Below, piece after piece: positions 1-38,819 of a stretch of DNA of 38,819 nucleotides. The stretch spans positions 1 through 38,819 of the forward strand of contig JBJEQH010000154.1 in assembly GCA_051881655.1 (NCBI GenBank), read 5' to 3'. Position 1 is the first letter of the stretch. Every line of letters begins with the position of its first letter. The position numbers and the translations under genes are program-made. Below the pieces are notes generated by a model. It was not told where the DNA came from and did not search any database. It was given only the letters and a program-made list of their open reading frames with translations. The DNA comes from Candidatus Heritagella sp. Its GTDB lineage: Bacteria > Bacillota > Clostridia > Oscillospirales > Acutalibacteraceae.

Positions 1-62
1 GTGCTAATTCTTCTGCAAAACGGAGAAAAGCCCGCTGGAAGAAAAAGGACAGAGGTTTGCCG

Positions 63-92
63 TTGACAAAAAAGGCGGGAATATAGTATACT
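63..92 (+). promoter_or_regulatory. Candidate sigma-A type promoter for pflA-pflB
   Basis: TTGACA (63-68), 18-nt spacer, TATACT (87-92), read directly. The predicted TSS is near 99-100. Confidence 0.5.
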
Positions 93-158
93 GAGCGTGT
101 TGAGATCATATGACTGGCGGAAGTGGAGAAACCACGTGGAGTATGATTGGAAAAAGGC

Positions 159-197
159 CGACCGTCTGGGCGAAAGTACCCGGGCTGTCGTTTTTTT
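159..197 (+). terminator. Intrinsic-terminator-like hairpin inside the pflA 5' leader (possible attenuator, or the end of a small RNA)
   Basis: cgaccgtctggg (159-170) pairs with cccgggctgtcg (179-190): 12 positions with 1 mismatch and 2 G-U pairs. The loop is 8 nt and is followed by TTTTTTT (191-197). It lies between the promoter (63-92) and the pflA RBS (216-222). Confidence 0.45.
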
Positions 198-228
198 ATG
201 CCTTTTTTTGGAAAAGGAGGGAGCCGGT

Positions 229-963
229 TTGGAAGAACACAGGGGATGGGTCCACTCGGTTGAGAGCATGGGGCTGGTGGACGGCCCCGGCATTCGGGCG
301 GTGGTCTTTCTGCAGGGGTGCCGGCTTCGGTGCCGGTTCTGCCATAATCCGGATACCTGGAGCCGGCAGGGCGGCGAGGAGATGACGCCCCGGCAGTTGG
401 TGGAAAAGCTGCGGCGGTTCCGCCCCTATTTCTCCCGCAGCGGCGGCGGTGTGACCTTTTCCGGCGGAGAGCCGCTGATGCAGCCCGATTTTCTGCGGGA
501 GTGCCTGCGCCTTTGCCGGCAGGAGGGGATCCACACCTGTCTGGATACGGCCGGGTGCGGTCTGGGACAGTATGAGGAAATTCTGGCCCTGACGGATCTG
601 GTGCTGTACGATGTGAAGGAGATCACCCCCCAGCGCTACCGGGATCTGACCGGGCAGGATTGGGAGGAAACCGGGAGATTCCTGCGGGCCCTGCGGCGCA
701 CCCGGATTCCGGTTTGGGTGCGCCATGTGGTGGTGCCCGGCCGCAATGACAGTGAAGACCACATGCGGGCGCTGCGGGACTTTATCCGGCAGCAGGTGCC
801 CAATGTGGAGAAGGTGGAGCTGCTGCCGTATCACCGGCTGGGGGAGAACAAATACGCGTTATTGGGGATTCCCTATCCGCTCAGCGGGGTGCCCCCGATG
901 GATAAACAGAGAACCGAACAGCTTCAACAGCAGTTTTTTGGTCAATGGGAAACAGGAGGATGA
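229..963 (+). CDS. pflA: Pyruvate formate-lyase activating enzyme (radical SAM glycyl-radical activase)
   Basis: [14 protein letters not shown] followed by the CX3CX2C motif [14 protein letters not shown], typical of PflA. I prefer the TTG start at 229 (GGAGGG at 216-222, 244 aa, the usual PflA length). The ORF is open from GTG 97, but that lies at the predicted TSS. Confidence 0.9.
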
Positions 964-968
964 GAAAT

Positions 969-3206
969 ATGAGAGCAGAAAAAGCGTGGGAAGGATTTCA
1001 CGGCGGCGTTTGGCAGGAAGAAGTAAACGTGCGCAATTTTATCCAGAAGAACTACACCCTGTACGAAGGGGGCGACAGCTTTCTGAAGGGGCCCACCGAA
1101 AAAACCCGCCGCGTATGGGGAAAATGCAGCGACCTTCTGATGCAGGAGATGAAAAACGGCGGCGTGCTGGATGTGGAAACCCACCGGATTTCCGGCATCT
1201 GCAATTTCGAGCCCGGCTACATTGACAAGGAGAACGAGGTGATCGTCGGCCTGCAGACCGATGCGCCCCTGAAGAGAATGGTGAATCTGTACGGCGGCAT
1301 GCGTACGGCCGAGCAGAGCCTGGCGGCTTATGGCTATGAGCTGGATCCCGAGATCCGCCGCCACTTCTCCCAGTACCGCAAAACCCATAACGACGGTGTG
1401 TTCGATGCCTATCCCGCCCGCGTGCGCAAGGCCCGCCATGCCGGTCTGCTCACCGGGCTGCCGGATGCCTACGGCCGTGGACGGATCATCGGCGACTACC
1501 GCCGGGTGCCGCTGTACGGAACCGATTTCCTGATCGAGGAAAAGAAAAAGGATCTGGAAGAACTGGATGGCCCCATGAATGAAGAGCGCATCCGCCTGCG
1601 CGAAGAGGTGAGTACGCAGATCCGCGCGTTAAAGGAGATTGCGGCCATGGCGGCCACCTATGGGGTGGATATCACCCGGCCGGCCTCTACGGCCAAAGAA
1701 GCGGTGCAGGCGCTGTACCTCGCCTATCTGGCCGGTACCAAGGAGAATAACGGCGCGGCTACCTCGCTGGGGCGCACCTCGACCTTCCTGGATATTTACA
1801 TCCAGCGCGACCTGGTGCGGGGAAAGCTGACGGAGGAGAAGGCCCAGGAGCTGATCGACCAGTTTATTATCAAGCTGCGCCTGATCCGCCATCTGCGCAC
1901 CCCGGACTACAACGAGCTGTTCGGCGGGGATCCCACCTGGGTGACCGAGTCCATCGGCGGCGTGGGCATCAACGGAAAACCGCTGGTCACCAAGAACAGC
2001 TTCCGCTATCTGCACACCCTGATCAATCTGGGGACCGCGCCCGAGCCGAATATGACCGTGCTGTGGAGCGAACACCTGCCCAAGTCCTTTAAGGAATACT
2101 GTGCCAAGATCTCCATTCAGACCGATTCCATCCAGTATGAGAACGACGACGTGATGCGCCCGCTGTACGGCGACGACTATGCCATTGCCTGTTGCGTATC
2201 CGCGATGACGGTGGGGAAGCAGATGCAGTTCTTCGGCGCCCGCTGCAATGTGGCGAAGTCCTTGCTGTACGCCATCAACGGCGGCGTGGACGAAAAGCTG
2301 GGCGAGGTGATTGTGCCCGGCATCGAGCCGATCACTGATGAGGTGCTGGATTACGACCGGGTGTGGCAGAATTACCAGAAGGTACTGGAGTACGAGGCCG
2401 AGCTGTATGTGGATGCGAATAACATCATCCACTTTATGCACGACAAGTACGCCTACGAAGCCAGCCAGATGGCCCTGCACGATACCCGTGTGGAGCGGCT
2501 GATGGCTTTCGGGATTGCGGGCCTGTCGGTGGCGGCGGACAGCCTGTCGGCGGTGCGCTATGCGAAAGTAAAGCCCATCCGCAATGAGAAAGGGATTGCC
2601 GTCGATTTTGAGATTGAGGGCAGCTTCCCGAAGTACGGCAACGATGATGACCGCGCCGATGATCTGGCCGTGAACATTGTGACCAAATTCAGCAGCGAGC
2701 TGAAAAAGCACCCGCTGTACCGTGATGCCAGACACACCCTGTCGGCCCTGACCATCACCAGCAACGTGATGTACGGCAAGAAGACAGGCTCGACCCCGGA
2801 TGGCCGCAAGGGCGGCGAGCCCCTGGCCCCCGGTGCCAACCCCATGCACGGCCGCGACAAAAACGGTGCGCTGGCTTCGCTGAACTCGGTGGCCAAAATC
2901 CCGTACCGCGATATTTGCCAGGACGGCATCAGCAATACCTTCTCCATCGTGCCGGATGCACTGGGGCGCAGCATGGAACAGCGGGTGAAGAACCTGATCT
3001 TCATTCTGGATGGCTACTTCGGGCAGGGTGCCCATCATCTGAATGTCAATGTGTTCAGCCGTGAAACCCTGATAGACGCCATGGAGCATCCGGAGAAGTA
3101 CCCCACCCTGACCATCCGCGTATCGGGTTATGCCGTGAATTTCCACCGCCTGTCCCGCGAGCAGCAGCTGGAAGTGATCTCCCGTACGTTCCACGAGTCC
3201 ATGTAA
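969..3206 (+). CDS. pflB: Formate C-acetyltransferase (pyruvate formate-lyase)
   Basis: Active-site IACCVSAM Cys-Cys pair and C-terminal glycyl-radical motif [11 protein letters not shown]. Length is about 745 aa. AGGAGGA at 954-960 precedes ATG 969. The ORF is open from 945. Confidence 0.95.
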
Positions 3207-3233
3207 AAAGGTGACCCTTGCAGCCGAAAAAGC

Positions 3234-3263
3234 TGGACAGGTGGAAAGACAGAATGGTAGAAT
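3234..3263 (+). promoter_or_regulatory. Candidate promoter for the zinc-ribbon gene
   Basis: TGGACA (3234-3239), 18-nt spacer, TGgTAGAAT extended -10 (3255-3263). Confidence 0.3.
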
Positions 3264-3281
3264 GAAAAAAGGGGGGATTTT

Positions 3282-3620
3282 GTGGAAAACACGAACGTTA
3301 TCAAAAAGTGCCGCCGGTGCGGCGCAGTGCAGAGTGATGCTTACAACGGAATCTGCGAAAAATGCGGCGGGGAACTGCTGACGATTTCCCCGGATGACCC
3401 CCGCGGGGCCGTATCCGGCCGGGATTTGTTCCTCTGCCTGGCCCTTCTGCTGATCCCCGTATTTTCGGGGCCCGTATCCGGTGGATTGATTGATTTTTCG
3501 CTGGCGTGCCTGAAAAAAGAAGGAGCCCGCTTTTTTGTGTGCGCCGCGGTGGGAACCGTGCTCGGTGTTTTATGGCGCCTGTGGGGCGGGGATCTGGCAA
3601 ATTCCCCCTTTCTGTCCTGA
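3282..3620 (+). CDS. Small zinc-ribbon membrane protein (hypothetical)
   Basis: GTG start after AAGGGGGG. N-terminal CxxC...CxxC (CRRCGAV...CEKCGG), then hydrophobic stretches (LFLCLALLLIPVF, FFVCAAVGTVLGVLW). A strong terminator follows. Confidence 0.6.
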   Translation: MENTNVIKKCRRCGAVQSDAYNGICEKCGGELLTISPDDPRGAVSGRDLFLCLALLLIPVFSGPVSGGLIDFSLACLKKEGARFFVCAAVGTVLGVLWRLWGGDLANSPFLS

Positions 3621-3632
3621 TTTTTCCGCAAA

Positions 3633-3669
3633 ACGGCCCGTACAGAGAACCTGTACGGGCCGTTTTTTA
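3633..3669 (+). terminator. Rho-independent terminator
   Basis: acggcccgtacag (3633-3645) pairs perfectly with ctgtacgggccgt (3651-3663), followed by a T-tract. Confidence 0.85.
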
Positions 3670-3770
3670 TGGAGAAAGAGAAGAGAAACGCTCTTCCTGC
3701 CGTAAATCCGACGAAAAACAGGGCAAAGAGAGCGGAGGCGTGAGGATCTGTGAGCAACGGGTGATTCCCA

Positions 3771-3810
3771 GAAAGAAAATCGGCCCCGGTTTTAAAAAAC
3801 CGGGGCCGAT
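3771..3810 (-). terminator. Rho-independent terminator of prs
   Basis: atcggccccggtt / aaccggggccgat hairpin (3779-3810). On the minus strand it is followed by tttctttc. Confidence 0.8.
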
Positions 3811-3823
3811 TGGTACATTTTCT

Positions 3824-4969
3824 TTAGCCGTTCTTGCGCTTTTCCAGCAGCGCGGTGATTTTTTCATGGGGATCCAGCACGCTGGAGAAGGACATATCGT
3901 GGTTCATGGCGGCCACCAGATAGGCAGCATACTTCGATACATCCACTTCAAAGAACCACTCACGGCTCTTCAGTTCGTCCGTGCGGTAAGTCAGGTTGCT
4001 GCCCAGCACACCGTCGATAATGCCCTGCTCGTAGGCTTTGTCGTAGGAATCCAGACCGTTGGTGAAGATCGCGTAGGTCGCATAGCCGAAAATACGCTTG
4101 GCGCCTTTTTCCTTCAGCTTTACGGCGATATCCAACATGGACTCACCGGAGGAGATGATATCATCCGCGATGAAAACGTCCTTGCCCTCTACCGAAGAGC
4201 CCAGGTACTCGTGGGCGACAATGGGGTTGTGACCGTTGACAATGCGGGAATAATCGCGGCGCTTGTAGAACATACCCAGATCCACACTCAACACAGAGGC
4301 GTAGTACATATTCCGGTTCAGCGCGCCCTCGTCAGGGCTGACGATCATAAAGTGGTCGCGATCCAGGCTGAGATCCGGTACGTGCTTAAACATACACTTG
4401 AGAACCTGATAGGTGGGCATTACGTTGTCAAAGCCCATCAGCGGTACGGCATTCATCACCCGGGGGTCGTGGGCATCAAACGTAATGAGATTCTGTACAC
4501 CCATATCCTGCAGGGTTTGCAGCATAAAAGCACAGTCCAGCGATTCGCGGTAGCTGCGGCGGTGCTGACGGCCGCCGTACAGCATCGGCATAATCACATT
4601 CAGACGATGGGCCTTTCCGCCGGCTGCCTGAATCAGGCGGAGAAGATCCTGGAAGTGGTCATCGGGGGACATGGAGTTCGGTTGACCGAACAGGTTGTAT
4701 TTAATGCTGTAGTTTCCCACATCAATGACAAAGTACAGATCCATGCCGCGCACCGTAGTGCGAATCAGACCTTTGGCATCGCCGGAAGAAAAACGGGGGC
4801 ATTCGGCGTCGATCAGGAAGGTATCTTTTTCAATACCGGCTTCTCTGGCCCATTTGATCAGATAGCTGTCAATGCGCTGGGCCAGCTCCTTCGCGCCTTC
4901 AGTGGCAATAATCCCAATGGGGGCTGCGCCGCTCTGACGGAAAAAAAGCTGCGATTCTCTCGTTCCCAT
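3824..4969 (-). CDS. prs: Ribose-phosphate pyrophosphokinase, long (~380 aa) form
   Basis: PRTase/PRPP-binding loop VFIADDIISSGES, with RQHRR and FDAHD segments in the order seen in Prs-family proteins. Confidence 0.85.
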   Translation of the reverse strand: MGTRESQLFFRQSGAAPIGIIATEGAKELAQRIDSYLIKWAREAGIEKDTFLIDAECPRFSSGDAKGLIRTTVRGMDLYFVIDVGNYSIKYNLFGQPNSMSPDDHFQDLLRLIQAAGGKAHRLNVIMPMLYGGRQHRRSYRESLDCAFMLQTLQDMGVQNLITFDAHDPRVMNAVPLMGFDNVMPTYQVLKCMFKHVPDLSLDRDHFMIVSPDEGALNRNMYYASVLSVDLGMFYKRRDYSRIVNGHNPIVAHEYLGSSVEGKDVFIADDIISSGESMLDIAVKLKEKGAKRIFGYATYAIFTNGLDSYDKAYEQGIIDGVLGSNLTYRTDELKSREWFFEVDVSKYAAYLVAAMNHDMSFSSVLDPHEKITALLEKRKNG

Positions 4970-5040
4970 GTTTTTGTAACACCCTTCTTCTGTGAGATTC
5001 GCCCCGGTCGCCGGGGCATTTGTCCGTTCTTATCGAGGTT

Positions 5041-5049
5041 ATTATAACA
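5041..5049 (-). promoter_or_regulatory. Candidate extended -10 promoter of prs
   Basis: The minus strand reads TGtTATAAT. The -35 is weak. The leader contains the GC hairpin gccccgg-cga-ccggggc (5001-5017). Confidence 0.35.
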
Positions 5050-5147
5050 CAGGGAAAATGCTTCTTCCACAAAAAACTTCCGGTTTCGCCACACTTTGGC
5101 ATCTTGACCGAGAATTGCGCTTGGGAAAGCGGTTTTTTTGCATTTCG

Positions 5148-5176
5148 CTGACTTTTTCTTTTCGTCGTGGTATAAT
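5148..5176 (+). promoter_or_regulatory. Candidate promoter of the DUF3783-like gene
   Basis: CTGACT (5148-5153), 17-nt spacer, TGgTATAAT (5168-5176). Confidence 0.4.
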
Positions 5177-5210
5177 AGTTGTACGAACCAGAAAAAGGGG
5201 GAACGAACAG

Positions 5211-5612
5211 ATGAAAGCCCGTTTGTCACAGCAGGCGGAAAACTGCCTGTATGTATGGCTGCCGCAGGAGCAGCGGGAGGAATTGTTTGATAAGCTGGAG
5301 AGAGTATGCCGCCGCTGCTATCTCTCTCTGTATGAGATCCGTCAGGAGATGCTGGACAGCCCGATTGCCGTCTGGATGGAGAAAGGGCCCGACCCGACGG
5401 CACAGAAGGGGGACCCCCTGCCTGAACCCATGCTTCTCTTCTGCGGGGTGTCCTCGTCGCTTTTGGGCAAAGCGCTGCAGGTGATGCAGCAGGAGCAGAT
5501 ACCGCGCATTCCCCATAAGGCGGTATTGACGGAGCACAACCGCCAGTGGACGCCGCGCCAGCTGTACGGGGAACTGAGCCGTGAGGATCAGGCCGTGCGG
5601 GGAAAGGGATAA
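5211..5612 (+). CDS. DUF3783-like small protein (hypothetical)
   Basis: ATG 5211 follows AAAAGGGGGA. The C-terminal pattern MLLFCG...L...Q...IP.KAVLTEHN..WT...L..EL resembles DUF3783, recalled from memory. The ORF is open from 4992, but that part spans the promoter. Confidence 0.65.
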   Translation: MKARLSQQAENCLYVWLPQEQREELFDKLERVCRRCYLSLYEIRQEMLDSPIAVWMEKGPDPTAQKGDPLPEPMLLFCGVSSSLLGKALQVMQQEQIPRIPHKAVLTEHNRQWTPRQLYGELSREDQAVRGKG

Positions 5613-5651
5613 ACAGGCTTCAATATTGCATAAAACGGAAGGATTTTGCCA

Positions 5652-5680
5652 TTGACCAACGGGCAAAACCCCATTATGAT
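5652..5680 (+). promoter_or_regulatory. Candidate promoter of the LbH-galT operon
   Basis: TTGACC (5652-5657), 17-nt spacer, TATGAT (5675-5680). Confidence 0.45.
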
Positions 5681-5760
5681 GAAAAGGAGAGAAAAACCGG
5701 TGGGCGGCCCCGAAATGGAAACCGGGGGCTGCCCCGTACGGAGAAAGGGAGAAAACGGGT

Positions 5761-6438
5761 ATGAATGACAAGGACCGGCTGAGAACGGCGGAATTGTTTG
5801 ATTTTTCCCATTCGCTGGCGGGATATGCTTTGCAGCAATGCGAATACCCCTGGCAGATTCTGGGAGGAATTCGCGATTTGATTCTGGTGCTGGGGCAGAA
5901 ATTGCCGCAGGACGAGTATGAAAAGCGGGGGGAGGACGTCTGGATTCATAAGACGGCCGAGCTTTATCCGAATATCTATATCGCCGGGCCCGCAATTATC
6001 GGCCCGCACACTCAGGTGCGCCCCGGGGCTTTTATCCGCGGCAGTGCCCTGGTGGGGGAGAACTGTGTGGTGGGAAATTCCACCGAGCTGAAAAATGTCA
6101 TCCTGTTCGATAACGTGCAGGTTCCCCATTACAACTATGTGGGGGATTCGGTGCTGGGGTACAAATCCCATATGGGCGCCGGTTCCATTACCAGCAATGT
6201 CAAGCAGGATAAAACACCGGTCACGGTCTCCGTGCCCGGGGAAAAAGTGGAAACCGGCTGCCGGAAATTCGGCGCCATGCTGGGCGATTTTGTCGAGGTG
6301 GGCTGCAACAGCGTGCTCAACCCCGGTACGGTTGTGGGACGCCACAGCCAGATCTATCCGCTCTCCATGGTGCGGGGCTATGTACCGGCGGGCCACATCT
6401 ATAAAAAAGCCGGGGAAATCGTAGAAAAAAGAAAGTGA
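5761..6438 (+). CDS. Hexapeptide-repeat (left-handed beta-helix) protein, resembling the C-terminal domain of sugar-nucleotidyl/acyl-transferases
   Basis: Consecutive [LIV]-G-x4 hexapeptide turns (IIGPHTQVRPGAFIRGSALVGENCVVGNSTELKNVILFDNVQV...VGDSVLGYKSHMGAGSITSN). It sits 12 nt upstream of galT. Confidence 0.8.
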   Translation: MNDKDRLRTAELFDFSHSLAGYALQQCEYPWQILGGIRDLILVLGQKLPQDEYEKRGEDVWIHKTAELYPNIYIAGPAIIGPHTQVRPGAFIRGSALVGENCVVGNSTELKNVILFDNVQVPHYNYVGDSVLGYKSHMGAGSITSNVKQDKTPVTVSVPGEKVETGCRKFGAMLGDFVEVGCNSVLNPGTVVGRHSQIYPLSMVRGYVPAGHIYKKAGEIVEKRK

Positions 6439-6450
6439 GGGGGTAGCAAA

Positions 6451-7974
6451 ATGGATATGAACCGAGAGATTGCACGGCTGCTGCAGTACGGTGTGCAGCG
6501 GGGACTGCTGCAGGAGGAGGACCGGATTTACGCGGCCAACCGCCTGCTCGCTCTGCTCCATTTGACGGAGTACGAACCGGTGCCGGCGCCGGAGGAGACG
6601 CTGGAGAATCCGGCAGCGATTTTAGAGCCCATGCTGGACTGGGCCTGTGAAAACGGGCTGGTGGAGAACAATTCCCCGGTGTACCGCGATTTGTTTGATA
6701 CCGAGATCATGACCTGCCTGATGCCCCGCCCGTCGGAGGTGGTGGGGAAATTCCGCAGCCTGTACCGGCAGGATCCGGAAAAGGCCACGGATTACTACTA
6801 TGATCTCAGCCGCAGCTCCAATTACATCCGGGTGGATCGGGTTTCCCGCGATGAGAAGTGGACCGGAGAAACCCCCTATGGCGAGATTATCATCACCATC
6901 AATCTCAGCAAGCCGGAAAAGGATCCCAAGGCCATTGCGGCCGCCCGCCTACAGAAGAGCAGCAGCTACCCCAAATGCGCCCTGTGCCGGGAGAATGAGG
7001 GGTTTGCCGGGTCGGTATCCCAGGCGGCCCGCGGCAACCACCGGCTGATTCCGGTCACCCTGCTGGGGGAGGACTGGTTCCTGCAGTATTCCCCGTATGT
7101 GTATTATAACGAGCACTGCATCCTGCTCAATTCCAAGCACACGCCCATGAAGGTCTCCCGGGAATCCATGGCCCACCTGCTCGATTTTGTGCGGCAGTTC
7201 CCCCACTATTTTGTGGGTTCCAATGCGGATCTGCCCATTGTGGGCGGCTCCATCCTCAGCCATGACCATTTCCAGGGCGGGCGCTTTACCTTCCCCATGG
7301 AGACGGCCCCGGTGGTTCACCCGCTGTCCTTTGCCGGGTATGAGGAGATCGACGCCGGGATCGTGCGCTGGCCCCTGTCGGTGATCCGCCTGTCCGGGGA
7401 AAATCCGGACCGCCTGTGCGATCTGGCCGAAAAGATTCTGACCGTCTGGCGCGGGTACTCCGATCCGGCGGCGGATATCCTGGCCTTTACCGACGAAACG
7501 CCCCACAATACCATCACCCCCATCGCCCGGATGCGTGATGGCCGGTACGAGCTGGATTTGGTGCTGCGCAACAACCGCACCACGTCCGAGCATCCCCTGG
7601 GGCTGTTCCATCCCCACGCCCAGTACCATCACATCAAAAAGGAGAATATCGGCCTGATCGAGGTAATGGGTCTGGCCGTGCTGCCGGCCCGGCTGAAAAC
7701 CGAGCTGGCCGAGGTGGAGGAAGCGCTGGTTTGCCCGGACCGGGCCGCGGCTGTTTTCGAGAAAGAGAATATGAAGCCTCACTATGACTGGTTCTGTGAG
7801 CTGAAGGCCCGCCGCCCCGAAGGTTTTACCCAGGAGCAGGCCCATCAGCTGGTGCGGCAGGATGTGGCGGAGATTTTCGCCAAAATCCTGGAGGACGCCG
7901 GTGTGTATAAGAACACCCCCGCCGGGAAGGAAGCTTTCCTGCGGTTTGCCGCCGCCGTAAACGCGGAAGAATAA
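6451..7974 (+). CDS. galT: Galactose-1-phosphate uridylyltransferase, class II (~500 aa Gram-positive type)
   Basis: The length plus the CALCRENEG and ILSHDHFQGG motifs are characteristic of type 2 GalT. Confidence 0.9.
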   Translation: MDMNREIARLLQYGVQRGLLQEEDRIYAANRLLALLHLTEYEPVPAPEETLENPAAILEPMLDWACENGLVENNSPVYRDLFDTEIMTCLMPRPSEVVGKFRSLYRQDPEKATDYYYDLSRSSNYIRVDRVSRDEKWTGETPYGEIIITINLSKPEKDPKAIAAARLQKSSSYPKCALCRENEGFAGSVSQAARGNHRLIPVTLLGEDWFLQYSPYVYYNEHCILLNSKHTPMKVSRESMAHLLDFVRQFPHYFVGSNADLPIVGGSILSHDHFQGGRFTFPMETAPVVHPLSFAGYEEIDAGIVRWPLSVIRLSGENPDRLCDLAEKILTVWRGYSDPAADILAFTDETPHNTITPIARMRDGRYELDLVLRNNRTTSEHPLGLFHPHAQYHHIKKENIGLIEVMGLAVLPARLKTELAEVEEALVCPDRAAAVFEKENMKPHYDWFCELKARRPEGFTQEQAHQLVRQDVAEIFAKILEDAGVYKNTPAGKEAFLRFAAAVNAEE

Positions 7975-7987
7975 GAAAATTAAGAAC

Positions 7988-8026
7988 AGGAGAGCAGGCC
8001 TTTATAGGGGGCCTGCTCTCCTTTTT
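7988..8026 (+). terminator. Rho-independent terminator of galT
   Basis: aggagagcaggcc (7988-8000) pairs perfectly with ggcctgctctcct (8010-8022), followed by TTTTT. Confidence 0.85.
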
Positions 8027-8109
8027 GCGCTTTCATACCCTTTGGCGGCGGCCCGGAGAACCATCCGCCGTGCAGGGAAATAAAGCGGGGGAAATTGTGC
8101 ATTTCTGCG

Positions 8110-8138
8110 TTGTATCCCGGAAAGGGCTGTGATACAAT
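8110..8138 (+). promoter_or_regulatory. Candidate promoter of the GH38 gene
   Basis: TTGTAT (8110-8115), 17-nt spacer, TGaTACAAT (8130-8138). Confidence 0.45.
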
Positions 8139-8186
8139 CGGGGAAGAGAGAGCCGCATGGGAGGCGGCGGGAGGAGGAAAGCAAGA

Positions 8187-11100
8187 ATGAAAATGCTGTT
8201 TGAGCGCATTGGCCGTCTGCTGCAGGAGCTGGACGAGCGGCGGTATCCCCAGGAGGTGCCGGTGGAGAGCTGGAAAATGAAGCAGACACGCGAGCGCTTT
8301 TCGCCCGAAAAAGGGGTGGAGGATGATGACTGGCAGACCCTGGGTGCGCCGTACCTGTGGGGCGGCCACCGGGAATCCTACTGGTTTTCGGCCCGCGTGA
8401 AAATTCCGGAATCGTTTTCCGGAAAATGTGTGCTGTTCCGGCTGACCACCGGGAAAGAGGGGGAGTGGGATGCCTGCAATCCCCAGTTCTCGGTTTATGT
8501 AAACGGACAGCTGCGCCAGGGATTTGACGTCAACCACCGGGAGCTGCTGCTCAGTGAATGCGCCTGCGCCGGGGAGGAATACCACCTGGTGCTGTCCGCC
8601 TTTACGGGGGATCAGAATTTCAGCCTGTTCCTGAGGGGCAGCCTGGTGGTGCTGGACCGGGAAACCGAGCGGTACTATTACGATGTGAAGGTGCCCTATG
8701 AGATCGCCCGGCTGGAGGACCCGGAATCGCCGGTGTACCGCACCCTTGTGCCGGCGCTGAATCACTCGCTGAATCTGCTGGACCTGCGCCTTTCCGGCGG
8801 CGGAGAGGCGTATACCCGCACCCTGCGCCTGGCGGAAGAGGATCTGCAGGAGAACCTGTACCGGGCCCACGGCGGCCACAGCGAAGCGGCTGTTTTGTGC
8901 GTGGGGCACACCCATATTGACGTGGCCTGGCTGTGGACCCTGGCGGTTACCCGCGATAAGGCAGTGCGCAGCTTTTCCACCGTGCTGGAATTGATGCGCC
9001 GGTACCCGGAGTATGTCTTTATGTCCAGCCAGCCCCAGCTGTATGAATACGTAAAAGAGGACGCTCCCGAAATCTACGAGCAGATCCGCCAGCGCGTGGC
9101 CGAGGGCCGGTGGGAGGTAAACGGCGGCATGTGGCTGGAGGCCGACTGCAACCTGGCTTCCGGAGAATCGCTGGTGCGCCAGTTCCTTCTGGGCAAGCGG
9201 TTTTTCCGGCAGGAGTTTGACAAGGACTGCGATACCCTGTGGCTGCCGGATGTATTCGGATATTCCGCGGCGCTGCCCCAGATCATGCAGAAAAACGGCG
9301 TGCCCTACTTTATGACCACCAAAATCAGCTGGAGCGAATTCAATAAGCTGCCCTACGATACCTTCCAGTGGGAGGGGATTGACGGTACCCGGGTACTGAC
9401 CCACTTTATCCCCACCCGGGATGACCAGCAGGACGATGTGAGCCACGGCGGCAACGATCATTTTACCACCTATAACGGGATGATCAATCCCTCGCAGATC
9501 CGCGGCGGCTGGAAACGCTATCAGCAGAAGGATCTGAACCGGGAAGTGCTGAACAGCTTTGGCTATGGGGATGGCGGCGGCGGCCCTACTCCCGATATGC
9601 TGGAGCAGCAGCGGCGGCTGCATACCGGCCTGCCGGGCTGCCCCAAAACCGAGATGAGCACGGTGTCCGGCTTTTTCCACCGGCTGCAGGACCAGGTGCA
9701 GGGGAAAAAGGAGCTGCCCCTGTGGGTGGGAGAGCTGTACCTCGAGTACCATCGCGGCACCTATACCTCCATGGCGCGCAACAAAAAGTATAACCGCCGG
9801 TCGGAATTTGCCGCCCAAAATGCGGAATTCTACCGGGTGCTGGCCGCCCGGCTGACGGGGATGGAGTACCCGAAAAAGGAGCTGAATGAGCAGTGGAAGC
9901 GCATTCTGCGCAACCAGTTCCACGATATCCTGCCCGGTTCCTCGATTTTTGAGGTGTACGAGGATTCGAAGAACGAGTATGAAACGCTGCTGCAAAACCT
10001 GCGGCAGCTGTCGGAGCCGGCGCTTTTGCGCCTGACCCGGGAAGCCGGCGGGGAAAAGGGAAGCCGGGTGGTCTATAATCCGGGCAGCTTTGCCCATGCG
10101 GATGTGATCACCTGCCGCCTGCCCGAGGGACAGACCCTGCTGGATAACGGTACCCCGCTGCCGGTGCAGCGGCAGAAAGACGGCCGTGCCCGGGTGTTCC
10201 TGCCGGAGGTTCCGGCCCATGGATACCGCGTTTTCCCGGTGGGGCCGGCCGCAGACGGGGGCGGCGGGCTGATGGCGGAAAAGGAAAAATTGGAGAACCG
10301 CTTTTTCCGGATCCTCCTGAACGAAAAGGGGCAGTTTGTCTCGCTGTACGATAAGCGGGAGGACCGCGAGCTGCTGCAGCCGGGCCAGTGCGGGAACGTG
10401 CTGATGACGTACGAGGATAAACCCCATAATTATGACGCCTGGGACGTGAACTGCTATTACACCGAGAAGAGCTGGCCGGTGGATCAGGTGGAATCCATCG
10501 AGGTGACCGGGTGCGGCGATGTGCAGGCCAGCCTGACGGTGACGTGGACCTACCTCTCCTCCCGGATCCGCCAGACCATCACGCTGTACCGGGATGTGCC
10601 CCGGATCGACCTGCACCACGAGATCGACTGGAAGGAATCCCAGATTTTCCTCAAACTGTGGTTCCCGCTGGACATCCACACCAACGAGGCCACCTATGAG
10701 ATTCAGTACGGCAATGTCACCCGGCCCACCCACCGGAATACCTCGTGGGATATGGCCCGGTTCGAGGTGTGCTGCCACAAGTGGATGGATCTGTCGGAGG
10801 ATGGGTACGGTGTCAGTATTTTGAATGACTGCAAGTACGGCTGCAGCGTGGAGAGCGGGAAGGTGGGGCTGTCCCTGCTCAAATCCGCCATCTACCCCAA
10901 CCCGGCGGCCGATAAGGAACACCATGTATTCACCTATGCGCTGTATCCCCATCAGGGATCGTGGCGGCAGGCCGGTACGGTGGAGCAGGCCTACCGGCTG
11001 AACAACCCGCTGATGGTGACAGAGAAGGAGAACGACGGCGGTACGCTGCCCGGTACCTTCTCGCTGGTCCGCTGCGAGGCGGAAAACGTGGTGGTGGAAG

Positions 11101-11318
11101 TAGTCAAGCAGGCCGAGGACAGCGAGGATTGGATTGTGCGCCTGTATGAGTACGCCAACCGGCGCACCCGCACCCGGCTGCAGCTGCCCTTCCCGGTGAA
11201 AAAGGCGGTGCTGTGCGATATGCAGGAACAGGATGGGAAGGAACTGCCCGTACAGGGGGATGCCGTCTCCCTCGCGCTGCGCCCGTTTGAGATCCAGACC
11301 CTCCGAGTCTCATTTTAA
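8187..11318 (+). CDS. GH38 alpha-mannosidase (cytoplasmic, no signal peptide seen)
   Basis: GHTHIDVAWLW metal-site motif plus the downstream GGMW and FGYS segments typical of GH38. Length is about 1040 aa. I prefer ATG 8187 (GGAGGAGGAAA at 8168-8178). The ORF is open from 8157. Confidence 0.88.
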   Translation: MKMLFERIGRLLQELDERRYPQEVPVESWKMKQTRERFSPEKGVEDDDWQTLGAPYLWGGHRESYWFSARVKIPESFSGKCVLFRLTTGKEGEWDACNPQFSVYVNGQLRQGFDVNHRELLLSECACAGEEYHLVLSAFTGDQNFSLFLRGSLVVLDRETERYYYDVKVPYEIARLEDPESPVYRTLVPALNHSLNLLDLRLSGGGEAYTRTLRLAEEDLQENLYRAHGGHSEAAVLCVGHTHIDVAWLWTLAVTRDKAVRSFSTVLELMRRYPEYVFMSSQPQLYEYVKEDAPEIYEQIRQRVAEGRWEVNGGMWLEADCNLASGESLVRQFLLGKRFFRQEFDKDCDTLWLPDVFGYSAALPQIMQKNGVPYFMTTKISWSEFNKLPYDTFQWEGIDGTRVLTHFIPTRDDQQDDVSHGGNDHFTTYNGMINPSQIRGGWKRYQQKDLNREVLNSFGYGDGGGGPTPDMLEQQRRLHTGLPGCPKTEMSTVSGFFHRLQDQVQGKKELPLWVGELYLEYHRGTYTSMARNKKYNRRSEFAAQNAEFYRVLAARLTGMEYPKKELNEQWKRILRNQFHDILPGSSIFEVYEDSKNEYETLLQNLRQLSEPALLRLTREAGGEKGSRVVYNPGSFAHADVITCRLPEGQTLLDNGTPLPVQRQKDGRARVFLPEVPAHGYRVFPVGPAADGGGGLMAEKEKLENRFFRILLNEKGQFVSLYDKREDRELLQPGQCGNVLMTYEDKPHNYDAWDVNCYYTEKSWPVDQVESIEVTGCGDVQASLTVTWTYLSSRIRQTITLYRDVPRIDLHHEIDWKESQIFLKLWFPLDIHTNEATYEIQYGNVTRPTHRNTSWDMARFEVCCHKWMDLSEDGYGVSILNDCKYGCSVESGKVGLSLLKSAIYPNPAADKEHHVFTYALYPHQGSWRQAGTVEQAYRLNNPLMVTEKENDGGTLPGTFSLVRCEAENVVVEVVKQAEDSEDWIVRLYEYANRRTRTRLQLPFPVKKAVLCDMQEQDGKELPVQGDAVSLALRPFEIQTLRVSF

Positions 11319-11365
11319 GAGGGAAAATTTGAGAAAATTTCCGTTTTCCTGAGTTTCCGAAAATC

Positions 11366-11417
11366 AAAACCGCCGAAGCGTGGTACCCCTTTACAAAGGG
11401 TCCGCTCCGGCGGTTTT
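11366..11417. terminator. Bidirectional terminator between the convergent GH38 and AKR genes
   Basis: aaaaccgccg (11366-11375) pairs with cggcggtttt (11408-11417), with further imperfect inner pairing. A/T tracts lie on both sides. Confidence 0.7.
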
Positions 11418-11451
11418 CTGTTGTTACAAACAGGATTTTTATGAAAAGATA

Positions 11452-12573
11452 TTACTCAAAGTAACCGGCCACATCCTTCAGGTACTGAATGACCGGCAGA
11501 TGCTGGGGGCAGACCCCTTCGCACTGGCCGCAGGCAATACAGTCGCTGGCTTTCCCGAAATCCTTTGTCAGGTTCTGGTAATATTCCCCCTGGGGCCGCC
11601 AACCCTTTCCCTTTACTTCCTGCTTATCCGCATTGTACAGCGAGAAGTAGCGTGGAATCGGGATATTCATGGGACAGCCGTCGGTGCAGTAGGAACAGCC
11701 GGTGCAGGGCACCGCGATATTGCGGTTAATCATCGCCACGGCCCGGCGGATAATCGCCTGCTCCTCTTCGTTCAGGGGCTGCATATCCGCCATGTAACCG
11801 GTGTTGTCCAGTAGCTGTTCCATGTTGCTCATGCCGCTGAGGACGATCTGCACATTGGGCAGGCTGGCGGCAAAGCGGATTGCCCAGGAGGGAACGGACA
11901 GCTCCGGATGATACGCCCGGAAAGCCGCTTCCACCTCTTCGGGGACATTGGCGAGGGTGCCGCCCTTTACGGGCTCCATTACAAAAACGGGCACATGGTG
12001 TTTTACGGCCACTTCATAGCATTTTCTCGACTGCACCCCCAGACTGTCCCAGTCCAGGTAGTTCAGCTGCAGCTGGACAAACTCCATTTCGGGGTGTTCC
12101 TGCAGAACGCGGTCGAGCAGATCGGCGTGATCATGGAAGGAAAACCCGATTTTTTTCACCAGCCCCTGGGCTTTCTTCTCCTTCAGCCAGGTAAAGCAGT
12201 CCAGGTCGTTATAGATCTCGTAGTGGCGGGAATTGATATCGTGCAGCAGGTAATAATCGAAGTACTCCACCCCGGTTTTCCGGCGCTGTTCCTCAAAAAT
12301 GCGGTCACGGTCCTCTTTTGTCTTCAGAAACCCGGCGTGCAGTTTGGTGGCCAGCGTAAAGCTGCCCCGGGGATGGCGGGAGACCAGTGCCTCGCGGGCC
12401 GCGTTTTCGCTTTGAAAACCGCAGTACATCCAGGCGGTGTCAAAATAGGTAAAGCCCCGCTCCAAAAAGGTATCCACCATCTTTTTGGTCTGCTCCATGT
12501 CGATTTTCGACGGGTCGTCCGCATCCAGCGACGGCAGCCGCATCAGGCCAAAGCCCAGTTTTTTCGTTCCCAT
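11452..12573 (-). CDS. Aldo/keto reductase with a C-terminal 2x[4Fe-4S] ferredoxin-like domain
   Basis: N-terminal LGFGLMRLP...YFDTAW AKR pattern. The C-terminus has [12 protein letters not shown] and [12 protein letters not shown] cluster motifs. AGGAGG lies 7 nt before the ATG. Confidence 0.88.
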
Positions 12574-12630
12574 CCGTATTCCTCCTGTCCCGGGGCCTGT
12601 TGAGGCCCATCCTTTTGTTTTTCTCTCTTC

Positions 12631-12659
12631 AGTATAAAGAAAAACGGATCAAAAGACAA
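12631..12659 (-). promoter_or_regulatory. Candidate promoter of the AKR gene
   Basis: The minus strand reads TTGTCT, 17-nt spacer, TATACT. Confidence 0.4.
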
Positions 12660-12722
12660 ATGCCTGTTTTCAATGATGGCCCATGCCGGAAAAGCAGTGT
12701 GCATGGAGAGAAGATGTTCCAA

Positions 12723-14108
12723 TCAAGCCAACTGCTGCAGCAGGGAAATCACAATGGGCATGGCGGCGGTGCGGCCATAGCCGCCCTCTTCCACCACCAC
12801 GGCAAAGGCATAGGGAGTGTCCGGGTTGCGGCAGTAGCCGAAGAACCAGGCGGTATCCTTCTTATCGTCTCCCACTTCGGCGGTACCGGTTTTGCCGCAG
12901 ACCTCCATCCCCGCCGGGAAATTGCTGTCACCGTAATCGACAATGACGTCATTTCGCATCAGCTCATCCAGAACGGCGGCGGTGCTGCTGTCCAGCAGGG
13001 TCAGATAGCTCGTCTCCGGGGTGGACACAATGCCGTTCCCATCGGTGATGGACGAGATGATGTGGGGGGTAACGGCCCGGCCGCCGTTGGCGATGGCGTT
13101 GGCGGCCAGCATCATGTGATAAGGGGTGACCTCGGTGGTGTACTGGCCGATGCCCGCCCAGCCGATTTCGTCCTCTGTGGCGCCGTCCAGGTTGATGCGG
13201 CTGGCCTTTACGGTGATGCCGTCCAGATCCCAGTTGCGGTCAAAGCCCATCTGCTTACACGTATCGGTCAGGGCCTCGGCCCCCAGATCCACCGCCAGAT
13301 CGGCGTACAGAATGTTGCACGATACAGCCAGCCCCTGCCGGATATCCAGTGTGCCGTGGGTTCCCATGCAGGTGATGGGATTGCCGTTGATGATCTCTTT
13401 GCCCTCGCAGGTATAGGTGCGCGTATCCCAGTCGGAAAAATGCTGGATGGCGCTGGCCGCGGTAAAGACCTTGAACGTGGAGCCCGGGGCATAGGTGACC
13501 GACAGCGTGCGGTCGTAATAGGCCCCTTTGTACTGATTGTTGGTCTCGATATCCGCAGGCAGGTTTTCGGGATCAAAGGTGGGGGTGCTGACCTTGCACA
13601 GGATATCACCGGTTTTGTAATTCATCAGGATCACGGCACCCTTGTAATTGCCCAGCCCCTGCAGCGCCGTCTGGCACAGCGAGGCATCCAGCGTCAGCTC
13701 AATGGTGCTGCCGGAGGAGCTGTTTTGAATCTGATTGACACCGGTAATGGGATTATAGCCCAGCAGCTGGGCCCGGTATTGCAGCTGTATGCCGGTGGAA
13801 ATACTGCCGTTTAGGTCCCCCACCGTGTGCAGGGTGGCCTTGCGGATGGACAGGTCATCGTTATACTGCCGCTCACCGTCCTTTGTTTCCACCAGAGTGA
13901 CGCCGCTGCGGTCGGTAATGGTGCCGGACCAGATGGCCTCGCCTCCGGCCTGCACCTCGGTGGTCTCGGTTTTCAGATGCCGGTTATAGGGCTGCATGGC
14001 CCACATGTCCCCCTCGGTCACCAGGCGGAACAGAAAAACGCCCATTCCAAAGAGGAACAGCCCGGTCAGCAGATAAAGGGTTAAGGAACGCCAACCCTGT
14101 GTTCTCAT
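12723..14108 (-). CDS. Class B penicillin-binding protein (PBP2/PbpA-like transpeptidase)
   Basis: N-terminal TM anchor, then the SxxK (GSTFK), SxN (VSCN) and KTGT (CGKTGTAEV) motifs in the correct order. Confidence 0.9.
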   Translation of the reverse strand: MRTQGWRSLTLYLLTGLFLFGMGVFLFRLVTEGDMWAMQPYNRHLKTETTEVQAGGEAIWSGTITDRSGVTLVETKDGERQYNDDLSIRKATLHTVGDLNGSISTGIQLQYRAQLLGYNPITGVNQIQNSSSGSTIELTLDASLCQTALQGLGNYKGAVILMNYKTGDILCKVSTPTFDPENLPADIETNNQYKGAYYDRTLSVTYAPGSTFKVFTAASAIQHFSDWDTRTYTCEGKEIINGNPITCMGTHGTLDIRQGLAVSCNILYADLAVDLGAEALTDTCKQMGFDRNWDLDGITVKASRINLDGATEDEIGWAGIGQYTTEVTPYHMMLAANAIANGGRAVTPHIISSITDGNGIVSTPETSYLTLLDSSTAAVLDELMRNDVIVDYGDSNFPAGMEVCGKTGTAEVGDDKKDTAWFFGYCRNPDTPYAFAVVVEEGGYGRTAAMPIVISLLQQLA

Positions 14109-15799
14109 GCGCTTCGCCTCCTTGCCGCATAGGTTCGTTCGTCGCTGGCCTTAATAAACGAGAGCAGTCCCCACACCGCCATCATGGAGGAGCCGCCTGC
14201 ACTGATAAAGGGCAGGGTCACGCCGGTCAGGGGCAGGATGTCCGTGGGGCCCAACACATTCAGGGCCGTCTGGAACAGCAGCAGGCCGGCGGCCGCGCAG
14301 GCGGTGATGGAGTAGAAGGTGGAGCGGCTGCGGGTGACATCGCTGCGGGCATAGAAGATGAACAGCACCATGGCCAGCAAAACCAGCAGGGCGAGCAGAA
14401 TCCCCTGTTCTTCGCACAGCATGCCGAATACCAGGTCGCTGTTGCCCTCCGGCATATGGACCAGGTACCCTTTGCCCAGACCCACACCGAAGAAACCGCC
14501 GCTGGCGATGTACGTCAGGGTGCGGCTCTGCTGATAGCCCAGCCCGTTTATATCGTCCCACACATGGCCCCAAACGGAGAAGCGGTCCGCCGCATAGGGC
14601 TTAAGCTGCAGGAACATGAACAGACCCAGCGCCACCAGTGCCGTGGCCAGAAACACGGTGCGCAGGCTGCCCGAGCGCATAAAGGCGATCAGCAGAAAAG
14701 TGATGAAGAAAATGGCGGCCGAGCCCATATCGTGCATCAGAACAAAGCAGGCCCCGCAGGCAATGCCGAACAGAATGAATTCGGTCAGGTTGCGGCGGGT
14801 CTGCAGGCGGTCCAGGGTGGCGGCTCCGCCGAAAATAAATGCGATCTTTACAAATTCACCGGGCTGAATGCTGACCGGCCCCAGATAAATCCAGTTTTTC
14901 GCCCCGTTAATCGAGGTGCCGATCACCAGTGTCAGCCCCAACAGCAGTACGCCGAAAATGGCGATGTACCGCCGCCACTGGTTCACCCGGTCCAGGTTCC
15001 CCATAAACCAGATCAAAAAGGTGAACAGAATCAGGCCGCCCACCATGGCGACCAGTTGGGTGACCACTACGCCCGTGCTCATGCTGGTCTGCAGGAAAAT
15101 CCCGATCCCCGATAAAAGCAGACCGACGGTCTCTACCTCGAAGGAGATGTGATCCAGCACATGGGTGCAGAACAGATAGAAGAAAATTTCGATCAGCGCC
15201 AGCATGCCCCACAGCAGAAAAACCTCCGGGCGCCAGGGGTCGCCGGAGCAGCAGACCTGCACAGCCAGCAGCAGATGGATCAGCACCGTCAGGGCCAGCA
15301 GGCCCGCCGGGGATGGAATGCGCCGGAACGGCACGGTGCTGGTGCGCGAATCGGCCCCCTCGGCGCGGATCAGCATCAGGGTGGTGCTGCCAAAAGTCAG
15401 GCGGTCGCCGGGCAGAATCGTGTGGGTGCCCTTAATTTTCACCCCGTTTACGCGGGTGCCGGATTTCGAGCCGGTATCCGTAATCTGCCAGCCGGATTCC
15501 CGGCGCATCAGTACGGCGTGGTCACGGCTCATGGTGCCGTCGGCAATGGTAATATCGCAGCTCTTGCTGCGGCCAATGGAATTTTCCCAGTACAGAACCG
15601 GAATTTTGCTGTTGGTCACTACATTCTGCAGCATGACCACCGGGGCAGCCTTCCGGCGGGAGCGGCGCACGGAAAAAAAGCACCGCAGAATCACCCACAA
15701 ACTGAGCAGCGGTACCAGAATGCGGAGAACCAGCAGGAGAATGTCCTGAGTGCCGGACAAAACCGTCAGGAACTGCTCCCATCCTTCAGAAAACGACAT
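14105..15799 (-). CDS. FHA-domain / SEDS (RodA/FtsW/SpoVE family) fusion protein
   Basis: One TM helix, then FHA hallmarks (IGRS...SRDHAVL...GTRVNG, about 15365-15640), then a roughly 400-aa polytopic SEDS body. AAGGAGGG RBS. An ATGA overlap joins it to the PBP gene. Confidence 0.88.
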   Translation of the reverse strand: MSFSEGWEQFLTVLSGTQDILLLVLRILVPLLSLWVILRCFFSVRRSRRKAAPVVMLQNVVTNSKIPVLYWENSIGRSKSCDITIADGTMSRDHAVLMRRESGWQITDTGSKSGTRVNGVKIKGTHTILPGDRLTFGSTTLMLIRAEGADSRTSTVPFRRIPSPAGLLALTVLIHLLLAVQVCCSGDPWRPEVFLLWGMLALIEIFFYLFCTHVLDHISFEVETVGLLLSGIGIFLQTSMSTGVVVTQLVAMVGGLILFTFLIWFMGNLDRVNQWRRYIAIFGVLLLGLTLVIGTSINGAKNWIYLGPVSIQPGEFVKIAFIFGGAATLDRLQTRRNLTEFILFGIACGACFVLMHDMGSAAIFFITFLLIAFMRSGSLRTVFLATALVALGLFMFLQLKPYAADRFSVWGHVWDDINGLGYQQSRTLTYIASGGFFGVGLGKGYLVHMPEGNSDLVFGMLCEEQGILLALLVLLAMVLFIFYARSDVTRSRSTFYSITACAAAGLLLFQTALNVLGPTDILPLTGVTLPFISAGGSSMMAVWGLLSFIKASDERTYAARRRSA

Positions 15800-15923
15800 A
15801 AATTCCCTCCTTTTTCAGGTGAAATCATCCGCCAGCGGGCAAAAGCCCCGCTTTTCTTTTCAGTATACCCCATACTTTTGAAGAAGCTGTGAATAACCAA
15901 AGGCAACACCGGCGGATTTGGGT

Positions 15924-15966
15924 AAAAAAGTCCCGCCGGAGCTGCTTTTTCGCCAGGCGGCGGGAC
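15924..15966 (-). terminator. Rho-independent terminator of the lipoprotein gene
   Basis: gtcccgcc (15930-15937) pairs with ggcgggac (15959-15966). On the minus strand it is followed by TTTTTT (complement of 15924-15929). Confidence 0.6.
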
Positions 15967-15999
15967 GGCAGGACGGCGGGACAAAGGTTCATCGGATTC

Positions 16000-17106
16000 T
16001 CAGTCCTCGGGAGTGGGTGTGGGCGTAGCCGTGGAAGAGAATTTTTCCACAAACATGGCCGGGTCATAGGCTCCGACCACTTCACTGTTCCACTCGATAT
16101 CGGTAAGGGAATCAGCCCCTTCTTTCAGCATGGCGTCAAATTCGTCGCCGCGCATCTCGCTGAGGATAGCGCTGCGGGTGCCGTCGCTCTCCAAATGCTG
16201 CTGGCATTCGTCAAAAATCGGATTTTTCTGCAAAATCACGTACAAATGCTGCTCGGGCAGCCCGAAGGTGACAACCTCCCCTTCCTTTATCTCCGCCAGT
16301 TTCCCGAGAAAATCCTCCGGATACAGCAGGCTCTCGCTGGTGGGGTCGATGGTGTCCTGTGTCAGAAGATCATAGGAAGCCTCGCTCTTCTCCTTATAGG
16401 CCTGCGCTGCCTTTTCCATGGTGCTGTTCCCCTCACGGATGGAGAGGGCATACCCGTCAAACGTATCGGTAACTTCCTTCTTCGCGTCCCCGTCCATTTC
16501 CACGGTTTCGCCGTCTTCGTTCTTCGTGGTCAGGGAAGCACAGAAATACTGAAAGGTCACATATTTGTTGTCGTAATACTCGTGGATTTCCTCGTCGGAG
16601 ACCTCTTTTTCTCCGCCTTTTCCATAGATATCCATGAAGACGGCGGCGTACATCACGGCGTACCGGGCATAGGCACGGGAGAAGGACTCCTGAGAAATCC
16701 CGTAGGAATCAAAGGTGCTGCCCAGGCTGGACCAGTAGTTGGAGGCCATGCTCTTGACGGTGCTCTCCTGTTCCGGCGAGAGAGTCAGATCCCGTTCCTC
16801 CATCAGTTGCTCCACATAGAACAGGCGACGAGTCAGGGACTTGGCTTCCTCCAAAATCCAGTCAGAGGCCTTCATGCCGTCGAACTCCGTGTCCATCAGC
16901 GGCACGGTTTTGTCGGTGCGGCTGTTTTCCGCCTCGTTAAAAGCGGCGAACAGCTCGTAAATATACACGCCCGTGGCCAGGGTGTCGTCCCCGCGCTTGG
17001 CGCTCCAGGTTTTTGATTCCGAGTAACAGCCGGTGCAAACTCCCAACAGGAGCATCGCGCTCAGCAGCGCGGCCAGCCCTTTTTTACCCCATTTTTTCAT
17101 GTTCAT
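16000..17106 (-). CDS. Putative lipoprotein, PrsA/SurA-like foldase candidate
   Basis: Signal peptide with Cys (AMLLLGVCTGC). The position directly downstream of mfd is where Firmicutes often carry a PrsA-type gene. There is a weak parvulin-like tail (IKEGEVVTFGLPEQHLYVILQKN). The functional call is tentative. Confidence 0.7.
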   Translation of the reverse strand: MNMKKWGKKGLAALLSAMLLLGVCTGCYSESKTWSAKRGDDTLATGVYIYELFAAFNEAENSRTDKTVPLMDTEFDGMKASDWILEEAKSLTRRLFYVEQLMEERDLTLSPEQESTVKSMASNYWSSLGSTFDSYGISQESFSRAYARYAVMYAAVFMDIYGKGGEKEVSDEEIHEYYDNKYVTFQYFCASLTTKNEDGETVEMDGDAKKEVTDTFDGYALSIREGNSTMEKAAQAYKEKSEASYDLLTQDTIDPTSESLLYPEDFLGKLAEIKEGEVVTFGLPEQHLYVILQKNPIFDECQQHLESDGTRSAILSEMRGDEFDAMLKEGADSLTDIEWNSEVVGAYDPAMFVEKFSSTATPTPTPED

Positions 17107-17179
17107 AATCCTACCCTTTCTTTTCCGTCCTGCCGGTCCGAATCCGGCGGCCCGCCCTCTGGCGGCAAAACTGACTTCT

Positions 17180-17208
17180 ATTATACCGTGCCTGGGTGCG
17201 TTTGTCCA
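17180..17208 (-). promoter_or_regulatory. Candidate promoter of the lipoprotein gene
   Basis: The minus strand reads TGGACA, 17-nt spacer, TATAAT. Confidence 0.45.
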
Positions 17209-17245
17209 GAATCTTCCTGCCGCCGCGGGGGGATTTTGGCCGGAT

Positions 17246-20200
17246 TTAGCCTTTTTTCTCCGATTCGGGGCTTTCCCCGCACAGAAGGGCCAGCGCCTGC
17301 TCCAGTACCGTCAGGGGCTCCTGCCCCAAAAGCCGCACACTGAAGTACGGTCTCCCGCCGGCCGAGAACAGCACCTGCCCCTTTTTCATGCCCGCTACGA
17401 GAAGGGACAGGCTCTGCATATCCACTGTTTCCGGGTACAGCAGCAGGGTGTTCTGCTGCTGTTTGATCTCGGTCATCCCGGCGCGGGTGGCCATGCTGCG
17501 CAGCAGCGCCACATCCACCAGCCCCTGCACGCTGCGGGGCGGCTCGCCAAATCGGTCGATCAGTTCGTCGATCACATCGGCGGCATCCTCATAATTGCGG
17601 ATATCGGCAATGCGGCGGTAAATCTCCAGCCGCTGGGACAGGTTTTCGATGTAGCTCTCGGGAATATGGGCCTGTACCTGCAGATCGATCAGGCAGCCGC
17701 CCTCCACCGGGGCCGGTTTTTCGCCTTTTTCCAAGCTGATGGCCTCGTTGAGCAGCTTTACATACATGTCGTAGCCCACCGATTCCATGTGCCCGTGCTG
17801 CTCGCCCCCCAGAATGTTGCCGGCGCCCCGGATTTCCAGGTCGCGCATGGCGATTTTAAAGCCAGAGCCGAATTCGGTAAATTCCCGGATGGCGGACAGG
17901 CGCTTTTCCGCAATCTCGGAGAGAACCTTGTTGCGGGTAAAAGTGAAATACGCATAGGCCCGGCGGGACGAGCGGCCTACCCGGCCGCGGATCTGATGCA
18001 GCTGGGACAGGCCCAGCCGGTCGGCGTTGTCGATAATCAGGGTATTGGCATTGGGCACATCCACGCCGGTTTCGATAATGGTGGTGCACACCAGAATGTC
18101 AATTTCGTGGTCGATCATCCGGCGCCACACCTCGGACAGTTCATTCTCACTCATTTTTCCGTGGCCGATCCCGATGCGCGCTTCCGGAATCATGGCGGCC
18201 AGACCGGCGGCCAGCCGCTCGATCGAGCCCACATCGTTGTGCAGGTAGAAGACCTGGCCGCCCCGGCGCAGTTCACGGCGGATGGCCTCGTTGAGAATCT
18301 GGGGGTCGTGCTCCAGTACATAGGTCTGTACCGGGTGGCGGTCGTGGGGCGCTTCTTCAATCACCGACATATCCCGTATGCCGGACAGCGCCATATTCAG
18401 GGTGCGGGGAATGGGGGTAGCCGACAGGGTCAGCACATCCACATTCTGGCACACCTGCTTCAGCTTTTCCTTCTGTGCCACGCCGAACCGTTGTTCCTCG
18501 TCAATCACCACCAGCCCCAGGTCGCGGAACTGCACGTCTTTCGAGACCAGGCGGTGGGTGCCCACGATGATGTCCACCTCGCCGCGCCGCAGTTTCCGCA
18601 GGATCTCCTCCTGCTGGGCCGGAGTGCGGAAGCGCGACAGCAGCTCCACCCGCACGGGGAAGCCCTCCATGCGCTGGCAGATGGTCTGGTAGTGCTGCCA
18701 GGCGAGAATGGTGGTGGGCACCAGAAAGGCGCACTGTTTGCTGTCACTGACGCATTTAAAGGCAGCGCGCAGCGCCACCTCGGTTTTGCCGAAGCCCACG
18801 TCGCCGCACAGCAGCCGGTCCATGGGGGCCTGTCGTTCCATGTCGTCCTTGATCTCATTGATGCAGCGAAGCTGATCCTCGGTCTCCTCATAAGGGAAAT
18901 GGGATTCAAAATCGTGCTGCCATTCGCTGTCCGGGGAAAAGGCGTGGCCCTTGGCATTCATGCGCTGGGCATACAGCTTTGTCAGCTCCTTGGCCATGTC
19001 CTGCACCGCTTTGCGCACCCGGGTTTTGGCCTTCTGCCATTCCGTGCCGCCCAGCCGGTTCAGGCGCACCGAGGAATCCTCCCGGGGACCGATGTACTTG
19101 GAGACCAGATCCAGCTGGGTGACCGGGACGTACAGTACGTCATTTTTGGCGTAGCGGATTTTGATGTAGTCCTTCACCACCCCCTGCAGGTCCAGCTTGC
19201 GGATACCGTCGAACACACCGATGCCGTGGGTAGCATGGACCACATAATCCCCGGGGGTCAGTTCGCTGAGGGAGTAGACCTCCTGGGCATTTTTGTTCCG
19301 CTTTTTCCGGGGGGCGGAGCGCACGGCACCCATGGACTGGTGCCCCTGGGTGATCAGGAAAAAGCCCGCCTGCGGGTATTCAAATCCCGCCGACAGCGTG
19401 CCCGGGGTGACGGCCACTGTCCCTTTGGGGATCACGGCGGGCGCGGAGAGAAAGGCGGCCGGAAGCCCGGCGGCTTTTAAATCGGCTGCGACAATGCGGG
19501 CGTTTTTTTCGCTGCCGGCCAGCACCACACAGCTCTCACGGCTGTGCAGGGCGGCCTGCAGATCTTCCTCCAGCAGCTGGGTGCTGCCGCCCCAGCAGGA
19601 GAGCTGGCGGACCGAGGCGCTCACGGCCAGGCGCACCGGAGTGTCATAGCTGCCGTGCAGGAAGGTGTCGAGATACAGAGTGCGGTTTTCCTGCAGATGG
19701 CCCAGCAGGTCCTCCCAGTCCTGGGAGTAGCGGTCCAGGCCGCGGCACAGAACTCCCTCTTCCAGGTAGGCGCGCAGCTCTTCGCCCCACTGCCACTGGG
19801 AAGCCCGCACCCGCTCCTTGGAACGGGTGTACTCCGATACCACCAGCAAATCCCCCTCCCGCATATAATCGAAAAGGGTGGCCGGTTTTTCGTATACAAA
19901 AGGAAGAAATTTGTCCTTCGAGCCCAGCGGCAGCCCCTCGTCCAGGCGGTCGGCCTCCTGCTGCAGGATGGCCCGGGCGGCCGGGGCGTTTTTGCCGCGC
20001 AGCGAGCGGGCATGGGCGCGGATCCGGTCGGACAATGCCTTTTTATTGTCGATTAACACCTCGTTGGAGGGGGTGATGCGGATGCTGGGCAGCATTTCGG
20101 TGCGGCGCTGGGTTTCGGGATCGAACAGCGAGAGGGTGTCGATCTCGTCATCCCAGAATTCCACGCGCACCGGCGAGGAAATCCCCGGAGTGCAGAAATC

Positions 20201-20746
20201 CACAATGCCGCCGCGCACGGAAAAGAGGCCGGGCCCGTCGGTCAGCTCGCTGCGCTCACAGCCGCAGCGCAGCAGCACGCGGCACAGCTCCTCGGGGTTC
20301 AGCCGCTGTCCCGGGGTCAGGGTGATGGTGCGGCGGCGCAGCTCTTCGGGGGGAAGGGTGTACTGCAGCGCGGCATCCGCACAGGTGACCACGCACCGGC
20401 AGCCTTCCTCCCCCTCTTCCAAAAGGGAGCACAGCACCTGCAGGCGCTGGTGCTCGTACTCGTGGCTACTGCCGTCGGTATGGCGCAGGGAAAAATCGCG
20501 CAGGGGGTAAAACAGCGTTCGGCAGCCCATGGCATTCAGGTCCCCGGCCAGCCGGGCCGCCTCACTCTCCTCCCCGGCGATCAGCAGTGCCCGGGTGGAG
20601 AGCCGGGAACAGAGAGTGGCCACCAGATGGGCCTTGTGAATGGAGGAAAGGCCTGACACGGCCCCGGGCAGCGTGTGGGCGCGCACGGCGTCCTCCAACT
20701 GCTTATAAAAACTCTGCGAGAGAAGGGCTTCTTCAAAAAAGCGCAT
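17246..20746 (-). CDS. mfd: Transcription-repair coupling factor
   Basis: 1166 aa. Contains GDVGFGKTEVA (Walker A), VIDEEQRFGV and TLSATPIPRTL superfamily-2 motifs, and sits in pth-mfd synteny. Confidence 0.95.
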   Translation of the reverse strand: MRFFEEALLSQSFYKQLEDAVRAHTLPGAVSGLSSIHKAHLVATLCSRLSTRALLIAGEESEAARLAGDLNAMGCRTLFYPLRDFSLRHTDGSSHEYEHQRLQVLCSLLEEGEEGCRCVVTCADAALQYTLPPEELRRRTITLTPGQRLNPEELCRVLLRCGCERSELTDGPGLFSVRGGIVDFCTPGISSPVRVEFWDDEIDTLSLFDPETQRRTEMLPSIRITPSNEVLIDNKKALSDRIRAHARSLRGKNAPAARAILQQEADRLDEGLPLGSKDKFLPFVYEKPATLFDYMREGDLLVVSEYTRSKERVRASQWQWGEELRAYLEEGVLCRGLDRYSQDWEDLLGHLQENRTLYLDTFLHGSYDTPVRLAVSASVRQLSCWGGSTQLLEEDLQAALHSRESCVVLAGSEKNARIVAADLKAAGLPAAFLSAPAVIPKGTVAVTPGTLSAGFEYPQAGFFLITQGHQSMGAVRSAPRKKRNKNAQEVYSLSELTPGDYVVHATHGIGVFDGIRKLDLQGVVKDYIKIRYAKNDVLYVPVTQLDLVSKYIGPREDSSVRLNRLGGTEWQKAKTRVRKAVQDMAKELTKLYAQRMNAKGHAFSPDSEWQHDFESHFPYEETEDQLRCINEIKDDMERQAPMDRLLCGDVGFGKTEVALRAAFKCVSDSKQCAFLVPTTILAWQHYQTICQRMEGFPVRVELLSRFRTPAQQEEILRKLRRGEVDIIVGTHRLVSKDVQFRDLGLVVIDEEQRFGVAQKEKLKQVCQNVDVLTLSATPIPRTLNMALSGIRDMSVIEEAPHDRHPVQTYVLEHDPQILNEAIRRELRRGGQVFYLHNDVGSIERLAAGLAAMIPEARIGIGHGKMSENELSEVWRRMIDHEIDILVCTTIIETGVDVPNANTLIIDNADRLGLSQLHQIRGRVGRSSRRAYAYFTFTRNKVLSEIAEKRLSAIREFTEFGSGFKIAMRDLEIRGAGNILGGEQHGHMESVGYDMYVKLLNEAISLEKGEKPAPVEGGCLIDLQVQAHIPESYIENLSQRLEIYRRIADIRNYEDAADVIDELIDRFGEPPRSVQGLVDVALLRSMATRAGMTEIKQQQNTLLLYPETVDMQSLSLLVAGMKKGQVLFSAGGRPYFSVRLLGQEPLTVLEQALALLCGESPESEKKG

Positions 20747-20787
20747 GGTACATCTCCTTGAAAAAGAATGAAAAGGGGAAGGAGGGA

Positions 20788-21405
20788 TCAGGAATTAAAG
20801 CGGTTCATCGCTTCGTCCAGACGGCCGTCCAGGATTAGCGAGCAGACCTGCGGGATTTTCTCATACACCTGCTGCATCACCGCCGATTCCTCCTTGCTGT
20901 AATGGGACAGTACCCAGTCGGCCAGGTCCCAGCCCGCATCGGGCTTCTGCCCTACGCCGATCTTCACCCGGGGGAACGTGTCCTTTCCGGTCAGATACAG
21001 GATGTTTTTCACCCCGTTATGGCCGCCGTCACTGCCTTTGCGGCGGATCCGCATCCGGCCGCAGGGCAGCGAGATATCATCGAACAGAAGCAGAACCCGC
21101 TCGGCGGGGATTTTATAAAACTGCATGGCCTCCTGCACGGACTGACCCGACAGGTTCATGAAGGTAGAGGGCTTGAGCAGCAGAACCCGGTGACCCATCA
21201 GGCTGCCCACCGCCGTCAGCCCCTTGAATTTCAGCCGGTCGATGGTCATATGCATGGAATCGGCCAGCGCGTCCACGGCGGCAAAGCCGGTGTTGTGCCG
21301 GGTGTTCTCGTACTGGCGTCCGGGGTTTCCCAGACCGGCGATGATCCATTCCACCGGCCCACTGGCCTGACTGTGGATCGGATCGTTTTTTCGGGAAAAG
21401 AACAT
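20788..21405 (-). CDS. pth: Peptidyl-tRNA hydrolase
   Basis: IIAGLGNPGRQYENTRHNTGF signature. GGAGG lies 7 nt before the ATG. Confidence 0.93.
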   Translation of the reverse strand: MFFSRKNDPIHSQASGPVEWIIAGLGNPGRQYENTRHNTGFAAVDALADSMHMTIDRLKFKGLTAVGSLMGHRVLLLKPSTFMNLSGQSVQEAMQFYKIPAERVLLLFDDISLPCGRMRIRRKGSDGGHNGVKNILYLTGKDTFPRVKIGVGQKPDAGWDLADWVLSHYSKEESAVMQQVYEKIPQVCSLILDGRLDEAMNRFNS

Positions 21406-21728
21406 AAGGGTACCTCCGTATATACATAAAGAATAGCGAAAGGAAAGGGCGAAAACCGTCAGAAATAGGGGCAGCAGAGTACGGCGGGACAGAAGCCCTG
21501 CCCCGCCTGTTTTGCCGTATCCGTGTGCTCAGTATACCAATCCGGAGAGAAAATTGCAAGAACACAAAAAGCAAAAAAGGGGGACCGGACCGTGCGGAAA
21601 AAGAGGAAAGGGAGGAGGCGGTGCCGCAGGAGGGGGGACCCCGGCGAAAAACGAGTAAAAATCACGAACTTCTTTTGTAAATCCGGGGGAAATTTTCGAA
21701 AAAAGCTATGGCAATTGCGCAGGTGATT

Positions 21729-21737
21729 TGCTATAAT
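21729..21737 (+). promoter_or_regulatory. Candidate extended -10 promoter of ppdK
   Basis: TGcTATAAT with no convincing -35. It would give a leader of about 115 nt. Confidence 0.35.
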
Positions 21738-21857
21738 ACACATGGTAGCTGTCGGCTGCGTAATTTCACGCGCCGTTTTTCGGGGAAACCCGTTTTTTCA
21801 GCTGGTTAAATTGGGAATCGGATTCCCGATTTTAAAATTTTTAGGAGGTAGATACCC

Positions 21858-24494
21858 ATGAGCCACAAGTATGTGTACAAGTTCTCTGAAGGCAACAAGG
21901 ACATGAGAGAGCTCCTCGGCGGTAAGGGTGCGAACCTGGCCGAAATGACCAAGGCCGGCATGCCCGTGCCCCAGGGCTTTACCGTTTCCACGGAAGCCTG
22001 CACCCAGTATTATGCAGATGGCCGTAAGATCAATGAGGATATCCAGGCAGAGATTTTCGCCAACCTGGCTGACCTGGAAGAGCTGGTCGGCAAGAAGTTC
22101 GGCGATGTCAACAACCCCCTGCTGGTTTCGGTTCGTTCCGGTGCCCGTGCTTCCATGCCCGGCATGATGGATACCATCCTGAACCTCGGTCTGAATGATC
22201 AGGCTGTCGAGGGTCTGGCCAAGCTGACCAACAACCCCCGTTTTGCTTATGACTCCTATCGCCGTTTCGTTCAGATGTTCTCGGACGTCGTTATGGAACT
22301 GCCCAAGAGCGAGTTTGAGAAGATCATCGACGAGATGAAGGAAGAAAAGGGCGTAACGCAGGACGTAGAGCTGGATGCCGACGATATGAAGGCTCTGGTA
22401 GAGAAGTTCAAGTCCCTGTATAAGGCCCATCAGGGGAAGGAATTCCCCCAGGATCCCAAGGAGCAGCTGATCGAAGCGGTTCGCGCCGTATTCCGTTCCT
22501 GGGACAACCCCCGTGCGAACGTGTACCGCCGTATGAACGAGATCCCCTACGACTGGGGCACCGCCGTCAACGTACAGTGCATGGCGTTCGGTAACTCCGG
22601 CAACAACTCCGGTACCGGCGTGGCCTTTACCCGCAACCCCGCTACCGGCGAAAAGGGTCTGTTCGGCGAGTATCTGATCAATGCCCAGGGCGAAGACGTC
22701 GTGGCCGGTATCCGTACTCCCTCCCCGATTGCCAAGCTGCAGGAAGAAATGCCCGAAGTGTATGACCAGTTCGTGGAGATCTCCACCCGTCTGGAAAAGC
22801 ACTACAAGGATATGCAGGACATGGAATTCACCATTGAAAACGGCAAGCTGTTCATGCTGCAGACCCGTAACGGCAAGCGTACCGCACAGGCTGCCCTGAA
22901 GATCGCCGTTGACCTGGTGGATGAGGGCATGATCGACGAGAACGAAGCGGTTCTGCGCGTCGAGCCCAAGCAGCTGGATTCCCTGCTGCACCCGCAGTTT
23001 GACGCTGCCGAGCTGAAGAAGGCCCAGGCGATCGGCAAGGGCCTGGCTGCTTCTCCCGGCGCTGCCTGCGGTCAGGTTGTCTTCTCCGCGGAAGACGCAG
23101 AAGAAAAGGTTAAGAGCGGCGAGATGCCCAAGGTCATCCTCGTCCGTCTGGAGACTTCCCCCGAAGATATCGTCGGCATGCAGGTTTCCCAGGGCATCCT
23201 GACGGTTCGCGGCGGCATGACCTCTCACGCGGCGGTTGTCGCCCGTGGTATGGGCACCTGCTGCGTATCCGGCTGCGGCGAGATCGCTGTTGACTATGAC
23301 AAGAAAGAATTCACCCTGGCTGGCCAGACCTTCAAAGAGGGCGACTGGATCTCCATTGATGGCTCCACCGGCAACATCTACGGCGGCATCATCCCCACCG
23401 TGGAAGCTTCCATCTCCGGCGACTTCGGCCGCTACATGAGCTGGGCCGACAATGTCCGCAAGCTGAAGGTTCTGACCAACGCCGATAACCCCCGCGATGC
23501 CCAGCAGGCTATGGATCTGGGTGCTGAGGGCATCGGTCTGTGCCGTACCGAGCATATGTTCTTTGAGGAGACCCGTATCAAGGCTGTCCGCGAGATGATC
23601 GTGGCCCGTACGGTGGAAGCCCGCAAAGAGGCTCTGGCGAAGATCGAACCCTATCAGCAGGGCGACTTTGAGGCCATGTACCGCATCTGCGGCGACAAGC
23701 CCATGACCATCCGTTATCTGGATCCGCCGCTGCACGAGTTCCTGCCCACCAAGGAAGAGGACATTGTTGAAATCGCCGGCGAGCTGAACATCAGCGTGGA
23801 CGAGCTGAAGAATGTCATCGCTTCCCTGCATGAATTCAACCCCATGATGGGTCACCGCGGATGCCGTCTGGCTGTTTCCTATCCGGAAATCGCCGAGATG
23901 CAGACCAATGCCGTGATCAAGGCTGCCATTAACGTCTCCAAGGAGACCGGCGTCATGATCGTTCCCCATATCATGATCCCGCTGGTTGGCGAAGTGAAGG
24001 AACTGGCCTTCGTTAAGAAGATCGTTGTGGAAACCGCCGACAAGCTGATCAAAGAAGCTGGTATCGACATGAAGTACGAGGTCGGCACCATGATCGAAAT
24101 CCCGCGTGCGGCTGTTACCGCCGGCGAGATTGCCAAGGAAGCGGACTTCTTCAGCTTCGGCACCAACGATCTGACCCAGATGACCTTCGGCTTCAGCCGT
24201 GACGACGCTGGCAAGTTCCTGAGCTACTACTACGACAACAAGATCTATGAGAGCGATCCGTTTGCTCACCTGGATCAGAATGGCGTAGGCGTGCTGATTA
24301 AGATGGCTGCCGAGAACGGCCGCAAGACCCGCCCGAACCTGGGCCTGGGCATCTGCGGTGAGCACGGCGGCGACCCGACCTCCGTCGAGTTCTGCCACAA
24401 CGTGGGTCTGGACTATGTGTCCTGCTCTCCGTTCCGTGTTCCGATCGCCCGTCTGGCTGCCGCTCAGGCTGCCGTAAAGGAACTGAAGAAGTAA
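21858..24494 (+). CDS. ppdK: Pyruvate, phosphate dikinase
   Basis: N-terminal LLGGKGANLAEM, phosphohistidine motif GGMTSHAAVVARGMG, C-terminal PEP-utilising TIM domain. 878 aa with a strong RBS (TAGGAGG). Confidence 0.95.
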   Translation: MSHKYVYKFSEGNKDMRELLGGKGANLAEMTKAGMPVPQGFTVSTEACTQYYADGRKINEDIQAEIFANLADLEELVGKKFGDVNNPLLVSVRSGARASMPGMMDTILNLGLNDQAVEGLAKLTNNPRFAYDSYRRFVQMFSDVVMELPKSEFEKIIDEMKEEKGVTQDVELDADDMKALVEKFKSLYKAHQGKEFPQDPKEQLIEAVRAVFRSWDNPRANVYRRMNEIPYDWGTAVNVQCMAFGNSGNNSGTGVAFTRNPATGEKGLFGEYLINAQGEDVVAGIRTPSPIAKLQEEMPEVYDQFVEISTRLEKHYKDMQDMEFTIENGKLFMLQTRNGKRTAQAALKIAVDLVDEGMIDENEAVLRVEPKQLDSLLHPQFDAAELKKAQAIGKGLAASPGAACGQVVFSAEDAEEKVKSGEMPKVILVRLETSPEDIVGMQVSQGILTVRGGMTSHAAVVARGMGTCCVSGCGEIAVDYDKKEFTLAGQTFKEGDWISIDGSTGNIYGGIIPTVEASISGDFGRYMSWADNVRKLKVLTNADNPRDAQQAMDLGAEGIGLCRTEHMFFEETRIKAVREMIVARTVEARKEALAKIEPYQQGDFEAMYRICGDKPMTIRYLDPPLHEFLPTKEEDIVEIAGELNISVDELKNVIASLHEFNPMMGHRGCRLAVSYPEIAEMQTNAVIKAAINVSKETGVMIVPHIMIPLVGEVKELAFVKKIVVETADKLIKEAGIDMKYEVGTMIEIPRAAVTAGEIAKEADFFSFGTNDLTQMTFGFSRDDAGKFLSYYYDNKIYESDPFAHLDQNGVGVLIKMAAENGRKTRPNLGLGICGEHGGDPTSVEFCHNVGLDYVSCSPFRVPIARLAAAQAAVKELKK

Positions 24495-24546
24495 TTCGAA
24501 AGAAAAACCCTTCTTTTCCCTGCGGATATCGAATCGCTGAATAAGA

Positions 24547-24586
24547 CCGCCCCTGTTTTCCCGATGGAAAGCAGGGGCGGTTTTTT
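24547..24586 (+). terminator. Rho-independent terminator of ppdK
   Basis: ccgcccctg... / ...caggggcgg long stem (24547-24580), followed by TTTTTT. Confidence 0.85.
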
Positions 24587-24592
24587 GTATGC

Positions 24593-24635
24593 AAAAGGCC
24601 CATGTCCCGGGCAGCTTGTTCCGGGCATGGGCCTT
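24593..24635 (-). terminator. Terminator of the seven-gene glycosylation operon
   Basis: aaggcccatg(t)cccgg / ccgggcatgggcctt stem of about 15 bp with one bulge. On the minus strand it is followed by TTTT. Confidence 0.65.
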
Positions 24636-24664
24636 CTATATAAATGATCAGGGAGAAACCCTTC

Positions 24665-25324
24665 TCATTTTTCCGGAAGTGCGGCGATTTGGGGGAAAAT
24701 TTCAGCGGGTGAAGCCACACAGCCCACATGAGGATATGCATCGGCCTGCGACCGGCTGTGGAAGCCCAGGCCGTAGGTCACGGCCAGAAAGTCCATCCCG
24801 GCCAGGGCGGCTCCCTGCGCATCGAAAAGACTGTCCCCCACTAAAAGGCTGTCCTCCTTTTCGACCGACAGGATGCGGCATGCCTCTTCAAGGAGAGAGG
24901 CCTTCCGGCACTCCGGGGTTCCGTCGTATGCACAAAGGCCGTCAAAATACCGGAGAATATGCAGGTTTTCCAGCATCTTTCCGGCGAATCTCTCGTGCTT
25001 CAGGGTGGCCAGCGCGATCAGACAGCCGCAGGCCTTTAAATCCCGCAGGCACGCTTCGATCCCATCGTACAGCCTGGCCATAAAGATTCCCTTTTGGGCA
25101 TACAGCTCCCGGTAGAGCTGTGCGGCTTTTTCCGAATCCGCCGGGCTCATCCCGTATACCTTTTGAAAGCCCGCGTCCACCTGGCCGCCGATCACCCCCT
25201 CGTACCGCTCCTGTTCGGCGGGAAGAAGGCCCATGCGGCGGGCCGCTTCTCCGTAACACCAGAGAATGCCCCCGGAGGTATCGGCGAGGGTCCCATCCAG
25301 ATCAAAGATGACCAGCTTTTTCAT
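24665..25324 (-). CDS. HAD-IA family phosphatase (phosphoglycolate-phosphatase-like)
   Basis: Motif I VIFDLDGTLADT and motif IV VGDSLFDAQGA. ATGA start/stop overlap with the upstream gene. Confidence 0.85.
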   Translation of the reverse strand: MKKLVIFDLDGTLADTSGGILWCYGEAARRMGLLPAEQERYEGVIGGQVDAGFQKVYGMSPADSEKAAQLYRELYAQKGIFMARLYDGIEACLRDLKACGCLIALATLKHERFAGKMLENLHILRYFDGLCAYDGTPECRKASLLEEACRILSVEKEDSLLVGDSLFDAQGAALAGMDFLAVTYGLGFHSRSQADAYPHVGCVASPAEIFPQIAALPEK

Positions 25325-26880
25325 GAGACGGCCCGCTCCTTATTCCCGTTTTCCCGGAGGCAGTCGAGCAGGCGCTTTTCCGTGGCCTCCAGGATGCCCT
25401 CCAGCACCCGGATTTTCTCTCGCTCCGATGAGTCAATTCCGTGCAGATCCACGGTGATCCCGGTGTATTTCAGTTCTTTTTTCTCATTCATGGCGTTCAC
25501 CCTCTCCAGTACGGAATCCTCTTGACAGTATACATAAACAGTGTGGCGGCTGCCGTCTGTCCCATCGGCAAATACCGGCCGGACGTGACGGAAAATCGAT
25601 GGGTCCTTCCCGTCGTAGTAGAGATGCTGGCTGTCCTCCTGGAGGAACAGCACCACTTTGGGACGGCTGACGGAGCCGTGTTCCGCCCGGAAGGATTGGA
25701 AAAACTCGCGGCTTCCCTCCTGCCGGTCCGACAGCACAAGGATGTCCGCGGGGGAAGAGAGCGGTGTGAAAGTGTATGAGGCGCCGCACAGCTCGGCGAG
25801 CAGAAGCTCATTTGCATTGGTTGCGATGGAATCTCCCGCATTGGCCAGCAGGGCCAGCACCCGCGAGGCGGCATAATAGGAGAGCAGATACGGGTAATCC
25901 GTGAGGATCCGCTTATCAAAGCTGACGGCGGTTTTCACACACGGTCCCAAGGAGCGTACGGCCGTGGAATAGGCGGCAACGGCCTTGTCAAACACCGCGT
26001 CGGTGCAGTAGGGCAGCAGCTCGGACGGCATGGAGAACGGCAGCACATCGGCATCGGGGAACAGCGTATGATAGCAGCCCGCGATGTCATCGGGGTGCGG
26101 CTTAATCACCGGGTGCATGCCCGGCAGCAGCAGATCGGCGAACAGAGTGTAAAGGCGGTGCTGCTGCGGCAGCGTCATCAGGCCGAGGTTTGCCATGTGC
26201 TGGGTGAGAATCAGCCCGGACGAGGTACCAAGGGAGAGCTTTTGGCAGCCGAACAGGGCGAGAACCCGGCCCCGCTTGTCCTGCGGCAGCTGCTGCAGGA
26301 TTCTGTCCACGGAAAAGTCGGCCATTTTCGGGTTTTGGTACCCCGGGGCCTGTTTCTGGGTGTCTGCCAGCACCTTGGTACACAGGTCATTATCCCCAAA
26401 CAACCGCAGCTTATCAAACAGCTTGCGCTGGGTCCGGTTGCGGCTCATATTGGTCAGGGCGAATCCCCGGTCCGAGAGAACCCCACAGCCCTCTTCAAAA
26501 CAGACATAGGGCTTTTTGGAGGTGACAACATACCACCCCAGGGGGAAGTGATCCGGGCACAAAAACAGTTCGTCCTTTCCGGTCAGGGGAACGGGCAGAC
26601 GCTTTTTGATCATCCGGCAGCACAGTTTTCCGACCAGAGAGGAGGGAATTTTCCGCCGGTCCAGACTTCGGGCGAAGTCGGTCACCTCGGCCTCCGGCAG
26701 AAGAAAAACCTCATCGAAAATGCCGGCCTGGCGGTATCGTTCCAGATAGGCGGCCGAATTTCGGTGGATATCAGAGAGCAGCAGCACACATTTTTGGCCG
26801 GTGTCCTCGGTCAGGCGGTGCAGCGCACAGCACAGAATGTGATAGGTGGTCACCGCATAATAAATTCGCATAGAGAGCAT
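25321..26880 (-). CDS. GT-B sialyltransferase-like glycosyltransferase, paralogue A (polysialyltransferase/GT52-like motifs)
   Basis: E-E-G motif (CFEEGCG, 26488-26496) and HP motif (VIKPHPDD, HP at 26092-26097) in the order and spacing of the bacterial sialyltransferase D/E-D/E-G and HP motifs. AAAGGAGGA RBS. It is a paralogue of 31293-32846. Confidence 0.7.
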   Translation of the reverse strand: MLSMRIYYAVTTYHILCCALHRLTEDTGQKCVLLLSDIHRNSAAYLERYRQAGIFDEVFLLPEAEVTDFARSLDRRKIPSSLVGKLCCRMIKKRLPVPLTGKDELFLCPDHFPLGWYVVTSKKPYVCFEEGCGVLSDRGFALTNMSRNRTQRKLFDKLRLFGDNDLCTKVLADTQKQAPGYQNPKMADFSVDRILQQLPQDKRGRVLALFGCQKLSLGTSSGLILTQHMANLGLMTLPQQHRLYTLFADLLLPGMHPVIKPHPDDIAGCYHTLFPDADVLPFSMPSELLPYCTDAVFDKAVAAYSTAVRSLGPCVKTAVSFDKRILTDYPYLLSYYAASRVLALLANAGDSIATNANELLLAELCGASYTFTPLSSPADILVLSDRQEGSREFFQSFRAEHGSVSRPKVVLFLQEDSQHLYYDGKDPSIFRHVRPVFADGTDGSRHTVYVYCQEDSVLERVNAMNEKKELKYTGITVDLHGIDSSEREKIRVLEGILEATEKRLLDCLRENGNKERAVS

Positions 26881-26899
26881 CCTCCTTTCTGACAGTTTT

Positions 26900-29014
26900 T
26901 CACCGCTGGTATTCCCGCTCGATCAGGGCCCGCAGGGGCTCGGTGCGGTGCCCGCTGGTTCCTACGGCGCGGTTGACCGGGTAATCGCCGAACAGATTTT
27001 TAAAGTAATCCACCTGGGAAATGACAAACCGGCAGACTTCATAGGCATCGGCGCCGCAGATGTTCAGCATAGCGGGGAAGGAGGAGAATGCCTCGGTGTA
27101 GTCAGCGGCAAAATCCCGGATGCCGCTTTGGATTTCTTTCATATAGTCAAATCCCTCGGTTTCCGGCAAATCGAACCGGTATCGGATGTGGTGCTCCTCG
27201 TCATAGGCAAAGCCCAGGAAGGACGGCGTGGGGGAAGCGAGCATCATCTCGATAAAGACACTGTACAGCCGCTGAACATCGTGGCTCTCCTTTATGTCGC
27301 GGTTTTTTCGCTGGGAGAAGGCATAGGCATCCATCCGCCCATTGAGCAGGGGCGTTTCGATGATGGTCTGATCGTGCAGGTAATTGGCGCCGATTACCGC
27401 GCCGTACACCTGACAGTCCATGTTCCACTCCTGTTCAACCAGATAACGGATGGCGGAAAAGCCGCTGGCGGCCCAACCCACATCCACACACAGAACCTTG
27501 TGGGCGCTTCCGATTTTTTTGGTGAAGTATTCCCGGGCAGCGCCCTCGCTCTGGGCCCGCTTTTCTTCAATCAGCTCCCAGTTGTGCAGCAGCACGTCCA
27601 CAATGGCATCGTAATTCTCCTGAGAGAGAATCGTGTCCGGTTCAATCCCGGCGCGGTGCAGCCGTTCCGTCATTTCGGGCAGATCCATGGCGGCACACAT
27701 TTCTTTTACCGGGATTTTCCGGGAGATTTTGTATTTGACATACCGCAGGATGTATTCATGGCGGAAGGCACCGGCGGTCAGCAGGGTGGCCGCAGCGCGG
27801 GACCAGTAGAAATACTCGGTGTTCTCCCCGGGGTATAGGCGGTCGTATACCTGCTTGAGAATATCCCCGTCCCGCGACAGAAAGAAGACCTTGCCAATGG
27901 ATTCACTTTCTGCTTTCCGGTGGAGGAACTGGCAGTAACCCAGCACCAAAAGACCCGCATAGGCATAGCCGAATTCATAATACGCACTGGCGCGGCAGGT
28001 GCCGCTGCACAGCTTGTTATTGACAATGCCGCGGTAAGCGGAGCCCACCAGGTCGGTCATATCCCAGGGCCGGTGGCCGTTTCCATAGGAGGAAACACTG
28101 CGCATGAAAACTGTTCCGATCCCGTTTTCCCCGGCGCGCCGGATGTCGGCTGTGTAGTTATCCCCGAAATGAAGAATCCTCTTTCCCGAATAGGCATCCC
28201 GGACAATCTGATACAGGCCGCCCTGCCGCTTGGAGACGCCATAGGCATTGGAGACAAAAAGAGCATCGGGATGATACCCGCATTTCTCCAGCATACGGCG
28301 GATGCACGAAGCGGGAAGATACATATCCGTCACGGCGATGACGGTTTTGCCCATATTGACCGCCATGTCATACACCTGCTTGAGATAGGGGTGGGGCATG
28401 CACAATTCCAGCTCGATTTCCATTTCGACCGAAGCGCCGAAAGCGGGATCCACGATAACATACCGGTTCAGCCGCTGATAGATTTCGATCAGTGTCACTT
28501 CGCCCGAGCCGGTCTGCTGTCGCTTTGCCTCCCGGGCTTCCGTTTCGGCCAGCACCCGGTAACGGAAAAAGCTGGGGCACCGCAGCTTCTCCCCCACCAG
28601 ATAAAACAGAGTTTTGGGGTCATCAAACGGGCGCAGCAGCAGAGTATCAAACACGTCGAACGAGATAACGTCATTCATCAGGATTTTTTTGGCGAGAAAG
28701 GGGTAGCTGGGCCGCCGGATGTGCCGGGTCTCCGGCTGATCGGTATAGGGCGCCAGCGAATACTTTCGCAATGCGGCCGCACTGACACGGTGGTGCCGCA
28801 GCCCGTCGCCGGCCAGAGCGGACAAATTGAGGAAAAACAGATACAGGGCCTTTCGGGGGCGGCTGATGCCGGGCTTTCGCTCCCGGTAAAAAGAGCGAAG
28901 AATCCATCGGTTCCACAGGGTGGCCATCCGCAGGAGCTTTCTCCGGATGCGGAAAAGGGTCCTTTTCAGAGAGGCGATTGTTTTTTTATAAAAAGCATAC
29001 ATGGGAATGCGCAT
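26900..29014 (-). CDS. Large HAD-superfamily protein, COG5610-like
   Basis: ISFDVFDTLLLRPF (motif I, dehalogenase-like spacing) and HFGDNYTADI (motif IV), then a domain of about 430 aa (FFLSRDGD..., VDVGWAASG...). The start is ambiguous: ATG 29014 or 29002. The ORF is open to 29473, but that part overlaps the upstream gene. Confidence 0.7.
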   Translation of the reverse strand: MRIPMYAFYKKTIASLKRTLFRIRRKLLRMATLWNRWILRSFYRERKPGISRPRKALYLFFLNLSALAGDGLRHHRVSAAALRKYSLAPYTDQPETRHIRRPSYPFLAKKILMNDVISFDVFDTLLLRPFDDPKTLFYLVGEKLRCPSFFRYRVLAETEAREAKRQQTGSGEVTLIEIYQRLNRYVIVDPAFGASVEMEIELELCMPHPYLKQVYDMAVNMGKTVIAVTDMYLPASCIRRMLEKCGYHPDALFVSNAYGVSKRQGGLYQIVRDAYSGKRILHFGDNYTADIRRAGENGIGTVFMRSVSSYGNGHRPWDMTDLVGSAYRGIVNNKLCSGTCRASAYYEFGYAYAGLLVLGYCQFLHRKAESESIGKVFFLSRDGDILKQVYDRLYPGENTEYFYWSRAAATLLTAGAFRHEYILRYVKYKISRKIPVKEMCAAMDLPEMTERLHRAGIEPDTILSQENYDAIVDVLLHNWELIEEKRAQSEGAAREYFTKKIGSAHKVLCVDVGWAASGFSAIRYLVEQEWNMDCQVYGAVIGANYLHDQTIIETPLLNGRMDAYAFSQRKNRDIKESHDVQRLYSVFIEMMLASPTPSFLGFAYDEEHHIRYRFDLPETEGFDYMKEIQSGIRDFAADYTEAFSSFPAMLNICGADAYEVCRFVISQVDYFKNLFGDYPVNRAVGTSGHRTEPLRALIEREYQR

Positions 29015-29067
29015 ACCTCCGTGATCCGGGCGGACCGGAATCCGCCGGAAAAAGTGAATGGCTGTGT

Positions 29068-30660
29068 TCAGGCGCTTTGGTGCGCCAGCATGGATGTGTA
29101 TTTCGAATCGGTGACAAAACTCAGCTCCAGTTCGGACGAACGCTTGCGAAGCTGAACGGCGATTTCCGCGTTTTTCTGCTGGGCCGTATACCGGTCCATG
29201 TACGAATCGAACCGGCTGTCCAGATAATTCTGCGCGCGCGGCTCGAAACCGTCGAAGCCCGCCAGGGCCGCGCTGGAGGCCCCGCACTGCACCAGCAGCT
29301 TCAGGAGCATCATTCCCGCGCTGTCGGGGGAGTAAGCGGAGGTGTTGGTCAGGGAGGAGTAGTTGACAATCAGGGCATCCGGATTGCGGCCGGCGAGGTT
29401 GGAAGTCAGCAGCAGCGGTGTTTCCCCGGCGGCACCCAGCTGTTCGTATCTTCGGGCATTGGTGACAAAGCACAGATCTGCCGGGAACAGCGGGTGGAGG
29501 AAGTTCACGCTGATGACAAAGGGCCGGTACTGCAAAATGTAATCACGGATCCGATCGGCCTGCAGCCGGCCGTTCTTTCCCGGTGCGAGAACCAGAATCC
29601 GGCGGCCGCTCAGCATGGTGCGCAGCGTCGCGATCGCCCGGCTGTCATCAATGCAGTTTTTCTGATAGGAGAGGTACAGCTGTTTGATCAGATCCACATC
29701 GAAGCGCTTGCGCTTGTCCGCCGGGATCTGATCGAGAATTTCCTTGATGGACTGGGCGCTGAGCGTCTGTTTGGCGATCAGGTACGCCGAATAGTTGGGG
29801 TGGCAGAAATTCACGGCGGACAGGTAGTACGCCAGCGAGTACCCCCAGGGGTTCGAGACATAAATGCCGGACAGATACTTGTCCGACAATTCGATCACGG
29901 GCAGTACGTCATAGCAGGTGCCGTTATTTTTGTTCAGATAATCCATGATCAATTCGGAGCAGAGGTTTCCCGCGCCCCGGCCGATCCCGTTGGCACTGCA
30001 GTCGATCAGCAGGGGGCGGTCGGTTTTGTAATGGATCATCTGCTGCGCGTTGGAAAAGGCCAGCTGCAAATTGTTGTGGGAGTGAAAGCCCAGACAAATG
30101 CCGGGGCGGAGATTATAGTCCGCCAGGAACAGCTGGCGCTGCAGATCGCGGGCATACATGCACCCCAGGGTATCCACAATATAAAAGGCATAGGGCTGAA
30201 TCTCATTGACCCGGAGGATCAGGGAGAGCAGCCGATCATCCGAGTAAAACGAGCTGCCCACCGGCTGCATAAACAGCTTATAGCCCTTTTCCTGGATGAT
30301 CCGGCCGTAGGTTAACGCTTTGTCGATTTCATCGGAGTGGAAAGTCAGGCGGATTCCTTCAATGCCGCCCGGATGGGCCGGCGGCAAAAGACGGGGATCG
30401 GTCTCCTTTTCCCCGATGGCGATCATGGCCACATACATATTTTTTCCATTGCCCGGCAGGGGACCGATGTCGTCGGGGGAGTGAAACAGGGAACAGTCCC
30501 TGTCCGCCGGTGTGTCGGTGAGAAATCCGCATTCGATGATGTCCATTCCGGACTGGGACAGGTTCTCGAGGATATCCCGGATCACCGCTTCGCCAAAACG
30601 CCAGTCGTTGATATAGCCGCCGTCCCGAAGGGTGCAGTCAAGCAGTCGAATCTGGCTCAT
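29068..30660 (-). CDS. DRE-TIM (HMGL/4-hydroxy-2-oxovalerate-aldolase-like) aldolase fused to a CstII/Maf (GT42/DUF115)-like domain
   Basis: N-terminal LLDCTLRDGGY, GFHSHNNLQLAFSNA (HxH) and DCSANGIGRGAGN motifs. The C-terminal ~180 aa (about 29071-29604) carry ILVLAPGKNG...VISVNF...SAGMMLLKLLVQCGASSAALAGFDGF. The start ATG lies 1 nt after the upstream stop (TGAtATG). Confidence 0.8.
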   Translation of the reverse strand: MSQIRLLDCTLRDGGYINDWRFGEAVIRDILENLSQSGMDIIECGFLTDTPADRDCSLFHSPDDIGPLPGNGKNMYVAMIAIGEKETDPRLLPPAHPGGIEGIRLTFHSDEIDKALTYGRIIQEKGYKLFMQPVGSSFYSDDRLLSLILRVNEIQPYAFYIVDTLGCMYARDLQRQLFLADYNLRPGICLGFHSHNNLQLAFSNAQQMIHYKTDRPLLIDCSANGIGRGAGNLCSELIMDYLNKNNGTCYDVLPVIELSDKYLSGIYVSNPWGYSLAYYLSAVNFCHPNYSAYLIAKQTLSAQSIKEILDQIPADKRKRFDVDLIKQLYLSYQKNCIDDSRAIATLRTMLSGRRILVLAPGKNGRLQADRIRDYILQYRPFVISVNFLHPLFPADLCFVTNARRYEQLGAAGETPLLLTSNLAGRNPDALIVNYSSLTNTSAYSPDSAGMMLLKLLVQCGASSAALAGFDGFEPRAQNYLDSRFDSYMDRYTAQQKNAEIAVQLRKRSSELELSFVTDSKYTSMLAHQSA

Positions 30661-30661
30661 A

Positions 30662-31336
30662 TCAGCATTGCCCTTCTTTCCGGGGGCGGATGTAGGTATC
30701 CAGGACCATTTGTGCCACATCGAAGTCAAACGGCTCATTGATATCACATGCCTCGATAAAATCCACCGGGAGCAGGCAGGGGGTTTCACCGATCCGCCTT
30801 CCCTTTTCCACGATCAGTTCCCGTTTAAAGGCATACATTCCCGTGGTTTCGGCGAACAGATTGCCGATGTCCTGGGTTCTGGGAATATGGGTGCTGTCAT
30901 AAAGGGGCTGGCCGTTCAGCCATACAAATTCATTCAGCCGTTTGACCGTGGTGGCACTGTCATAGCCGCCCGAAATAATGGCGTCCAGCCCGGCCTGCAG
31001 GGTTTTGGCAGAGAGAAACGGCGCCGTGGCATGAGTCATCAGATAGTTTTCGGCAGGTACTGCCTCGCAGAAGGAACGCATCACTTCCAAAATGGGGGTG
31101 GTCTGCCGATCCAGACGGGTGTCGCGCTTTAAGAATTTGATCCCCTCGGGAAGATAGGGCAGAACCTCCTCACTGCTGCAGTAGACAAAAGCGGCATCCA
31201 GCCCCTGAACATGGGTGAGGGAATCCAGAATATAGCACAGAAGCGGTTTTCCTCCCGCAAAGGGCCGGGTGTTTTTCCCCGGCAGGCGCTGGTTATTCAG
31301 CTTGATGGGAACGAAGGCGACGGATTTGTATTTCAT
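30662..31336 (-). CDS. Acylneuraminate/CMP-ulosonate-type cytidylyltransferase (NeuA/KdsB/SpsF family)
   Basis: N-terminal VAFVPIKLNNQRLPGKN nucleotide-binding loop, about 224 aa in a single domain. AAAGGAG RBS 8 nt before the ATG. Confidence 0.8.
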   Translation of the reverse strand: MKYKSVAFVPIKLNNQRLPGKNTRPFAGGKPLLCYILDSLTHVQGLDAAFVYCSSEEVLPYLPEGIKFLKRDTRLDRQTTPILEVMRSFCEAVPAENYLMTHATAPFLSAKTLQAGLDAIISGGYDSATTVKRLNEFVWLNGQPLYDSTHIPRTQDIGNLFAETTGMYAFKRELIVEKGRRIGETPCLLPVDFIEACDINEPFDFDVAQMVLDTYIRPRKEGQC

Positions 31337-32846
31337 TGAGGTAGCTCCTTTTCATTTTATTGTACCGGCTGCACAGCAGGCGGGCTTCTCTCTCGGTTCT
31401 GCGGTGGGCAGAAATCTCACAGATGGCGTGGGTATAGGACAGGGGACAGCGGATTCGCAGGCCGCCGAGTTTTTCAAGCAGGGAGGCGTCACGGCTCGAA
31501 ACGGAAATCCGGTGGAAATAGGGCCGGGCGATGGATCCCTCTTCGGGGGTGACCCGCACCGTTACCTCCATCATGCCGGACAGCTTCTCTTCGGTGACGC
31601 CGTTGGTGTAGGGGGCGGTTCCCAGAAACACACACAGCCCGTAGGGGCCGGTCTGGTTTTCATCGCTTTCGCACACGCCGCTGTCCACCAGCACCTTCAG
31701 GCGGGGGCCGTCTTTCCCGGATTTGTACATGGACTGAAAGCACTCGGCAGCCGTCCGGCTGACCCCGCGGTAGGTCTGTTCCCCGCTGCTGTTCAAAAAC
31801 TGCAGAATACGGGCCAGCGCGTAGAAAAGGTGCAGGCTCTCCGGATCCTTTTCCACCGCGGTTCCCAGGCTGCAGGTACGCCCGACAAAAGGGGCCAGCC
31901 CGCCCACCGCGGTGGAACTGATGGTAATGGCCAGCTGAGGCGGGGAATCAAAGACAAATGGAAGCAGCTCGGCGTTGACCTCGCGGGGCAGTATTTCGCT
32001 TTTTGGGAAAACACGCCGGTAATCCAGCCATTTGTCCTTGGGATGTGGCTTTACAAGAAGGCGGAAATCCGGAGCAAAATAGTCGGCCAGCAGGGTGGAG
32101 AGGTACTCCTGGGTTTCCAGGTCGTTTTCGGCCAGCGTCTCCAGATATTGCGTCAGAAACAGACAGGTTTTTTGGTTTGGGTCCAGTTTGATCGGCGTGA
32201 TTCCGTAAAAATCCAGCAGGGCGGCCCGGTCCTTTTCCGGCATGGAGCGCACGGCCTCGTACACGGAAAAATTCACGGCCCGGTCATCATGAAAACCGGG
32301 CAGTTGATTTTTCAGGTCACACAAACAGGCGGTCACCAGCGGGCTTCGTCCCGCCCCGTGAAGGTGGTTGCAGATGATAAAATTGGACAGGTTGAACTTT
32401 TTGGTAATCGCCAGATAGCGCTCCGGCTGTGAGAGCATGCCGCTGCCGTCCTCGATATACACATAGGGAATGCGGTTGTGCAGCAGATAGACGCCCAGCG
32501 ACCACTGATCCGATGCCACATACAGGGTTTCCATCTGCCGCAGATCCAGATCCAGCCATTTTTCAAAGGTGTGGCTGATCGCCTCTGCCATGGCGTCAAT
32601 CTCCTCGGGTCGGCTGGTTTCATCCAGCGCGCCGCCCCGTTTCAGCTTGAAAGAGATCTCAGGAATCACCCTGACAAAGGAAAACCAGCCGTTTTCTTCC
32701 AGCCGGTTCAGCAGATCCCGGTTTTTCATTTCCGGCAGCAGGTATTCCGACAGGAACAGGCAGCACGGCCGGTCCCGATGGACCGTCATGCGGTGGCAGA
32801 TAACATACAATAGCTGATACAGGGTCGTTACATGGTACAGAATCAT
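31293..32846 (-). CDS. GT-B sialyltransferase-like glycosyltransferase, paralogue B
   Basis: E-D-G motif (YIEDGSG, 32445-32453) and HP motif (LVKPHPKD, HP at 32040-32045). The N-terminus LYHVTTLYQLLYVICHR parallels IYYAVTTYHILCCALHR of paralogue A. Confidence 0.7.
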   Translation of the reverse strand: MILYHVTTLYQLLYVICHRMTVHRDRPCCLFLSEYLLPEMKNRDLLNRLEENGWFSFVRVIPEISFKLKRGGALDETSRPEEIDAMAEAISHTFEKWLDLDLRQMETLYVASDQWSLGVYLLHNRIPYVYIEDGSGMLSQPERYLAITKKFNLSNFIICNHLHGAGRSPLVTACLCDLKNQLPGFHDDRAVNFSVYEAVRSMPEKDRAALLDFYGITPIKLDPNQKTCLFLTQYLETLAENDLETQEYLSTLLADYFAPDFRLLVKPHPKDKWLDYRRVFPKSEILPREVNAELLPFVFDSPPQLAITISSTAVGGLAPFVGRTCSLGTAVEKDPESLHLFYALARILQFLNSSGEQTYRGVSRTAAECFQSMYKSGKDGPRLKVLVDSGVCESDENQTGPYGLCVFLGTAPYTNGVTEEKLSGMMEVTVRVTPEEGSIARPYFHRISVSSRDASLLEKLGGLRIRCPLSYTHAICEISAHRRTEREARLLCSRYNKMKRSYLNEIQIRRLRSHQAE

Positions 32847-32850
32847 GGTG

Positions 32851-34170
32851 TTACTCCCCCTCCATCATGTGCGAAATCGAATCAGCGGCGGATTGGTACA
32901 GCCGGACGGCACAGGCCGACAGCTCGTCGCTGCGGATACCGGTACAGCGGGAAGAGCGGTGGAACGCACGGCCGTAATCGAGAACTCCCTGCCGGGCAAG
33001 GGCGCCCGCCCGGGAGAACTCTCCGTCGGTGAGGAGAACATAGGCGTCTTTCTGGCCGTTCAGCGCCCCGGAAAAATACGATTCCACGGTGTTCTCGCCT
33101 TCCGCGCTGCCCATAATGGGAACACCGAATACTTCTTCCATATAGCGCGGGAAGAAATCATCCGGGAGCCCCCCGACAGAAAGGGGCCCATCGGGATGGG
33201 CCTGATACAGACGGTACGCGGCCGCGTACACAATGGGGCCAATGTACAGAAAGGACAGCTCATAGGCGCGGTGGGGTTCGTACCGGTTGAGCAGTGCGGT
33301 CAAAAGTGTGTGCCAGTAAACCTCGGTGAATGCGCAGGGCGGCAGGGGGAAGCGGATTCTCTTTCTTAAAAAGGCCCGGTGGGGGATATAGTATGGCTTG
33401 GCCCCGCGGCGCATGGCCGGTTTTAGGAATCCGCGGAAATCACAGCTCAGCGCGGCGATGTCTCCCTCGGGCAGAGCCTTTTGCAATAGCTTCCCCTTTG
33501 AAAGCCCCAGATCGGAGGAACAGAGAAGGGTATCTGCCGGGATTCCGTTGGCGGATAAGAGAGCGGCGGTCTGCCGGCTGCCCAAACTGGTTACCGCCAC
33601 CGCGCACAGGGGAAGCCCGCAGGTGTGCAGAATCTCCGCGGCCCGTTTCAGATAGGGATTGGGCGTATAGAGTTTAAAAATCCATGCCTCTTCCCGGTGA
33701 AAATCGGCCTGACAGCCCAGCTTTTCGTTGATCTTTTCATAGATGGCTGCAAGGGGAAGGGTCGGGTCATCCAGCTTCTTTCGGGTTTTGGAAAAATTCC
33801 GAATGCCGTTCTCCCTCTCCAAAAGAGCAAAAAGGTCCGTTTCCTCGAGGGGGCACACCAAAAGGCTGCCGAATACATCCAGGCAGGCTCCGTGCAGGCC
33901 GGCCGCCGGAGAGATGAAATCCTGCACCCGGCGGCGCCGGTATTTTTCCGGGATGCCGTCGGACGCATCGGCTTTCCGATTGCGGAGAAATGGAAGGCGG
34001 TACAGCAGGTTTATTTTCAGCAGGGCCATGCCAAAAGCAATGGGAGAACCGGTGGCCTTCTCCGGATTTTCGGCGCGCAGCCGGGTGGTGGACAGACAGA
34101 TGTCCTCGTTGCCGTTGGTCAGAAAACCATAGAGTTGATTGAGCAGGGACGGTGACAGTTTTTCAAGCAT
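32851..34170 (-). CDS. Divergent COG5610/HAD-like protein, probably catalytically degenerate
   Basis: Alignable by eye to 26900-29014 (LDVFGSLLVCP vs FDVFDTLLLRP; PNPYLKRA vs PHPYLKQV; LGLSKGKLLQ vs YGVSKRQGGLYQ). The GDxxxD motif IV is absent. The start is taken at ATG 34170. The ORF is open to 34650 across the AT-rich intergenic region and the trkA start. Confidence 0.6.
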   Translation of the reverse strand: MLEKLSPSLLNQLYGFLTNGNEDICLSTTRLRAENPEKATGSPIAFGMALLKINLLYRLPFLRNRKADASDGIPEKYRRRRVQDFISPAAGLHGACLDVFGSLLVCPLEETDLFALLERENGIRNFSKTRKKLDDPTLPLAAIYEKINEKLGCQADFHREEAWIFKLYTPNPYLKRAAEILHTCGLPLCAVAVTSLGSRQTAALLSANGIPADTLLCSSDLGLSKGKLLQKALPEGDIAALSCDFRGFLKPAMRRGAKPYYIPHRAFLRKRIRFPLPPCAFTEVYWHTLLTALLNRYEPHRAYELSFLYIGPIVYAAAYRLYQAHPDGPLSVGGLPDDFFPRYMEEVFGVPIMGSAEGENTVESYFSGALNGQKDAYVLLTDGEFSRAGALARQGVLDYGRAFHRSSRCTGIRSDELSACAVRLYQSAADSISHMMEGE

Positions 34171-34227
34171 AATAAATTCCTTTGCCGCAGAATTGTTCAC
34201 TTTCAAAATAACAGGATAACAGGCAAA

Positions 34228-34233
34228 ATTATA
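34228..34233 (-). promoter_or_regulatory. Candidate -10 box for the glycosylation operon
   Basis: The minus strand reads TATAAT about 55 nt upstream of ATG 34170, with only a weak -35 (ATTACG). Confidence 0.3.
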
Positions 34234-34419
34234 AATTCCGTTTTTCTTTCGTAATGTTGCGGTAAAAAATAAATAAAGCCCCAACCCCCAAAAAGGAGAG
34301 AAAAAGCGGAAATTTTGGGATTTTGGTTTTATAAAAAAGCCCGGCTGGCTGGTTTTTTGTGGAAGAAAGGAGAATTTGTGTGTTTTCCCTTTTTGATGGT
34401 GGAACAAAAAGAAAAACGG

Positions 34420-34428
34420 TGCTATAAT
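34420..34428 (+). promoter_or_regulatory. Candidate extended -10 promoter of trkA-trkH
   Basis: TGcTATAAT. The leader contains the ctttggct/agccaaag hairpin (34447-34471) and a GC hairpin just before the RBS. Confidence 0.35.
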
Positions 34429-34510
34429 GACTGCGTATGTCCGGTGCTTTGGCTGATGGAAAAAGCCAAAGGGAAAGGACCGCGCACCGCGCGGAAGAGG
34501 AGAACCGAAG

Positions 34511-35890
34511 ATGAGAATCGTAGTAGTGGGAGATGGAAAGGTCGGATCCCTGCTGACCAAACTGTTGGCGCGGGAAGGCCATGATGTGGTGGTCATCGAC
34601 CGGAATGAAGAAATTCTGCGGGATGTACAGGAGAAGCTGGATGTGGCCATTGTAACTGGAAACGGTGCCAGCGTGCAGATTCAGCGGGAGGCCGGCGTGG
34701 CGGACAGCGACCTGCTGATTGCCGCCACCTCCAGTGACGAGGTCAACCTGCTGTGCAGTCTGGTGGCGCGCAAGCTGGGGTGCCGCCATATCGTGGCCCG
34801 TGTGCGAAACCCGGAGTATGACCAGCAGATCGGACTGCTGAAAGCGGATCTGGGCCTTTCCTTTGCCATTAACCCGGAAAAGGCCGCGGCGCGGGAGATT
34901 TTCCGGCTGCTGCAGTTTCCGCTGTTCTTAAAGCGCGACTCGTTTGCCGGCGGCCGGGCCGAATTGGTGGAGATCAAACTGCCGGCTGACCATGTGTTTG
35001 TGCGCCGGCGGATCGACCAGATCAGCGAAATGCTCAACCGCCGGGTGCTGATCTGCACCGTAGAGCGCGGCGGCGAGATTTACATTCCCTCCGGCAGCTT
35101 TGTGCTGCTGGCAGAGGACAAGCTGAGCATTATGGCGGCGACGGCGGAACTGCCCCAGCTGATCCGGCTGTTCGGCATTCCCACCCAGGAAGTGGAAAAG
35201 GTAATGATCGTGGGCGGAAGCCGCACGGCCGCGTATCTGGCACGGCAGCTTTTGACCACCCATGTGGATGTGACGATTTTGGAGAAATCGTATGAGCGAT
35301 GCGAGGAGCTGTTTGAGCTGCTGCCGGAGGCGACGATCATCCACGGGGACGGCACCACGCAGAGTTTGCTGCTGGATGAAGGCGCCGAGGAGATGGATGC
35401 CATTATCAGCCTGACCGGTATGGATGAAGAGAACCTGCTGGTCTCGATGTTTGCCAACTATATCGGGGTGCCGAAAACCATCACCAAGATCAACCGGCTG
35501 GAGTATACGGATGTCCTGTCCGATATCGGGGTGGACACCATCGTCAGCCCCAAACTGCTGATTGCCAATGAGATTGTGCGGTATGTACGGGCCGTGGGAG
35601 AATCCGGCCAGGGGAGCGTCGAGACGCTGTACCGCATTGCCGGCGGCCGGGCCGAAGCCCTGGGCTTTACCGTACCGCAGACCGGGGCGTTTCTGTCCAT
35701 TCCGCTGGAAAAGCTGCCGATTCAGAAGGGAATCCTGGTGGCCTCGATTGTGCGCAATCAGAAGGTGATTATTCCCCGCGGTGCTGACTGCATGATGCCG
35801 GGGGATGCCATGATTGTGATCACCAGCCAGGGGCGGCCGGTGGCAAAGCTGACAGACATTTTCACGGACGGCGAGGGGAAGGTATCATGA
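34511..35890 (+). CDS. trkA: Trk-system potassium uptake protein TrkA (two RCK modules)
   Basis: MRIVVVGDGKVG Rossmann motif, a second module starting at KVMIVGGSRTA, 459 aa. Confidence 0.92.
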   Translation: MRIVVVGDGKVGSLLTKLLAREGHDVVVIDRNEEILRDVQEKLDVAIVTGNGASVQIQREAGVADSDLLIAATSSDEVNLLCSLVARKLGCRHIVARVRNPEYDQQIGLLKADLGLSFAINPEKAAAREIFRLLQFPLFLKRDSFAGGRAELVEIKLPADHVFVRRRIDQISEMLNRRVLICTVERGGEIYIPSGSFVLLAEDKLSIMAATAELPQLIRLFGIPTQEVEKVMIVGGSRTAAYLARQLLTTHVDVTILEKSYERCEELFELLPEATIIHGDGTTQSLLLDEGAEEMDAIISLTGMDEENLLVSMFANYIGVPKTITKINRLEYTDVLSDIGVDTIVSPKLLIANEIVRYVRAVGESGQGSVETLYRIAGGRAEALGFTVPQTGAFLSIPLEKLPIQKGILVASIVRNQKVIIPRGADCMMPGDAMIVITSQGRPVAKLTDIFTDGEGKVS

Positions 35891-37374
35891 ATTTTCGCCT
35901 GATATTGCGCTATATCGGCTATATTGTCCTGATGGAGGGCGCCTTTATGATCCCGGCCATGCTCATCTCCCTGTTCTGCGATGAGCGGGCCTCGTGGGTG
36001 GCTTTTCTGGCGGCCATTATTCTGTCGGTGGTGGTCGGTTTCTTCCTCAGCCGTCTTCGTGCGGACGACACCATGCATGCCCGCGAGGGGTTTGCCACCG
36101 TGGCATTGGGGTGGATTGTGCTCTCCTTTTTCGGGGCTCTGCCGTTCTTCTTCAGCGGTGCCATCCCCAGCTTTATCGACTGCTGGTTTGAGACGGTTTC
36201 CGGTTTTACCACCACCGGTGCCAGTATTCTGCCGGAGGTGGAGAGCCTGTCGTATGGGCTTTTGTACTGGCGCTGCTTTACCCATTGGCTGGGCGGTATG
36301 GGGGTACTGGTTTTTGTTATGGCGGTGATCCCCCTTGCCAAGGGCAGCGGGAATACCTATCAGCTGATGCGTGCCGAGAGTCCCGGCCCCTCGGTGGGAA
36401 AGCTGACCCCGACCATCCGCAGCATGTCCCGCCGGTTGTATGAAATCTATGTGGCAATGACGCTGCTGGAAATTCTTTTATTGCTGGCGGGGGGAATGCC
36501 GCTGTTCGAAGCGGTCACTCATTCGTTTGCCACGGCCGGTACGGGTGGTTTTTCGGTGAAAAATCTCAGTATCGGCGCGTATGACAGCGCTTATCTGCAA
36601 TTGGTCATCGCTGTGTTTATGGCCCTGTTCGGGGTGAATTTCGGCGTGTATTACCTGCTTCTCACCCGACAGTTCCGCGCCGCATGGAAAAATGAAGAGG
36701 TGCGGGTGTACGGACTGATTATGCTGGGGGCTACGCTGCTGATCGGGATCAACATCCTGCCCCAGTACGAAAACGGGGGCCGCGCGTTTCTGGACAGCTT
36801 CTTCCAGGTGTCCTCGATCATGACGACCACCGGGTTTTCCACGGCGAATTTTGATCTGTGGCCCGAGTTATCCCGGTTTTTGCTGGTGGTTCTCATGCTG
36901 GTGGGCGCCTGTGCCGGTTCTACCGGCGGCGGTATCAAGGTTTCCCGGCTGATTATCCTGTTTAAGCACCTGAAAAACGAGATGGGTGCCATGCTGCGGC
37001 CCCACAGTGTGCGGTCCGTGCGGGTGGACGGCAAGAAAACGGATAACGGCGTGGTGCGCGCCACCACGGCGTTCTTGGTTGCCTATCTCTTTATCTGTAT
37101 ACTCTCCATGGCATTGGTGGCGCTGGATAATTTCAGCCAGGAAACCACGGTCACGGCTGTGCTGGCCTGTTTGAACAATATCGGGCCAGGCCTGGATCTG
37201 GTGGGGCCGATGGGGAATTTCAGCAGCTTCTCGGGTTTTTCCAAGTTTATCCTGTCGCTGGATATGCTGTTTGGCCGGCTGGAGATCTTCCCTATGCTGT
37301 TCCTCTTTACGCCGGCGGCCTGGAAAAAAGCGAAGCGGCCCCGGAAGAACCGGACAATGGGTACGTTGGAATAA
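35887..37374 (+). CDS. trkH: TrkH-family potassium transporter
   Basis: Polytopic membrane protein with GFTTTGAS and MTTTGFSTANF pore-loop motifs. ATGA overlap with trkA. Confidence 0.92.
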   Translation: MNFRLILRYIGYIVLMEGAFMIPAMLISLFCDERASWVAFLAAIILSVVVGFFLSRLRADDTMHAREGFATVALGWIVLSFFGALPFFFSGAIPSFIDCWFETVSGFTTTGASILPEVESLSYGLLYWRCFTHWLGGMGVLVFVMAVIPLAKGSGNTYQLMRAESPGPSVGKLTPTIRSMSRRLYEIYVAMTLLEILLLLAGGMPLFEAVTHSFATAGTGGFSVKNLSIGAYDSAYLQLVIAVFMALFGVNFGVYYLLLTRQFRAAWKNEEVRVYGLIMLGATLLIGINILPQYENGGRAFLDSFFQVSSIMTTTGFSTANFDLWPELSRFLLVVLMLVGACAGSTGGGIKVSRLIILFKHLKNEMGAMLRPHSVRSVRVDGKKTDNGVVRATTAFLVAYLFICILSMALVALDNFSQETTVTAVLACLNNIGPGLDLVGPMGNFSSFSGFSKFILSLDMLFGRLEIFPMLFLFTPAAWKKAKRPRKNRTMGTLE

Positions 37375-37375
37375 A

Positions 37376-37416
37376 AAAATCGGATCCTTTTTTGGAAAAG
37401 GGATCCGATTTTTTTG
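37376..37416 (+). terminator. Rho-independent terminator of trkH
   Basis: atcggatcctttt / aaaagggatccgat hairpin with one bulged G, followed by TTTTTTT. Confidence 0.85.
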
Positions 37417-37624
37417 TGCTTTGGGAGAAAAGTCTTTGGCGGGGATAGGGACCACACTCCCCGTGAAGGATTTTAAAAAATTAAGAAAATTTACTATAAA
37501 TTATTTTCTTTCAAGAAATATTTTCTATAATTCTTTATTGGAAAAATGAAAAGGGAAGAAATGGTATACTAAAAATAGAACTTGTCTCTATTTTGCAGGG
37601 AGAAAGCAAAGGAGGAAATAAGCC

Positions 37625-38713
37625 GTGAAAAGGAGAAAAAATGTCAAAAGAATGAAAAAAGGGAGCCTGACGCTGGCCGTATGGGCGGCCCTGTGGCTGA
37701 TGCTCGCCTCCTGCGCACCGGCTTCCTCCCAGTCTGCGGGGAGCGGGGAGACACCTGCGGTTCCGGAGGCGGCAGAATGCGCCGGGATTACCAATCTCAG
37801 CGCGATGCTGGAGTACCACGACACGGTAGTGGTTGCCCAATTGGAAGAGAATGGGAAAGCCTATCACGGAGAAGGGGACCGCAGTGAAAGCTGGTATGTG
37901 GATACCACCTACACCGTAAAGGAAACCCTGCGCGGCGATCTGCAGGTGGGGGATACGGTGACAGTGCAGGAGCCGGTCACATCCGAAACAGCCACCCCCT
38001 ACAGCAGGAAAGTACAGGCGGACAGCTCCGAGGGCACGCTGCTGTTTTTAAAGAAAGAGGGAGACGGGTACCATATCAGCACTCCGAAACTCTCGATGCA
38101 GCCGCTGCAGGAGTGGTATGGGAAATACCAGATTCAGTGGCTGGACGGTGTGAAGAAAACCACCATCGAGGGAACGGATGTCTCCATTCGCAGCCGGCGG
38201 GATAACAATGGGATTGCCGATACGGCGGATGTACTGGCGTCCCGCAAAGATGCATTGGCGGTATCCGTGGATACGGTTCCGGATTTGTACAGAGAGATTC
38301 TGCGAGAAGACGCCATAGCGGCGGACTGCCTGACGGACAGTGAACGGGTGGTGCGCGCAGCGGTGGAAGAGCGGGGCGATCTGTACGAAAAGGACGGCCG
38401 CTGGTACCAGGATCTGACATTCCGGGTGAAGGAGACGGCAAAAGGGGAAGAAGACGGCGACCGCCTGACCCTGACCATTGAGACAGGAACGGATCTGTGG
38501 CAGCCCATCACCGATGAGACGGAAGGATACGACTGGATTCTGCTGCTGAAAAAAGAGGGGGATACCTGGCAGCTTTGGCACAGCAGCCATGATTCGCTCT
38601 CCTATATCGACGAGTGGGAGAGCATCTACTGGTTCCAATACTCTTTCCCGCGGTCCGTTACCGGAAATCTGCGCACCTGGGAGGATGTGACGGATTACTG
38701 CAAAGCGGAGTAA
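37625..38713 (+). CDS. Lipoprotein of unknown function with two tandem homologous domains
   Basis: GTG start 9 nt after GGAGG. Lipobox LMLASC. Residues about 62-170 and 232-340 align with each other (WY.D.T..VKET..G...GD..T ... LL.LKKEGD ... EW..Y). Confidence 0.75.
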   Translation: MKRRKNVKRMKKGSLTLAVWAALWLMLASCAPASSQSAGSGETPAVPEAAECAGITNLSAMLEYHDTVVVAQLEENGKAYHGEGDRSESWYVDTTYTVKETLRGDLQVGDTVTVQEPVTSETATPYSRKVQADSSEGTLLFLKKEGDGYHISTPKLSMQPLQEWYGKYQIQWLDGVKKTTIEGTDVSIRSRRDNNGIADTADVLASRKDALAVSVDTVPDLYREILREDAIAADCLTDSERVVRAAVEERGDLYEKDGRWYQDLTFRVKETAKGEEDGDRLTLTIETGTDLWQPITDETEGYDWILLLKKEGDTWQLWHSSHDSLSYIDEWESIYWFQYSFPRSVTGNLRTWEDVTDYCKAE

Positions 38714-38819
38714 AGCATAGCGGATCCCCTTATGCAAATATTGGAAAACGGATACATATTTTTCATAAAAAGGAACTTCGCCCACAGAGGTGAGAGGACA
38801 AAACAGAGGTCATAACAAT

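What the first reader, a model, noticed from the sequence alone, without database searches (positions are those of the whole stretch)
24665..34170. Seven-gene CMP-sugar / sialyltransferase-like glycosylation operon with no export genes and no canonical ulosonic-acid synthase
Seven co-directional minus-strand genes are packed with junctions from -44 to +53 nt (TGAtATG at 30658-30664, ATGA at 25321-25324). They are bounded by an AT-rich promoter region and a hairpin plus T-tract terminator (24593-24635). In order, the products are: a degenerate HAD-like protein; sialyltransferase-motif protein B; a NeuA/KdsB-type cytidylyltransferase; a DRE-TIM aldolase fused to a CstII/Maf-like domain; a large COG5610-type HAD protein; sialyltransferase-motif protein A; and a small DxDxT HAD phosphatase. 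The logic mirrors the Kdo/Kdn/Neu5Ac routes: condensation, HAD phosphatase, CMP activation, transfer. The operon encodes no NeuB/PseI/LegI- or KdsA-type synthase and no sugar-nucleotide dehydratase, epimerase or aminotransferase. By eye, none of the seven products has a signal peptide, a clear TM helix, a flippase, a polymerase or an ABC exporter. My inference is a cytoplasmic glycosylation system. It would make a CMP-activated 3-deoxy-2-ulosonic acid with a class II (metal-dependent, pyruvate-using) aldolase in place of the PEP-dependent synthase, then transfer it to an unknown acceptor. I do not recognise this combination as a characterised pathway.
Basis: partly seen in the sequence, partly recalled or inferred. 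Interest (0 to 1): 0.8.

Follow-up and report, generated by a model that had tools for sequence, protein, structure and literature searches.

The report
Ribose–ulosonic-acid wall polymer operon
A real seven-gene operon in a gut Clostridia genome most likely builds an acidic cell-wall sugar polymer from ribose and a Kdo-like acid sugar, and it appears to make that acid sugar with an uncharacterised aldolase instead of the usual synthase.

Summary
The same gene set in the same order occurs in at least 13 other Clostridia genomes.

The interpretation needs two corrections.

1. The "large COG5610 HAD protein" (G3) is a full-length PRPP-dependent polysaccharide ribofuranosyltransferase plus phosphatase. 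It matches the CrpP-CriT part of Bcs3 and PDB entry 7SHG. G7 is a degenerate paralogue of it.
2. In related genomes the same cassette sits in ABC-transporter and LCP wall-polysaccharide loci. In one genome (L072) these lie directly upstream of an orthologous seven-gene set. A "cytoplasmic glycosylation system" is therefore unlikely.

Other parts hold. G6 and G2 are GT-B enzymes with sialyltransferase-type motifs. G5 is a CMP-ulosonate-type cytidylyltransferase.

The G4 aldolase–DUF115 fusion sits next to a cytidylyltransferase in 68 of 77 operon blocks. That neighbour is KdsB-like in about half of them. A small HAD phosphatase usually lies nearby. I found no NeuB- or KdsA-type synthase in any block.

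Best reading: the operon assembles a ribofuranose plus Kdo-like ulosonic-acid wall polymer. The system resembles the E. coli K13 polymerase KrkA, but its precursor comes from an uncharacterised pyruvate-aldolase route. That route is inferred, not shown.

The parts
34171..34510 (-). AT-rich intergenic region upstream of G7, with the probable promoter. TATAAT lies at 34234-34229. TTACC (34265-34261) and TTACG (34254-34250) repeat with an 11-bp period. The RBS is AAAGGAA.
   Evidence: Sequence. G+C is 0.41 against 0.57 for the operon. The consensus scan did not call a sigma-70 site here. Orthologous loci carry clearer TTACA direct repeats. Function is inferred.
32851..34170 (-). G7 (439 aa): a degenerate paralogue of the N-terminal two thirds of G3. 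It has the helical N-terminus, a HAD-like domain and the start of the transferase part. It is probably non-catalytic and a partner of G6.
   Evidence: hhalign of the G7 family against the G3 family gives probability 99.8 and E 6.5e-30, covering G3 residues 21-395. The Asp at the HAD nucleophile position is kept in 25 of 26 members. No motif III Lys, no motif IV acids, no SRDG motif and no C-terminal half are present. There is no Pfam hit.
31293..32846 (-). G6 (517 aa): a GT-B glycosyltransferase with sialyltransferase-type motifs (E132-D133, K266-P-H268-P269, S311-T312) and a C-terminal beta-rich domain followed by a long helix. It is the putative CMP-ulosonic-acid transferase A.
   Evidence: The AF2 model has pLDDT 90.6. 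Foldseek finds GT-B enzymes, including GT80 sialyltransferases 4v2u, 4r83, 8sv2 and 2zwi, at E of about 1e-6 to 1e-5. The motif columns are invariant in 35 sequences. The Pfam GT52 match is marginal.
30662..31336 (-). G5 (224 aa): a NeuA-type cytidylyltransferase, the putative CMP-ulosonate synthetase.
   Evidence: Pfam CTP_transf_3, 44.2 bits against a cut-off of 22.6. The nearest solved structures are the Prymnesium CMP-Kdn synthetase 9t4z (E 2.5e-8) and the mouse CMP-Neu5Ac synthetase. It is far below the PseF and KdsB equivalog cut-offs.
29791..30660 (-). G4 N-terminal domain (about aa 1-290): a DRE-TIM metallolyase of the 4-hydroxy-2-oxovalerate-aldolase-like branch. Motifs are DCTLRDGGY and GFHSHNNL. 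It is the putative pyruvate-dependent ulosonate(-phosphate) synthase.
   Evidence: Profile search against the PDB gives 3dxi 'putative aldolase' at E 1.5e-34, then 4-hydroxy-2-oxovalerate aldolases 4lrs and 1nvm at E of about 1e-15. R12, D13, H193 and H195 are invariant. The substrate is inferred.
29068..29673 (-). G4 C-terminal domain (about aa 330-530): a member of the DUF115 / MptE-like superfamily (Maf, CstII, MptE, SteA). Its role is unresolved: transferase, kinase or nucleotide-sugar-binding regulatory domain.
   Evidence: PF01973 matches 6 of 13 full-length family members, best E 7.8e-6. Profile hits are weak: SteA-like 9hmz (E 0.005), MptE 8sd5 (E 0.059) and a GT42 sialyltransferase 9c08 (E 0.12). 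There are 669 50%-identity clusters, both fused and stand-alone.
26900..29014 (-). G3 (704 aa; 675 aa if it starts at 28927): a polysaccharide ribofuranosyltransferase/phosphatase. It has a basic helical N-terminus, a CrpP-like HAD phosphatase (about aa 113-315, nucleophile D120) and a CriT-like PRPP transferase (about aa 316-704, D382 and D511).
   Evidence: Profile search against Bcs3 gives E 7.8e-36 over Bcs3 residues 382-821. The AF2 model has pLDDT 88.3. Foldseek finds Bcs3 8a0c_A at E 2.6e-21 over 651 columns and 7shg 'polysaccharide ribofuranosyl transferase' at E 4.5e-18. D120, D382 and D511 are invariant. They align with Bcs3 D386, D680 and E818, which are described in PMC10299916.
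25321..26880 (-). G2 (519 aa): a paralogue of G6 and the putative CMP-ulosonic-acid transferase B. Motifs are FEEGCG and KPHPDD. Its C-terminal helix reads VLEGILEATEKRL.
   Evidence: BLASTP against G6 gives 29% identity over 357 aa, E 5e-43. G2 was included in alignment A2, where the motif columns are invariant.
24665..25324 (-). G1 (219 aa): a HAD-IA phosphatase (DLDGT) resembling phosphoglycolate phosphatase. It is the putative ulosonate-phosphate phosphatase.
   Evidence: Pfam HAD_2, E 7.5e-26. It is below every NCBIfam equivalog cut-off. An orthologue follows the G4 gene in 40 of 77 operon blocks, and a Cof-type HAD takes that place in 10 more.
24593..24635 (-). Intrinsic terminator of the operon: GGCCCATGCCCGG...CCGGGACATGGGCC followed by TTTTG.
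   Evidence: Sequence. The inner stem was also found by the scan.

Best explanation
The seven genes are one operon. It encodes the cytoplasmic-face assembly machinery for an acidic cell-wall glycopolymer made of beta-ribofuranose and a CMP-activated 3-deoxy-2-ulosonic acid (Kdo-like).

Proposed steps:
1. The aldolase domain of G4 condenses pyruvate with a phosphorylated aldose from central metabolism. This gives an ulosonate phosphate (inferred).
2. G1 removes the phosphate (inferred).
3. G5 makes the CMP-sugar from CTP (family shown, substrate inferred).
4. G6 and G2 are inverting-type GT-B enzymes with sialyltransferase motifs. They transfer the acid sugar (fold and motifs shown, donor inferred).
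5. G3 transfers ribofuranose 5-phosphate from PRPP to the growing glycan and then removes the 5-phosphate (family, fold and catalytic residues shown).

G7 is a degenerate copy of G3 and probably acts as a partner or scaffold for G6. The DUF115 domain of G4 is either a third transferase or a nucleotide-sugar-binding domain.

Export and attachment to peptidoglycan would use an ABC-2 transporter and an LCP ligase encoded elsewhere in this genome, as in related loci.
For: G3:
- The family profile matches Bcs3 at E 7.8e-36.
- The model matches Bcs3 and 7shg over about 650 columns.
- The catalytic Asp residues are invariant.

G6 and G2:
- The model is confident and has a GT-B fold.
- The E-D and HP motifs are invariant.

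Operon blocks in 77 related loci:
- 68 have a cytidylyltransferase next to the aldolase gene.
- 53 have an ST-like GT.
- 49 have a RibT-like gene.
- 50 have a small HAD, of type IA or Cof.

The cytidylyltransferase:
- It is KdsB-like in 36 loci and NeuA-like in 34. One G4 clade has both kinds.
- The KdsB-like form scores E 5e-45 to E. coli K-CKS. It passes two NCBIfam KdsB subfamily cut-offs.

No rival synthase nearby:
- No NeuB, DAHP_synth_1 or SIS family appeared in the listed summary for 62 non-core block genes.

Export and wall attachment:
- Type C loci add a GT2, a CriT-only protein, an ABC-2 permease, an ABC ATPase and an LCP protein.
- L072 has GT2, ABC-2 permease, ATPase, GT4, Big_2 and LCP directly upstream of an orthologous seven-gene set, on the same strand.

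Known precedent:
- E. coli K13 KrkA combines a Kdo transferase with the same kind of ribosyltransferase (PMC12887879).
Against: - No enzyme activity or glycan structure is known for any member of the G4, G6/G2 or G7 families.
- The G4 aldolase replaces the catalytic His of BphI/DmpG with Tyr (RDGGY against RDGSH). Its substrates are unknown.
- An aldol condensation with pyruvate is thermodynamically less favourable than the PEP-dependent reaction (established knowledge).
- This window has no ABC exporter, LCP protein or priming transferase.
- Most type A and type B loci also lack an exporter or LCP within 10 kb.
- I could not search the rest of the genome for kdsA, neuB or kdsD.
- The G6 structural matches are generic GT-B hits with low TM-scores of 0.3-0.5.
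- The G6 family profile finds no solved relative by sequence.
Confidence: 0.55

Rival explanations
1. A self-contained cytoplasmic glycosylation system makes a CMP-ulosonic acid and transfers it to an intracellular acceptor, for example a flagellin or another protein before secretion. No polymer is exported.
For: - No exporter, flippase, polymerase or TM protein lies in the operon or the window.
- Most type A and type B loci have none within 10 kb.
- The operon sits in different housekeeping contexts in different genomes.
- G4 carries a DUF115 domain, the family that includes the flagellin glycosyltransferases Maf (family knowledge).
Against: - G3 belongs to a family known only from polysaccharide assembly.
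- Capsule polymerases of this kind (Bcs3, KrkA) are also soluble or peripheral proteins without TM segments (PMC10299916, PMC12887879).
- The cassette lies in ABC-2 plus LCP loci in more than 30 species. One such module sits directly upstream of an orthologous seven-gene set in L072.
- No flagellin, pilin or S-layer gene is linked in any locus.
Confidence: 0.15
2. The CMP-sugar comes from a canonical PEP-dependent synthase (KdsA or NeuB/PseI/LegI type) encoded elsewhere. G4 then has another job. It might cleave or recycle the sugar, make a small 4-hydroxy-2-oxo-acid substituent, or act mainly through its DUF115 domain as a transferase.
For: - Only 38.8 kb of the genome is visible.
- Canonical kdsABCD islands do occur in some Gram-positive bacteria (PMC4744853).
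- Characterised relatives of the aldolase domain act on small aldehydes (family knowledge).
- The catalytic His is replaced by Tyr.
Against: - G4 is adjacent to a cytidylyltransferase in 68 of 77 blocks. The genes are often translationally coupled, as here with a 1-nt gap.
- The adjacency holds across two different cytidylyltransferase types.
- A small HAD phosphatase of either of two unrelated subfamilies is kept next to G4.
- No synthase family was seen among the block neighbours.
- Many conserved aromatic and polar residues in the barrel suggest a sugar-sized substrate (inference).
Confidence: 0.2
3. The operon makes a spore-surface glycan that is assembled in the mother-cell cytoplasm. That would explain why no exporter is needed, as with the Bacillus subtilis sps genes.
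For: - The hosts are Bacillota, and many of them form spores.
- There are no export genes in the window.
Against: - No sigma-E or sigma-K type -10 element (CATA...) is visible upstream of G7. A TATAAT box is there instead.
- Orthologous promoters show TTACA direct repeats and TAnAAT boxes.
- Related loci carry an ABC exporter and an LCP wall ligase.
Confidence: 0.05

Closest known systems
KrkA, the E. coli K13/K20/K23 capsule polymerase: a GT140 Kdo transferase fused to a ribosyltransferase (PMC12887879)
   Same: It combines an ulosonic-acid (CMP-Kdo) transferase carrying an HP motif with a PRPP-dependent phosphoribosyl transferase plus HAD phosphatase of the same family as G3. It builds an alternating ribofuranose-Kdo polymer. 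It has no TM segments, and export is by a separate ABC transporter.
   Different: - Here the two activities are on separate proteins, encoded by adjacent gene pairs G7-G6 and G3-G2.
- The acid-sugar transferases are sialyltransferase-like GT-B proteins with an E-D/E motif and no QxxxD motif.
- KrkA, WbbB and KpsC did not appear among the top 50 structural matches.
- The host is Gram-positive.
- The CMP-sugar supply genes are different.
Bcs3 of Haemophilus influenzae type b (CrpP-CriT modules), and the Thermobacillus composti polysaccharide ribofuranosyltransferase 7SHG (PMC10299916)
   Same: G3 matches both over its full length. It keeps the HAD nucleophile and the two acidic residues of the PRPP site.
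   Different: G3 has no TagF-like CroT module and no SH3b domain. It has a basic helical N-terminus instead. Its partner transferases use a CMP-sugar, not CDP-ribitol.
Bacterial GT-B sialyltransferases and polysialyltransferases (GT52, GT38, GT80)
   Same: GT-B fold, a D/E-D/E-G-like motif in the N-terminal half, and HP and Ser-Thr motifs in the C-terminal half. The Pfam matches to GT52 and polysialyltransferase are marginal.
   Different: Sequence similarity is at or below family thresholds. G2 has no Pfam hit. G6 and G2 carry an extra C-terminal domain of about 170 aa. The donor sugar is unknown and may be an octulosonic rather than a nonulosonic acid.
Canonical Kdo pathway (KdsD, KdsA, KdsC, KdsB) and Kdn/Neu5Ac pathways (PEP-dependent synthase, HAD phosphatase, CMP synthetase)
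   Same: The same three-step logic: condensation, dephosphorylation and CMP activation. In half of the related loci the cytidylyltransferase is a KdsB-type enzyme.
   Different: No PEP-dependent synthase is present. A DRE-TIM metallolyase fused to a DUF115 domain occupies that place. The phosphatase is not of the KdsC family.
BVU_2661-type 'putative aldolase' (PDB 3DXI), a 4-hydroxy-2-oxovalerate-aldolase-like DRE-TIM family of unknown function
   Same: It is the closest solved relative of the G4 N-terminal domain (E 1.5e-34) and has the same DCTLRDGGY and HxH motifs.
   Different: Only the N-terminal domain has a structure, and it has no assigned function. Nothing links it experimentally to glycan synthesis.

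Membership tests
Polysaccharide ribofuranosyltransferase/phosphatase (CrpP-CriT type), tested on G3 | Significant sequence similarity spanning both the HAD phosphatase and the PRPP-transferase modules | tested here: met
   The profile of 32 homologues matches Bcs3 at E 7.8e-36 over Bcs3 residues 382-821. This covers CrpP (374-591) and the first half of CriT. Domain limits are from PMC10299916.
Polysaccharide ribofuranosyltransferase/phosphatase (CrpP-CriT type), tested on G3 | Full-length fold similarity to solved members | tested here: met
   Foldseek finds 8a0c_A at E 2.6e-21 (651 columns, TM 0.58 on the query) and 7shg_A at E 4.5e-18 (648 columns). The model has pLDDT 88.3.
Polysaccharide ribofuranosyltransferase/phosphatase (CrpP-CriT type), tested on G3 | HAD nucleophile Asp (Bcs3 D386) and the functional 'DD' pair of the PRPP site (Bcs3 D680 and E818) | tested here: met
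   G3 D120 (FDVFDT), D382 (LSRDGD) and D511 (VDVGW) are invariant in 32 sequences and align with those Bcs3 positions. The proposed base E874 could not be mapped.
Polysaccharide ribofuranosyltransferase/phosphatase (CrpP-CriT type), tested on G3 | Transfer of ribose 5-phosphate from PRPP to a glycan, followed by dephosphorylation | not testable with these tools
   This needs an enzyme assay.
Polysaccharide ribofuranosyltransferase/phosphatase (CrpP-CriT type), tested on G7 | Catalytic motifs of both modules | tested here: not met
   G7 is homologous to G3 residues 21-395. It lacks the SRDG motif, the C-terminal half and HAD motifs III and IV. Only the Asp at the nucleophile position is conserved. 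It is a paralogue, not a functional member.
Bacterial GT-B sialyltransferase-like enzymes (GT52/GT38/GT80), tested on G6 and G2 | GT-B two-Rossmann fold | tested here: met
   The G6 model has pLDDT 90.6. All top matches are GT-B enzymes, among them four GT80 sialyltransferases. G2 is a paralogue and was not modelled.
Bacterial GT-B sialyltransferase-like enzymes (GT52/GT38/GT80), tested on G6 and G2 | D/E-D/E-G motif and HP motif | tested here: met
   G6 has E132-D133-G and K266-P-H-P. G2 has E-E-G and KPHP. E132, K266, P267, H268 and P269 are invariant in 35 sequences, and D133 is nearly invariant. That these motifs define the group is my own knowledge (Freiberger et al. 2007).
Bacterial GT-B sialyltransferase-like enzymes (GT52/GT38/GT80), tested on G6 and G2 | Family-level sequence match above the curated threshold | tested here: inconclusive
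   G6 scores 26.7 bits on GT52 against a cut-off of 26.1. Its polysialyltransferase match is below the cut-off. G2 has no hit. The family profile finds no PDB sequence at E up to 1.
Retaining beta-Kdo transferases (GT99, GT107, GT140), tested on G6 and G2 | QxxxD nucleophile motif together with HP | tested here: not met
   HP is present, but there is no conserved QxxxD. The invariant Q246 and D255 are nine residues apart. No WbbB, KpsC or KrkA structure appears among the top 50 matches. The motif definition is from PMC12887879.
CMP-ulosonate synthetases (CTP_transf_3: KdsB, NeuA, PseF, LegF), tested on G5 | Pfam family match above the cut-off | tested here: met
   44.2 bits against a cut-off of 22.6. 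The nearest structures are a CMP-Kdn synthetase and a CMP-Neu5Ac synthetase.
CMP-ulosonate synthetases (CTP_transf_3: KdsB, NeuA, PseF, LegF), tested on G5 | Assignment to one substrate-specific equivalog (KdsB, PseF and so on) | tested here: not met
   PseF scores 42 bits against 205.7. The KdsB subfamilies score 20.7 and 13.8 bits against 193 and 255. The substrate is therefore open.
DRE-TIM metallolyase, 4-hydroxy-2-oxovalerate aldolase branch, tested on the G4 N-terminal domain | HMGL-like barrel with the RD motif and HxH metal ligands | tested here: met
   Pfam HMGL-like, E 1e-16. R12, D13, H193 and H195 are invariant. It aligns with 4lrs and 1nvm.
DRE-TIM metallolyase, 4-hydroxy-2-oxovalerate aldolase branch, tested on the G4 N-terminal domain | Equivalog-level identity with DmpG/BphI, including the catalytic His after RDG | tested here: not met
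   TIGR03217 scores 60.5 bits against a cut-off of 286. The His is replaced by an invariant Tyr16.
DUF115 / MptE-like (Maf, CstII-like), tested on the G4 C-terminal domain | Pfam PF01973 match | tested here: inconclusive
   The window protein itself has no hit. Six of 13 full-length homologues hit, best E 7.8e-6. Two of 29 stand-alone relatives hit. Profile hits are weak: SteA-like, MptE and a GT42 sialyltransferase. The catalytic His of CstII has no obvious conserved counterpart (my own comparison, from memory).
ABC-transporter-dependent wall or capsule polysaccharide system | ABC-2 permease plus ATPase, and in Gram-positive bacteria an LCP ligase, linked to the polymerase genes | tested here: not met
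   These genes are absent from the 38.8-kb window. They are present in related loci: type C, and L072 upstream of the same seven genes. The system may work like one, but membership is unproven for this genome.

The most novel reading that the evidence does not exclude
The G4 family has thousands of members in Bacillota and Bacteroidota and has a structural-genomics structure (3DXI) without an assigned function. It would be a pyruvate-dependent class II aldolase that replaces the PEP-dependent KdsA/NeuB-type synthases. It would found a previously unrecognised route to CMP-activated Kdo-like (or new) ulosonic acids. In gut Clostridia this route would feed a ribofuranose-ulosonate 'teichulosonic-acid-like' wall polymer, made by a new sialyltransferase-like GT family paired with PRPP-dependent ribosyltransferases.
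Probability: 0.4. Interest if true: 0.8.

Novelty: new variant of a known kind. Interest (0 to 1): 0.6.

Why it matters
Ulosonic acids (Kdo, sialic, pseudaminic and legionaminic acids) are known to be made by PEP-dependent synthases. A widespread aldolase-based route would add a new entry point to this chemistry.

It would also assign a function to a very large "aldolase catalytic domain-containing protein" family. In addition, it would show that many abundant gut Clostridia carry acidic ribose/Kdo-like wall polymers of the kind known as capsule antigens in E. coli, Kingella and Haemophilus. This bears on host immune recognition, phage receptors and glyco-engineering.

Independently of that, the finding extends the recently described PRPP-dependent ribofuranosyltransferases. 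It links them to a new set of partner enzymes and to a catalytically degenerate paralogue.

Tried and rejected
- **Literature.** I ran nine full-text searches. They combined aldolase, cytidylyltransferase, sialyltransferase, HMGL-like, DUF115/MptE-like, 'aldolase catalytic domain-containing protein', Kdo in Gram-positive bacteria, teichulosonic acids and arabinose-5-phosphate isomerase in Clostridium. None turned up a paper that describes this cassette. The SugarBase preprint on new CMP-sugars does not mention an aldolase or Clostridia.
- **PDB sequence search with the G6/G2 family profile.** It found no hit at E up to 1.
- **Retaining Kdo-transferase idea for G6/G2 (GT140/GT99/GT107).** Rejected, because there is no QxxxD motif and no structural match in the top 50.
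- **G7 as a second active ribosyltransferase.** Rejected.
- **Spore-surface glycan with a sporulation promoter.** I found no support.
- **Consensus promoter scan.** It found nothing upstream of G7, and its hits inside genes are at chance level.
- **Function of the G4 C-terminal domain.** Deeper profiling gave only weak, mixed hits to a kinase, SteA and a GT42 enzyme. The function stays open.
- **Canonical synthases elsewhere in the genome.** The rest of this genome, and the complete genomes of cassette carriers, could not be searched for kdsA, neuB or kdsD.

Full report
**Observation**

The region holds seven co-directional minus-strand ORFs:
- G7: 32851-34170
- G6: 31293-32846
- G5: 30662-31336
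- G4: 29068-30660
- G3: 26900-29014
- G2: 25321-26880
- G1: 24665-25324

The junctions are +4, -44, +1, +53, +19 and -4 nt. A long GC-rich hairpin with a T-tract follows G1. The 340 nt upstream of G7 are 41% G+C, against 57% for the operon. None of the products has a hydrophobic stretch compatible with a TM helix.

The flanking genes are housekeeping genes: ppdK, trkA/trkH, mfd, an FHA-RodA/PBP pair, a GH38 enzyme, galT and a pyruvate formate-lyase. The nearest relatives that carry a name are Acutalibacteraceae and Butyricicoccaceae MAGs.

**Domain calls**

- G1 is a HAD-IA phosphatase.
- The G4 N-terminal half is HMGL-like, and its best NCBIfam matches are 4-hydroxy-2-oxovalerate aldolases.
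- G5 is CTP_transf_3.
- G6 just passes the Pfam GT52 cut-off.
- G2, G3 and G7 have no Pfam hit.

The G4 architecture of about 530 aa is conserved over its full length in thousands of proteins. Both halves are strongly conserved. Six of 13 members hit PF01973, MptE-like/DUF115.

**The operon is conserved**

I scanned one genome per species with the G4 family. The scan found at least 561 relatives and I kept 80 loci. They are mostly Clostridia (Oscillospirales, Lachnospiraceae, Christensenellaceae), with a few Bacilli and one Muribaculaceae.

tblastn and ORF clustering show three recurrent layouts:
- **Type A** is the window's seven genes in the same order. It is complete in 13 loci (L002, L003, L007, L009, L011, L013, L014, L015, L017, L021, L063, L072, L080) and cut by contig ends in four more.
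- **Type B** (Lachnospiraceae, Anaeromicropila) has only G7-like, G6-like, G5-like and G4, usually followed by a Cof-type HAD.
- **Type C** (more than 30 loci, for example Solibaculum L029 and L049) has GT2, a CriT-only protein, an ABC-2 permease, an ABC ATPase, G3-like, two ST-like GTs, a large GT2, a KdsB-like cytidylyltransferase, G4, a G1-like HAD and often an LCP protein.

**What the large 'HAD' proteins are**

A profile of 32 G3 homologues matches the Haemophilus influenzae type b capsule polymerase Bcs3 at E 7.8e-36, over Bcs3 residues 382-821. According to the Bcs3 paper, residues 374-591 are the HAD phosphatase CrpP. Residues 592-1036 are CriT, the PRPP-dependent ribofuranose-5-phosphate transferase (PMC10299916).

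The AlphaFold model of G3 has pLDDT 88.3. It matches Bcs3 over about 650 columns at E 2.6e-21. It also matches the Thermobacillus composti 'polysaccharide ribofuranosyl transferase' 7SHG at E 4.5e-18. All other hits are plain HAD domains.

The residues that align with Bcs3 D386 (nucleophile), D680 and E818 (PRPP site) are G3 D120, D382 and D511. All three are invariant in the family. G3 is therefore a dual ribofuranosyltransferase/phosphatase, not a sugar-phosphate phosphatase of a precursor pathway.

G7 is homologous to G3 residues 21-395 (hhalign probability 99.8). It keeps only the Asp at the nucleophile position. It lacks the other HAD motifs, the SRDG motif and the whole C-terminal half. 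It is a degenerate paralogue. In type B loci it is the only G3-like protein, and it always sits immediately upstream of the G6-type transferase. This suggests a partner or scaffold role, which is an inference.

**The ST-like proteins**

G6 and G2 are paralogues, with 29% identity and E 5e-43. The G6 model is confident, with pLDDT 90.6. It is a GT-B fold. The top structural matches are UDP-GlcNAc 2-epimerases, GT1 enzymes and four GT80 sialyltransferases, at E of about 1e-6 to 1e-5. TM-scores are low because of domain opening and an extra C-terminal domain.

In 35 sequences that include G2, E132, K266-P267-H268-P269 and S311-T312 are invariant and D133 is nearly so. These correspond to the D/E-D/E-G and HP motifs of bacterial GT-B sialyltransferases. 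By my recollection they also correspond to the phosphate-binding Ser pair of PmST1.

The QxxxD motif of retaining Kdo transferases (PMC12887879) is absent. Family membership by sequence stays marginal.

**The precursor cassette**

In 68 of 77 operon blocks a cytidylyltransferase gene lies directly next to the G4 gene.

That enzyme is NeuA-like in 34 loci, as here. The nearest structure to G5 is a CMP-Kdn synthetase, at E 2.5e-8. It is KdsB-like in 36 loci. The KdsB-like form scores E 5e-45 to E. coli K-CKS. It passes two NCBIfam KdsB subfamily cut-offs and is just under the equivalog cut-off.

G4 clades mostly follow the type of cytidylyltransferase. One clade whose members share more than 55% identity has both kinds. 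This points to displacement of the activating enzyme for a similar sugar.

A small HAD phosphatase follows G4 in 50 blocks. It is subfamily IA in 40 and Cof-type IIB in 10. Two unrelated phosphatases kept in the same place argue for a phosphorylated intermediate.

I took 62 representatives of the non-core genes in these blocks. The families listed in the Pfam summary were GT4, NTP_transferase, acyltransferase, DegT, GLF, stand-alone MptE-like proteins and housekeeping genes. No NeuB, DAHP_synth_1 or SIS family appeared.

The closest solved relative of the aldolase domain is 3DXI, a 'putative aldolase' without an assigned function (E 1.5e-34). Next come the 4-hydroxy-2-oxovalerate aldolases. 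The metal ligands and the Arg-Asp pair are invariant, but the catalytic His of DmpG/BphI is an invariant Tyr.

Taken together, the most economical reading has four steps:
1. G4 condenses pyruvate with an aldose phosphate.
2. The HAD removes the phosphate.
3. The cytidylyltransferase activates the ulosonate.
4. The GT-B enzymes transfer it.

This chain is inferred from context. No step has been shown.

**The G4 C-terminal domain**

A library-wide search finds 669 50%-identity clusters, both fused to the aldolase and stand-alone. A profile of 29 of them gives only weak hits: a SteA-like protein (E 0.005), the pyrophosphokinase MptE (E 0.059) and a GT42 CMP-Neu5Ac sialyltransferase (E 0.12).

The domain belongs to the DUF115 superfamily. 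Whether it is a third transferase, a kinase or a CMP-sugar-binding regulatory domain cannot be decided here. A regulatory role would be analogous to the C-terminal regulatory domains of other DRE-TIM enzymes.

**Export**

The window has no exporter. In type C loci the cassette lies between an ABC-2 permease/ATPase pair and an LCP ligase.

In L072 an orthologous seven-gene set (G4 52% identical) lies directly downstream, on the same strand, of GT2, an ABC-2 permease, an ABC ATPase, GT4, a Big_2 protein and LytR_cpsA_psr. Polymerases of this kind (Bcs3, KrkA) are themselves soluble or peripheral proteins.

The absence of TM segments and exporters in the operon is therefore weak evidence for cytoplasmic glycosylation. 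A peptidoglycan-linked polymer exported by unlinked genes is more likely. I could not check the rest of the genome.

**Comparison with known systems**

The closest system is the E. coli K13 capsule polymerase KrkA. It fuses a CMP-Kdo transferase (GT140) to a ribosyltransferase of the G3 family and builds a ribofuranose-Kdo repeat (PMC12887879).

This operon has the same two chemistries on separate proteins. It uses a different, sialyltransferase-like transferase family. It has a degenerate ribosyltransferase paralogue, and a precursor cassette that is not the Kds pathway.

Canonical kdsABCD islands do exist in some Bacilli (PMC4744853). An unlinked canonical synthase therefore cannot be excluded.

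**Verdict**

The operon is best described as a new variant of ABC-transporter-type glycopolymer assembly, with ribofuranose plus a CMP-ulosonic acid. Its potentially new element is an aldolase-based ulosonate supply. Interest is moderate to high. The scoring depends mainly on whether the aldolase route is real, which I put at about 0.4.

Noticed in passing
window 34229-34265 (minus strand); L002, L007, L009, L013, L014, L011, L015, L025, L072, L080 upstream of the G7 orthologue: Orthologous type A operons carry direct repeats TTACA-N6-TTACA with an 11-bp period. A third TTACA lies about 22 nt further on, just before a TAnAAT box. The reverse complement (TGTAA...) resembles OmpR/WalR-type response-regulator sites (my own knowledge). 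The window has a weaker version: TTACC, TTACG, then TATAAT.
   Followed up: partly
P0163 (961 aa), relative to window 25321-29014: A protein 96% identical to G3 consists of G3 residues 1 to about 478 fused in frame to G2 from about residue 33. This is a deletion variant of the G3/G2 module in a near-identical strain, or an assembly artefact.
   Followed up: partly
window 25321-25420 (C-terminus of G2); P0270: The C-terminal helix of G2 (IRVLEGILEATEKRLLDCL) recurs almost verbatim at the end of a Neobacillus kokaensis ribosyltransferase homologue (IKVLEGILEATEKRLEHYIK). This suggests a shared C-terminal module, for oligomerisation or localisation, that moves between the ST-like and RibT proteins.
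   Followed up: no
L031 and L069 (both from MAG Coassembly_mag_118): One genome carries two separate loci with a G4 homologue, so the cassette can be present in more than one copy per genome.
   Followed up: no
L069:482-1873 and 32 other type C loci: This is a stand-alone protein of about 463 aa with the CriT motifs (LARDGY, VDSGWAGS) but no HAD domain. It has no Pfam or NCBIfam hit. It is presumably a PRPP-dependent ribosyltransferase that lacks its own phosphatase.
   Followed up: partly
window 24540-24590: A second strong hairpin, AAAAAACCGCCCCTG...CAGGGGCGG, lies between ppdK and G1. Read on the plus strand it is the ppdK terminator, so two terminators sit back to back.
   Followed up: no
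window 12723-15799 (minus strand): An FtsW/RodA-family protein with an N-terminal FHA domain is followed by a class B penicillin-binding protein.
   Followed up: no
window 3506-5047 (+) and 16000-17106 (-): Two sizeable ORFs (513 aa and 368 aa) have no Pfam match at E <= 0.001.
   Followed up: no
window 21798-24398 (-), 26948-27838 (+), 27920-29155 (+), 28978-30315 (+), 31269-32432 (+): These are long ORFs antisense to ppdK and to the operon genes. They are typical of G+C-rich coding DNA and are not genes.
   Followed up: no
P0251, P0271 (homologues of G3): Ribosyltransferase homologues occur fused to an N-terminal GT2 domain (929 aa) or to long N-terminal extensions (896 aa). This shows modular shuffling of the family in Bacillota.
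   Followed up: no

Follow-up and report, generated by a model that had tools for sequence, protein, structure and literature searches.

The gene under study lies on the minus strand of the window, i.e., the whole stretch of 38,819 nucleotides that was analysed, and occupies positions 29068..30660, with an ATG start codon at 30660 and a stop codon at 29068–29070. Position 30660 was taken as the start rather than a GTG further upstream at 30789, because orthologues begin at the same Met. The translation is a two-domain protein of 530 aa. Residues 1–265 (29866..30660, minus strand) form a DRE-TIM metallolyase barrel resembling the HOA aldolases. It is followed by a helical segment, residues 266–335 (29656..29865, minus strand), which in alignments with 3dxi and 4lrs was placed where the HOA 'communication' region sits, and by a lid-less, Rossmann-like domain of the MptE/DUF115 type, putatively nucleotide-binding, at residues 336–530 (29071..29655, minus strand). 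The signature motifs named in a preliminary description of this DNA were all found: CTLRDGG (residues 9–15), FHSHNN (192–197) and GIGRGAGN (225–232) in the barrel, and ILVLAPGKNG (355–364), VISVNF (382–387) and SAGMMLLKLLVQCGASSAALAGFDGF (447–472) in the C-terminal domain. On the minus strand, CTLRDGG with R12-D13 maps to 30616-30636, the sequence-assigned metal ligands H193 and H195 to 30076-30084, and the APGK loop and AGFDGF of the C-terminal domain to 29575-29586 and 29245-29262, respectively.

The remaining genes of the operon are encoded on the same (minus) strand. Directly upstream of the aldolase gene lies a cytidylyltransferase of the CMP-ulosonate-synthetase family (30662..31336; 224 aa), which matched PF02348 above the gathering score (2.5e-11) and PseF weakly; its best PDB matches were the NeuA enzymes 9t4z (2.5e-8) and 1qwj (5e-4). 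The junction of the two genes consists of TGA, one base (T) and ATG, leaving a gap of 1 nt. Upstream of this pair, Y1 (31293..32846; 517 aa) encodes a GT-B glycosyltransferase with matches to PF07922 (GT52, 4e-6) and PF07388 (polyST, 5e-4) and with the invariant sialyltransferase motifs YIEDGSG (D/E-D/E-G) and KPHPKD (HP), the meaning of which in bacterial sialyltransferases has been described (PMC4202792). Its paralogue Y2 (25321..26880; 519 aa; 29% identity over 357 aa) kept both motifs as EEGCG and KPHPDD. The Y-family profile gave no match among PDB sequences and fold prediction was needed; an AF2 model of the family, based on database homologues (pLDDT 90), had a predicted GT-B fold with GT80 and GT52 sialyltransferases among its top matches. 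X1 (26900..28678; 592 aa from MNDVISFDVFDTLL) is a homologue of enzymes that combine a PRPP-dependent glycan phosphoribosyltransferase with a HAD phosphoribosyl-phosphatase (ribofuranosyltransferases), the X profile matching Bcs3 residues 366–845 at 3.8e-38 and 7shg, a 'ribofuranosyl transferase', at 3e-33. A short divergent paralogue, X2 (32851..34170; about 439 aa, start uncertain), has a degenerate HAD motif I (DVFGS for DVFDT). The last gene of the operon encodes a HAD-IA phosphatase (24665..25324; 219 aa; PF13419, 7.5e-26). A scan of the operon returned promoter-like sites at no more than the expected number and weak terminator-like sites.

Analysis of the N-terminal half with Pfam gave a match to PF00682 (HMGL-like) that, at 61.4 bits (E 1.1e-16), exceeds the curated cut-off of 29. 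NCBIfam models of 4-hydroxy-2-oxovalerate aldolase matched at 4.9e-20 and 1.5e-16, with scores far below the HOA equivalog/subfamily cut-offs of TIGR03217 (60.5 bits vs. 286) and NF006049 (71.8 vs. 229). The best PDB match was the 'putative aldolase' 3dxi (3.7e-27, residues 4–306), of a subgroup that CDD names 'DRE_TIM_HOA_like'. HOA aldolases were also matched (4lrs, 1e-10; 1nvm, 1.6e-6), and isopropylmalate synthases were matched only locally, at about 1e-5. By these sequence comparisons the N-terminal half groups with HOA-like aldolases and not with isopropylmalate or citramalate synthases, and its assignment in the preliminary description to an HOA-aldolase-like subgroup without assigned function held.

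Among 82 orthologues, D163, H193, H195, N197 and N232 were invariant, as were W272, Y274, H287 and Y290 of the post-barrel segment (WGY and CHPNY motifs), and R12-D13 was found in 72/72 orthologues with a called N-terminus. RDGxH is replaced by RDGGY, with Tyr16 in 71 of these 72 sequences; 4lrs aligns a His at this position, the catalytic His numbered H21 in DmpG and H20 in BphI, and the distant relative P0241 carries RDGGH. With Tyr16 standing where HOA aldolases have their catalytic His, the chemistry may not be the same as in BphI and DmpG. The class II pyruvate aldolases DmpG, BphI and HsaF share the DRE-TIM barrel and the RD...HxH metal/pyruvate signature with the fused protein, with about 270 alignable residues, whereas the invariant Tyr, the additional C-terminal domain and the lack of an acetaldehyde dehydrogenase partner set the latter apart: no acylating acetaldehyde dehydrogenase (DmpF/BphJ) was found, whether in the operon of the window or as a recurrent neighbour in 82 loci. 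Moreover, the genes of these enzymes lie in aromatic-catabolism loci and those of the fused aldolase in glycan-biosynthesis loci. A catabolic role on HOA or KDG was considered and rejected on account of the gene's position within loci for glycan assembly and its coupling to a cytidylyltransferase.

The closest relative of solved structure, 3dxi from Bacteroides, likewise has a gene adjoining a PF02348 cytidylyltransferase inside capsule loci. Its source protein (P0307) comprises 510 aa and has a C-terminal domain homologous to the fused one (E 7e-5), so the crystal structure represents the N-terminal part of a two-domain protein and does not include the C-terminal domain. It is a member of another subfamily: its barrel is about 33% identical, it does not conserve CHPNY, and its gene order reads ALD-CTP-PfkB instead of CTP-ALD-HAD.

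The fusion of aldolase and MptE-like domain is not unusual and proved to be the standard and invariant architecture of a large and widespread family. A database search with the window protein returned more than 7800 matches, and the top 120 were all 523–544 aa long with 98–100% query coverage. The family occurs in at least 592 species genomes, including Clostridia, Bacilli, Bacteroidales, Treponema, Gastranaerophilales, Proteobacteria, Acholeplasmataceae and one archaeal MAG. The C-terminal domain formed 368 clusters (50% identity) at E ≤ 1e-30. Its best 150 matches either were in proteins of 497–545 aa or longer, or had the domain running to the end of the protein, and in a representative search this domain type was found solely attached to the aldolase. 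Short matches were considered as possible stand-alone versions and were taken to be 5'-truncated gene calls, since the four that were read individually (P0159, P0161, P0170 and P0171) correspond to internal stretches of the complete protein. One protein, P0193, is an ALD-MptE-HAD triple fusion, and the HAD phosphatase of the window is 40% identical to its HAD moiety.

The pairing of the aldolase with a CMP-sugar-synthetase homologue is conserved across hundreds of species. A PF02348 gene lay directly upstream on the same strand in 70/81 loci, mostly with overlaps of 4 or 8 nt, in line with the tight coupling noted for the window, and was present anywhere in the locus in 75/82. In two loci a TagD-type (PF01467) cytidylyltransferase preceded the aldolase and a PF02348-type gene was not detected. 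Phosphatases are linked to the aldolase by adjacency and, in the triple fusion, within one protein: PGP-like HAD proteins were encoded in 35/82 loci, and a gene of the KdsC/Kdn-9-P phosphatase family adjoined the aldolase in four (TIGR01670, 136 bits; cut-off 107). Neither a phosphatase nor a kinase nor an X-type HAD domain was found in 26 loci, and 12 more had only the HAD domain of X. This HAD-like domain was also considered as the ulosonate-phosphate phosphatase and was set aside, X being clearly homologous to the ribose-5-P-removing module of Bcs3/7shg; a double role, in ribose-5-P removal and ulosonate-phosphate hydrolysis, may apply. Glycosyltransferases resembling ulosonate transferases are linked to the aldolase by co-occurrence, with exactly one such type in 66/81 loci: GT38/52-like in 42, GT42/CstII-like in 20 (the profile of these neighbours matched CstII at 6e-7) and TIGR04396 in four. 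The Pfam families of NeuB, KdsA and NanA were absent from all seven Pfam-annotated loci. In four Clostridia loci and in the Bacteroides/Prevotella subfamily the cassette is accompanied by a KDG/KDGal-kinase-like PfkB protein and not by a phosphatase, and a simple synthase-phosphatase-synthetase scheme therefore does not account for these neighbours.

In the reading adopted here, pyruvate would be the donor and a sugar aldehyde the acceptor. The barrel could alternatively act as a Claisen-type synthase on acetyl-CoA and a 2-oxo acid, or as a lyase or epimerase on a 2-keto-3-deoxy acid (KDG, KDPG), and the acid activated would then be another one, perhaps branched or of six carbons. The weak local matches to isopropylmalate, citramalate and homocitrate synthases, the Tyr in place of the catalytic His (RDGGY), and the KDG-kinase-like genes adjoining the cassette in several loci are in favour of such chemistry. 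We nevertheless regard it as very unlikely, given that alignments with HOA aldolases were full-length with far better E-values than those with isopropylmalate synthase-type enzymes, that CoA-related genes were not conserved near the aldolase among the related loci, and that KdsC/Kdn-9-P-type phosphatases and sialyltransferase-like glycosyltransferases point to a cyclisable ulosonic acid.

The nature of the C-terminal domain became apparent only with family-level profiles. A Pfam search with the window's own C-terminal half alone (E ≤ 10) gave no PF01973 match and returned only noise (LpxD, Git3), and a PDB sequence search with the single protein yielded just a faint match to SteA. In contrast to this single sequence, 8/20 orthologous C-terminal domains matched PF01973 (best 3.5e-7); a precomputed PF01973 match was present in one of the 120 full-length relatives listed as top matches. 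Alignment of the C-terminal profile with the stand-alone PF01973/CstII-like proteins of related loci (hhalign) gave a probability of 93% and an E-value of 2.9e-7 over 127 columns. An AF2 model of the domain (pLDDT 90) had SteA (7e-5), the archaeal MptE HPPK (3.6e-4) and ST3Gal-I as best PDB neighbours in Foldseek, with TM scores of about 0.4–0.5. Judged from these profile and model comparisons, the C-terminal ~195 aa are a real, divergent Rossmann-like domain of the MptE/DUF115 type, with family-level similarity well beyond chance. The two-domain architecture and the DUF115-type C-terminal domain proposed in the preliminary description were borne out, and the particular likeness to CstII and Maf was not, the domain being no closer to them than to MptE and SteA. 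With MptE, SteA, CstII (GT42) and Maf it shares the Rossmann-like fold, the Gly-rich loop after strand 1, the Asn after strand 2 and G-x-D; it differs in the missing lid and in an invariant set of its own (R404, TSN, Y434 and SD). SteA has been portrayed as a domain that binds phosphonucleotides, probably without enzymatic activity, and is similar to both the ATP site of TPK and the CMP site of CstII (PMC12977500).

Further pocket features of the domain are N386, R404, T419-S420-N421, Y434 and D446, and its pocket residues were 98–100% invariant in the alignment of 82 orthologues. Such invariance of many polar residues is more typical of a catalytic than of an allosteric site, and as such speaks against a sensor.

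The preliminary description had proposed a putative transfer or nucleotide-binding module; in the stronger reading this would be an active CstII/Maf-like transferase, so that a single polypeptide would both make and transfer the CMP-activated acid. The homology to the GT42-like proteins of related loci is consistent with this, as are the retention as D470 of the G-x-D Asp that is essential in Maf (D415 of 5mu5) and the cassettes that stand alone with no transferase nearby (e.g., locus L030). Yet the catalytic base of CstII, His188, which follows the G-x-D motif, had no counterpart: across the 82-orthologue alignment, residues 336–530 do not contain a single His that is invariant or nearly so. 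The essential acidic residue E324 of Maf (5mu5), whose equivalent in the neighbouring stand-alone DUF115 proteins is the invariant D91, aligned, approximately at this point, to the variable position 401 (N/S/G). CstII and Maf were missing from the best 50 fold matches of the model, the lid region is absent, and separate dedicated transferases are encoded in the 66/81 loci mentioned above. A CstII/Maf-type transferase function is therefore unlikely on the sequence evidence, and the whole scheme of synthesis and transfer by one polypeptide highly so.

DRE-TIM barrels with a C-terminal allosteric domain are found in LeuA, CimA and homocitrate synthases. In these committed-step enzymes, as in the fused aldolase, the barrel is followed by a helical linker and then by a C-terminal ligand-binding domain, although the C-terminal domains are unrelated in fold. 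By analogy with the regulatory domains of LeuA and CimA, we tentatively prefer a regulatory role for the fused domain, as a sensor of a nucleotide or CMP-sugar exerting feedback. A phosphotransfer role appeared nearly as likely. In its specific form, the domain would be an ATP-dependent kinase or pyrophosphokinase like MptE and thiamine pyrophosphokinase and would phosphorylate the aldose acceptor or the product, so that the cassette would copy the animal sialic-acid logic of kinase, synthase, HAD phosphatase and CMP-synthetase. The MptE HPPK was among the best fold and profile matches, the pocket contains the invariant Asp446, Asp470, Arg404, Ser420 and Asn421, and its strict invariance suggests catalysis; in addition, the phosphatase is tied to the aldolase by adjacency and by the triple fusion, and a phosphorylated intermediate is therefore implied. 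On the other hand, some loci encode an extra PfkB kinase while the fused domain is still intact, about half of the loci show no phosphatase, the TM score to MptE is only about 0.5, and the HAHGDN-type stretch of MptE is not conserved (TSN instead). Furthermore, a central sugar phosphate as acceptor would make a kinase superfluous. On balance we consider the kinase somewhat unlikely and retain sensing as the preferred, tentative reading.

Overall, we propose, with a probability of roughly 0.55, that the gene encodes the committed 'synthase' of a small cassette making a CMP-activated sugar acid of the 3-deoxy-2-ulosonic type for a cell-surface polymer. The cassette would consist of the cytidylyltransferase, then the aldolase/MptE-like protein and usually a phosphatase. 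Counting against the proposal are Tyr16 at the position of the catalytic His, the presence of a nearby phosphatase in only about half of the loci, the PfkB neighbours and the two loci with a TagD-type gene. The barrel would bind pyruvate on a divalent metal (D13, H193 and H195, with R12), and the enolate formed would be added to an aldose, free or phosphorylated, supplied by central metabolism. A terminal phosphate would be taken off by the HAD phosphatase (KdsC-type in other loci), and the PF02348 enzyme would form the CMP glycoside, thereby pulling the reversible aldol step forward. The same succession of a C-C synthase, a HAD/KdsC-type phosphatase, a PF02348 CMP-synthetase and sialyltransferase-type glycosyltransferases is known from the KdsA/KdsC/KdsB, NeuB(NANS)/NANP/NeuA(CMAS) and Kdn-9-P pathways. 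However, KdsA and NeuB are PEP-dependent and non-homologous to the synthase proposed here, which would use pyruvate and whose step would therefore be reversible. The additional putative nucleotide-binding domain, and the presence of a kinase in some loci and a phosphatase in others, are further differences.

The earlier proposal that this protein replaces a NeuB/KdsA-type synthase fits the conserved gene context. Its wider form is possible, if short of probable: a widespread NeuB/KdsA-independent route to CMP-ulosonates, in which a DRE-TIM class II pyruvate aldolase, in permanent fusion with an MptE/GT42-fold domain of a new subfamily, would yield an acid undescribed for these organisms. This product might be a 3-deoxy-2-ulosonate of six to nine carbons that goes into polymers of the wall or capsule in gut Clostridia, Bacteroidales and other groups, and the fused domain would then be of a novel kind, sensing nucleotide sugars or phosphorylating a sugar. 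Literature searches on the aldolase and DUF115 families in the context of CMP-sugar and polysaccharide biosynthesis returned no paper tying the family to CMP-sugars. The aldolase is not mentioned in the SugarBase preprint (bioRxiv 10.64898/2026.04.20.719630), according to which CMP is the only form of activation so far observed for the ulosonic acids as a sugar class, or in a paper on E. coli capsule typing (PMC13171606).

Should the cassette indeed make a CMP-ulosonate, surveys based on NeuB/KdsA markers would miss a large set of producers. Among the surface structures that determine how microbes and hosts interact, ulosonic acids such as sialic acids, Kdo, pseudaminic and legionaminic acids hold a key place, and it is through NeuB- and KdsA-type synthases that genomes are mined for them. 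Many of the carriers are gut and rumen Clostridia and Bacteroidales, whose wall-polymer and capsule chemistry would in that case be incompletely described. A function would be assigned to the 'HOA-like' DRE-TIM subgroup, which so far has a structure (3dxi) and no function, and a PEP-independent CMP-sugar route of two or three enzymes would become available, possibly useful for chemoenzymatic synthesis. The existence of cultured carriers, among them Anaeromicropila herbilytica, Clostridium leptum DSM 753 and Gottfriedia acidiceleris DSM 18954, and the compactness of the cassette make the question directly testable.

In the window itself, the GT-B enzymes Y1 and Y2 together with the PRPP-dependent ribofuranosyltransferase homologues X1 and X2 would build a ribofuranose-ulosonate polymer, analogous to the Rib-Kdo capsules of E. 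coli (K13 and relatives). Rib-Kdo polymers need a ribofuranosyltransferase paired with an ulosonate transferase (PMC13171606, PMC10299916). A point of likeness to these capsules is X1, with its evident homology to the phosphoribosyltransferase-phosphatase module of Bcs3 and 7shg. The host here differs, being by its closest homologues of the Gram-positive-type Clostridia, and the putative ulosonate transferases are GT38/52-like, unlike the Kdo transferases of E. coli.

The aldolase/MptE-like gene of the window runs on the minus strand from an ATG at position 30660 to a stop codon at 29068-29070 and encodes 530 aa. Its longest open reading frame opens at a GTG at 30789; orthologues start instead at the Met of MSQIRLLDCTLRDGG. 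The stop codon (TGA) of the upstream cytidylyltransferase gene (30662-31336, minus strand) lies a single base before the aldolase ATG. All sequence motifs quoted in the preliminary description, which had proposed a fusion of an aldolase with a CstII/Maf-like transfer or nucleotide-binding module, were present in the 530-aa translation. In Pfam, the N-terminal barrel matched PF00682 (HMGL-like; 1.1e-16). Its best NCBIfam models were those of 4-hydroxy-2-oxovalerate (HOA) aldolase (4.9e-20 and 1.5e-16), with scores far under the equivalog cut-offs. Models for the synthases of isopropylmalate, citramalate, and homocitrate gave only short local matches (~1e-7). The top PDB sequence match was 3dxi, a 'putative aldolase' (3.7e-27, residues 4-306), followed by the HOA aldolases 4lrs, 8ih7, 1nvm, and 4jn6, aligned across ~240-270 residues. 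Based on this pattern of model and PDB matches, the barrel groups with HOA-like enzymes rather than with acetyl-CoA-dependent synthases, the grouping named at the outset as evidence against an aldolase. The aldolase/MptE proteins carry an invariant Tyr (RDGGY) where HOA aldolases have a His after RDG, and the barrel is not an HOA aldolase proper. A distant relative of 672 aa (P0241) has RDGGH, with the HOA-type His, in place of RDGGY; its Arg/His-rich C-terminal extension looks like frameshifted read-through.

The C-terminal half of the window protein, searched alone, had no match in Pfam. Relatives were aligned at full length (A1, 38 sequences) and as C-terminal domains cut out (A2, 20 sequences), and 8 of the 20 A2 domains matched PF01973 (MptE-like; best 3.5e-7). 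In the PDB, the A2 profile picked up SteA (0.0025) and gave a weak match to archaeal MptE HPPK; both matches aligned the APGxS loop, and that to MptE also the AGFDGF/GGMDF motif. An AF2 model of the domain (pLDDT 90, pTM 0.88) had seven strands, and its best Foldseek PDB neighbours were SteA (7e-5), M. jannaschii HPPK/MptE (3.6e-4), and ST3Gal-I (1.1e-3), at TM-scores of ~0.4-0.5; CstII and Maf were absent among the top 50. A3, a profile built from PF01973 proteins that stand alone in related loci, matched CstII (6e-7), a further LOS sialyltransferase, Maf, and MptE, and hhalign aligned A2 to A3 with a probability of 93% (E 2.9e-7). Because of the PF01973 matches, the Foldseek neighbours, and the A2-A3 alignment, the C-terminal domain is assigned to the MptE/DUF115/GT42 fold group, as had been guessed from the sequence, in which it forms a separate, lid-less branch.

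The fusion itself turned out to be the standard architecture. A protein search with the window sequence gave more than 7800 matches, of which the best 120 were 523-544 aa long with 98-100% query coverage; their annotation went no further than 'aldolase catalytic domain-containing protein', and the second domain was flagged in one of the 120. A scan of species genomes confirmed relatives in at least 592, and the best 80 of these were mostly full length, from Clostridia, Bacilli (Gottfriedia, Paenibacillus), Bacteroidales, Treponema, Gastranaerophilales, Alpha-, Gamma-, and Epsilonproteobacteria, Acholeplasmataceae, and one Thermoplasmata MAG. The C-terminal domain profile, searched against 1.84 billion representatives, yielded 859 clusters at E<=1e-10, 368 of them also reaching E<=1e-30. 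In the top 150 clusters the domain lay at approximately residues 325-530 of proteins of ~500-545 aa or reached the end of shorter ones; the four short matches inspected correspond to internal stretches of the full-length protein, as 5'-truncated gene calls would give. Judged from these sequences, fusion of the aldolase with the MptE-like domain is the rule across the family, and the window gene is an ordinary member, not special as an instance. The 3dxi structure covers 320 aa, the N-terminal part of a two-domain protein: its natural protein (P0307, 99% identity) has 510 aa, and the C-terminal part of this aligns to A2 (E 7e-5). The sole structure for the family thus shows a truncated form, which kept the second domain out of sight. 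The representatives also include one protein, P0193 (751 aa), in which aldolase, MptE-like domain, and HAD are all joined; its HAD part is 40% identical to the separate HAD protein of the window (24665-25324, minus strand). On a 6.8 kb contig of the Thermoplasmata archaeon MAG (L040), the cassette order was aldolase-HAD-cytidylyltransferase, which could reflect lateral transfer or bin contamination.

Gene context was analyzed by calling ORFs in 82 related loci and building iterative HMMs from the window proteins. In 70 of 81 loci the gene immediately upstream, on the same strand, encoded a PF02348 cytidylyltransferase, most commonly with an overlap of 4 or 8 nt; counting any position within the locus, the figure was 75 of 82. 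The only PDB sequence matches of the window copy were NeuA enzymes. In L071 and L073 no PF02348-type gene was detected; a TagD-type cytidylyltransferase (PF01467) was encoded directly upstream of the aldolase in L073 and, as a small gene, one gene away upstream in L071 (8483-8926, plus strand). A PGP-like HAD phosphatase was present in 35 loci (immediately downstream in 27), and in four others the neighbour was a KdsC/Kdn-9-phosphate-phosphatase family protein (TIGR01670, 136 bits vs. a cut-off of 107; NF058599, 144 bits). In 66 of 81 loci there was a transferase of one type, drawn from families associated with CMP-ulosonate donors: the Y family in 42, a stand-alone DUF115/GT42-like protein in 20, and a TIGR04396/BFO_1060-type protein in four. 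The remaining genes were those usual for polysaccharide assembly: GT2, GT4, Wzx, Wzy, an ABC-2 exporter, LytR-CpsA-Psr, aminotransferases, epimerases, and pyruvyl transferase. Stand-alone cassettes (L030) and, in some loci, a minimal operon of X, Y, cytidylyltransferase, and aldolase also exist.

The aldolase/MptE gene is thus linked to a CMP-sugar-synthetase homologue, phosphatases, and ulosonate-transferase-like transferases, and the domain identities and the constancy of the fusion are established. The barrel would form a metal-bound pyruvate enolate and add it to an aldose (phosphate), the phosphatase would take off the phosphate, and the cytidylyltransferase would make the CMP glycoside, drawing the reversible step forward. 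This scheme would follow the same logic as KdsA/KdsC/KdsB and NANS/NANP/CMAS, with a non-homologous synthase here; a CMP-ulosonate cassette with a class II aldolase and an obligatory nucleotide-fold domain may be viewed as a variant on known CMP-ulosonate systems. Ulosonic acids have so far been observed solely as CMP derivatives (bioRxiv 10.64898/2026.04.20.719630), which fits the PF02348 partner. No NeuB, KdsA, or NanA family member was found in the seven loci with precomputed Pfam annotation. The originally proposed role as ulosonic-acid synthase fits these linkages, but does not accommodate the mix of PfkB kinases and phosphatases, the loci lacking a phosphatase, or the two loci with a TagD-type enzyme. 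Four Clostridia loci (L029, L036, L056, and L078) had a PfkB gene resembling KDG/KDGal kinases directly downstream of the aldolase, where other loci have a phosphatase; it scored ~230 bits to NF041332 and, against a model for a KDPG-aldolase/kinase fusion, 540-550 bits over the kinase half. The Bacteroides/Prevotella subfamily of 510 aa to which the 3dxi parent protein belongs (L085/L086) had the order aldolase-cytidylyltransferase-PfkB inside Wzy-type capsule loci. In 26 loci no phosphatase, kinase, or X-type HAD domain lay nearby, and in 12 further loci the HAD domain of X alone was present. The simple scheme does not account for some loci having a kinase where others have a phosphatase; the PfkB linkage may hint at a 2-keto-3-deoxy acid of six carbons or at clade-specific sugars. 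Cultured carriers of the cassette include Anaeromicropila herbilytica (L001/L007), Clostridium leptum DSM 753 (L075), and Gottfriedia acidiceleris (L058). A literature search for this family in connection with CMP-sugars returned no paper.

Conservation across 82 orthologues was used to weigh the role of the fused domain. G361, S420, N421, Y434, D446, and G471 were kept in 100% and N386, R404, and D470 in ~98%; these pocket residues, placed by the AF2 model at the C-terminal ends of strands, match the barrel metal ligands in conservation. Of the residues compared with CstII and Maf, the domain keeps the Asp of G-x-D alone. It has no invariant His, hence no equivalent of CstII His188, and the acid essential for Maf activity (E324 of 5mu5), invariant in the neighbouring stand-alone DUF115 proteins, falls at a variable position. 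Most loci moreover encode dedicated transferases, and a transferase role, one of the two options first envisaged, therefore ranks as the least probable. A nucleotide or CMP-sugar sensor and a phosphotransfer enzyme seem about equally likely. LeuA-type DRE-TIM enzymes carry C-terminal allosteric domains, a precedent for a sensor. Another is SteA, described as a phosphonucleotide-binding domain with probably no enzymatic activity (PMC12977500). Phosphotransfer would have precedents in MptE and thiamine pyrophosphokinase, and the linked phosphatase implies a phosphorylated intermediate.

The window operon (24665-34170, minus strand) has the order X2, Y1, cytidylyltransferase, aldolase/MptE, X1, Y2, HAD. 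X1 (26900-28678, minus strand) and X2 (32851-34170, minus strand) are paralogues, both without Pfam hit; X2 is shorter and divergent, and its HAD motif is degenerate (DVFGS). Their family profile matched Bcs3, the capsule polymerase of Haemophilus influenzae type b (residues 366-845, 3.8e-38), and 7shg, a 'ribofuranosyl transferase' (3e-33). The matched module combines a PRPP-dependent glycan phosphoribosyltransferase with a HAD phosphoribosyl-phosphatase (PMC10299916; Kelly et al., 2022, as cited within PMC13171606). These Bcs3-like modules occur here in a Clostridia-type genome. Y1 (31293-32846, minus strand) and its paralogue Y2 (25321-26880, minus strand; 29% identical) belong to a family with Pfam matches to GT52 and polysialyltransferase, a short member matching PF07388 over its full length above the gathering score. 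The D/E-D/E-G and HP motifs (Y.EDGSG and KPHP.D), known from GT38, GT52, and GT80 sialyltransferases (PMC4202792), are invariant in the family. The AF2 model of Y1 (pLDDT 90) has a predicted GT-B fold, its best hits including GT80 and GT52 sialyltransferases as well as UDP-GlcNAc 2-epimerases and UGTs. Both Y proteins are 'hypothetical' in databases, one barely detected and the other missed by Pfam. The locus most likely builds a polymer of ribofuranose and an ulosonate-type sugar; the closest precedent is found in E. coli capsules of the Rib-Kdo type (PMC13171606).

Elsewhere in the window, a protein of the FtsW/RodA family (14105-15799, minus strand) carries an FHA domain at its N terminus, an unusual combination for a SEDS protein; its gene adjoins that of a penicillin-binding transpeptidase (12723-14108, minus strand). 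Two long ORFs of 513 aa (3506-5047, plus strand) and 368 aa (16000-17106, minus strand) had no Pfam hit at E<=1e-5. The remaining genes have housekeeping roles and include those for pyruvate formate-lyase, GalT, GH38 alpha-mannosidase, Mfd, and Pth, together with genes whose translations read as pyruvate phosphate dikinase and TrkA/TrkH.
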